Shown here: positions 1-64,000 of the stretch, piece by piece
Numbering within the stretch: position 1 is the first letter of the stretch
How the letters are laid out: each line of letters opens with the position of its first letter
Assembly: GCA_973895155.1 (NCBI GenBank)
Contig: OZ316894.1
Location: forward strand, 24,426,709 to 24,490,708
Direction of reading: 5' to 3'
Source of the DNA: Marsupella aquatica
Taxonomy: Eukaryota > Plantae > Marchantiophyta
DNA: 64,000 bases
The notes under the pieces: generated by a model
The model's database searches: none
Seen by the model: the letters and a program-made list of their open reading frames with translations, nothing else
Told to the model about the DNA's origin: nothing
Made by a program: the position numbers and the translations under genes

Positions 1-1385
1 CCATGGGTTCTCGGGGTTTGCAAGGGCTATTTTGCTCGCTTGCCAAATCCTGCCGAAACAAGAACCAAGTCGCATTCAATGTCCCAAGGGAACTCATGTT
101 GGGAAGGCAAGGCCAAGTAGGCATGGAGATTGAGTTCCAAGGGCACTTGGCCCCTAGACCATCAGTGGGGCGAGAACCGGGAGTTGGTTGCTACCCTGGG
201 CCCTTAGTCTTAACTAATACATGGAGGACGTGCGAACGCTCGAAGGGTAGTTTTTATTCATTTTGAACTAATAATTATAAATATTACTGGTAATAAGGGA
301 ACTTTTAATGGTAAAATGGAAATAACAAGGGGCAAACATGACAAGGGCCCGATCGCAGGGGGGTCCACTTCATTTACATGGAGTGAGGGCCCAGGGGGTT
401 GCTAGAGTCGGGGCCATTCTGGTCCTAGCTTGTTAGGACAAGCTTGGGACAAGCTTTAGGACAAGCTATGTTACTTGGACCATGAGCATGTCCTAGGGGA
501 AGGGCGGTCAGTTGGTGATGAATAGGTACGAGGGGGAACCCGGGCTCCACCCGAAGAGGGGTTGTTCTAGACAAACAGTGGGTGTCTATTGTTTGCACAA
601 GCAACCAACCACATTGGTAAGTAACCCGCCTTGATCTCGGATCCCAAGACCATTGTCTTATCTGAAGCTCAGGGGTTTCACTTCCACAAAAATGGCACAT
701 CACGTGCGACGAAGGATAGGGTCATTTTATTGGTTTGAAGGGAAGACTTAAGATTTGTTGTAGACGGACAATAGGGTCTTTTAAATTCAATTTTGAGGCT
801 TATAAGAATATTAGGGTCTTTCTAAACAATTTTTTGGAATATTCCAACTTTATAGGGGTTGAAACATAAAAAAAATTCTTACATTTTAGGGGGTCCGAGG
901 TCTAAAAATGTTGCAGGGGATGGGGAGCCGTCCATATAGTGAGACCCCCGAGGTCGTTAGTAGAATGGATAGAGCCTCTCAAGCCGCACGGCCTTGCCAT
1001 GAGCTGAAACTTAAGTTCGGTGCCCATTGTTTGCCCAGAATATCCCCTTTATCGAGTGTCGCTCGAGCTTCCCCACTTTCTATCTGTCACCGGTTGACTG
1101 CCCTCCCTCCAAGACATGGCCACGGCCCAAATAGCTAGCTTGTTCCAAAGCTTTCCCAAATGTTGGGACCAGTTCAACCCAAACTCTAGCAACCATCTCC
1201 ACGGCTCTAATCAATCAAGAGTCCAAGGGCAGGATGCACTTAAACCTCAACCCCCATGCCTACTCTGTGTTGTCTCCCCAACGCAAGCTCCCATGGGAAA
1301 TTGAATGCGGTTTGGTTGCTATTTTGAAAGATTGGCCAGTGGGCGAGAGAACCCTTTGCAAACCGTTGATGACCAAGGCACCCAC
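1..1385. mobile_element. Degenerate foldback/long-TIR (MITE or MULE-like) element: inverted arms ~1-600 and ~1015-1385 around an AT-rich core
   Basis: The reverse complement of ~1220-1370 matches ~10-160, and that of ~1020-1200 matches ~400-590. The ORF track mirrors this: NQVAFNVPRELMLGRQ (+) vs NQTAFNFPWELALGRQ (-), and HQLTALPLGHAHGP (-) vs HRLTALPPRHGHGP (+). The left end may extend beyond the window. Confidence 0.6.
670..950 (+). repeat. Dispersed ~280-bp repeat, copy 1
   Basis: gggtcattttattggtttga...cttacattttagggggtcc...ccatatagtgagacccc occurs reverse-complemented at ~38575-38870 and, more degraded, at ~54200-54450. Confidence 0.75.
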
Positions 1386-4343
1386 GGACTGAGCTGAGAT
1401 CAGGACTATGTAGTCCTCCTCGAGAGATTTCCAGCACAACCATGAAGTCCTCGAACATACTTCCTGTTGAGGAGGTATTGTCATTTCCATTCCCGTTTCC
1501 ATTTGACGTTTCCCCTTAGTAGCACCATTGTCGCACTTCACAACTTGGGCTTGCTCCTGGCCCACTAAGAGACACCACTCCCCTCGTCTATGCTTCTAGA
1601 CAGCTGTCACCCCCAACTAACTTTGGTCCCCTATTTTTGGCTCTTTATCAGGATTCCAACCCAATCGACTAGACACAAAACTAACTTGCAGACCCATAAC
1701 TTTCTAGTTAGACAAACATAGGAAAAAAGCCTTACCTGAAGCCTCAGCCTGTTATGATCCGGCAGACGCAATGCTCATGCCTGGGCCCTCAGATCTCATC
1801 GTCAGTTTGGGTTCCGGATGGCTACACCCGAGTCACGGCGTATATCTCATGCGCCAAGCGTCCGTTCCGCATGAACTAAGTTTCTTTGGCCTTGGGCCCA
1901 AGAAGAGCTCTCCCTCAAGCCCTCAGAACTCCAAGTCCTTTTGGGGGTCTAGACGGTCCGCCCCGAGCTCGCCCTTCCCATGACCCGACCAGTTCCCAAT
2001 GTCAGTCCAGTCCCTTGTGTGTGCCACTAGTTCAACATCTTGTCTTTGCTAGTGCACCGCTTTCTTGCCCTCAAGTCACCCCATACTTAGACTCCATCAA
2101 ATGGCCATCTCGGGGGCCTGGACCATAGAAGAGCTTGTCATCGGAGTCAGCAACGCTAGAGCTAAGTGGTAGGGTAGTCAAGTTTGGCAACTGACCCCCT
2201 TATAAATATCTCACCTATTGTACCATGAGGGAGAGGATCCCAAAGTGGGCCGAAGAAGCCAAGGAGATAATCAATATGGCAACATCTTCCTACGTGCAAA
2301 CATGTGTTTTTTTTGTTTAGGGCTTTGCATTGTTTGTCACTTTTAAAAAAGGTGTCTCCACTAAACAGCAAATATGTAAGTGCATCCGCTCTATTAGGGT
2401 ATGTATGTGTACATTTTTTGGTGAGAGCATAAATCCTGAAAAACTTTTATGGATAAGTGACACATGTGGCACTTATGAGAGTCTTGAATGCAATATGGGA
2501 GAGAGCCATGGGCAATGTCCATGCACTCTATCTACTGTTATGACCAGACTCCTTCTCCCCCTTCTGTGGGCCCAAAACCTATGGATAGAAAGCTCACTTT
2601 ACACATAATGCAAACCACATGTAAGTTTCTTGGCTTCTTACTAGAAGCGTGCACTTAAAGGTGTTAAGCATAGACGATACTCACAATAGCATGCACATGT
2701 GATGGCCAACAAAGAAGTAGACTTGGATGGGGTAGCAACACGCTAAACTTACCAAGTCTTTGACTACAGTTAACCTAAGTACAGTTACGATCGTTAAGCT
2801 AGACCTAAGAGTAAGTGCCTAACAAGAGAGAGGGGAGTGTACTCACTCCATCACAAAACCCTCTCCACACACTCAAACTTTATTGAGTTCATGTGTAAAT
2901 AGTTATTAAGAGAACCACATTTACACTCTTATTAACTTTTATATTGCTTGATGTTCATTCTTGTGGTGCATCCCTTGCATTTTTTGTAATTTATTTTATT
3001 TTGCCACTGACTCCCCCTTTTTAGCCTTGAAGGGGATGACCATTTTCAGACACTTATTATTTATTGAATATGTCCTTACAGGGGTACCTTCCACCTTGAA
3101 GAAGGTAGTACAAAGTCAACCCTCATTCAGATTTCAACCTTAGACCTCCAGAGCGTCACAGTGAGTTGCTATCACTAGACTATCTTTCTCATCTCCCAAC
3201 TTCACTATCTTAACCTATTGTAAACAAAATCAAATCTAACAATAACAAGAAAATTCTTATGTGCTTGGATTGAAAAGTATTTTATATGGTTATTTGAACA
3301 AGTATATGATAGAAGATGGACATAAAATAGGTTAAGATATGAAGTTGGGAGATGAGAAGATATGGTACCATATCTTGTAAGATTTTGGTGTTCTACAACA
3401 CACTGCTCTATCGTGCATTTTGGTTTTCGGTTTTTCTATAGCTGATATCTACAGGATTGGCTTGTCCTTAGTCTCGGTGGGCTTCTTGTCAGATTTCCTA
3501 ATGGCACTAAAGACAACATTCTTCTGTTTTTCCCTAAAAGCAATTTTTTTTATTAATAACAGCCTGGAACATACATGTGGACAGCCACAAAAGCAACAAC
3601 CAAAAGAGAACACGTCACTCCAAACAAGACTTGTCATGTTTCTAGCAATAAAGAAATATCAAAAAGAAAAATAACACTGTAGCCCTGCCCAAGTTTTGTC
3701 ATGTACATGTTTTAAATGGTTCAAACGTCTTTTCAGTTTTTTATTAAGTAGGGGTTTAGAGCCAACTTGCATGTGGGCAGCCCTTTTCTCTTCCTACCCT
3801 CAACTTAACTGATGACCTTCAATTGCCAGAGAATCTTATGCCTCAAGCTCCTTGTGAACCAAGGGCAAGGCCTGGAAACTTTCCAACCCTTAAGGTCCCA
3901 TCCTTTCAAATGACATGAAAAAAAACAGGTTTCATAAGGTCTCCTTTTGACTGTGAAAAAAACTTGAAATTCTGGAAAAGCAAGATCACCTTTTTCTGTC
4001 CCATTCAGGGAGTGCTAAGGGCCCATGTCTTGAGGATTGCCCACGTGAAATTTGGCTCTGAGTTCTTTTGCCCTTGTTAAGGACTCTCAGGCTTTTTGGC
4101 TCTTTGCCTTCCTCTCCTGTTCCCTTGTTTTCTCCCCTTTTCTTGGGTCTCCTGCCTTTGAATCCCTGTCACTCTCCTGGAGCTAGATATGCAGATCTTC
4201 TTCTTTGGCAATGTGATGTATAATGCCCAGATCTATATAGATGCTAACCACATAATGTAGTTGAAAAACATTAGTGGCTGAACGACATTGTTGGGTAAGG
4301 ATTAGAAGCTGACTCAAGCTTTATTAATTTCAGCAGCAATCCC

Positions 4344-4547
4344 AGCATGGGTCCCACTTCAGCTAATTTTAGACTAGGGCATAGTTAAGTAGTTAACTTA
4401 AGCATGGGTCCCAGTTTCAGCTAATTTTAGACTAGGGCATAGTTAAGTAGTTAACTTAAGCATGGGTCCCAGTTTCAGCTAATTTTAGACTAGGGCATAG
4501 TTAAGTAGTTAACTTAAGCATGGGTCCCAGTTTCAGCTAATTTTAGA
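4344..4547. repeat. Tandem repeat, ~58-bp unit x ~3.5
   Basis: agcatgggtcccagtttcagctaattttagactagggcatagttaagtagttaactta starts at 4344, 4401, 4459 and 4517. Confidence 0.95.
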
Positions 4548-4880
4548 TTGAATCTATGACATGGTGGAAGGTCAAAGAGGTCCTTAGCAAGCTGAGTCAT
4601 AGTTGGCTTCTCATTGCAGTCAGTGGTTCGTTGCCAACCATCGTGCCCATGCCAAAGGCACATATTATGAGCTAGTCAATATTAAACAGGAGTCATAATG
4701 ACAGAAAATCATTTTCATAACTACCTCAGGTCTTTTTCATTCCTTTCTACTCTCCCATCCAATGTTCCCTACTTCCCACCTTCCCTGCAAGAGTAATAAA
4801 GCCCACATGGACCTTGGTGCTTTGTAAGACAACCCAGATGATAGGACACTTTTCACATTAGATCATCCAGACAATAGAAT

Positions 4881-4939
4881 GACTGGAGGGAGGAATCACG
4901 ACTGGAGGGAGGAATCACGACTGGAGGGAGGAATCACGA
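4881..4939. repeat. Tandem repeat, 19-bp unit x3
   Basis: gactggagggaggaatcac repeated three times. Confidence 0.95.
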
Positions 4940-5804
4940 ATCCCTGGAAGTGCCATAATGTCAGGCTTTCCGCTGCTAAGGCTGTCGTAGCCCTGGGCCG
5001 ACCATATTGAAGTAAAGACTATCATCTCCCCCCAAACACGATGCCATGGCGTTGTGTTCAAAAATAGGATTTTTTTAATCGTTGTAACAAAAAATGCTTT
5101 CAATTTAGACACTGCATCTCTTTAACACCAGCCCGCTGTGTTCGAAATGGGCATTGTGTTCGAGTCAGACCCCAAACTGTCTGATAAGCAGCACAAAAGA
5201 TGCAAATTCATGACTAAAATGACAACAAATCCGTACTCCGAGCTTCATCACTGCAGGGAGATCAAAATTGGCAATTGGAATGGTCTTGTTCTGTTTTGCA
5301 AACTTGTTCTCCCCTCTTCTCGCTCCCTTTGTGTAATTTCAATGTTTGAATTAACTAGGCATTCCTTTTAGAGTTGAAATGTTGTTGGGAAGTAGAAGAA
5401 GCTTGAAGTTCTGTATTGCAAATTTGTTTCACCTTTTTTACTCCGGTGTGTAATTCAGTGTTTGAAGTGTTTGAATAAGTACACATTCCTTTTAGGGATG
5501 AAATATTGTTGCAAAGTACAAGAAGCTTGAACTCAAACAATGCTCTCTAACACACTTTCTTTGTATGCCTACCATTTCTCATTAGATCCTAAATTCATCC
5601 CTCAGTGCCAAATTCAAACACAACACCCAAACTTGAACACAACGTCAATTTTCAAACACAACACCGCACATATGCAAAAACCAAAAGAGAGTTGAACTTG
5701 AACTCCAGGCCCTGGGGGTACTATTCAAATACAGCGCCAGGGGAAGATAGTAGTCACTGAGATTGAAGACCTTTCATCCACCAGCCATAGCCCTGGGCAA
5801 ATCA

Positions 5805-5923
5805 TATTGAAATAAATACTAGTCATGGAGAAGACCCAGTCACCCAACTGTGGTGTAGTGGTCTTATTGAAATAAATACCAGTCATGGAGAAGACCCTGT
5901 CACCCGACTGTGGTGTAGTGGTC
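5805..5923. repeat. Tandem duplication, ~60-bp unit x2
   Basis: tattgaaataaatac-agtcatggagaagaccc-gtcaccc-actgtggtgtagtggtc occurs twice. Confidence 0.85.
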
Positions 5924-7279
5924 GACTGGCTGAACTGGGGGATGCAAGTGCCAGGTTCAGATCCTTCTTGCCACAATTGCTAGTTTGACACAAACCCCAC
6001 CCAAAACTGGAGTCATAAATAGCTCTTGACACTTGGAAAAATTGGAATTTGTTGGACAACCAGACATAGCTTGACCTTGACGCTTGGAAAATTGGCAATT
6101 TGTTTTTGAGTCTGAGCCTAGGGGAGGGTCTGCCTGCCACTATGCATTTTCCAGGGTCTCATACCCCTCCTTTGATCTTAAGATCTGGAAATTCCTTTTA
6201 TGATGTGCATTCACTTTGCCTAAATTATCTTCAAATCTACATCTATAATATGCAATGCCGCCAAAAAATACTTTCGTCTGCTTACAAAATTGAAAATGGA
6301 GGGAATCAAGCTAAACCGTCAGATTATTTTAAAGTTTTTTGTGTACTCTTGGATTGATTCACCAAGAGTGTCAAATGATATACTTCTCTTTATAGTATAA
6401 TACACAGTACATGAGGTATTTCTTATGTGACATCATCTAAAATTTTTCTTTCTCTTTTATTAATAAGTTTCACACATCCCAACTATAAACTTTTGGGGCA
6501 TGTCAAATTTTTTATATTTTGCATAGAGTATGATTATAAGGTACATCTACAAACAATAACTGTCACTGAGGGACAATTGGGGTCGTAGTATATCTATTAC
6601 TGTCCCAGGTTATATAAATACCCTAGAGACTTGAAGCCACAAGGAAGGGAGAGGGTTGGTTTTCAAAGATAAAAGGGAAAAGCCACAAGGAGGGAGAGGG
6701 GAGAGGTTGGTTTCTAAAGATAAAGGGACAAAAAGAAGTAAAATAAAGTTGAGTACATGGAAACAACTGCAAAGCAATGATAGAGGGGATAATATTTTTG
6801 CCAGCCAAGAGCTTTCCCATGATGGAAAACTTATAGTTTTTTGTGTATAAAAATACTTATTTATCAAAATCTTGAAAAATGAAACATTAAAACAAAAAGT
6901 GTTTCCCTCTTCCACATTGTTGTCTTGCCTCAACATTTCTGTCTTGCTCTTGCCTTGACATTTTCACTCTCTTCAACATCCTTGACTCGCCTCAAATTCT
7001 TGGGCATTGGGCTATCACACAATAAGGGATCCCATCCATTTATGGGATCATCTGCTTACAGTTGCAAGATTGGGCCAGGTTCAACCTCAACCATTGGATG
7101 GAAAAGAAGTTTTTTGTGGCCCTTGATCTGCAAAATTCCATTAATAGCTCTGGACACTATCTCCTCTAACTCCCTTTCAGTATGTTGGGTTTCTCCCACT
7201 TTGCCTTTTGTGTCTGTTTTTTTGCTTTTATTTCCTTTAATTTATTTCTGAACATTGCCTTAATTTCTCCGTAATTATT

Positions 7280-7778
7280 TGTCTTTTGCCTTGCTTTGAC
7301 ATTGCTTTGACCTCGCTTGACATCTTTGCCTCTCCTCGACATCTTGCCCTTGCCTCAACATCTTCGCATCTCCTCGACATCCTCGACATCTGGCCCTTGC
7401 CTCGACATCTTGCCCTCATCTAAACATTTTTTGTCTCTCCTTGACATCTTTCTCTCCCATTGACATCTTGCTCTCACCTGGACATCTTTGCCTCTCCTCG
7501 ACATCTGGCCCTCCGCTGAACATCTTTGCATCTCCTTGACATCTTCGCATTTCCTCGACATCTTACCGTCTCCTCAACATCTTGCCTTTGCCTCAACATC
7601 TTCCCCTCACTCGACATCTTGCCCTCACCTCAAAATCTTGCCCTCACCTTGACATCTTGCCTTAACCTCAAAATGTTGCATTCACCTCGACATCCAGCCC
7701 TCACTCGGAATCTTGCCCTTACCTCAACGTCTTGCCCTCACCTAGAAATTTTGCCCTCACTCAAAATCTTGCCCTCAC
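7280..7778. repeat. Degenerate ~18-19-bp minisatellite (consensus ~ctcgacatcttgccctcac), resuming at 14209-14240 after the copia insertion
   Basis: More than 20 variant units are visible, and the array continues (ctcacctcaacatcttgatctcactcaacatc) on the far side of the retrotransposon. Confidence 0.85.
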
Positions 7779-8163
7779 TGTTGAGCATAGACGACGATTG
7801 CAACGGCAAGCCCCTGAACCATCCAACGCACAATAGTCGACACAAGAGATACGTGGTTCACCTCCTTGAGGCTACGTCCACGGGAACACACAAGAGAGCT
7901 TTACTGAACTCTAAGCCCGTCGGCTATACCGAGTCTCCACAGTGTAAGCTCTCCCTATCTCTCAAGTGGCTCCATAACAATGAGCCTTGGTTCTACCTAT
8001 CCAAGCACACATGCCTCTTATGATATAGTGTGCAACTTAGTTGTACCTAACCACATAGTTGTACCTAATCACGTAGTTGTACCTAACCACGTAGTTGTAC
8101 CAACCCACGTTGTTGTACCAACCACGTCATACCTAACCTAGACGTAAGAGTAAATACCCAACA
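7779..8163 (-). repeat. 3' LTR of copia copy 1
   Basis: Direct repeat of 13824-14208, adjacent to the PPT. Confidence 0.97.
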
Positions 8164-8354
8164 ATCTTCCCCTTGACTCTGGTCTAGGGGAGAGTAATAC
8201 TGCCAATGTATATGATCCCTCAGCGGGAAGTTCTGGACAGAAACCAAACCGGTTTCCCTCTCTAACTAGAGCAAACCAGAACTAAGCCGTAGCCTAATAC
8301 ATAGGAATGAGGAAGAGCATATATCAGTAATTACAATGAATGTTTAAGAAAACT

Positions 8355-11300
8355 CTACTTGTGATGCAATTGCAAAACCTGCAATACGTCACGGTGTCTA
8401 GAGAAACTCTCCAAAGGAATCACTTTGGTAAATGCGTCAGCCGGGTTGAGTTTACCATCAATCTTGACTAGCTCAAACAAATTATCAGACACAGCCTGCC
8501 TGATAAAATGGTACCTGACGTCAATGTGCTTCACTCTACTGTCCATCACCTGGTTCACAGCAAGGTGGAGCGCACTTTGACTATCACAATGGAGCTTCAC
8601 ATTCCCCTGTGGCAATCTCATTTCAGTGATAAGTCTATCCAACCAAATCGCTTCCTTTGCTGCTTCCGCAGCTGCAACATACTCCGCTTCTGTAGTAGAC
8701 TGAGCAATACACTTATGCAAAGTAGACCTCCAACTTATGCATCCACCGCCAAGTGTGAACACGTATCCTGTTGTTGATCTCCTTCAGTCCAAATCTTGTC
8801 CATAGTCAGAATCAACATAGCCAATCAATGATCTAGCATTCTTTGCATTCGCATCAAATAAAAGACCATGATCCACGGTACCCTTCAAGTACCTAATAAT
8901 CCACTTCACTACTTCCCAGTGTACCTTCCCTGGATTCGACATGTACCTGCTCACCTTGCCCATAGCCATGGCAAGATCAGGTCTAGTGCAAGTCATCAAA
9001 TACATGAGACTCCCCACTGCCTTGTCATACGGAACCTTTGACATCAACCCCTTCTCTGTGTCATCCGTAGGACAGAACGCTGATGATAACTTGAAGTGTG
9101 GAGCCAACGGGGTACTTACTGGCTTGCTATTCTCCATGTTGAACCTTGCAATTACCTTCCTCGCATAACTGCTCTGCGTCAACCATAGCTTGCCAGCCTC
9201 CAAGTCCCTAGTGATCTCCATACCCAAAATCCTCTTAGCTGACCCTAAGTCCTTCTTCTTAAACTCTGCACTAAGCAGTGCCTTGAGCTTAACAATCTCA
9301 GACCTATCCTTGGCTGCAATTAGCATGTCATCCACATAAAGTACTAAAACAATGAATCCAAAGACAACATTCTTCACCAGTTTCAAATACACACAAGGGT
9401 CAAATACACTTTTGTGAAAACCTTGTGACCGAATCCAATCGTCAAACCGCTTGTTCCACTGTCTTGGTGACTGCTTCAACCCATACAAGGATTTCAGCAA
9501 TCTGCAAACCAATTCCTCCTGTCCTCTCTTCACAAAACCTAGCGGTTGTCTCATGAAGATCACCTCTTCCAATGTGCCATAGAGGAAAGCTGTGACAACA
9601 TCCATCTGATCTAGCAGCAGACCAAACATTACAACAAGTACACACAATAGTCGTATTGTAGAGTACTTAGCAACTGGTGAGAAGACCTCATTGTAATCCA
9701 CACCTTTCTCTTGTGTGAATCCCTTTGCTACCAATCTAGCCTTGTAGACCTTCGATCCACCTCCTATGGAATTATCCTTCAGCTTGTAAATCCACTTGCT
9801 GTCCACCACTTGCTGACCCTTAGGCAGCTTAACAAGCTCCCAAGTTTTGTTGTCCTTTAGTGACTGCATCTCCGTTTGCATTGCTGCAGTCCACTTCTGC
9901 TTCTCCTTTGAAGCACTTGCCTCATGAAATGAAGAAGGTTCCCCTTCTTCCAAAATTAACACATCACCCTCATCATCAGCTGTAAAATCATCCTCTTGCA
10001 GTTGAGATGAATCAACCCACTGTCCATACCTTGGTCGAGCGCGTACAGTGCGACCAGATGTTCTTCTAGCCGATGACTCCGGTTGATCTGCGTGTGCTGG
10101 TACAATTTGAAGCTCAACAACATCCACTTGTTGCTCACCAGCATCAACAAACTCCTCTGGTTCCTCTGGCACAGGAACCAGCTCCATAATTGGAGCAACT
10201 CCTTCTCTCCGGTCATGCACCTCATAACCAATCTCCCCCTCAACGAGATCCGGGATAGGAGATTTTCCTTTGTCAGTACGGGAGACCTGAGTATTCTCCC
10301 CCTCCTTCAATAATCTGGATTCATTGAAGGAAACATCCCTACTGACAACGAGCTTACAGGCAATAGGATCCCATAGCCTATAGGCTTTCACACCACTCTG
10401 GTACCCAAGAAAAACACATTTCCTGGAGGTAGGATCCAACTTGGTCCTATTCTGCTTCGGTGTGAGAGCATATGCATCACTTCCAAAAACTACCAAGCCA
10501 TGATAGTCTGCTTGCCGCTTATAGCGTATCTCAAACGGCGTTTTGAAATTGATAGCACTAGAAGGAGAAAAATTTACCAAATAAGTTGCGGTATTGACAG
10601 CTTTTGCCCAAAATTCTTGTGGTAAACCTGATTGGCTCAACATACTCCGTGACCGCTCCAACAGTGTCTGATTGAGCCTCTCAGCGACACCATTCTGCTG
10701 CGGAGTATAAACTGTGGTGAGATGGCGAGTTATCCCCTGTTCTGAACAGTACTCTTCAAATTCCATTGAAGTGTACTCCTCGCCGTTGTCTGACCTCAGA
10801 CTCTTCACCCTTGTATCCAAACACTTGATCGTGTTTCCAGTCTGATTCTCCACCTGGCCTTCCACTTCTTAAAAATGGACAAGACATCAGACTTATGCGT
10901 CATGAAATAAATCCACACAAATCTTGAGTAATCATCAATAAATGATACATAGTACAACTTTCCAGAGTGTGAGGGAGTCGGGGATGGACCCCACACGTCA
11001 CTATGTATGTACTCAAGAACCGCTTTGGAACGATGAGTTCCAACACCAAAAGCACGACGATGCTACTTTCCAAGAATGCAATGCTCACAAAACTCTAATT
11101 TACAAGATTGCAAATCAGAAATGAGTCCATTCTTCCGTAAGATAGCCAAACCCTTCTCACTCATGTGGCCTAGCCGTGAATGCCACAGTTGAGTCATCTC
11201 CTCGTGAGACTTGGTTACATTGGCCTCTCCACATACAGTATTGCCCTGTAACACATACAAATTCTTTTGTCTACTCCCCTTCAAAATCACTGTCTCTCCC

Positions 11301-12669
11301 GACCTGACTTGAAGTTCACCATCAATAACGCTCCATTGATGAACATTTGAATCTAACACACCGAGTGAAATCAGATTCTTACGCATGCCAGGTACATACC
11401 TGACTCCGGACACTGTGCGCACAGCGCCATCAAACATTTGAATCTTCACAGACCCAATTCCCTCAATTTGACAGGAGTGATCATTTCCCATCAGAACTGA
11501 ACCGTTTGAAATAGAGTAAGAACTGAAAAACTCACGAATGTAACAAATATGAAAAGAGCAAGCACAATCAAGAATCCACACATCATCTGCTCTCCTAGAT
11601 GACGTGCACAGGGCATACTCCCGGCTTCATAAAACATACTCATCATTGAGTAAATCAGCTTCTTCATCAGCCCTAGCCATATTTGCCGATGAAGTTTCCA
11701 CTGCCTTTCCCTTACAGTCTCGCTTGAAGTGTCCAACTTGGTTGCACTTCCAACATGTCACCTGCCTCCTCTGAGGGGATTTACCCTTGGACTTAGATCT
11801 GGATTTAGATCTAAATTGGGTTCTACGGTCCCTAGTTGGTCGCTGCATACTCCTCCCACGGTTAACATTGAGGGCAGCACCAGATGATGAAGGCTGTGAC
11901 GTGATGTGCATCTTCTGCTGAAGATCATCACTAAGCAGAGAACTTACCACGTCATTGTATGAAATGGTATCCCTATCACGATGCAACAACACTCGTGATA
12001 GGGACTGGTAAGATGGAGGCAATGAACTAAGAAGCTGCAGAGCCTTCGTCTCATCATTCAAAGTCTCCCCAAGGTTTTCCAAGTCAACGACCATGTCGTT
12101 GAAAGCATCGACATGGTCTTGCAACTTCGTACCGGATTCCTTCATCCTGAAACTCATCAGTTTGTAGGAAGTGTAGAGCCGGTTCGACAACTCCTTGCGG
12201 TGATACTTGCTCTGCAATTCTGCAAACAAGGACATGCAATCCTTATGTGCACCCAACTACTTGATGATGGGAGGCATGAGATAGAGTGTAACACACCATA
12301 CTCCCTGCTCCTGCATGCGGTCCCATTGTTTCTCATCAACATCGTCTTCACGAGGGCTCAGCAGTTGGCCCATCCCTGACGCATAGAGCACTCCCTTCAC
12401 TTGCTTCTCCCATAGCAAGTAGTCAGAGCGCCCATCATATTTTGTCACTTCATACTTGGGGGTCCCCCAAGCTTGAAAGTCCCCATCTTCTTCTTTGGCA
12501 CTACCGTGAGCTCCGATAGTAGTACTGCTTCCTCCACCACACGCCGCACCGGTGATGGTATCGGTGTCACGTGCTCTTCCTCCTGCTCCTCTCTCTGCCC
12601 CTGAAACCTCCGCGGTGATCCTCGTGCTTCAAGTTCCACGTCTTCGAAAAACTCCTCCGAATCACTCAT
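8355..12669 (-). pseudogene. Disrupted gag-pol of copia copy 1
   Basis: Motifs: zinc knuckle CWKCNQVGHFKRDC, protease WILDCACSFH, integrase WHSRLGH...CEHC, RSDNG and QQNGVAER, RT YVDDML, RNase H STTEAEY and KHIDVRYHFIR. Premature stops at ~12257, ~11063 and ~8784; frameshifts near 12460 and 10860. Confidence 0.93.
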
Positions 12670-13823
12670 ATGAGAAAATCACAAAAAATGTTGTTTTTCA
12701 CAACTTCTCAAAAAACTCGAAACTGAACACCACCGCGTAGCCCACAAAGCTAGGAGTCCAATACTGAAAACCGAAATCAAAATCAAAATTTGACGGAAAA
12801 GTTATTCAAATTTCGGTCGAGGTGGGTAAAACCTTGGGAAACTCCCCCGTTTTGACCACCTCAGGGAATAACCGAAATACCAAGTACAACCCATTGTCAG
12901 AATTGCGATGTGATCGGTGCGTTGCGTTGCCAACTTCAATGGCTACGACCTCGCCGAAAAATAACCAAAAAAGTTACCATTCGGCGGATGAAATCTTTGT
13001 CGGACGGTCAAAAAATAGCTCTCTAGTTTTTTGGAATATTCTATGACCCTTGTACAGGCCCTGTGGGAATTTTGGAAGAACAATCGAGGGGCTGACATGT
13101 GTCCTCGAACCCCCAAAAACCCCTACCACCCTTCGTCGTCGAAATCTGGTCGCGCGCGCAGAAAATACACGCGGCAGAATATACCCCTCGACACCAAACG
13201 CAAGATATCTCACTCGGGTTTTGACGAAATCAAGATCCGATTTCAGATTTGGAAACTAGACTCCGAGGCGATGAAGATCGATATAAGAAGCACCCAAAAC
13301 GAGGAAATAACGAGAGAGAAAAAAATTGGTAAAGATGACAGATTTTTCTCAATTGCCATAGCCAATTTCGAATCAGTTTTTCAAAGAGAAAAAAATGGTA
13401 CCTTGTCAACAACAAATGTTGATCAATTGCACTTGGTGCCGTCACCAAGTCCAACAAGGTAATTGATTTTTGCTTAGCCTTCCTCTTTGCATCAAAGAGC
13501 CAATCCCGGACTCAAAACAATCGTCTTGCCTCAATCTCTCCGTTGAGTCAAAACACTTGACGCTTCTCCCTCCGAGTCGATTGCCAACTTTCTTCACAAA
13601 ATCCAGAACGACAAAAACTTAGATCTCTCTACACCACGAGCTCCGTTCAGCGATTTCTTCACACCGTTAGAAAGCTCTTGCCCTGATCTATCCGTTGAGC
13701 CAATAAACTCAAAGTTCCATGCGACGGAACTCTGGGAAATCCACCGACACTCAACGCTGGAAAAACCGTCATGAAATCCCGTCACGAACACACATCACCT
13801 CCCAAGCATGCTCTGATACCAAT

Positions 13824-14208
13824 TGTTGAGCATAGACGACGATTGCAACGGCAAGCCCCTGAACCATCCAACGCACAATAGTCGACACAAGAGATACGTG
13901 GTTCACCTCCTTGAGGCTACGTCCACGGGAACACACAAGAGAGCTTTACTGAACTCTAAGCCCGTCGGCTATACCGAGTCTCCACAGTGTAAGCTCTCCC
14001 TATCTCTCAAGTGACTCCATAACAATGAGCCTTGGTTCTACCTCTCCAAGCACACATGCCTCTTATGATATAGTGTGCAACTTAGTTGTACCTAACCACA
14101 TAGTTGTACCTAATCACGTAGTTGTACCTAACCACGTAGTTGTACCAACCCACGTTGTTGTACCAACCACGTCATACCTAACCTAGACGTAAGAGTAAAT
14201 ACCCAACA
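13824..14208 (-). repeat. 5' LTR of copia copy 1, with five ~18-bp U3 repeats
   Basis: Adjacent to the PBS. tagttgtacctaaccacg-type units at 14083-14171. Confidence 0.97.
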
Positions 14209-17203
14209 CTCACCTCAACATCTTGATCTCACTCAACATCTTTCGTGCAACGCACGGGCATGGGGCTAGTTCATCATATTAAAACAAATCCTAAGATACA
14301 TTCTGCCTCTTCCTATTCTAGTAAGACTGTGGCCTTGGAATCAGCATATAGCTCTGGGAAGCCAAATCATCATCTCAGGGGGCATGTGCAGTGAGGACGA
14401 AGAAAGGCATTCTAGGAAGAGGGAGGCAAGGGTTTGACTGAACACAAACGGAAGGCAAAACCTTTCCTAGAGGACCAGTAGTGGGGGTGCCTGAATCTAA
14501 TCCTAGGGCAAAGGTTGCAATAGAAACCATCTAATGTTTGACTTGACAAACAACTTAGGATCTATTGTGGCAAAATTGTGGATAAGTGACCTAACCCCTG
14601 ACGAATAAGAGTGGCATTGTCATATTTAATTAAAAAACAGCGTGAAGTCGTCATATTCCACAAATAATAGCAATGTAATATGAAACCCACATTTGGGCAA
14701 ACCAACTGCAGTCATAAGGACCTGAAGAAACAGCACGAGTACAGGCATCGTCCACAGCTACTGTACAACGTGATAAACGAGGCCAAAAGGCATCCACGTA
14801 CGTCGTATTAATGCCAAACATCCAAACACATCGACATTTCCAAATGGAGGCATGGAGCCCTGAATTTGCATTACTTTGTTCAAACAGCACCTCAAGTGTG
14901 ACTGTCAAGAGGTCTGGCCAAATGGCATCCACGTACGTCGCCCGTATTCATGCCAAACATACAAACAAATCAATAAAGACGTTTCCAACGATACCCTGAA
15001 TTTGAGTTAATTTGAGTTAAACAGTTAACAAAAGAGTGTTTGTGCTCCTGAATTCACTCTCCATAGCTGGCTCCTCCTGGAGCCTGCCATAGGTTTTGTC
15101 GTTAGTAGTTTTGAGTAGATTTGCTATCTCATTTATTCCTAGTAGAGGAGCAGACGAGGAAGGGAACCGGTCTTAACATCGAATAATAATCAAACCTGAG
15201 ATTATTTATTTAAAAATATAGCCCTTTTAATAATATTAGAAATTTTTTTTAAGGAAGAATCTCTGCCCAATAATTCTTGGGTTGTGGGCCTAAGTGTAGA
15301 CGGCAAGGAGAATTTTTTTCTTGAAAGGAAGTCAGAGAACCAAACATATCATTAAAACTCACCCAGAGTTGCCAACATGAAGTGTAAGACCCTCTTTCTG
15401 ATGTAATGGTTCCTAGCGAGCCCTGCCAGCACTCCATGGGCGGTACAGTGCCTTGACATTTGCAATAAAATGTGCACCCAGATTCAAATAAAAAGAAAGG
15501 GGGTCAAAGCCGTTATTTTGCAAATAGGGTGAGAAAACACAAATGAGAATCTCCAAGGCCAATCACATTTTTTGAAAGCACTAGAAAAACACCATTTATG
15601 ACTTTTTAGGGTGACACATAGGATAGAAAGTATACACAAACTTTTTACAGAAAAGGGCCAAACAGAGTACAAAAGAATAAACAAAAGAGATCTTAAATGG
15701 GCAAAAATAAATACAAAAGAAATGAGCAAAAGAAAACCTCTAAGAGCCAAGAAAGGGGATAGTTTTTATTGTATTTACATATATGTTTTCCAAAATAGAA
15801 AACAATTCAGTCAACTTTTCTGTTTGGCTCTACAGTAGGTTCTCCAGCCTCCTTTGCTTCAAGCAGGTCCTACTTCTTTCAGGCATCCTACGTTTCTTTG
15901 TTGACTTCCTCTCTGGTGGTTTTCCAATTCTTTGGCGAGTCATTGTTTTCGCTGGGGTCTTTATTTGACTTGGCTTTGGTCCCTTTCCATAAAAAAATAA
16001 GAACTCCATAGACAATGCTCAACTGAGCTCGTTCGTGACCTTTGTTGTGGGCGTGTGAGTTACTACAGTAACTACTGTAATAGGCTCACCTTCGCTACAT
16101 AAGATTCGTGCCTCTGAGACATAATGAGTCACGATGTAATTATTATTTTCTGACCACGTAAGTCAGTCACCTCAGATGTACTACTCCTCTAGAGAAGCAG
16201 TAACGCGTGGAATAACAGCTGAATTGTGGCATAGTCCCGCGACATAGCAGTCGACGGGAAAATTCCCCGGCTGGAGATTTGGGGGATCGGAGACTCAGCA
16301 CTAACCTTGGCGTCAGATCTGGGGCGTCCAAATTGATCCGAGGGCCACGAGGAGCGCTGTCAGGAAGGTGAAAAAATTTGTCCCGGCAAAGCGGCGTCAA
16401 AGGTGCCAACGCTTTCCGAATGGGACTGGAGCCAGTCCCGCGTCCGGACCGGCTGGAGCCACCTCCACCTCTCCTGTGTCGTTCGCCTCTCGAGACTCTA
16501 GTCTCGAGACTGGAGAGTTGAGACTGGAGAGTTGAGAGACTGGACGCTCGACGTTTGCTCTGTTCGTGCGATTCGCGCCGCGCTCGCCGTGTATGTAGTC
16601 AACCGATTGCGGCAGCGGATTGTCTCGTTGCAATCATTCGCTGCATTCGCGGGAGAGTTTCCGAAAGAGTTTCCGAAATTTCTCTTTGGTTCCCCGGAGG
16701 AGGAGACGGAGGGGGACGGGAGGGAGAGGACCAGAGTCCAGAGGACAGGACCAGACAGCGCGGAGAGGCATTGGTATCGGAGTAGCAGAGACCACACAGA
16801 GATTACGTCGGGGTGGAGGAAATCATTGCAGATTCACTGGAGAAGGAAGAGCCAGCTCAGCCAAGCGCAGTGGAGCTCAGCTTTTTTCCCCTGGAGTACA
16901 ACGCTGCCGCTGACTGCTGAAGTACAAATCGCGGAGGACAACTGGGTGTTTGGGGAGAGGGAGGGAGTGAGGGAGGGAGCAGCTCAGAGTCCCGCACTGT
17001 CTCTCCTAGCGCTCATTCGGTGTTGAGCTTTAGCTGTCGATCGTGTCGGGGTCGGGGGTTTCGAGACGCGGATCGAATTGGGGTCCGGAGCTGTGTGGAG
17101 TACTGCGCTTGGGAGAGATCTGGCTTGGTAGCGCATTTGCAGATCGAGCTCTCCTCTGTTTGATATCGGACGATACAGTGGTTGGTTGGTATCAGAGGGG
17201 AAA

Positions 17204-20200
17204 ATGGCACCAACTATGGAGTCTGTGGCTGTCCAGCACGCACCGAGTCTGGATGCATCGCTCAGCAAGCTCTCAGTGGAAGAGTCGCAGACGAGGGAGT
17301 ACATTTTCCGATCGAAGCTGCCGGATATTGAACTGTCGAATCACATGAGTTTGGCAGACTACAGCCTCGAGAGGGCGCCAGAGAACCTGGATCGGATTGC
17401 TCTCCTAGATGGGCCGACAGGAAAGAAGTGGACGTACAGGGAGACCGCTCTTCTGGCGAAGAAGGTCGCAGCAGGGTTGGACAAGCAAGGAATTGCGAAA
17501 GGTGATGTGATCGCGCTCCTGCTCCCGAACTGTGCCGAATTCGTGCTGTGTTTGTTGGGCTCCGCGACTCGCGGCTCCATCGTCACTACGTGCAACCCGT
17601 TCTACACGGAGAGAGAGATCGCCAAGCAACTTAGCGCGTGCAAGGCCAAGCTCATTGTCACTCAAGCCGCTTTTGTTGACAAGGTCCGAGACTTAGGAAT
17701 GACGATGATCACAGTGGACTCTCCTCCGGAAGGCGCCCTACCCATCAGCGTTCTGTTTGACAACGACGAAAAGGACGCCCCCAGAGTAGAGATCAACTCA
17801 GAGGAAGTCGTATGCCTGCCGTACTCCTCCGGTACCACTGGGCTTCCCAAGGGCGTAATGCTAACTCACAAGAGTCTAATTTCCAGTGTCGCGCAGCAGG
17901 TGGATGGGGAGAATCCCAACTTGCACTTCACAGCTGACGACGTCATCGTTTGCCTGTTGCCTATGTTCCATATTTATTCCCTCAACTCTGTTCTTTTCTG
18001 CTCCCTGCGCGTGTGCTGCACCATAGTGATAATGCCGAAGTACACTATCCCTCAACTCTTGGAGATGATTCAAACGTACAAGATCTCTCTCCTGCCTGTG
18101 GTTCCCCCTGTGGTGCTGGGCATTGCGAAGTCTCCCATCGTGGAAAACTACGACCTCAGTTCTGTGAAGTACATCATGTCTGGAGCCGCTCCTCTCGGTA
18201 AGGAGCTAGAAGACAAGTTCCAAGCGAAATTTCCCAACGCAGTTCTTGGCCAGGTATAGTAGACAGACGCTTGATCTGTCAGCGTCACTTCATATCCAGC
18301 CACTTTCTCTCCTGACAAAAGTTTGCTGATCTTCCTCGCATTCTTGTCCACGGAATTGCTTTTCCGGTTGTAGGCCGAGTCAGGGAGAGTAGTGGAGATG
18401 TGGGCACATTGGGTGTTCATTGTTTTCTGGTACCCATTGATTTTTTTCAACCCCCTGGTTGTCTGTCCTGTGTCTTCAAAGCGTCTGCTTTCTGGAAATT
18501 CTTAGCAGAGGCCTCTTGTTCACCCCTAGCCTCCTCTGGGAATTGCAATTAGATTCTCCAAAGCTCGAGTTCGCTACGCGGTATCCTCTGTGGCTAGTTT
18601 CTGGAGGATTTGGTGTTGTGTGCTCCAGTTTCCCCTCCAGCGGCGTTGTGTTGCACGATGGACATCTCTCATCTCTCTCTTATGTGTGTGCAGGGTTATG
18701 GGATGACGGAAGCTGGCCCAGTGTTGAGTATGTGCCTCAGTTTTGCAAAGCATCCTTTCACAGTGAAGTCAGGATCATGCGGGACAGTGGTTCGCAACGC
18801 AGAGGTGAAAATTGTGGATCCCGAAACTGGGGTTTCTAGGACCTACAACGAGCCTGGAGAACTCTGCATACGTGGACCACAAATAATGAAGGGTACGGTA
18901 CGATCCCCCAGTGGAATATGTACTAGTGCAAATGGACACCTCTCTTTCTAGGACAGTAGTAGTTTAATCCCCTGGTCGTGGGACAGGGTGAGGCTTGTCG
19001 TAGCGTGCAGATCGCTGCTAGTTGTTCCGGGGCCCCTGCGCGATCTCCTGTTTTCTTATTCTATGGTGAAATTCATTTTTGATCTGGCAGGCTATTTGGA
19101 CAACCCCGAGGCAACCTTAAATGCGATCGACAAGGAAGGTTGGTTGCACACTGGTGATATCGCGGTTATTGACGAAGATGAGGAGGTATTCATTGTTGAT
19201 CGCGTGAAGGAGATTATCAAGTTCAAGGGCTTTCAGGTAGCTGACTTGAGTCTTTACCTTTCCGAAGATCCCGTCGGTCGCTGTTGCACCTGCGTTGTAG
19301 CCTACATTTACTCTTTAGCCGTATGTCTACAATGTGACCGTAGAGGTCTGTTTTTCCAGGCCTATGGTTTTCGTGGGTTGGCTCTTGGGCTTCGACTTGC
19401 TAAAACTGTCCCCTGTGGCTGAATTAAGTTCTTCTATTCTCTGCTTCACCTTGTTGGATTGCGAAGGCCAAGTTTTAAACCGTACGAAATTGTCTTCGTA
19501 CAGGTTCCACCGGCTGAACTGGAAGCCCTTCTCGTATCTCACCCATCTATCGGGGATGCAGCTGTTGTTTCGTAAGTACCTGTCTTTTCGTGGTGGAGAC
19601 TTCGTAATTATTAGCTGTTGATTAGCAGTTGATGCGATTGCTACGACGGAAGTGGTATGGATTGTGTCGATTTTGGATCCTCAAAGGATTTGCAATTTTC
19701 AATGCACTGTTGATTTTTCTCACATCAGCCTTGTCCATTTGCAGTAAGCCGGATGAGATTGCAGGAGAAGTCCCTGTTGCATTTGTAGTCAAAACCCCTG
19801 ACGCGAAGATCACTGAGGATGAGGTTAAGGAGTTCATTTCGAAGCAGGTAATTCTCCTCCTTCATATGGATTCTTTCTTTTGAAGCCTGCCCATAGAACC
19901 TTCAATTAACGCGCAATTCAACACAAGTCTAGATTATTGAATAGGGAGCAAAAATGTGATTTTAGCCCCGATGTGCATATTGGACTTCCAGAAATCGTAC
20001 TACATCTCTCCTCGATCGTGAAGGAATTCGAGTCGGCAGCCTGCACAGCTTGCATGTTTCGAGAATAGATCAAAATCCATCTATTTGTTTTTGTTTAGGG
20101 TTTAGTGTTTATAATACGATGCAGTACGCCTCTGTCTTAAATTAAATTCGTCGTCTTGTGCAGGTTGTCTTTTACAAAAGGTTGCACGGTGTATATTTCG

Positions 20201-20265
20201 TGGAATCCATACCAAAGGGTCCTTCTGGCAAGATTCTCCGAAAGGACTTGAGAGTGAAGCTGTGA
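17204..20265 (+). CDS. 4CL: 4-coumarate:CoA ligase; exons 17204-18253, 18694-18892, 19091-19236, 19504-19571, 19745-19847, 20164-20265
   Basis: Box [23 protein letters not shown], box [30 protein letters not shown] and [15 protein letters not shown] introns give a continuous frame. Confidence 0.95.
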
Positions 20266-21599
20266 GCCGTGTATAGTCTCAACTCTAAGATCATTCTCAA
20301 TTATGACAGGGTTGAGTGGATAAACAGTCATGCCTCTCAATCTGACCATTTGACCATAGCATCCCCTCGGAGATCAATTAAGGACTGGTTTTGAATATCT
20401 GTTCAATGCAATTCTACCATACAAGATGAGGCTAGAAGCAGAGGGGATGTGCATAGGCCGTTGATTAACCATCCTGTTAAGAACGAATGGTGACAGCTGC
20501 AACACCTTTTCATGTTAAGAGGAAGGAACCCAATTCGCGGAACCTCCTTATGGACGCAGTAGAGCAAGTGTACGAATAGTATTTTGTAGGCTTCGTGAAT
20601 TCGCGGGCTTGTAGTAATTGCCCGAAATCACGACCACGTAATTATGTTGCCTTAATACACCTATAACAGAAGTGCCCATTGGCGCTGTGGAATAAAACTA
20701 CCGGAGTGCTGCTTTCTCTCGTGACTCATGTTCCACCTACCTAACGCGTTTCAATGCTTGAAAGGCGACTGCAGTGTGGATTGTAGTTCGAAACGTGCTC
20801 GGACACCTGAGATGTTTTCGTCTTCGTCGTGGTTTGTTCACTCCAAAGGTTGTGATGTGGCTTCATCTCGATGCGGGCTTATGTGAGTTCATGGAATCGT
20901 AGGTTCTCCTGCCTGTTAAGGCAACAATTATGTATTCTGGACATGATTCCCCAGAGGATTTGGGATGAGTCGTGTCATGATTTGGAAGCATATCAAGGGA
21001 TGATGACAACTGACAGCTTAGGAACTTAGGGTTTATCAATTATGGATTCTGAGAGGGCCACACAGGCAAAAAGCGGAAGCGAATGAATGAAAGAAAACCA
21101 GTCAAAGAAACCGTGTTGTGCTGTTCAACCGACTACTGGACAGAGGTACCTGATGCCTCACAATCACCTACAGAAGGATCTGCTCCTGTTCGTTTTGCAG
21201 GTTTGCACGTGCATTGCTGATCTGACACTGAATGACGGTCAGCGTGCTCAGCAGATTCCAACTGTCAAGCCTGCTTGCCTAGTTGATTCCAACAGCTCTT
21301 AAGTACGTTACGAGCTTCTGAGTTTGATTACCTGTACAACGTGGATTGCGTTTTCGAAGTGTCTGACCTACCAACACAAAGTCACAAACCCTCGCGAATC
21401 TCGGATGCCTCGGATCTCGGACACAGTCCCGTGCAATTTCCTGTGTCGTGCAATGTTTGCCAAGCTAAACTATGTACAGGGTGTTGATCGCTTTACTGCG
21501 CACGTTGTTGGTGGAACCATTGTTGGTGGAACCAAACATTGGAACCTTGATTGCTCTGTTGGGGATATTGCGAAAGAAGTGCGTAGCATATCAGCTTGC

Positions 21600-22530
21600 C
21601 ATTTGAGCATGAATTTGGGCCGATCAGTGTCCAGCACGTCCCAATATTGGAACTGATTGCTATGCTGAGCGCATATATGTGCATCTGTGGCAATTCTTCG
21701 GCAATTTGTGGAGCCCACAACTTTTTCAATGTATGAACTTGTGGCAATTCTTTGGCAATGCGTGGAGCCCACACTTTTTTTCAATGTATGAGCTTCCTGC
21801 TCTTTGACAATGTATACGAGCCGTCCAAGCAGTGGAACTCTGATTCCGCAGCTGGGCAGATAATAATAATTTCATCCCTTGCAAGCTTTTGGCGTACTCA
21901 TAATAATGTAAGCATCTGTAGCAAGATTTGGCAATGTTTGGAGCCCACTCCTTTTGGCAATGTCTGGACTTTCTATTTGGCAATGTATGGAGCCCACTCC
22001 TTTTTGGCAATGTGTGGACTTTGTTTTGGGTCATGTACATGACATGAGCCGATGAGTGTCCAGTACGTCCCAACATTAGAGCTGATTGCACTGTTCGGCA
22101 CATTTACTTCCCACACATTATGGGGCAGCTGTGTGTGTATCCAAAGGACTGGATGTTGGGGAAAAAAAGTTGGGAATGAACCCAACCTTGCATGAACTCA
22201 GGCTGGGGCAATTTCACTGATTTTTGCCCAAACCACACATGGCCAGTAGATGCTTGAGGAGACGCCCTAAACTTAGAAGTCCGTGTTGGAGTTGATGTCC
22301 CCATGAACACCTCATTTTGGCGGTGTTCCAATCTTGATTATCCCAAGCGTAATCTGTTCCATTCTAGTTAGGGCTAGTGAACCTGAGCCAAACTTAATAA
22401 CACATCATGTCTGGAAGCAATAAATGGTGCATCCTATATGCTTCTTTGGCAATGTATTGAGCCCACTCCTTTTGGGCTTTTGGCAATGCTTGAAGTTGCT
22501 ATTTGACGAATTAAATGAGCCTATGAGTCC
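21600..22530. repeat. Degenerate repeat cluster (ggcaatgtatggagcccactcctttt-like units plus a duplicated gccgat-agtgtccag-acgtcccaa block)
   Basis: Variants at ~21700, 21755, 21930, 21980 and 22450. Block duplication at ~21615 and ~22045. Confidence 0.7.
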
Positions 22531-24199
22531 ACTGAGTGAAGCCAGGTTGGCAAACGTGTGTCTCACCGCCTTGGTGCTCTTTTCGAAAGGGGCCTGATGT
22601 GGAAGAATCCCATTTTGGCCGGGATTCAGGGAACTACAGGTACTAACTGTAGTAGCATTCCTAGTCTCTCTTGTGGCTTGTAGCATTCAACTTGACTGTA
22701 CATAACTAGTAAAGTATTCTGGACTCAGCAGTACTACGGACCACTGCTACTATGCAGAATTAGTAACCTAGATTTAAAGTTCTGCTGACCACGATCTCAA
22801 CAGTGCTCTCATGTCAACAACTCCTGGCAAATTGTCAAAAAGTTCAGACTTCGAAAATAATAAAATATTCTGATTTAAATGTCGACCATTTGTCCATGAC
22901 CAAGTCTTGGGCCATGGCCCGTTTACAAGGTCTTGAAGGACCACACCAGATAGGGTTGGTCACTCAGTATTGGATTGGATGACACGCTCTATAGAGTTGT
23001 TGGCTGAACTTTAGGTCACTATTATGAAAGCGCCGCAATGGGTCCCAAAGAGTATAGTGCAGAGCATTATCCACCATGTTGTGAAAACTTTATTTGATAA
23101 TGAGTCTTGCGTGCTCACATAGCTTTGGTCACTTCCCTGGGGTAAGAATGGAGATGGATGACATAGTTGTCCGGAAGTCCTCCATTCAGCTCAACAAGCT
23201 AATTTGGTCACACAAAAAGACTGAATGAACATTGCCTCCTCCCATCCCCATACCTGCCCACCTTCCTAATGCCTCCATCCATTCCCAGTCTCCTTACCTC
23301 CATATCCAACCTCCGCCCTCCTCCTGGCACCTGAGGCGGCTACCTCCCTCCCTCCCTCAGACTTCTTTTTGTACTAGCCTGATTACCCATTCCTTTACAC
23401 ACAAATATTCTATGCTATTTTTTGTTTATCTTTGCCTCATATTTGTTTTTCTCATTTTAAAAATTTGTCATTATTGAGAGTTATCGACTAGACTAGAGGT
23501 TTCACTATAGACCATAGTCTTGGAAAGTAGCTTTGCATCGCGCTTTATTAATAAGATTTGGGAACATCTTTCTCCTATGCCCTACCCTCAAATACAGGTT
23601 TGAGTTTTCAGGTTTCACTATGACTATTTGGTTTGTTTAGACAGTCCCTTCAATTTGTTTTGGATAAAGTATGCTTGGGAGGAGCCACGGCCCTGACCCA
23701 CAGCAGTAATTGATTGATTGAACAAAGTGAAGTCACTTGTGATGGGATTGCAAAACCAGAACCTGTATCCCAGGTAGGGTTGTCCAGAATCTTACGACCA
23801 GGTTCTGGAGAATGGACATAATACAACAAAAATATGGAGCTGGGATTGTACAATGTACAGCATAAGCATGCGGGAGGGTGAAGGAGTTTGCATGTTAGTC
23901 AAGGTGGAGGGAGAGAAGAAGAGTGGTTCAGTTTCCTTGTCTAGAGTAATGCCCTCCAAAAATATTTCATCGCAAAGCCTGCCGCGGATATACCAACTGG
24001 AGTCACACTGGGGAGGGGAAGGCTGGAGGGAATGGGGCCCAATCAAGTCTCTTTCGAACGATCATATACACAACTGCAATGGATCATAAACGTCTTACGC
24101 AGATATGCCCAAAGGCCAAAACCCCAATAAAGGGGGAAAAACAAAGAAAAGAACAGAGAAAAACCAAAAGCCAAAACGACAGAAAGACCAATCGCAAAA

Positions 24200-24530
24200 G
24201 AACGGAAGCCCTACTGCCACAAACTGAAATGCGCCCAAAAGGCAAAAGAACAAAAGCCCTACTGCCACAAACTGAAATGCCTGGTAACAAACTGAAATGC
24301 ACCCAAAAGGCAAAAGAACAAAAGCCCTACTGCCACAAACTGAAATGCCTGGTAACAAACTGAAATGCACCCAAAAGGCAAAAGAACAAAAGCCCTACTG
24401 CCACAAACTGAAATGCCTGGTAACAAACTGAAATGCACCCAAAAGGCAAAAGAACAAAAGCCCTACTGGCCACAAACTGAAATGCCTGGTAACAAGCTGA
24501 AATGCCTGGTAAAAAACTGAAATGCTTGGT
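24200..24530. repeat. Tandem repeat, 68-bp unit x ~4.5
   Basis: actgaaatgcacccaaaaggcaaaagaacaaaagccctactgccacaaactgaaatgcctggtaacaa recurs with period 68 (24291, 24359, 24427). Confidence 0.95.
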
Positions 24531-25674
24531 AGAGCTTCTAGGTGAAATGCATGGGAGGGTCACGAATAGGGAATTGACTAAATGTCCTAAAAGAAGGGAA
24601 CTGGTTGGGGCGGCTTTCTTTCCAATGGGGGCCCATCAAGTCTTTTGTTGGTAGAGCCACAAGGATGGTTGCCAACAACTTGAGGTACAACTTGGGGGAA
24701 CATGCCAAACTAAAGAAATGTCGAGATAGACGTATGGAATCGTCACAATGGAGCATACAATATTACAATACAATGAATCGAGGAAAGCAGAACGATCTTT
24801 TTAACGCTTTCCTTGTTCCCATCGTCGCGAATCTGTGAACGAGACGATGCTAGAAAAATTCCTTTATCTAATTTTGACAGCTTCATATTAATTTTAGAGC
24901 CTCAGATCTCCCTTGATTTAAGGATACCCACCAGATTCTGGCTACTTGGTCTATGGCTAGGTGCGACCCTAATGTAGCTAAGGGAAGACCAAAAAACCTA
25001 CCGAAGACTTTTCAAGGAGCTAGAATAATGTGCTCGAGGTGATTTTGGGCATTACAAAAACGCTGGAGAAAAGTATCAGTCCATTCCCCACTTTTAGTAC
25101 TGTACCCAAATTCTCACAAGCGGCGGCGGTGCTCGTGATCGCACCGGACTATGCTCATTCTGTCACCTACCAGGAATTGTGGTTCTCCCTCTCCGGGCTC
25201 CGGCTCTGCACTTTCTTCGCAGTGGGGCCTCCTCCGCCATTGTTTACGATTATGCCCTGGAAAATTCCGCCCTGCATCATCGTTTCTTTGTTCGGTTTGG
25301 GCGATGCCTCCCCCCTGAATTGGATTAGGGTTGGCAAGGCGCCCTCGTGCCCTCGTGGTTGGTGTGTCGCTCACATTCGGACTGGAGGGAGTGGGGCTGG
25401 ATTCGCTCGAAGGTAGTGGAGAGGACGTAATTTTATTCAGGTACGTGAAAGGATCGAGAAAGGGGGTCTTGCATGATTGTGGGAAAAATTCTCTTTTGAT
25501 TGGTCGGCACATAAAATTAGATTCTGGATTTTGGGTGACCCGACACGGAACTTATGAATTTCGTTTCGGGTGTTGTTTCTTCGTATGGAGAAGAGCGAGG
25601 ATCGGTTTGACTGGTGAAATTTTGAGATCTCGTCTGCCGAGGCTGGGCACTTTCGAATTCCGACTTTTGCTACC

Positions 25675-26604
25675 ATGTCCGTGATGGCCGCATGTTCTCA
25701 TTCCATGGCGGTGGTAGGGTTGGGTTCTCTGGCCTTGAATGCACCCTCTGTGAAGAATTCGCCTACTTCGCCGGCGTTGGTTTCTTCAGGGGTAACTGCT
25801 TCGATCTCAGCGTTCGAAAGACCCTCGACTCAGACGAGAGGAAGGGTTTCCGTGAGGTCTCCGTTCGTTGGAAATACGCAGCCTCTTTATTCCGATCAAG
25901 ATGGGAAAGGTTTGAGGACATCGAGAGCCGTCCGAGTAGTGAGCAAAGGAGCAGCTGAACCCCTGAAAGTGATGATTGCCGGAGCGCCAGCATCAGGGAA
26001 GGGCACTCAGTGTGAATTGATTGCAGAGAAGTTTGGTCTGACGCACATTTCTGCGGGAGATTTGCTGCGGGCGGAGGTGGCTGCCGGAACGGAAGCTGGT
26101 AAAATTGCTAAAGAGTACATGAATGCAGGAAAGCTCGTCCCGAGTGAAATTGTGGTGGCTATGGTGAAGAATAGACTTGCTCAGCCCGATGTAAGCACAG
26201 GTTGGTTACTGGATGGTTATCCTCGAAGCTTGGAACAAGCAGAGGCACTCGAAGCAGTGGGCATTCGCCCCGAGATCTTCATTCTTCTGGATGTGCCCGA
26301 TGATATTCTGGTGACTAGGGTGGTAGGAAGAAGGTCGGATCCCGTGACAGGTAAAATTTACCATATCACTTTTGCTCCCCCGGAGAATGAAGAAATTGCA
26401 AGCAGGTTGGTGCAGAGATTTGACGACAAGGAGGAGAAGGTGAAAGCACGCGTGGACACTCATAATGCCAATGTGGCCTCAGTCATTGGGGTGTACAACG
26501 ACATAATTAAGACCGTGAACGGAGATCGCCCTAAGCTTGAGGTGTTTGAGGAAATTGCAAACCATCTATCAGCTCTTCGGAAGGAGGGGTCACTCGTAGT
26601 ATGA
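25675..26604 (+). CDS. ADK: Plastid-type adenylate kinase, single exon, with predicted transit peptide
   Basis: P-loop GAPASGKGTQ, HISAGDLLR, WLLDGYPR and LID-region RVVGRRSDPVTGKIYH. The ~90-aa N-terminus is Ser/Ala/Arg-rich. Confidence 0.93.
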   Translation: MSVMAACSHSMAVVGLGSLALNAPSVKNSPTSPALVSSGVTASISAFERPSTQTRGRVSVRSPFVGNTQPLYSDQDGKGLRTSRAVRVVSKGAAEPLKVMIAGAPASGKGTQCELIAEKFGLTHISAGDLLRAEVAAGTEAGKIAKEYMNAGKLVPSEIVVAMVKNRLAQPDVSTGWLLDGYPRSLEQAEALEAVGIRPEIFILLDVPDDILVTRVVGRRSDPVTGKIYHITFAPPENEEIASRLVQRFDDKEEKVKARVDTHNANVASVIGVYNDIIKTVNGDRPKLEVFEEIANHLSALRKEGSLVV

Positions 26605-28516
26605 AAACTTTTCCTACCTTGCAGCACTTCCCATGTTCGTCTAATTGTGTTGTGTTAGTAGAGAAGATCTCAAATTTGGCACACTATTTGTGTCTAGAGG
26701 GTTTGGTGATTGTGGTCATCGAGTGCAGCTGAGCGTCGTCTAAATTCCTGCGCAGAGTATGGGTTCTGCAGTAGGAAAGCCTTCGAAAAGGTGGGCGTCA
26801 TTGGGAAGAAGTTATTCGATTATCGGATGGGGTCTATTGCTCTTTCTGTGCTTACAAATTGTAGATTTTTGCAACGATTCATTGCTCTGGCCTCTTAACA
26901 GAATCGGGTTCCTTCTGATTGTGACGGCAATGGATAGCTTGACTCTTATGTGTAGCGAGCAATGATCACCGTAATTATTTTCTAATGTCATCTAGTGCAT
27001 CCTTGCCGTTATTTTGCCAGGTGCACCTAGAAAGATGTAAGAAAGGTCTTTCGTTTCACAAATTATTGCACATTTAAATGTACTTGAGATCTGTTGCAGG
27101 ATCCAGAAGGACAAAAGCCCTTTCCATGAATTGTTAGAAAACTTGGATGAGGAAAGTAGGAAGGGACGGTCGGATCTAGACCTTATCACGGAAGCTCCCT
27201 CAGAAACCATGTGATGCTGATCCCAATCATATGAATCAGAGGATGGAATTGATCTAGGAATGAATGCGAGTTTTACAGGAATGTAAATAAGTATAATTCT
27301 TGATTACTTGCCATCGTGGGGGTGCATCGTCAAGCAGGGAGTCCAATTCTACCATCAGGATCTCAGGGCGTCTGTCCGAAGCAGGAAGTTGTCCTAACAT
27401 ATAGTTGTGCAGCAGGAAGGGAAAGAGGGACGCACTGGAGGAAAAAGGAGGAGACGAGCATCCAGAAGAGGAAAGTAGGCCCGAGCTTACAATACTTGAG
27501 GTAAAATTGATTTCTGATTCACCAACGTTTGTGCAGAAGTTCGCTTCTCAATCAATGCTTACCTAACTTGCATCTCGTTTCTAGCCCAGGGAACCATCCG
27601 GAAGCTTGACCTCAGAAAAGAGATCTAAGAAGAAGTTATCAGATCAAGACCGAATCCAAATACCTGCGGTCATAGAGAAATCACAGGAATCCAGACAAAG
27701 CACAAGCGCAGCACAATCTGAAAGAACCCAATTGATCTTGGAAACAGTTCGGAACATACTTTAGTGGTCAGAAGAGTACACAGGATGGTAGGGAATTGCT
27801 CCCTCACTCCATCCCAATCCCAATCTCAATGACCACCTTAACTCGAAGAAAACTTATCAAGTATTGTAAATTCTAACTACATTCACCCTGGCGTTGAAAA
27901 TGATGCTCCCATGTATGGAGCCCATGAACCATGCAACCCTCATTGACTGCGAGACAGACACCCTACTCGGCTAAAAAAACGATTTCAACCATTAAGTTTG
28001 ACATTCAATGTCTCCCTTGATGTCCAGACCTCAATTTCCCTATATTTTCACCATGGTTAGGATATACTCGTTGTCAGGGGAAATTACCATCATCCTCTCA
28101 AAAGGTCTCTGAATGTCAGAATTATGCCTACAATTTAAAGATTACTAACGGGATCCCTAATACCGGATAGGAATGCGGAAAACAAAATCTAATGGTTGAC
28201 CTTCTGCCCTCATTTGCGGTGGGAATCTCAAAGCAAAATGCATATTGTATGCAGTGCTGATCTTGTCCACAGGTATACCAAAGAGCACCTCAAAAACCTG
28301 GGATGGTGATCTTTGTTCTCTCCATGTTATACTACTTGTTCCGTAAAGTCACGATAAATATTACTCATCAACAGCTTGAAACTGGCCAGTGTTAGATAAC
28401 AAGAAATTTGTGGGATCCTCAACGAGTGCTGATTGTATGAAGTGTCCATGCCCCTCAGCAGCTCTATTTTAATGATACCCTCATCTCAAAATGAATCTCT
28501 TTGGCAAACACTTTAC

Positions 28517-28643
28517 TCCCACAAGGGAATTGACTAGATCATACTCATGAGACAATGGATACTTGGTTTCCTCCCACAAGGGAATTGACTAGATCATACT
28601 CATGAGACAATGGATACTTGGTTGAGACAATGGATACTTGGTT
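28517..28643. repeat. Short tandem duplication (~55 bp x2 plus a partial copy)
   Basis: cccacaagggaattgactagatcatactcatgagacaatggatacttggtt is repeated. Confidence 0.85.
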
Positions 28644-31016
28644 GTTTGCTTAGAAAGCACAATAGTACATCAAAAGTCTAATGGTCCCATCCTTCTTGGT
28701 CACAAGCATAATTTGAGTCCTGCAAAAGCATTTGCAAGCTTATCCACTAGCCTTTATCACTGAGTGAACCATTTTCACAACCACTACAGTACTTCTTCCG
28801 TATAGGCCTTCTTGACAGATTTATTTAAATAAAATTTCCCTCATCATGAAGAAGTCTTGTTTTGGATGTAAACTGATTCTTTAAAGCGTGTGTAGATCTA
28901 ATGACAAAACTAACTCTGTTCTTGTGACCTTAAGGACCACAAGATCCTCTTTTCACTTAAAGCCTATTATTTCACCAACTTTGATCTAAGCTCAGAATTT
29001 ACAAAACAATATAATTCACCTGTGAAAAAATAACAGGATATAAGGGCATATATTGGTGTTACTTACACTGCAAGTTGTTGCAACCCTTTACTATGCGTTT
29101 TTGCAAAAATGCTGTTAGTTTGTCAATGGTGAATTTTGCTACAAGTATCCTGTTAGTTTTGCTGCATTGATTAAATACTTGCACATCCAAAAACTTCTAC
29201 TTTCGGAACCCCTCAAGATCCTCATGCAAATCAATTACTACTGATTTATTACCAAAAGGATCACGGTTAGCAAACAAAGATTATTGATAAAGTTTACATA
29301 CCCACTACAATTGCTACTAGCCTAACTGCTTACTCATTGAACTTGAACAGAGGTGGCATCACGAGAGACCTTGCAAAGAAAATTATTCCCTGCTATTAAT
29401 GTTCATCAGCAACTTGCCCCAATCCCTGTTTTTATTAGTTCTGTCCCCAGAGTTGCAGTCTCCAGAATTCACTCTAGACAGTGCCCTGAGAGTAGCTTCC
29501 AATAGCATTTATATGGTTATAAATACCAGGGTAAGGGTAGTAGCGGTAAGATATTTTGGGCATTAATGCAACTTGAAGATTGAACAAATAGACAGAGCGA
29601 GAGACTAGTGGTGATCTGGACCTGGTAGCTAATCTGATGACATCAACTTAGAATAATTAAATTTTTGCCTTTCACTCAAAGAGTGTTTGGGGTACACTGA
29701 TAAATCTCTTTCCAAAGCTAATGATCAGAAACTAGACAGGAGCAAGATGCGAGGAATATTTTTCTATGGACTTTGATTGAAGTCTGTGAAATTTCATGGT
29801 CTCTACCTGTGATAACTTACCGTGGACAGTCCATCCTAATGTATATTACATGCCCTAGTATTATCTAAGTTTGCTTATGATCATCTATTTTTAGAATTGA
29901 TGCTCTCGTGCACCATGCAACCTCCATGGACTGTTGTCATGCAAACCCGTGTCAGCGCTTAACCACGTACTCGGGTTTGAGCGGCTATCCTAGTTAGCGG
30001 TGATCCTGATTAATTTAGGGCATTGCCAGGTAGATTTAGCGGCTGGTGAGCGATCGGCGCTAGGATTGCGGCTCGGGATTTAACCCGCCTCGCCGCCACC
30101 TAGGAGACGGCGGCACCAGATAGGGCCAGGTGGTCAATTAGGTTATTTGGCTGGTAGGTTTGCCTAACCTGGGATTATGCTATCTTGCACACCACTGTTT
30201 CGTCCTTTATGGTGAGGTTTCAGTGGTTGAGAGGGCTCCTCACAGATTGCCTTATCGGGTGAGGCAGGCCTTCCCTTGGGATCCAGGGGGTATACCTCCC
30301 GGGCCGCTCTTCATTCACTTCAGTTCTGAAGTGAATCCGGTTACAGTTTCTAGTTTCTTGCTTAGCAGCGCTCGTCGATTACACGTAGATGATCGTTGCA
30401 TAGCGTGCCTGTCAGTTACATAGACGGCGGTCGGTTTTTCATCGTTGAGTAGTGCTTACATTGCTTCCCTACGGTTTTCCGTCCATTCTAGTAAAGCGCA
30501 TTACAGATTCGCTTACTCCGGACTCACTTTGTCTCACGTTTTTATTCACTTCAGTGGTAGCCAGACTAGAAAATGTGAGCCGCGCCCTCATCCCTATGTT
30601 GGCTAGATTACATTTCTAGTTGTGTTGCTCCTAGGATATGGTAGAGCAGTTTGAGGTTATTTCCAGACTTTCTTACAACTGTGTACTCAAAACCTTCTCC
30701 ACATTCCATATCAGTAGGATTGCCCTACATTTTGTGTGGTAATTGGGCTCTAGTATCGTGTGAGTCACCATGGATGGGCTGCATGGCGCTCCCCAGGGTT
30801 TTCCTCATCATATTGACTTTCTGTTCATCATCTTACCCAAAGACCATTTTTGCCAATTTATTGTCATACATTTTGGTGTTAATTTCTTACGGGAGATTGA
30901 ACAGTCCCCCTTGCCATTGTTGCTCCCCATTTTGCGCTATGGTCTGCACTGGAAAGTCGGTTTTTACCTATTGGTTTAAAGATATCTACTACCATCTCAC
31001 ACATACTCAGTAGCTT

Positions 31017-33674
31017 ATGAGTGAATCACCTCGCTACTGGTTGCGCAGCCAGCCCCACTCCCCTGTATTCTCACGAGCCTGGGGTAGGCGTGCCCCACGT
31101 ACACAGCGGGCACGGCTCACATTTTCTAGTCCATCTACCACTTTCTCCACGCTTCAGATTGGGGGGGGACAGGAGGAGTACACATCACAATCCGAATCCG
31201 AAGAAGAGGGTGAATTCGACGGTTCTTTCAACTTTCCAACTTATACAATGGCAGGAATGCAGTCACACGGTCCGGCCTACACCCTTGACCAAAAGTTCAG
31301 TGGCAGACCAGGGACCATCCCGCTACGAGAATTCAAAGCATGGTTTGTTGGAGTCATGGCAGATTTGAAGAAGAAGTATAAATCTGAGTATGATGTACAA
31401 TTTGCTTTCATTCAGCTGAAACGGTACCTATGTGAAGAAGCACTTGCCACGTATGAGCAGCACGAAGATACATTGGTGCGGCAGGAGATGAGAGCCAACC
31501 CAGCCTACATTGCTGCCATCAAGGTTGTTGAAGAGCAGCAACTCACTGTCCAGATTACAGATTGGGCAAAGGACCCAAAGCAGAATGGTGGAGTACCACC
31601 AATCACGGTGACACTCACGTAGGCTCAGATTGGAACAGCCACCGCAGGGATTGCCCCAAAGGCTTTGGTAGATCTTGGAGTCACAGATCCGGTAGCAGAT
31701 TTCTTTGCCATACTGAAAGAAGAATTCCCAGAGAGGAACTCAATCAAGTTGGCAGAGCTGAACAACTTCATTCGTAAGAAGGATGAGACGCTAAAGATGA
31801 TGTACCGAAGGATTGAGCGTCTGCAAAAGGAGACAGAGAGTTGCACTGATCGGGAAGCAACGCACAAGTACTTGCGGGCCTTGCAAGCAGATGACCTAGA
31901 CCTGCACAACAAGGTCACTACTAGCCTGTTCTCAGGAAGCAACAAGAATTACACCCTGTAGGATGTCTATGAACTTGCAGAGAAGATGAACTGGGCGAAT
32001 GAGAACTACGAGATCACGCCCAAGCCAAAGACCAGAGCTGCTGCGACAGACAGCACGGCCCCAGTTGGGCAGGGAAGACAACCTGCCAACCCACGACAGT
32101 CGCAAGGAAAACCGTTTGAGAGGGGACAACAAGGTCATAACTCCAAACAGGTGAATGCGGCTGCACCAATACAATCGTGCAATCATTGTGGGTCATTAGA
32201 CCACAACTCACCTCAATGCAACATTCAAAAAGAGAATTTGCATTGTTCTGCATGCGGCAAGACTGGACATGTGGAGTCAGTCTGCTTTCAAGCACATCCA
32301 GAACGGAGGCAACAGAAATTGTTACCCCGATAATAGTCGGCATATCCTGCCCAACCGCAAAGGAATGTGAAGCCTATAGCCAGTACCAAGGTCGCAGACA
32401 ACTCTTCTCAAGCATCCAGCAGTGGTAACAAGAATGAGGCTAAGGCAACTAAGTCCAAGCAAAAGATGGACGCTCTCAAGGCAGAGCTATTTGAAGCTTT
32501 TGACAATCGAATGTCTGCATTGTTGGTACAGGCTCTGCAGAAGGCCCCTTCACCATCAACTGGAGGTAGCAACCCAAGCACCTCGTTACCTTATGACTTG
32601 AATGGGTATGTAGTCACTAGGTCCGCACGAGATAAGGCTACAGGAGACAACCAGACTGCCGCTACTACACTACATAGAGAAGCAGAGCCAAGGAGCTCTA
32701 TGCCCAGTAGTTTCCGTCAGATGTCCATGGATGAAGAACAAGACATCATTTCTAACAACCATCGGCAGTTGCCCTTGGATACCAATGAAAGGGGTCAACC
32801 AACTGAAGTGCTACCTGCATCCACTGCCTTGGCATCTAGGCAGGATGCTAGCCAGGTTTTCAACAAGAGGCTAGCGCTATCGGGTGCGGAGTTCACCAAG
32901 CGGTTGATGCAGACCCCACTGTTTTCTTGTGAAGAGATGGGAATTACACCGCAGAGGGTCATAGCGTTGCTCCAAGGGGCAGGAATGTCACTATCAGCAC
33001 AAGGTGGGCCTAGTCTGATTGTTTTACCTACTGACACTGCTGTGACCACACCAGCGGCATTGGCAGAAGCTGTTCAGTTTCCCACTGAAGTCACAGCCAC
33101 ACAACCTGCACCACCATTGTTAGTGGATACACTGCTTGCACCTCGTTCTTTGGCAACAATTGATCGGTCCCAGCATATCCACATGCTCATCAGGGATCTG
33201 CCTTTTGTCGAGCCTGGCCAATATGCATCTTCAAAGGTTGGAATACTAATGGTTGATAATCGACAATCTGTCGTTACTATTCAAGGGGCCACACCCAGGA
33301 TTGTTATCCTTGACACTGGGGCACAACCTGCCATCATCAGTCAGCGCTTTGCTGAATCTTTGGGTATCACTGGCGATGCCTTACGACCAACAAAGTGGAA
33401 CATCAGACTGGCCAGCGGTGCAGTGGAGACAGGATTGGCAGAGACCTCCAAGCCGATGCAAATTTGTTTCAATCCCAAGTCCAGCACCGCGTTGACCATT
33501 CACATGCGCTGCCTTGTGACCAAGGCTACACTGTATGATCTACTGCTTGGCCAAGAAGTACTATTCCCGCCAGGTATCATGATTGACAACTGGACGGAGA
33601 TTGCCTATTATAGGCCTGATTGGGAGACTGGTGGACAGCGAATGGGAACTATCCCATTGGCGTTGCATGGCTGA
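31017..33674 (+). pseudogene. Gypsy gag (two CCHC zinc knuckles) and aspartic protease, one frame with in-frame stops
   Basis: ORFs starting at 31017, 31665, 31986 and 32367 share a frame, with stops at 31620, 31959, 32331 and 33672. Motifs: CNHCGSLDHNSPQC, CSACGKTGHVESVC, VILDTGAQP and LLLGQE. Confidence 0.88.
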
Positions 33675-33922
33675 CAAATAATCCCACCGTCACACACAGT
33701 GTTCAAAGAGGCCAACATGATGGAGTTGATCCCTCCAACCACGTATGAGGCAGAGTACCCGTCTGTGTCTCATACATCTAACACCATGGATTATATTTTG
33801 ACTCTGGAGATTATAAACCAGATCAAGTCCCATGGGTGGCTCACGATACTATTGTCGCCACTGCCACCAAGACAGAGTATTCACCAGATACACAGTTGTT
33901 ACTGGAGGAGGCATAGACCCGC

Positions 33923-34960
33923 ATGACAACAACATTGGCGTATTGTGCAACGCACACTCAGGATAAGCCACATGCCTACCAGATTGCTTCACCAGTATCC
34001 AACACACCCATCCAGTGGTGCCCTCCATCAAAAGGCATCACATTTGTGGAATTATTTGGGGGATTGGCTACTGGGCTTGAGGCCGCTCTCAAGTGTGGAT
34101 TACGGGTACACAAGTATGTGTACTGTGACACAGATGCTGCCGCACGCCTATTGCTGCCTCAACGCCTTGCCGCCCTCAGTAAGCAGTATTCTCAACTCTT
34201 GCCTGCCACAGCATGGGAGTCTGCTCTCACATTTCTACCGCCGGATATCAAACTTATCCAACAACGTCACATCCAATTACTAGGCCCTATACATCTGGTC
34301 GTTGGTGGATGGGAGTGCCAAGGGTTTTTTGCAGCAGGCACAGGCGGAGGTCTGCGGGATAACCGTTCAATGCTGTTCAAGGATCTACTTCGGGTACTTG
34401 GTTGGGTACAACTACGCAACCCATGTGTGGGTTACATCCTGGAGAACGCACCTGCACAATTTGATTCCTGAACGGATGTGTTGAAAGATTTTGCTGTTGT
34501 TCAACACTTGTTGGGTGATCCATTCCTCATTGATGCAGCTCAATGCGGTTCTTATGCCCATCATTTACGGAATTTGTGGACTAACCTAGCACCACATAAT
34601 ACTCTTAAGCTTGCTCTGTTGGAGACTAAGCCAGAGCCTACACAACAATTACAACAAATTCTGGATCCTGGCAGTCTTCCCCGCCCGGTGGTACGGATTG
34701 AACGTGCACCGTTCTTTCCAGCCAACCGCATAGGCACACTGCGAGCAGTCTGGCCCACACTACTATCCTTCCCTGGCTCCTTTGCATTTCAGGGAGAAGG
34801 TCCAGGGCTGGTATTTTGATAGGCCACCCAACAGTGGCAACCACCATCCCTAGAGGAACGCGAGCGTGCTATGGGATTTCAGATAGGGAGCACTCAACAC
34901 CCTAGTCTTACCAAACATCAACGCAACAAGTTGCTAGGCCAAGCACTTGACCTCACAGGA
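33923..34960 (+). pseudogene. DNMT3-like C5-cytosine DNA methyltransferase domain within the gypsy polyprotein
   Basis: All in one frame: motif I FVELFGGLATG, IV LVVGGWECQGF, VI YILENAP, VIII IDAAQCGSYAHHLRNLWTNL, IX EERERAMGF and X QRNKLLGQALD. Stops at 34469 and 34817/34820. Confidence 0.9.
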
Positions 34961-35079
34961 TTTTTCCTGGGTACTGTCCTCATGTTTGGCTTTTCAAATG
35001 CTCAGCACTGCACACCATACCCCGAAGGCGGTAGCTACAGCTGAGATCCTTTCTCCCACAGATTTACATCTTCCACGGC

Positions 35080-38000
35080 TTGGTACTTACCATTTCAGAC
35101 CAGTGGCTGGGGGGAGAGGTCCCAGTTAATCTTCAACCACGTGCTTTTAGCCACAGCTCTTCCACAAATATAGAGGAAGACAAATCAAAAGAGGAGCCAC
35201 CACCTTCAGCTGAGAATTTTGAGTGGACCATGGGAGAACAACTGACGGCAACCCAGAAGCTGCGGATGAAGAAACTCATCAATGAGTACAAAGATTGCTT
35301 TGCATTCTCTATGAAGGATTTAGGGAAGTGCAACATAATGGAATTCACAATTCCATTGACTGATGAGACACCGATATTTTGGAAGCGGCATCGACTCAGC
35401 CAACATGAGTGGGAGTTGGTGGATGCCAGATGCAAGGAACTACATGAGGCAAGTCTCATCAGACCTTCAAGTTCCCCTTTTGTTGCTCCCACAGTCATGC
35501 CAGCAAAGAAGGATAGCAGCGGGCTATGGTCAAAAAAGAGGATGCGTGGGGATTATCGGGCACTCAACCAGGTAACTCAGCAGGATAGATATCCTGTCCC
35601 CACGCTAGAGGAGATCTTTGATGGGCTAGGGAAGTCTCGATAATTCTCTATTTTAGACTTGCAGTAAGGGTTCAACCAAATCGTTGTGGCAGAGAAGGAC
35701 AGAAAGAAGACTGCATTCCATGACAGTGACAAGTTGTGAGAATTGCTATACATGCCATTTGGCATAGTGAATGCAGCCATCTTCTTTCAGAAGGTCATGG
35801 ATATAGTGAAGGAAGATGCAACACACATCAAATGTTACATTGATGATGTCGTAGTGCACAGCCCTTCATTTGATCAACAAATGGATGATTTGGAGGATCT
35901 GTTCAAAAGGCTCAGAAAAGCTAATCTCAAATGTCATCCCAAGAAATATGAATTTGGGGTGAACACTGTGATCTATTTGGGATACCGAGTGATTCCAGAT
36001 GGACTCATGCCAGAGGAGGCCAAGGTTCTGGCTATCAACAACATGAAGGCACCTACAGATGTCAACAAACTACGCATCTTTCTAGGTCTGTGTAATTACT
36101 ACCGCACACATGTTGAGAATTTCAGTACCATTGCAAGCCCTCTGAATCAGTTGTTGAAAAAGGACACCCCATGGTGCTGGACTGCAGAACGGCAAACCGC
36201 GTTTGAAAATATCAAAGCAGTACTGACCACACACCCAGTTCTCCGTCGGCCCAATTTCAAGATCCCTTTCATTCTTCACACTGATTGGAGTGCTATTGGC
36301 CTCGGAGCCATTCTAGGACAGCAGGATGATGGTGAACCAGAGTATGTTGTTGCCTATGCTTCACGCAGTAACAACAAGGCAGAAAGCAACTACTCATCCT
36401 ACGAAGGAGAGCTACTTGTTGTGGTATGGGCTGTGGTACATTTCCGGCCATACCTGTATGGTAAAAAGTTTGTATTGTTTACAGATCATCAACCACTTAA
36501 ATGGTTGATGACCAATGACAAACTGACCGGTAAGCTAGCTAGATGGGCATTGATCTTGCAAGAGTACACTTTTGATGTCATTCATCGACCAGGAATCACC
36601 CACCAGAATGCTGATGCAATGTCACGTAGTCCTCTGAGTACAACAGAAGATCACACGGCTGCAAGACAAGATTTTGATGCTACCGTAGAACCAACCGCTA
36701 CTGCTTGCTTGGCACTATTGGCAGATGTGCAGGTTGCTGAGGCTACATCTGTAGACATATGGAATGATTTTGCAACCCTACACTACATACAACTAGGGGA
36801 ATTCCCTTCTAATGCTACCCTCATGGAGAGAGACCGCATCCAGCACAGAGCACGCCGCTATGCATGGAAGGGTAACCATTTGATCCGGCTATTCCCATCA
36901 GGGGATCGTGTGGTCCCGCGTGTGCTGGAGAGACCAACACTTATACAGAAGATCCATTCAGAGTTGGGGCATTTTGGCATCAAACGAACCCACAGCTTGC
37001 TTACTCCCCACTTCACGTGGCGAGATATGTACACACAAGTGAGGGATGTGTTGGCTCGATGTGCAGAATGCGATCGAGTAAAGAGTTCATTCTCAGACCG
37101 TCAGATGCAGTTGCGACCTTTGCCAATTCAGGGATTATTCTATCGTTGGTCCTGTGACTTGGCTGGTGAATTACCGGTTACACCTAGGGGTAATGTCTTT
37201 GTGATGATTATGATTGAGCACTTTTCAAAATGGATTGAGTTAGTGCCACTGCGTAACAAGTCATCCCACAGCACCAGCCAGGCATTTCTACAACGGGTTC
37301 TCAGTCAGTTTGGCGCATGTGCTGAATGCTTAACTGATCAGGGAACAGAGTTCAGAGGAGAGTTTCAAGACCTTCTTGACCATGCGCTCATTGATCACAG
37401 GAGGACATCACGCGATCATCCACAAGCTGATGGTCTTGCAAAACGCATGGTCCAGACATGTAAAAAAGGGCTACGCAAGATTTGCCTTACCAAAAACAAG
37501 GCTGATTGAGATCTACAATTACCCTATATTGCTATGGGTTATCGTATGTCCAAGCATGCAGCTCTTTCATCATTTTCTCCTTATTTTCTGTTATTTGGGC
37601 GACATCCGGTACCACCCTCTGCCATTGCACCGCAGATGGACCAGGTAGTGGATCTAGACAATGAACAGGTTTAGGATCAGGTCATTTCAGACAGAGCAAC
37701 TTTGTTCAAGCGAGTCATGCCTATGGCTATGCAAAACCTTTGCATTGCTCAACATCGGGATACTCTGCGCTATGCTTACACCCGTGGTGGCAGCTACCGT
37801 CCCAAAATCCGCAAATTTGAGGTTGGGGATTATGTCTACTTACAACGACAGACCACAGATACCTTGGATACTTCTGCAGGTCGGATCATTCTTCGAGTCA
37901 AGGAAGTCCAGACGTCTGGGGTGCTTTTGTTGGAAGGGTCAGATGGTCGTACCATCACTGATCACTTCAAGAATTGTGGTCCATGCCACTTACCTAATCT

Positions 38001-38226
38001 TGATCCTACTATAATCATTGCAGACTGGGTTCCACCTGTGGATCATCCCTGTCAAATTTTTTGTCGCATTGATGATGCTTATCTTATGTTGCTTTGCGAT
38101 CGTTGTAATAGCGGTTTTCATTTGTTCTGTCTTACACCTCCACTGCACAACATTCCAAAAGGTCAATGGTTTTGTCATGCATGCACTAGGCAACACCATC
38201 CTACCACCAGTCGACGAGGCCAGTAG
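35080..38226 (+). pseudogene. Gypsy RT-RNase H-integrase with C-terminal PHD finger
   Basis: One frame with several stops. RT: DYRALN, YMPFG, YIDDVVV. RNase H: TDWS, YSSYEGE, TDHQPL. Integrase: H..LGH...C..C, CDLAG, TDQG. PHD: CQIFC...LLCDRCNSGFHLFCLTPPL..IPKGQWFCHAC at 38050-38184. Confidence 0.92.
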
Positions 38227-38574
38227 GTCACCGACTGGGGGGGGAGTAAATATGATGCTTTTCTTTTTCTATTTCTGCATGCAAGTAGACAGCTGATAGG
38301 ATAGTAAGTGTATTCACTAGACAGGTTTGCAGTTACGACACATCTGGTACATCGATGCACTCTAGCACGACACTGTGACACCTTTTACGCACATCAATAC
38401 CCTTCTTAGTCTGATCGGTTTTCAACAGGAAAGTTTGTATCTCCCTTCATATCCAACGAAACAGTCTCCTCTTGGCCTTAACAAACTCAACTCAGAAAAG
38501 TCTTTCCAATGACTTGTCAAATCCTATTGAGAAATTCAAGACTTACAAATTTTGAAAAATGAGGGCTCAGGCTG

Positions 38575-38870
38575 GGGGGTCTCACTATATGGATGCTTCC
38601 CCATCACCTCACATTTTTAGGCCTCAGACCCACTAAAATGTAAGATTTGTTTTTAGATTTTCAACCCCTATAAAGTTGAAATATCTTTAGAATATTCTAA
38701 AAAAGTGGTTAGAAAGACCCTAATGTTTTTATAAATCTCAAAATTGTATTTAAAAGATCCTATTATTTTTCTGACAAAATTTTTAAATATTTCATTTGAA
38801 CCAATAAAATGACCCTATCATTTGTTGCTGCATATTACATGTCATTTTTGTAGAAGTGAAACTCCCAAGG
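38575..38870 (-). repeat. Dispersed ~280-bp repeat, copy 2
   Basis: Reverse complement of ~670-950. Confidence 0.75.
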
Positions 38871-39336
38871 GCTGAAACATTCACTATCCTTTGTCAGGCC
38901 AAGGTGGTTGAGTTTAGGGGTTCTACCATAGTCAAGTTAGTCTTGGGCTTTTTGTCTCTTTTGTCTTCCCTTATTTTCCCTTTTGTTTTCCCTCCTTTAT
39001 TGGGTTTCTTGTCTTTGAGATTCTCTCTCGTGGTATAGCGCCTTTTGTTCTTAGCAGTGTTTTATATATAGAAATGACTATCTCATATTCTTGTCATGTT
39101 TCTATAAACTGGAGTCAAGATGGACCACCATGGTGGACATAGTGCTCCTGTGGATCACATTTTGGTCTCATAAGTCTAGAGTTCAAATGTGGTAGCAAAG
39201 TTTGTGATAGCAATGTTATGTCTATTTGCAACTTGACCTAGATTTAACACACAATCTGAACAAAGCATATATAACAAAAATTGGGTAAACAGGATTACCT
39301 TAACTCAGGACCTGAAAGTATGACCAAGTGCGGCAC

Positions 39337-42300
39337 TATTGAGCAAAGACGACGATCGCAACGGCAAGCCCATGAACCATCTAACGCACAATAGTCGACA
39401 CAGAGAGATACGTGGTTCACCTCCACATGAGGCTACATCCACGGGAATACACAAGAGCTTTACTGCACTCTAGGCCGACCGGCCATTCCAAGCATCCACA
39501 GCACAAGCTCTCCCTATCTCTGAACTGGCTCCGTAACAATGAGCCTGAGTTCCACTTCTCCAAGCAAACACCGCTTGGTTATAGAGTGTGCATAGCATGA
39601 CTAACCTAACCAAGTCTGCGACTAAGGTTAGTCTTAACTACGGTACATTTGTAACTCTAGACCTAAGAGTAAATCCTAACAATCTCCCCCTTGACTTTGG
39701 TCTAGGGGAGGGTAAAGACTGCTACCAATATGACTGCTCAGCGGGAAGTTCTGGAAAGAAAAACCAAACCGGTTTTTCCCTCTTTATACGAGAGTGGACC
39801 AAAACTAAGCCGTAGCCTATACAAGGAATGAGCAAGAGCATATCTCAGTATCTACACAAATGTTAAGTAACCCTACTTGTGAGGCAATTGCAAAACCTGC
39901 AACGCATCACGGTGTCTAGAAAAACTCTCCAAAGGAATCACTTTGGTAAAAGCGTCAGCCGGGTAAAAGCGTCAGACACAACCTGCTTGATAAAATGGTA
40001 CCTAACGTCGATGTGCTTCACTTTGCTGTCCATCACCTGGTTCACAGCAAGGTGGAGTGCACTCTGACTATCACAATGGAGCTTCACATTCCCCTGTGGC
40101 AATCCCATCTCAGTGATAAGTCTATCCAACCAAATTGCTTCCTTTGCTGCTTCCGCTGCTGCAACATACTCTGCTTCTGTAGTAGACAGAGCAATACACT
40201 TCTGCAAAGTAGACCTCCAACTTATGCATCCACCTCCAAGTGTGAACACATAACCTGTTGTTGACCTCCTCCGATCCAGATCCTGTGCATAGTCAACATC
40301 TATATAGCCCATCAATGATCTAGCATTATCAGCATGTGCATCAAACAATAGACCATGATCCACGGTACCCTTCAAATACCGAATAATCCACTTCACTGCT
40401 TCCCAGTGTACCTTCCCTGGATTCGACATGTACCTGCTCACCTTGTCCATAGCCATGGCAAGATCAGGTCTAGTGCAAGTCATCAAATACATGAGACTCC
40501 CCACTGCCTTGTCATACAGAACCTTTGACATCAACCCCTTCTCTTTGTCATCCGTAGGACAGAACGCTAATGATAACTTGAAGTGTGGAGCCGACGGGGT
40601 ACTTACTGGCTTTCTATTCCCCATGTTGAACCTTGCAATTACCTTCCTCGCATAACTGCTCTGCGTCAACCATAGCTTGCCAGCCTCCAAGTCCCTAGTG
40701 ATCTCCATACCCAAAATCCTCTTAGCTGGCCCTAAGTCCTTCATCTTAAACTTTGCACTAAGTAGTGCCTTGAGCTTAACAATCTCAGACCTATCCTTGG
40801 CTGCAATTAGCATGTCATCCACATAAAGTACTAAAACAATGAACCCAAAGACAACATTCTTCACCGGTTTAAGATACACACATGGGTCAAACACACTCCT
40901 GTGAAAGCCTTGTGCACGAATCCAATCATCAAACCGCTTATTCCACTGTCTTGGTGACTGCTTCAACCCGTACAAGGATCTCAGCAATCTGCAAACCAAA
41001 TCCTCTTGCCCTTTCTTCACAAAACCTAACGACTGTCTCATGAAGATCACCTCTTCCAAGGTGCCATAGAGGAAAGCTGTGACAACATCCATCTAATCTA
41101 GCAACAGACCAAACATAACAACAAGCACACACAATAGCCGTATTGTTGAGTACTTAGCAACTGGTGAGAAGACCTCATTGTAATCCACACCTTTTTCCTG
41201 TGTGAATCCCTTGGCTACCAACCTAGCCTTGTAGACCTTCGATCCACCTCCTGTGGGCTGATCCTTCAGCTTGTATATCCACTTGTTGTCCATCACTTGC
41301 TGTCCCTTAGATAGCTTGACAAGCTCCCAAGTTTTGTTGTCCTTCAGTGACTGCATCTCCGTTTGCATTGCTACAGTCCACTCCTGCTTCTCCTTTGAAG
41401 CACTTGCTTCATGAAATGAAGAAGGTTCACCTTCTTCCAAAATCAACGCATCACCCTCATCGTCAGTAACAAAATCCTCCTCTTGCAACTGAGATGAATC
41501 AACCCACTGTCCATACCTTGGTGGAGCGCGTACAGTGCGACCAGATGCTCTTCTAGCCGATGACTCCGGTTGATCTGCGTATGCTGGTACAATTTGAAGC
41601 TCAGCAGCATCCACTTGCTGCTCACCAGCATCAACAAAATCCTCTGGTTCCTCTGGCATAGGAACCAGCTCCATAATTAGAGCAACTCCTTCTCTCCGAT
41701 CATGCACCTCATAACCAATCTCCCCCTCAACGAGATCCGGGATAGGAGATTTTCCTTTGTCAGTACGAGAGACCTGAGTATTCTCTCCCTCTTTCAATAA
41801 TCTGGATTCATTGAAGGAAACATCCCTACTGACAACGAGCTTACAGGCAATAGGATCCCATAGCCTATAGGCTTTCACACCACTCTGGTACCCAAGAAAA
41901 ACACATTCCTTGGAGGTAGGATCCAACTTGGTCCTATTCTGCTTCGGTGTGAGAGCATATGCATCACTTCCAAAAACTACCAAGCCATGATAGTTTGCTT
42001 GCCGCTTATAGCGCATCTCAAACGTCGTTTTGAAATTGATAGCACTAGAAGGAGAAAGATTTACCAAATAAGTTGCGGTATTGACAGCTTCTGCCCAAAA
42101 TTCTTGTGGTAAACCTGATTGGCTCAACATACTCCGTGACCGCTCCAACAGTGTCTGATTGAGCCTCTCAGCGACACCATTCTACTGTGGAGTATAAACT
42201 GTGGTGAGATGGCGAGTTATCCCCTGTTCTGAACAGTACTCTTCAAATTCCATTGAAGTGTACTCCCTGCCGTTGTCTGACCTCAGACTCTTCACCCTTG

Positions 42301-45300
42301 TATCCAAACACTTGACCGTTTTTCTAGTCTGATTCTCCACCTGGGCCTTCTATTTCTTAAAAATGGACAAGACATCAGACTTATGCGTCATGAAATAAAT
42401 TTACACAAATCTTGAGTAATCGTCAATAAATGATACATAGTACAACTTTCCAGAGTGTGAGGGAGTCGGGGATGGACCCCACACGTCACTATGTATGTAC
42501 TCAAGAACCGCTTTGGAATGATGAGTTCCAACACCAAAAGCACGACGATGTTGTTTTCCAAGAATGCAATGCTCACAGAACTCTAATTTACAAGATTGCA
42601 AATCAGAAATGAGTCCATTCTTCCATAAGATAGCCAAACCCTTCTCATTCATGTGGCCTAGCTGTGAATGCCACAGTTGAGTCATCTCCTCGTGAGACTT
42701 GGTTACATTGGCCTCTCCACATACAGTATTGCCCTGTAACACATACAAATTCTTTTGTCTGGTCCCCTTCAAAATCACTGTCTCTCCCGACCTGACTTGA
42801 AGTTCACCATCAATAACACTCCATTGATGACCATTTGAATCCAACACACCGAGTGAAATCAAATTCTTACGCATGCCAGGTACATACCTGACTCCGAACA
42901 CTGTGCGCACAACGCCATCAAACATTTGAATCTTCACAGACCCAATTCCCTCAATTTGACAGGAGTGATTATTTCCCATCAGAACTAAACCGTTTGAAAC
43001 AGAGTAAGAACTGAAAAACTCACGAATGTAACAAATATGAAAAGAGCAAGAACAATCAAGAATCCACACATCATCTGCTCTCCTAGATGACGTGCATAGG
43101 GCATACCCCCGACTTCATAAAACATACTCATCATTAAGTAAATCAGCTTCTCCATCAGCCCTAGACACATTTGCCGATGAAGTTTCCGCTGCCTTTCCCT
43201 TACAGTCTCGCTTGAAGTGTCCAACTTGGTTGCACTTCCAACATGTCACCTGCCTCCTCTGAGGAGATTTACCCCTGGACTTAGATCTGGATTTAGATCT
43301 AAACTGGGTTCTATGGTCCCCAGTTGGTCGTTGCATACTCCTCCCATGGTTAACATTGAGGGCAGCACTAGATGATGAAGGCTGTGACGTGATGTGCATC
43401 TTCTGCTGAAGATCATCACTAAATAGAGAACTTACCACGTCATTGTATGAAATGGTATCCCTATCATGATGCAACAACACTCGTGATAGGGACTAGTAAG
43501 ATGGAGGCAATGAACTAAGAAGCTGCAGAGCCTTCGTCTCATCATTCAAAGTCTCCCCAAGGTTTTTCAAGTCAACGACCATGTCGTTGAAAGCATCCAC
43601 ATGGTCTTGCAACTTCGTACCGGATTCCTTCATCCTGAAACTCATCAGTTTGTAGGAAGTGTAGAGCCGGTTCGACAACTCCTTGCGGTGATACTTGCTC
43701 TGTAATTCCGCAAACAAGGACATGCAATCCTTATGTGCACCCAACTGCTTGATGATGGGAGGCATGAGATAGAGTGTAACACACCACACTCCCTGCTCTT
43801 GCATGCGGTCCCATTGTTTCTCATCAACATCGTCTTCACGAGGGCTCAGCAGTTGGCCCATCCCTGACGCATAGAGCACTCCCTTCACCTGTTTCTCCCA
43901 TAGCAAGTAGTCAAAGCGCCCATCATACTTTGTCACTTCATACTTGGGTCCCCCAAGCTTGAAAGTCCTCATCTTCTTCTTTGGCACTACCGTGAGCTCC
44001 GGTAGTAGTACTATTTCCTCCACCACACAGCACACCGGTGATGGTATCGGTGTCACGTGCTCTTCCTCCTGCTCCTTTCTCTGCCCCTCAAACCGTCGTG
44101 GTGATCCTTGTGCTTCAAGTTCCACGTCTTTGAAAAACTCATCCAAATCACTCATATGAGAAAATCACAAAAAATATCATTTTTCACAACTTCTCAAAAA
44201 ACTCGAAACTCAACACCGCAACGTAGCCCACGAAGCTAGGAGTCCAATACTGAAAACCGAAATCAAAATCAAAATTTGACGGAAAAGTTATTCAAATTTT
44301 GGTCAAGATGGGTAAAACCTTGGGAAACTACCCCGTTTTGACCACCTCAGGGAATAACCAAAATACCAAGTACAACCCGTCGTTGGAATTGCGATGTGAT
44401 CAGTGCGCCGCGTTGCCAATTTCAATGGCTACGACCTCGCCGAAAAAGAACCAAAAAAGTTACCGTTCGGCGGATGAAATCTTTGTCGGACGGTCAAAAA
44501 ATAGTTCTTTGGTTTTTTGGAATATTCTATGACCCTTGTACATGCCCCGTGGGAATTTTGGAAGAACAATCGAGGGGCTGACATGTGTCCTCGAACCCCC
44601 AAAACCCCCTACCACCCTTCGTCGTCAAAATCTGGTCGCGCGCGCAGCAAATACACACGGCAAAATGTACCCCTCGACACCAAACGCAAGATATCTCACT
44701 CGGGTTTTGACAAAATCAAGTCTGATTTCAGATTTGGAAACTAGACTCCGAGGCGATGAAGATCGATATAAGAAGCACCCAAAACGAGGAAAGAACAAGG
44801 GAGAAAAAAATTGGTAAAGATGACAGATTTCTCTCAATTGCCATAGCCAATTTTGAATCAGTTTTTCAAAGAGAAAAAATGGTACCTTGTCAACAACGAA
44901 TGTTGATGAATTGCACTTGGTGCCGTCACCAAGTCCAACAATGTAATTGATTTTGCTTAGCCTTCCTCTTCGCATCAAAGAGCCAATCCCGGACTCAAAA
45001 CAATCGTCTTGCCTCAATCTCTCCGTTGAGTCAAAACACTTGACGCTTCTCCCTCCGAGTCGATTGCCACGACAAGAAACCCCGATCAGGCAAAAGAGGA
45101 CTCCATAGCCGGTCAGAAAATCAGAATGCTTCTTTTGCTCGTCCCGTCACACACGGTACACACTTGGTAACAAATCAGCTACCAAAACAAACAGCTCATC
45201 CCGATCTACAAGCAGAGCTACAGCATGCGATGCCTCCTTCGCCGTAGAGCTCAAACCGTCGAGAAAACAAACTCTGGTCCCTCCTCCGAAAAACCGTCGA

Positions 45301-45895
45301 ACACGAATGGTGCCAACTTTCTTCACAAAATCCAGAACGACAAAAACTTAGATCTCTCTGCACCACGAGCTCCGTTCAGCGATTTCTTCACACCGTTAGA
45401 AAGCTCTTGCCCCGATCTATCCGTTGAGCCCATAAACTCCAAGTTCCCTGCGACGGAACTCTGGGAAATTCACTGACACTCAACACTGGAAAAAATCGTC
45501 ACAAAATCCTGTCACGAACACACGTCACCTCCCAGGCATGCTCTGGTAATTGTTGAGCAAAGACGACGATCGCAACGGCAAGCCCATGAACCATCCAACG
45601 CACAATAGTCGACACAGAGAGATACGTGGTTCACCTCCACATGAGGCTACTTCCACGGGAATACACAAGAGCTTTACTGCACTCTAGGCCGACTGGCCAT
45701 ACCAAACATCCACAGCACAAGCTCTTCCTATCTCTCAACTGGCTCCGTAACAATGAGCCTGAGTTCCACCTCTCCAAGCAAACACCGCTTGGTTATAGAG
45801 TATGCACAGCATGACTAACCTAACCAAGTCTGCGACTAAGGTTAGTCTTAACTATGGTACATTCGTAACTCTAGACCTAAGAGTAAATCCTAACA
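39337..45895 (-). mobile_element. Full-length Ty1/copia LTR retrotransposon, copy 2 (same family as copy 1, different LTR variant)
   Basis: 345-bp LTRs at 39337-39681 and 45551-45895 (~13 differences counted by eye). TSD GGCAC at 39332-39336 and 45896-45900. PPT at ~39682-39694 and a damaged PBS at ~45540-45550. Internal region highly similar to copy 1. Confidence 0.97.
39872..44155 (-). pseudogene. Disrupted gag-pol of copia copy 2
   Basis: Same domain motifs as copy 1. Stops near 43493, 42401, 42350, 42183 and 41093, and a deletion in RNase H near 39965. Confidence 0.9.
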
Positions 45896-46484
45896 GGCAC
45901 CTGGTCCCTTTAGGATTATATGGTAGCCCTGTACCACGTATTGGGGACCATATTCCCTTAGTCCCATACATTATAATACACATCCAAGTTTAAACTTAGA
46001 TTTGGCAAACTTAGATGCCTGTGACCAAAGAGGTTTGGTCACAAAAGCTCAACTGTTGCAAATGCCATCTCTTTAGTAATGTACAGTGTATTTTACACAT
46101 TTTTCACAATCATATGGGCAGAATGGTATGCAGAGAAATAGTATAGAAAACGATTCGGAGGCATTTTCGGGCCCCCACCACAAAGCTCTATAACTCGTAT
46201 TGGGGACCGTATTACCTTAGTCCTATACATTACGGTACACATCCGAGTTTAAAGGCCATATCCGAGCGTTTTGGCAAACGTAGATGTCCACCCGGGCTTC
46301 AATTTCGCTCGTCGGAGCTCAGTATTCATTCTTTCGTGCTTTCGGTTCCCTTCGTCGCTGGGCATTCTTCACGCGCTCGCTCGCCATCGCCAACGCCTCC
46401 GCCTCGCCTTTCTTCTCTGACTACGATAATTATTGGTGAGTACTGCAACTTGGATGGGATGCGGTCCTTTGAAAGAGATCCGGC

Positions 46485-46915
46485 GATAGATTGCACCTCG
46501 AATGTGAGTTTCGGAATAGGGATTTAGGGTGGATTGTTGTCTCGTCTTTGTCCCTCCTCTCTCGATGGACGATAGAATTGCTTGTTCAATAGATCGGCCC
46601 GAGTGAAAAGGCTCCACGAATTTTCAGTTGTGCCTGTCAGGTGCTCTCTTCCCAATGGTGTGGTTTGAAATGTTTCCGGAAGGGATGCGTTGTTTGAAGA
46701 CATTCGGGGATAGATTGCTCTCCGTAGTCTCAAATGTGAGTTTGGAAATAGTGATTTAGGGTGGATTGTCTCGTCGTTGTCTCTCCTCTCTAGATGGACG
46801 ATAGAATTGCTTGTTCAATGTATTGGCCCGAGTAAGTTAGCCTCCACGAATTTCCTGTTGTTTCTGGCCTGTGGAGACCTGTTTCTCTTCGAAGTGTGTG
46901 GTTTGAAATGTTCTG
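46485..46915. repeat. ~225-bp tandem duplication immediately upstream of the OZI1-like ORF
   Basis: gatagattgc...aatgtgagttt-ggaatag-gatttagggtggattgt...gatggacgatagaattgcttgttcaat occurs at ~46485 and ~46709. Confidence 0.8.
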
Positions 46916-47051
46916 GCCAAGTTCTGCATCTCTGGTAACATCGAAGCGAGGGTGACAATAACGCTCACAAATTGCGTAGTGGTCTCCAGGCTGTCCTGCG
47001 CCGAAATTGCATTCCTGTCGAAGGCGCTGCATAAGGTTGAATTAGGCAATC

Positions 47052-47306
47052 ATGCCTGCAAACGGGAGTATGGTGTCTTTCACTAAGGTGATCCTGCCAG
47101 CATTGCTTGGATCATTCGTTCCTGCCTACATTTTCTGGGATCTTGCGCGTAATCGCCACATCTTCGGCGGTGCCCCAGCCTTGACCTTTGCCGATCCAAA
47201 TTGGCAGAAGGAATCCCTCTCCAAATTTGACTCTGGTTGGGAACGGGAGGGTGGTTCGCCGGTAGTAATGAATCCTATTTCTCGACAAAGCTTTCGCAAA
47301 CTTTAG
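47052..47306 (+). CDS. OZI1/DUF1138-family small membrane protein (plant mitochondrial complex IV-associated), single exon
   Basis: One hydrophobic helix, followed by HIFGG...W...KF..W.R.GG.PVVMNPISRQ.F, the pattern I recognise from Arabidopsis OZI1. Confidence 0.8.
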   Translation: MPANGSMVSFTKVILPALLGSFVPAYIFWDLARNRHIFGGAPALTFADPNWQKESLSKFDSGWEREGGSPVVMNPISRQSFRKL

Positions 47307-49908
47307 TAAGTTTTCGCTCCTCCCCTCAGGTTGCGTAGCCTGCCTTCACAGTCGATGGCGGGGCTTGACAGAAGTAGTACATCCACTGATGGATTTGACT
47401 CCTGGCTGTCTTTCATGCCTATGTTGATGGCCGGTATGTCAGGATAAGAACAGTAACACGCGAAACCTAAGCACGTTTGAATTCATTGTTGTTCCCTGAT
47501 GTAGCTTCGCGTCTGGCTCATAACAGAGGCGGTAACTTTTGTTATGCAACGATTATTTTGGTTTGAAATTCCAAGTTTTGAATTCTGTTAGTATGCCCAT
47601 GGTGATTTGTTCGGGTCATATATCGGGAACTTCATCTTTTCCCAAGCTAAAACCTTTTCCAAGTTAAGTTGTCTAAAGCTTATCTGAAACAGACTGCCAA
47701 ATTGATTGCAGAGATGAGCATGAAGACCTGTATAAAATGGGTATTGCAGATATTTTTTGTGGTCTTTTAGTCACGCAGCGCTCCACCGTAGTAATAAGAG
47801 GGTGGTACATCAAGGCCCTCTCGAATTTTTTCTCCAATTGGCCGTAACCAAACTACGGAGACTCGAATAGAAGTTGTCTGAACTTAATGTTGCAGTTTTC
47901 GAGCATAGCGACATTATTGTGTCTGTATGCCTCGCCCTCATAATAGAGTTTGATAGTTTTACGGAGAGGCTTGGAACTCTAACGAACCTTAATTCAAGCC
48001 AGTGCGACTATATCATGTCTCACTGGCCAGCAACCTACGATCGATGTTTTTGCAGGCAGACGAGACTGCTGTTCACCAATTCTCAGCAGCTGACTTTTAA
48101 ATGTCCACATTGTTTTGTGCGATTCACTTTTGTGTTTGTACTTCTCATTGTCTATCTTGATCACAGCGCATGCGTGCGTGTTGTAAGTAGGAAAGAGCTA
48201 AGGAGCTCTTTGATGTACAGATTGTCTGCTGCTCGCTGAAACTGAATTGCTTTTACCTTCATGGAAAATTGGGTACCAAAGATTCTGGCTCTCACGATGA
48301 GCTTGGCATCCAATTTTTTAACAAATGCCCTCGAACTGGAGCGGAGGCGGGGGTAAAATGTACTATTAATGAATATCTAGTCATGAGCCCTCAACTTTCT
48401 CCGAGACCCTTCTGTGCGCAGTATTCATTGCTGCCGTTGTCATTTGGACACATATTGGAACCTCGTTCGTATTTTCGTATCCGGCTCCATGTTCAAATTC
48501 GGCTACTCAATTCGTTTCCCGTTGTTCCTTGCTTGTGTCAAGTAAGCCATTCAACCCAATTGGAATGCAGGCGAACTGTGTACGTCCGAACAGGCCGGCA
48601 TTTCCGAGACCTTGAAGTGAAAGTTTCCGATATGGAGATGGGTCAATTGCCTGTTTTCTGGGAGAGCTCAACCCTCTTTGTGTGTCATTTGGTGAATAAT
48701 CGGCTAAACCACATCCTTCAGCTATAGAGATGCCTACTGTAGGATTTAGTGAATAATCGGCCAATATATTTCATTTGGTGAACAATCACCCGAACCGCAT
48801 CCTTGACCTATAGAAATGACTACTGTAGGATCCTTCAGCCATAGAACTACGTACTGTAGCCAGGGAACTGCTTCTTGATTGATATATCGATTTTTGGGTA
48901 GAGTTTCCGAATCTTCTGTGGTCTGCACAATCCGTCTCCTACGGAGTACAAATTGCTTATACATAGTGCCTGACAGTTATTGTGCCAGAGCCAAGAAACA
49001 ATTGGAACCTTTTTTGAAAATTATTAACAAAAATCTTGTACTTCATCGGTTCTCCAATCCCTACAAGGTATTCGATTGCTACAAAATTGCGTCTCCAACA
49101 AAGTAACAGAAATTAGACTTATGGAATCTGCTTTCAGTGTTCAGTGTCCTACTGGTGTTTCTTCACGATAGGTCATTCAGTGTCTTGCTTCTGTTTTTTC
49201 ACGATAGATCTTTCAGTGTTTTATAAGTTTTGCATGATAGGTCGCTATGCCTATCATTCCCCGGTCTAATCTCTAGGTGTAGGATGACCACAATCATGAG
49301 CACGAGTCTGGAATGAAGTCATTATGCCAGCTGTACACTCTAAAGTATCCGTTGAATTCTAATTCGGTCGATTTTCCTCGTGAAAAATGGTCCGAAGACA
49401 TGGGACAAATGAGTTTTCGTGAACACGTTTCACGATCTCACAACTAAGGACGTCAATGTCAATAAATAAGTGCCCAGGCTTTTTTATGGGCACCAAGATT
49501 CTGTCACCCTGATTTTCTGAACTCTTCCATAATTTTTCCACTTTGAACACATCAACTGTCGATCGAAACTTGTTTCGAAAAGCTCATTCTCAAAAACTCA
49601 CTCACGACCTCTCACCCGACCAACTCAAAAACGTTCGCAGTACATGGTAGAAACGTAGAAACCAGAATCCTATATTGGTCCTTCCAAAGAGGGCGAAACA
49701 AGGATTCATCGAGCAAGCCTTGACAGAGCTTATAAATTCAAATGTACAGGCCGCTAATAGCGTGAGAAGCCGAAGACCTCCATATCATCTATTCGAAGTA
49801 AACTTCATGGAACGAATGGCAAGAATGCGGTAGATGACATCCAAATCATGCGCTGTTGAACACAGCCTTCATGTTTGAACACAAAAAGTACACGAAACCA
49901 CCCAGACA

Positions 49909-53481
<3,573 letters not shown>

Positions 53482-53734
53482 CGTTTCGCCGCCTGCGGGT
53501 ATCACAGAAACACAGACTTCGAGCTCGTGCTGGGTCTTCGACAGGAGAGGGTCTCGCCGCAGAATCGATAGCTTAGTGATCTCTGCAATGCTCCTTTCGC
53601 ACTCGATGTGTGCGTCCTTGCGTTTGATCATATGGAGGAGAGACTCGAGATGATCGTCTTCGTCTTACAGCGCAAGTCACTGACGAGAATGGGGTTGTCT
53701 TCGCCTTACGGCAGGGTTGCATGGCAGGGGTGCG

Positions 53735-53960
53735 TCAGCCCTCAAAGAGGTAGCCCTTAGGGTTGTGATCCACGGGCCCTCAAAGAAGGTGCGCGACAAT
53801 CTCCAGCAAATGTTGGCTTAGGGACGGTTTCATGAGCCCTCGAAGAGGTAGTCCTTTAGGGGAGTGATCCATGAGCCCTCAAAGCGGTAGTCCTTTAGGG
53901 GAGTGATCCATGAGCCCTCAAAGAGGTAGTCCTTTTGGGGAGAGATCCATGAGCCCTCAT
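53735..53960. repeat. ~39-bp tandem repeat x ~5 upstream of ProRS
   Basis: atgagccctcaaagaggtagtcctttaggggagtgatcc variants. Confidence 0.9.
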
Positions 53961-54199
53961 GATGACATGTTGTACCTATGCTATGCCCAACTTGATGTGC
54001 CATTTTCATCCCCTGCGACCACCCTATTCAAGTGCTTAGTTAAGGTTAGATGTGCTACTAATATATTATCTAGCAAGATTTAGTGCGTTAAATTGAGGCT
54101 CATTATTACAAAGCCAGTTGAGAAATAGCGTGAGCTTAATCTATGAAGATTTGAAATGGTCGACAAGTTTTTGGTTCAATGAAGCTCTCCTTGAGTGTA

Positions 54200-54450
54200 T
54201 CACTGCATAGAGGTCCCCGTCACCTAGTTGTTTTGAAGTCGTAGCCCCTCTAAAATGTAAGAATTTGTTTTAACCAATTTAATTTGATTATAGTGACCCT
54301 ACTGTTCTTACAAAACTCGAGACAAAACTCAAAATTGAATTTTAAAAACCCTAACATCTATCCAATAATTTTTTAAAATCTTCCCTAGAACCAACAAAAT
54401 GACCTTATGCCTTGTTGTGATGTGTCAATTATGTGGTAATGAAACCCTCA
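54200..54450 (-). repeat. Dispersed ~280-bp repeat, copy 3 (degraded)
   Basis: ctaaaatgtaagaatttg...ctcaaaattgaattttaaaaacccta...aaccaacaaaatgacc...gaaaccctca, as in 38575-38870. Confidence 0.6.
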
Positions 54451-54892
54451 AGAAGCCCTTTTGTTTGTTCCCTCTATTATCTATGGAAAAAATAGAGCAA
54501 CTTCTGGCTACGTGTGAATATAGGGGAAAAGAACACTAGTTAGAGGTTTGGGTTGTTATCCTAGAGGGGGAACATCAAGTCTTCAGTTGTACTGCACAGC
54601 ACATTTGTTGGCCTCTCAGACTAGATATTGTTTAGATGCAAACTTTTGCCAGATTCCACCACCCCAAGAAGCTATTGGTTTGGGGAAAATTGGCTACATT
54701 GCTTGTATCCATTTAGCCAATTTCCCACCCATACTAATCACAAGCTCCATCCCAAATAATTTAGTAAACATAGATAATAAATATTCTTAGCATCATCTTT
54801 TACAGGGACATTCGCCAGTACAACACAAGCAAATATACCTAAATTCAATAAATTAAAAAAAGGCTAAAAAAAAGTAAACAATACAGTTTCTA

Positions 54893-55120
54893 TTTACAAC
54901 TATAATAAGGAATCCCTCCTTTTTTCTTCTTTCATCCCAATACAAAAAAGCTTTGGGGTGAGAAAGATCCACAACTGTTAGATTAGATTAACTGCTTTCC
55001 TTGACCATTGATAAAAGAAATGTGCACCCCTGGCACATATATGTTTCCCCTGCCCCATAAATACCCCCACCAGAGTCTCTATGGACAGGCCCTCCTTGCA
55101 TTGCACTGGCATGGGGCTAG
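54893..55120 (+). mobile_element. Short (~230 bp) Helitron-like element, copy A
   Basis: Begins (t)ttacaactataataagg and ends ttgcattgcactggcatggggCTAG|T, which matches the 14244-14270 terminus. A paralog lies at 55998-56240. Confidence 0.55.
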
Positions 55121-55997
55121 TGGGGCCATAAAGTCTTTAGTTGTACTGTGGTCCCTGTCTGACGTGGTTGGGTAAGCACCTAAGCTGTCCCACCGTCAGC
55201 CTACCTGCTCTGCTGCACCGTCGGCCCTCCAGCTGTAGAGGGGCAACAGAACAGGACGGGCCACCGTCGCCCCTTCAAGTGACCGACGGTTTGAAGCTCG
55301 CATCATGATTCACAGTTTTTGCACACAATCCTCTAGACACTCTTCAATGGTGGCTCTAGGACGTAATTCTTGTCAAGAAGAAACATTATCGGTGTGTAAC
55401 CTTTTTTACCAGGTGCCACCATTTCCATATGTGCCCAGAAAAGAAAATATTGCCTGGTAATTTTTGGTGTGTAACCGTTTCTACCAGGTGCCACCATTTC
55501 CATATGTACCCAGCAAAGAAAATATTGCCGCTTAATTTTTTTCCAGGCAGGTATTACTTATGATAATGACAGTTTGGGCTCGGTTACTGGCTGGGTTACT
55601 CTTTGAAACCTGTTCCCACAAAGCTCATATCTCACAAAGCTCATAAAAACTTCCGGGCCGGTTAGCTTTTTCTCACTTTCTGGTCATATTTACTCACTTT
55701 CTAGTCACAAGGTTAAGTATAGGGTAATGCAAGTCTGGGCGCAGGGTTACTAGGCTGTAACCTTGCGTCCGGAATATGACCCGCCGGGAAGCTTCTTTGA
55801 ATATTCCGGACAAAGGTTAAGGTCTATATTACCCCAGCCCTGCCCTGCACTAGCGTACGTAATTCTTGCCGGAAAGAGGTTGCCGGCTCGACTTTTCAGG
55901 ACAGCAGATTATGAGTATAGCAGGCCCCTGAAAAAATGGTTACACACAGGTAACCTCTTCTCCCGACAGGAATGACATACTAGTAACCCCAGACCAA

Positions 55998-56240
55998 TCT
56001 ACAACTATAATAAGGGATCCCGCCTTTTTTAGTCTTTGGTCACCATACAAAAAAGCTTTTGGGAGGGAAAGATCTACAGCCGTTAGATTTGATTAGCTGT
56101 TTTTGCTCACCATTGATGCGAAAAATATACACCCTTATCACGTATTTGCTTCCCGTTGCCCCGTAATGGCCTCCCCCCCCCCCCCAATCCCTATGGGCCT
56201 GCCCTCCTTGCACATTGCAAAGCATTGGCATAGGGCTTGT
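55998..56240 (+). mobile_element. Short Helitron-like element, copy B
   Basis: Starts A|TCTACAACTATAATAAGG. Shares tacaaaaaagcttt, gttagatt-gatta-ctg and ccattgat with copy A. Decayed end ggcatagggcttg. Confidence 0.5.
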
Positions 56241-56419
56241 CTGGTCATATTTACTCACTTTCTTGTCACTAGGTTACACAACTAGTAACCCCAGACCAAT
56301 ACGTCATTACCGTCTACGTAAGTCCTCCCTAGACCAATCCGTCATTACCCTCTCTACATAAGTCCTCGAGGCACACTCGTCGATTGTCGCTCTTGGGAGT
56401 GTGATACTGTGATGACACA

Positions 56420-57210
56420 GAGAATGTCGATCATGATTTCGGCCACATCAGCAGGAGTCTCGGGGCCGAGCGGATCTCGACATCGCTGAATTTGGATTTC
56501 TTTCCTGTGCCTTCGTTTTGGTACTCGGGTCGGCGAGAGTAGGTCCGGTACTCTTCTGAAAGTGAGGATGAATGGTAGCGAGCTCGTCTCTCCCGTGATT
56601 GATTGCAATTTGAGAATGTCGATCATGATTTGGGCCAAATCAGCAGGAGTCTCGGGGCCGTGCGGATTTGGACACCGCTGAATTTGGATTCCTTCCTGTG
56701 CCTTCGTTTTGGTACTCTGGTCTGCAAGAGTAGGTACGGTACTCTTCTGAAAGTGAGGATGAATGGTAGCGAGCTCGTTTCTCCGCTCCTGTGATTGATT
56801 GCGATTGAGTATGTAGATGGTGATTTCGGCCAAATCAGCAGGAGTCTCGGGGCCGGGCGGATTTCGACATCGCTGAATTTGGATTTCCTTCCTACCGCGT
56901 CGGCTTTGTGCCTTCGTTGTTACTCTGGTCGGCGAGAGTAGGTACGGTACTCTTCTGAAAGTGAGGATGAATGGTAGCGAGCTCGTTTCTCCGCTCCCGT
57001 GATTGATTGCGATTGAGAATGTAGATGGTGATTTCGGCCAAATCAGCAGGAGTCTCGGGGCCGGGCGGATTTCGACATCGCTGAATTTGGAGTTCCTTCA
57101 TACCGCTTTGGCTTTGTGCCTTCGTTTTGTTAGTAGAGTAGCTACGATACTCTTCTGACGGTGAGGGATAGCCAGCTCGTCCCTCTGTTCCCGTGGTTGA
57201 TTGCAATTGA
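56420..57210. repeat. ~195-210-bp tandem repeat x ~4
   Basis: atgatttcggccaaatcagcaggagtctcggggccg...cgctgaatttgga...gtgccttcgttt...actcttctgaaagtgaggatgaatggtagcgagctcgt recurs near 56430, 56625, 56820 and 57030. Confidence 0.9.
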
Positions 57211-59653
57211 GACTGCTGCAGAGTCCCGTAGGTCGTCCAGTGTGGAGTTCGGCCAGATGATGTAATTCGATGTGATTCAATTCGAAGGGAATCTGCAAGT
57301 TGACGGCATGTGACGAGGATTCTGACTAGATCGTCGTAGAGTGCAAATTGTGGCGCGGAGGAACAATTGCTGTGGACTTTCGTGACCGGAATTTGAAGCC
57401 ATTGAAGCCACGAGCTGTGAGGGTGATGGCAATCGATCCAATTTGCAAATTAGGCCTATTTTAGGATTTTCAGTTTGCTCACTCCTCTCGCGCCCTTCGA
57501 CGCCCTTCTAATAACTCCACGCGAGATCCATGATTGCTGCTTAGCTGCCTTCTGTTCCTGTTCTTCTCGCTGTGCTATAGGTACTGTCCATACAGTATTT
57601 GGTATTCCTTCACTTGTTGCGCAGGTTCTATTGGCGATTAAATGCGTCACTGCTCGAGGGAGCGCCTTTGCTCCCGGGTGTATCTCCAATTTCCCCCCCC
57701 CCCCCCCCCCCCCCGCCACCTGCCGTTGATAGTAATTTTTGAAGCCTGATGTTTTTGCGAGTCAGGTGAAACATGCGTTGAAATTGGACGATGTAATGGA
57801 CTTTGAACAAGTTGAGTAGTCTAAGTAATTCTGTTCCTTCTCCGTCTGGTGACAGCGAGGCGTTGATTGGCAAGCGACGAAGATTTATGGACACTCTCAT
57901 TGATTGGAGTTTGAAAGAGATTCACGGCGAATCTCATTGTTAGAACCTGAGAGATTACCAATATTTCCAAAGTTGGAAACAGTGAGATGGGACGGCTGTA
58001 GGCCCGCAAGTCTTCGCGAAGCAATTCTCCAACATCCTGAAAGCCCGATTCTGCAAACTCAGTCAGCCTCTTTTCACACGCGTCACTACTTCATGTTAAC
58101 CTCCATTCCTGTTCTGAGCATGCCATCTTTCATAACGCAACTGAATTAGCGAGGCTACAGTGATCGGTGATATCTGCAATTTGATTGTTTTTGGAATTCT
58201 ATTTCGTTACACGAATGCACCTCAGGACCTGCCTCCGCGCTGCCATTGCTACCTTGAGGACCGATTTTTAGTTGACCTTGGTACCGCTAATGACTCTGCG
58301 ATTTAGGTTACGTAATATTCTAGAGCTCGGGCACTATGTTTTTGGTCTCGAGCTGGTTACCGAGCTACCGCTACAGCATCTTCACAGAGGATGGAATCTG
58401 CAAGCCACCAAGCTCGTACATCCCGTTTCCTGAATTTATCAATACAATTGCATGGCGATTCAAAACAAGGTTCAGCCTTATTTCTCCCCTCTAGAGATGG
58501 TTTCATACTTTCCACTTATCATCTCTTGTTCTTATCTTTGCCAAGTCATTTCTTAGAAAGATCGTTTTAAGATGGGAGCTTGATTTGCCTAAAGCCTTCT
58601 GGCCCTTTTCCCGTAGACACTGTCTGGAAATGTTTTTTGTAGTTTTAGCAATGCCGCAAAGCAATAGAATTATGGTTTGATTGAACTTAGCATATTTCAT
58701 CTGAGTGGTCTCCTCAGCCTTACCCTGAGTCATGGTTTAGTCCAATACCCTGTAGCTCACTTCTTGGCAAGGCGTAGGATACAGACCATCGTCCTTGAAT
58801 TTGAGGTCCGGATATCCAGCATTAGAGGCAAATTCGTAAGGGAAAGCTTCAAGCGGGAAGTCTTTTGCCAATGCTTCTGTTGGATAATGTTAGAAGGTGC
58901 TGAAAAATGAAAGTGTCTTGAGGATTCTGCGTGCTCGATCATTTTTATGCATAGCAAATTATGCTTAATGCGCTTCTAGTAGAAATGGGTTCTGTGTACC
59001 ATTATAAATTGTTGGTCCCAAAACATTGCCGTTTTATATGTCCGTGGACATTAAATTTAATCATTCATTATAAGAGCTTTTCTTGTCGTTGTCTCCTTGT
59101 GACTGTATCATGTATCTCCATTTTCGTTGTTTGTTCCCTAAGAACGGAACTCTTGTTGGATTGGACAGTCGTATCTCAATTTTTGGATGTTTTTGGCGTC
59201 CTGCCCTTCTATTGTAGCCAACAGGGAGAGGTCAATCTTTAGTTTGTTGTCAATAGTGTGTCGTTCTAGTATTGGCATGCATCCTTTCGCCTGTTTGGCC
59301 TCATTGACATCCAACTTCGTGTATAGTCGGGTCTCTGGGGCCCTTTGCGGCCATATCAGCCTGCACGGACTGCAAGAGTTTCCTCACTCTTGCATTCCCT
59401 GCCCTACAGTAATAGTCATTAGCACCACACATGTTCTCTTTTCAACCAATGTTTTGACCTGAATCTTATTAACTTGTTACCTTGCAGACGGAGTTGGGTA
59501 GTCCTTTGTTCGACCTTCACCGCCTAGTCGTACTTGAAGGTTGCCTCCTTGTGTTTGCGGTTTGAAGGGGTGATGGTGAGACAATATCTCTGTAAACTTG
59601 CGTTGGAGAGCGACACAGAAGATTGAGGGTGGGTTTTGAGAACTGTTGCAACA

Positions 59654-62600
59654 ATGGCAAGTACCGGGGAGCACATGGACACCACATCTCCAGTGGATGA
59701 GACGTTCCAGAACGGGAACTGCCAGGAGATCGTCGTGGACGAATTTGAAGTGCAAGCATCAGAATTTGCGAACCTGAGTTATCAACGAGGTTTTGGAAAT
59801 CATTTTAGCAGTGAGGCGCTGAAGGGAGCATTGCCTCAGCGACAGAACAGTCCGCTCAAGTGTCCTTACGGACTTTATGCCGAGCAACTCTCTGGGACTG
59901 CGTTCACAGTTCCTCGAAAACAGAATCAGAAAAGGTGTGCGATCTACAACTGTTGTAATTGTCTAGAGTGCGGGGCAGGTGTGTTCGTCGAAGAAATTCA
60001 CTTCCCGTTCAAACTCTCAAATATCTATTTTGTAGACTTCTACACTTCTAACATCATTTGATTCGTGAGCGATCACCGTTGAAGGAGAAATACGATTCAA
60101 TCTGTTTCGCAGATTTTGTGTGCCACACGGTTCATCCGTGTCTTATGAGTAGGGCCTACCAACCTTTACAAAATGGTCTGATTACTGGATGCATTTGTCA
60201 GTTGGCTGTATCGCATCAAGCCTTCGGTAACTCACGAGCCTTTCGTTCCTCGCAAACACCAGCACGAGCTCCTTGCAAGTGATTTCACTGAGTCCTCGAG
60301 GACTGCAGTAACTCCCACTCAGCTACGCTGGAAACCCGAAGACATTTCGGAAGATGTGAAGACCGATTTCTTAGATGGATTGTATACCATCTGCGGAGCT
60401 GGAAGTCCTTTCCTTCGACATGGTTACGCCGTGCACATGTAAGAGGTCCTTTCCATTACTTTTGTAGTCACTTTTCTTTCCTGGAAGCAGCAACTTCGAT
60501 TCAGCTCGAAATGGCAGTTCTATGATTGATTGACCGTTTGTCGTAGGATCGAGCTGATAAACTCTTTCCTCGTTAAATTGTTCACACAGGTACGGAGCCA
60601 ATTCATCCATGAAGAACTCTGCGTTTGCAAACGCAGACGGTGACTTCCTAATTGTACCCCAACAAGGACGTAAGTAGCTCGAGTCCTCGCGTTGACACGT
60701 CTGCCAATGTTTAGATCACAATGCACGCAATAGAAGATGAGGCTATTCTCTGGGCCAAGTGAACTCAGAAGTAGTGCTTCTGCTTTTTATCCGCGAACCT
60801 ATCGATTGTGTGGGCCCAGACATTTGTTGCTTGTCTCTGCTTCCGTTGTTCGGGATTGATCTTTCAGCGATTCTCAAACTCACAATTCGTTTGTCGACAC
60901 TACCGAACCGACGTGTTCTGCCCTCCAGGATTGTGGATCACAACCGAGTGCGGAAGACTGCAAGTATCACCCGGAGAAGTAGTCGTCTTGCCACATGGCC
61001 ACCGGTTTTCCATTGCTTTACCTGATGGACCGTCGCGGGGTTATATCGTTGAAGTCTACAGTGGACATTTCCAGCTTCCAGACCTGGGGCCAATTGGTGA
61101 GTTTGTCGAAGAGTTCAGAACTTGGTACATGATGTTTTTGGTCAAGATTCCGTGGTACAAATTGTTGCTATTCAAGGCATATGTAGAGCATCAAGAAGTG
61201 CAACAATTAATAGTGGTGGTAGTGAAGAAAGTTCTTAAGCTTTTGGAAACAGAGATTTACACCGCATTTTGCTAGGTCAATTGAACGTCTTATTGCTCTG
61301 ATTTGATTGAAGCTGTTTTACGAACGGCGATATTGCATGTTGTGTGTGTCAGGTGCGAATGGTTTAGCAGATCCAAGAGACTTCTTGACGCCAGTGGCGT
61401 GGTATGAAGAGAAGACCATTCCCAATTATACCATCATTCACAAGTTTGGAGGACAGCTTTTTGAGAGTAAACAGGATTTCTCTCCTTTCAACGTGGTAGC
61501 CTGGCAAGGGAATTACGTTCCCTACAAGGTGGGTTGTGGGATTCGTTCCCTATTCATTCGCGTTCATTTTCGAAGGACTGTTCTTCTCAAAGGCCACCTT
61601 CTCTTATATCCCTCGTCATGAAATACTGTTGCTTGAATTGGACGATTCAATTGGTCGTTTGCTTCCTCCACTTGGTTTTGACTTGACAAAGTATGGCCTC
61701 TGTTTGCTAACTGAAAGCTCTCGTGTTTACTGGGAACCGCAGTACAACTTACAACAGTTTTGCCCTTACAACACTGTGTTGTTTGATCATGCTGATCCTT
61801 CCATCAACACAGGTAGCTTGCTGGCCCAGCAGATGATCATGGATAGCTTAAATCAACTTATTTTGCGCGTGCTCCCAGTTACTTATTCCTTCTTCTGCAT
61901 TTCAAGTTAACTGGTCTATTTGTCACATTATGCTCAGAGCAGATTTGTTCTTAACTGGTCTTTTCAAGTCACATATGCTGAGAGCAGATATGTTGTTTTC
62001 TTTCAGTTTTAACTGTACCATCCGAGAGACCAGGGGTGGCTGTGGTGGATCTTGTCGTCTTTCCACCTCGTTGGTTGGTGGCGGAGCACACATTTAGGCC
62101 GCCGTACTTCCACCGTAATTGCATGAGCGAGTTCATGGGCCTCATCTGTGGGTCTTATGAGGTACGGTAGTTCCACGCGGCAGAATGCACGGATTGTTCA
62201 GTCGTAATCAGGATGAGCTTCCTAGTTCACAGCGTCTACCCTGCAATCGAGTTTGATGTGATTTTTGAGCTGCCGGGGTTGTAAGTGATCTTTGTGAGAT
62301 CGCCCAAGATCTAGTGAAAAGCGTTTGGAATGTGATGCCGCTGGAGAGGCACTGTACATTGGGTGTGATACAGGGGGAGAGGTCATTCTTAGTGCCATTT
62401 CTGGCAGTGATTTGATCTGTTTGACTCCTGAACCGTTGCTTTTATTGCAGGGAAAGGCTGATGGATTTCTTCCTGGAGGTGCGAGCTTACACAACTGCAT
62501 GTCTCCACATGGCGTGGACACGCCCACTTATGAGGTAATAAGACTTTTTGTACTGCAACAGAGATTTGAGGGTTCTAGACCTTTTCTTTGGCTTACTTGG

Positions 62601-62931
62601 CCCAGGAGACAAAGGAAGATATGGACCTGCAAAGCCCGCAGGGCAGGGAAAGTACATTGTTTGGTAGCTACTTTCCATGGCTTTTACTATCCAGCTCGAA
62701 TTGCTCTGACAGTCACTTGGGTGCGTCCTGGAACAGAGAGCAATTTCAGCGGATTCAAAGCCAGCCAAGATTGGTGATGACACGCTTGCTTTTATGTTCG
62801 AGTCTTGTTTGATACCTCGGGTCACAAGCTGGGCATTAAACTCTCCTAAGCGTGATCTAGACTACTACAAAGGCTGGATCGGGCTTCGTTCACATTTTGA
62901 CCCGACCGATGTACCCGCTGATTATGTTTAG
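59654..62931 (+). CDS. HGO: Homogentisate 1,2-dioxygenase; exons approx. 59654-59934, 60202-60438, 60590-60668, 60929-61096, 61353-61528, 61743-61812, 62006-62161, 62451-62534, 62737-62931
   Basis: [105 protein letters not shown] and LAFMFES. GT-AG junctions. Confidence 0.95.
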
Positions 62932-63699
62932 ATCAATTCGGAGGGCTCTTTACAGATGCTACGTCACGCATGTACAGTAGGTAGGAAGGACTGAGCACTT
63001 GAGAGCAAGTGACCGTACCGAGGCATTAGGTGAAATGGAACTCAAGAGAGTGGCTTCCTGGCTGCTACCCCAATGGGAATTCGCACATGGAAAGGCTTTC
63101 TGTTACTTTCGACGTTGCCCGACAACCAACTTGGAAGTTCGCCCGTGGAGAGGCTTTCTGTTATTTTCGAGCTCGAAAACGTGTCACCTGAAGAGAGCTC
63201 ATTGGTGGTTGCCAGATTCCTTCGTAACCAATAATGGAACAGATGGGGTACAAGAGACAAGTCCACAAAGGAGCAAACTCGAGGGGGGGCCAAATCACAG
63301 CAACAGTGGGAGACTTTGTTTGCCATTAAAAGCAGGCCGGGCTGGGACCTGATGAGATACAGCGATTTAATCCAATCAAGCAAGCTGGTCAATATTTTCC
63401 GTGCCAAAATGAAAAACAAGCTGTTCAATTTCTGGAGTAGGAGAGTACGTCTCTATGCAATCAGGTCTCCAAGACCTCGTTTCGATGAGATACCTTGACG
63501 CAATCTAACCTTACAAGCAGTTCACTTACTTTAGTTGGAGAGCACGAATGCATGCAAGTGAACCAGTTCTCTTAAATCGGAATGCACTAATAGACAAGTG
63601 GGCTTCTAGTAGTGCAGGTCTGCCTCCTCTTGTTCTACAGTCCCGTAATTCTATGAGACATAATCATAGTCTAAGGTGGTGTAGGTGGTAGCCATCACG

Positions 63700-63890
63700 A
63701 ATTTACCACTCTCTGTAGATAAGATGGCGAAATGGCACTATTTACCATTCTCTGTAGATAAGATGGCGAAATGGCACTGTCCCTACCAAAGTTCTTCGCC
63801 ATCCGTCTGGATGCTGCTGTATACCAGAGGATCATTGGTCGGTGCTCCGGGCACCACTAATTTGCCGTTGTCCGTAGACAAGATGGCCCT
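63700..63890. repeat. Short repeated block (tgtagataagatggcgaaatggcact-like) x2-3
   Basis: Copies near 63712 and 63750, with a degenerate copy near 63870. Confidence 0.7.
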
Positions 63891-64000
63891 GTCCATGCCA
63901 AAGTCCTTCATGCTGCATGTAAGAAGATCTTCTGGCCGGATGGCCTGTGCCTGGTAGGCTGGGTTGCTGGAATCGGTTTATGCACTCGAGTGCTCTAGCT

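Follow-up and report, generated by a model that had tools for sequence, protein, structure and literature searches.

The window, i.e. the whole analysed stretch of 64,000 nucleotides of Marsupella aquatica DNA, contains a dead 8.4-kb retrotransposon copy of the Ty3/gypsy type at positions 29935-38372, with TG...CA ends and a 4-bp target duplication (Table 1). The domains, from the protease onward recognised by Pfam, follow each other in the order gag, protease, reverse transcriptase (RT), RNase H and integrase, and the closest PDB match of the RT is Ty3, as expected of Ty3/gypsy elements; the TG...CA ends, a target duplication within the 4-6 bp range and the polypurine tract (PPT) are also those of this group. 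A conventional LTR pair was sought within the window and none was found, and the copy departs in this respect from the canonical layout of one LTR at each end. No tyrosine recombinase is encoded in the element; a DDE integrase and a protease are present, so it falls outside the DIRS, PAT and Ngaro elements. The C-terminal chromodomain of chromoviruses was absent from the element by Pfam, with a PHD finger instead. The solved PHD fingers nearest to that of the window are those of CHD4, KDM5-PHD1, BAZ2, PHF21A and AIRE. These fingers bind H3K4 in its unmethylated state, which the ADD domain also recognises.

Table 1. Features of the Ty3/gypsy-type element in the window (positions are those of the window).
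Feature	Position	Strand	Evidence or remark
Left target-site duplication, CTGT	29931-29934	.	Repeated at 38373-38376
Repeat A, left end, starts TGTCATG	29935-30542	+	Right edge from sister-copy joints 30542->38245/38247
Predicted RNA 5' end (self-primer)	30326-30336	+	35 nt past TATA-like word at 30291
Predicted self-priming primer-binding site, directly after repeat A	30544-30554	+	11-nt complement of 30326-30336
gag with CCHC-type zinc knuckles, stop-broken	31248-32330	+	33% to relative P0058 over 31290-33749
Aspartic protease (DTG)	33237-33671	+	PF13975 E 8e-7, PF13650 E 3e-6
DNMT3-like C5 cytosine methyltransferase	33992-34960	+	Linear order of motifs I-X; interrupted by three stops; one Arg of motif VIII replaced
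Reverse transcriptase, YIDD at 35836, three stops	35380-36000	+	PF00078; top PDB match Ty3 Gag-Pol, E 3e-59
RNase H	36178-36579	+	PF17917 E 1e-36
DDE integrase with H2C2 zinc finger	36925-37850	+	PF17921, PF00665
PHD finger, integrase C-terminus	38035-38199	+	PF00628 E 2.4e-9
Polypurine tract (G8)	38237-38244	+	Same place before B in relatives
Repeat B, right end, ends CACGACA	38245-38372	+	Further A-B pair of sister copies absent here
Right target-site duplication, CTGT	38373-38376	.	Matches 29931-29934

Directly past the predicted primer site, the leader carries a 35-nt inverted repeat (89%; 30553-30587 and 31108-31142) which may form a long-range RNA pairing. Sister copies with internal deletions were also detected, with joints corresponding to 32920-33828 and 34404-38295 of the window; they are possible non-autonomous derivatives. 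Elsewhere in the window, a 4-coumarate-CoA ligase gene (17204-19419), a homogentisate 1,2-dioxygenase gene (59627-62774) and an intronless ORF of a plastid-type adenylate kinase (25675-26601) were recognised. The first exon of the ligase gene (17204-18256) matched Calypogeia fissa at 88%, Marchantia paleacea at 70%, and mosses and seed plants at about 60%; by this one gene, a leafy liverwort is the most probable host. Two related copia-type elements lie on the minus strand (7779-14123 and 39339-45852), each with near-identical LTRs (99% and 97% over 300 nt). A small, MITE-like high-copy repeat occurs in inverted copies at 38570-38870, directly right of the element, and at 672-952; a 19-bp tandem array lies beside a copia LTR (7278-7778), and a tandem repeat of about 200 bp at 56420-57124.

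According to the preliminary description, six C5-methyltransferase motifs lie between the protease and the RT in linear I-to-X order, intronless and in a single frame of the + strand. Direct reading bore this out: FVELFGGLATG begins at 34043, and the codon of the catalytic Cys lies at 34316, ILENAP at 34436, ERERAMGF at 34856 and RNKLLGQALD at 34922, and motifs I, IV, VI, VIII, IX and X are all present together with the catalytic Cys and the Glu-Asn pair. With the stops read through as X, the top PDB match of the domain in phmmer was human DNMT3A (E 1.2e-8), which indicates more than a chance resemblance. A family profile of 60 sequences ranked DNMT3A (9e-23) above DRM (3e-13), HhaI (2e-10) and DNMT2 (2e-6). 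The AlphaFold model of the domain had a pLDDT of 94.9, and its best Foldseek matches were DNMT3A/B along the length (E 3e-20, TMq 0.73). The profile ranking, the PDB match and the fold ranking agree with the proposed DNMT3-like identity and the absence of the DRM permutation; judged by profile and predicted fold, the window domain is nearer to DNMT3 than to DRM, DNMT1, DNMT2 or the bacterial enzymes. With PF00145, the decayed window copy reached 16.3 and 14.9 bits against a cut-off of 22, and the gathering score was passed by its intact relatives. The fold and the linear motif order are shared with human DNMT3A/B. In contrast to cellular DNMT3s, including the plant DNMT3 with DUF3444 (PMC6453930), the window domain has no PWWP, ADD or DUF3444, has GWECQ where those enzymes carry the Pro-Cys motif and is embedded in a polyprotein. 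The suspicion that GWECQ is a family variant proved correct: Glu occupies the position in 86 and Pro in 45 of the 131 aligned domains, Glu being the commonest variant.

The copy is pseudogenised, as had been proposed: stops interrupt gag, the methyltransferase, the RT and the integrase, and the methyltransferase is flanked on either side by frameshifts, through which the protease, the methyltransferase and the RT came to lie in three different frames. The methyltransferase frame is interrupted at 34469, 34817 and 34820. Also lost are an Arg of motif VIII, replaced with His at 34562 (Arg in 124/131 aligned domains), and the third catalytic residue of the integrase, which is Lys at 37441 and Glu in 65 of 69 related proteins. 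At two of the three stop positions in the methyltransferase, the contigs of sister copies have other letters than the window; the third was unlisted at the 70% threshold.

Protein searches resulted in 55 relatives of similar length and 76 longer ones. The named relatives come from Calypogeia fissa, Sphagnum balticum, Klebsormidium nitens, Haematococcus lacustris, Monoraphidium neglectum and, found later, Scenedesmus; no vascular plant was among the named protein relatives, most matches carrying no name. The K. nitens protein KFL_017580010 was a match at 35%. In the 76 long proteins, the domain is located after the protease or before the RT in 23 cases and after RNase H or before the integrase in 52, with one unplaced. 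The tree of the 131 domains, midpoint-rooted and built without a cellular outgroup, splits along the same line of domain order with an SH-aLRT support of 99. The window domain groups with the Calypogeia and moss-type copies (99 SH-aLRT), and Klebsormidium falls on the window's side of the main split of 99 support in this midpoint-rooted tree, where the K. nitens group is long-branched.

The metagenome loci analysed were the best 80 of at least 569 confirmed loci (at least 600 matches); they were chosen by methyltransferase motifs, and relatives without a methyltransferase could therefore not appear among them. The loci are called moss-type here, as two of them share 85-87% identity with the S. 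balticum protein. Among the best 80, the protease was found upstream in 70 of the 72 testable loci and the RT downstream in 60 of 61; both together were determined in 52 of the 54 loci where this could be tested. The methyltransferase between protease and RT, as the preliminary description had supposed, is thus a regular domain of the family. That a host DNMT3 retrocopy was captured by, or nested in, the window copy alone has a negligible probability: the order is the same in 52/54 loci, sister copies span the domain and it groups with element-borne domains of Calypogeia and the moss-type at 99 SH-aLRT, so a single capture is refuted, and nothing was found in its favour. At 43 of 63 moss-type loci, the methyltransferase and the RT are in frame, and in P0133 of Calypogeia fissa a single ORF runs from gag through RT; an intronless DNMT3 domain within a Pol ORF together with RT, as in Gypsy-Dnmt3 elements, is therefore found in both. 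In intact relatives, the domain order is gag-protease-DNMT3-RT-RNase H-integrase-PHD. For the moss-type family, the same 43/63 count led to the rejection of a programmed frameshift between the methyltransferase and the RT. The family profile at E<=1e-30 collected 632 clusters at 50% identity, not all of which were inspected. The scans of viral contigs for the family returned phage-like methyltransferases only (E 2e-9 or worse) or nothing. In two relatives, P0080 and P0114, a G-patch domain follows the methyltransferase.

Two distant families are represented by the contigs L098, with 41% identity, and L099, with the other domain order. Both are eukaryotic retrotransposon contigs lying within genome bins labelled as prokaryotic; a bacterial source of the domain by way of these contigs was not supported, since they look like mis-binned eukaryotic elements. 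In L098, gag-protease-methyltransferase (3-3488) stops at one in-frame stop before the RT (3492-6632). Many related proteins share this end point, which suggests a read-through with the methyltransferase made at Gag levels. The L098 assembly has identical 127-nt ends, as expected of a collapsed split repeat or a circle.

Purifying selection on the methyltransferase, supposed earlier and also a property of Gypsy-Dnmt3 elements, was detected between two relatives: in the comparison of L019 with L020 the dN was 0.10, the dS 1.02 and the dN/dS 0.10. Between the window and L020, the dN was 0.43 and the dS was saturated. The signal was weaker among the recent copies. The ratio of shared to singleton N:S in 63 distinct moss-type copies was 0.73 for the methyltransferase (p 0.046), the weakest of the five enzyme domains, the values of RT, RNase H, integrase and protease being 0.33, 0.44, 0.54 and 0.56, respectively; that of the linker, 0.80, was not significant. 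The catalytic Cys is conserved in 131/131 aligned domains, the Glu of motif VI in 129/131, the Asn in 131/131, the two Arg of motif VIII in 124/131 and 122/131, and the SAM-binding Gly in 109/110. Alternatively, the methyltransferase could have no catalytic function and either be carried along or serve just to bind DNA, as the weak constraint among recent moss-type copies and the inactivity of the Klebsormidium domain in yeast, which its authors called inconclusive (PMC5890265), would allow. This is judged very improbable, as the Cys, the Glu-Asn, both motif VIII Arg and the SAM-binding Gly were kept despite saturated synonymous sites and across two domain orders. The domains of SymbioDIRS-Dnmt3 methylate CG in yeast (PMC5890265).

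The ends of the relatives are built of two repeats, A and B, in the arrangement A1-coding-PPT-B1-nn-A2-B2, where A starts with TGTCATG and B ends with CACGACA. These are the DIRS-like split repeats of Gypsy-Dnmt3 elements, of which the window copy retains only A and B. Both ends were available at 20 loci, 12 with A-B-A-B and 8 with A-B. The flanking 4-mers in these 20 rows were identical in 13, differed by one mismatch in three and failed in four, three of the latter having truncated ends; four pairs of loci have a common insertion site, so that 10 of 16 distinct sites carry a perfect duplication. The spacer between B and A was 2 nt in 18 of 21 rows, and two of the remaining three show it on direct reading. 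The junction CACGACA-GC-TG directly after the G run or PPT was also found in L098 and L099. The DDE integrase is the probable agent of insertion, given the TG...CA ends, the spacer of 2 nt and the duplication of 4 bp; no recombinase is encoded.

In contigs of sister copies (X1-X4, from four runs of two studies), position 38372 of the window is joined to 29933-29935, with two letters between them in some, and a second joint leads from 30542 to 38245/38247. The sisters of the window copy are therefore of the A-B-A-B form too, with A corresponding to 29935-30542 and B to 38245-38372, and the A and B of the window copy were probably left by recombination of B1 with B2 after insertion. L035 with A-B-A-B and L051 with A-B occupy one insertion site, their 3' flanks being 96-97% identical, which indicates that a long form can be shortened after insertion or by collapse of the assembly.

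Repeat A likely holds the promoter and the RNA start. In 17 of 28 distinct moss-type loci, the 12 nt past A1 pair at 10/12 or better with the 12 nt starting 31-33 nt after the TATA; one further locus had no TATA match. The same pairing (at least 10/12) was reached at 5 of 2448 control positions, the offset having been picked after the data were seen. The 11-nt complement of the window was reached by none of 350 control 20-mers. A complement of 13 nt in the same geometry and of its own sequence was determined in L098. The window, the moss-type loci and L098 use different sequences, which means that the pairing was kept while the letters changed, and the site after A is likely a self-priming site of the Tf1 type. 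The primer helix did not show clearly when the predicted 5' RNA was folded to its minimum energy. A short perfect hairpin lies at or beside the predicted RNA start in the window (30313-30336) and in L098 (7228-7255). Self-priming has been described for Tf1/Sushi and Tcn1 (PMC6317226), to which the present elements are similar in that no tRNA site was recognised and the predicted RNA 5' end has a short complement in the sequence past the 5' repeat (PMC6317226). Tf1/Sushi and Tcn1 have ordinary paired LTRs and a chromodomain (PMC6317226), whereas split repeats, a PHD finger and DNMT3 are present here.

Taken together, we consider it rather probable that the dead copy belongs to elements whose polyprotein DNMT3 likely methylates their own cDNA and whose split repeats suggest integration from a circle with joined ends. 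The RNA would begin within A1, about 30-35 nt past the TATA box, and end in A2. Its first 11-13 nt would pair directly past A1 and prime the minus strand as in Tf1, the plus strand would be primed at the G run before B, and ordinary strand transfers would lead to a linear cDNA of the form (B+A)-coding-(B+A). This form follows, by textbook reverse transcription, from a primer site right after A and a PPT right before B, and so B+A would be the functional LTR. The cDNA ends would then be joined, creating the A2|B2 junction, and the integrase would cut the near-palindromic CACGACA-nn-TG inside one LTR and insert the DNA with a 4-bp duplication. The integrated A-coding-B-A-B would thereby correspond to (B+A)-coding-(B+A) with its ends joined, reopened at B|A of one LTR. 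The proposed junction may resemble the circle junctions of IS3 and IS30.

The cutting of palindromic circle junctions by retroviral integrases is a precedent for the circle step. In the 2-LTR circles of foamy virus and HIV-1, the DDE integrase cuts the palindromic CA...TG junction, resulting in integration-competent ends, this being a side route that uses the junction of the ligated LTRs (PMC1180852, PMC4372172). In the present element, in contrast, the cut would fall at an RNA-templated site within the LTR, and integration would require the circle. Circle, dimer and RT end-jump look alike in the integrated DNA, from which the whole cycle was read. The A2|B2 junction was flush in 16 of 21 rows and had a 2-nt overlap in three, 147 nt missing in one and 18 extra nt in one. 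The flush majority was counted against the circle, being more uniform than error-prone end-joining might give. So was the weak tendency of repeats to match within an element: the A2 nearest to A1 came from the same element in only 6 of 10 cases, and the B2 nearest to B1 in only 3 of 9.

A-B-A-B could also be produced without a circle from a linear molecule, by an end-to-end jump of the RT or as head-to-tail dimers, with two internal integrase cuts. The flush junctions and the 2-nt overlaps (3/21) fit a template jump, and the A-B-only copies with perfect duplications are expected from cuts at both internal sites. However, end-to-end joining and internal cleavage would still be needed, and the common site of L035 and L051 makes the short forms explicable after insertion or by assembly collapse; the linear route is regarded as quite improbable.

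The least certain step of the circle model is the last one, in which the methyltransferase, released by the protease, would methylate CG de novo on the cDNA or the circle and the PHD finger would guide the complex to nucleosomes. The same element could use the same circle route with its methyltransferase directed at the host chromatin of the insertion site, the PHD finger and DNMT3 working together as ADD and the catalytic domain do in animal DNMT3, or at RNA. The relation of the PHD finger to readers of unmethylated H3K4 speaks for such a target. The replacement of Pro by Glu in motif IV of 86/131 domains, by which the specificity may differ, and the lack of yeast DNA methylation by the Klebsormidium domain (PMC5890265) are in agreement with it. 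In contrast, the PHD finger is fused to the integrase and not to the methyltransferase, and the CG o/e of the coding parts of the element is 0.45-0.51, compared with 0.61-0.63 in the two copia elements and 0.82-0.83 in the two host genes of the window. Such a depletion would result from repeated self-methylation, but host methylation and age explain it equally well. The host-chromatin and RNA versions together are considered unlikely.

The element is of the KnitGypsy-Dnmt3 kind known from Klebsormidium nitens (de Mendoza et al. 2018, PMC5890265), here with a land-plant member. An intronless, non-permuted DNMT3 in a gypsy Pol under purifying selection is common to both, as are the DIRS-like split repeats with gypsy domains, stated for KnitGypsy-Dnmt3 in the legend of Fig. 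4c (PMC5890265). The present host, in contrast, is a land plant. The capture was treated as specific to the K. nitens lineage (PMC5890265), whereas related domains were found here in elements of a liverwort, a peat moss and chlorophytes, with two domain orders among them. In the available part of the text on KnitGypsy-Dnmt3 (PMC5890265), nothing is reported on its termini, its target duplication, how it is primed or how it integrates. Split direct repeats of the A-coding-B-A-B form are shared with PAT/Ngaro-like tyrosine-recombinase elements, including SymbioDIRS-Dnmt3, some of which also have a methyltransferase in Pol, and a circular intermediate has been proposed for the DIRS group (PMC7192593, PMC5890265). 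Unlike these, the present element has no tyrosine recombinase; its integrase is of the DDE type, a protease is encoded, and its TG...CA ends are flanked by 4-bp duplications. Streptophyte Gypsy-DNMT3 elements are mentioned in later papers, the available parts of which do not name land plants (10.64898/2026.05.21.726589, PMC12344493). Neither land-plant members of Gypsy-Dnmt3 nor circle-based integration of split-repeat gypsy elements was found in the searched literature, with most subscription journals and Repbase Reports outside the search.

The evidence is about evenly balanced on a wider reading, in which an old gypsy-type lineage of green plants, from chlorophytes to liverworts and mosses, would have its integrase attachment site inside the LTR, integrate two-LTR circles with a DDE integrase and methylate the circle with DNMT3. 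Moving the attachment site inside the LTR would mean that the cDNA must circularise, and this route, for which the odds are the same, would differ from both LTR elements and DIRS. According to the available part of a review, transposons encoding a methylase occur in green algae and charophytes but are missing from land plants, for example tracheophytes (PMC6338049); the present land-plant element contradicts this printed absence, at least for bryophytes. What had been an oddity of one species becomes a broad lineage with the 632 clusters of the family profile. Its ends would offer a natural case of obligate circle integration by an integrase of the retroviral type, long debated for retroviruses, and the proposed integrase substrate, 16 bp, is testable in vitro. 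The intact liverwort and moss domains are new candidates for the activity assay, in which the Klebsormidium domain had shown no methylation, and their bryophyte hosts are plants whose own DNMT3 is studied.
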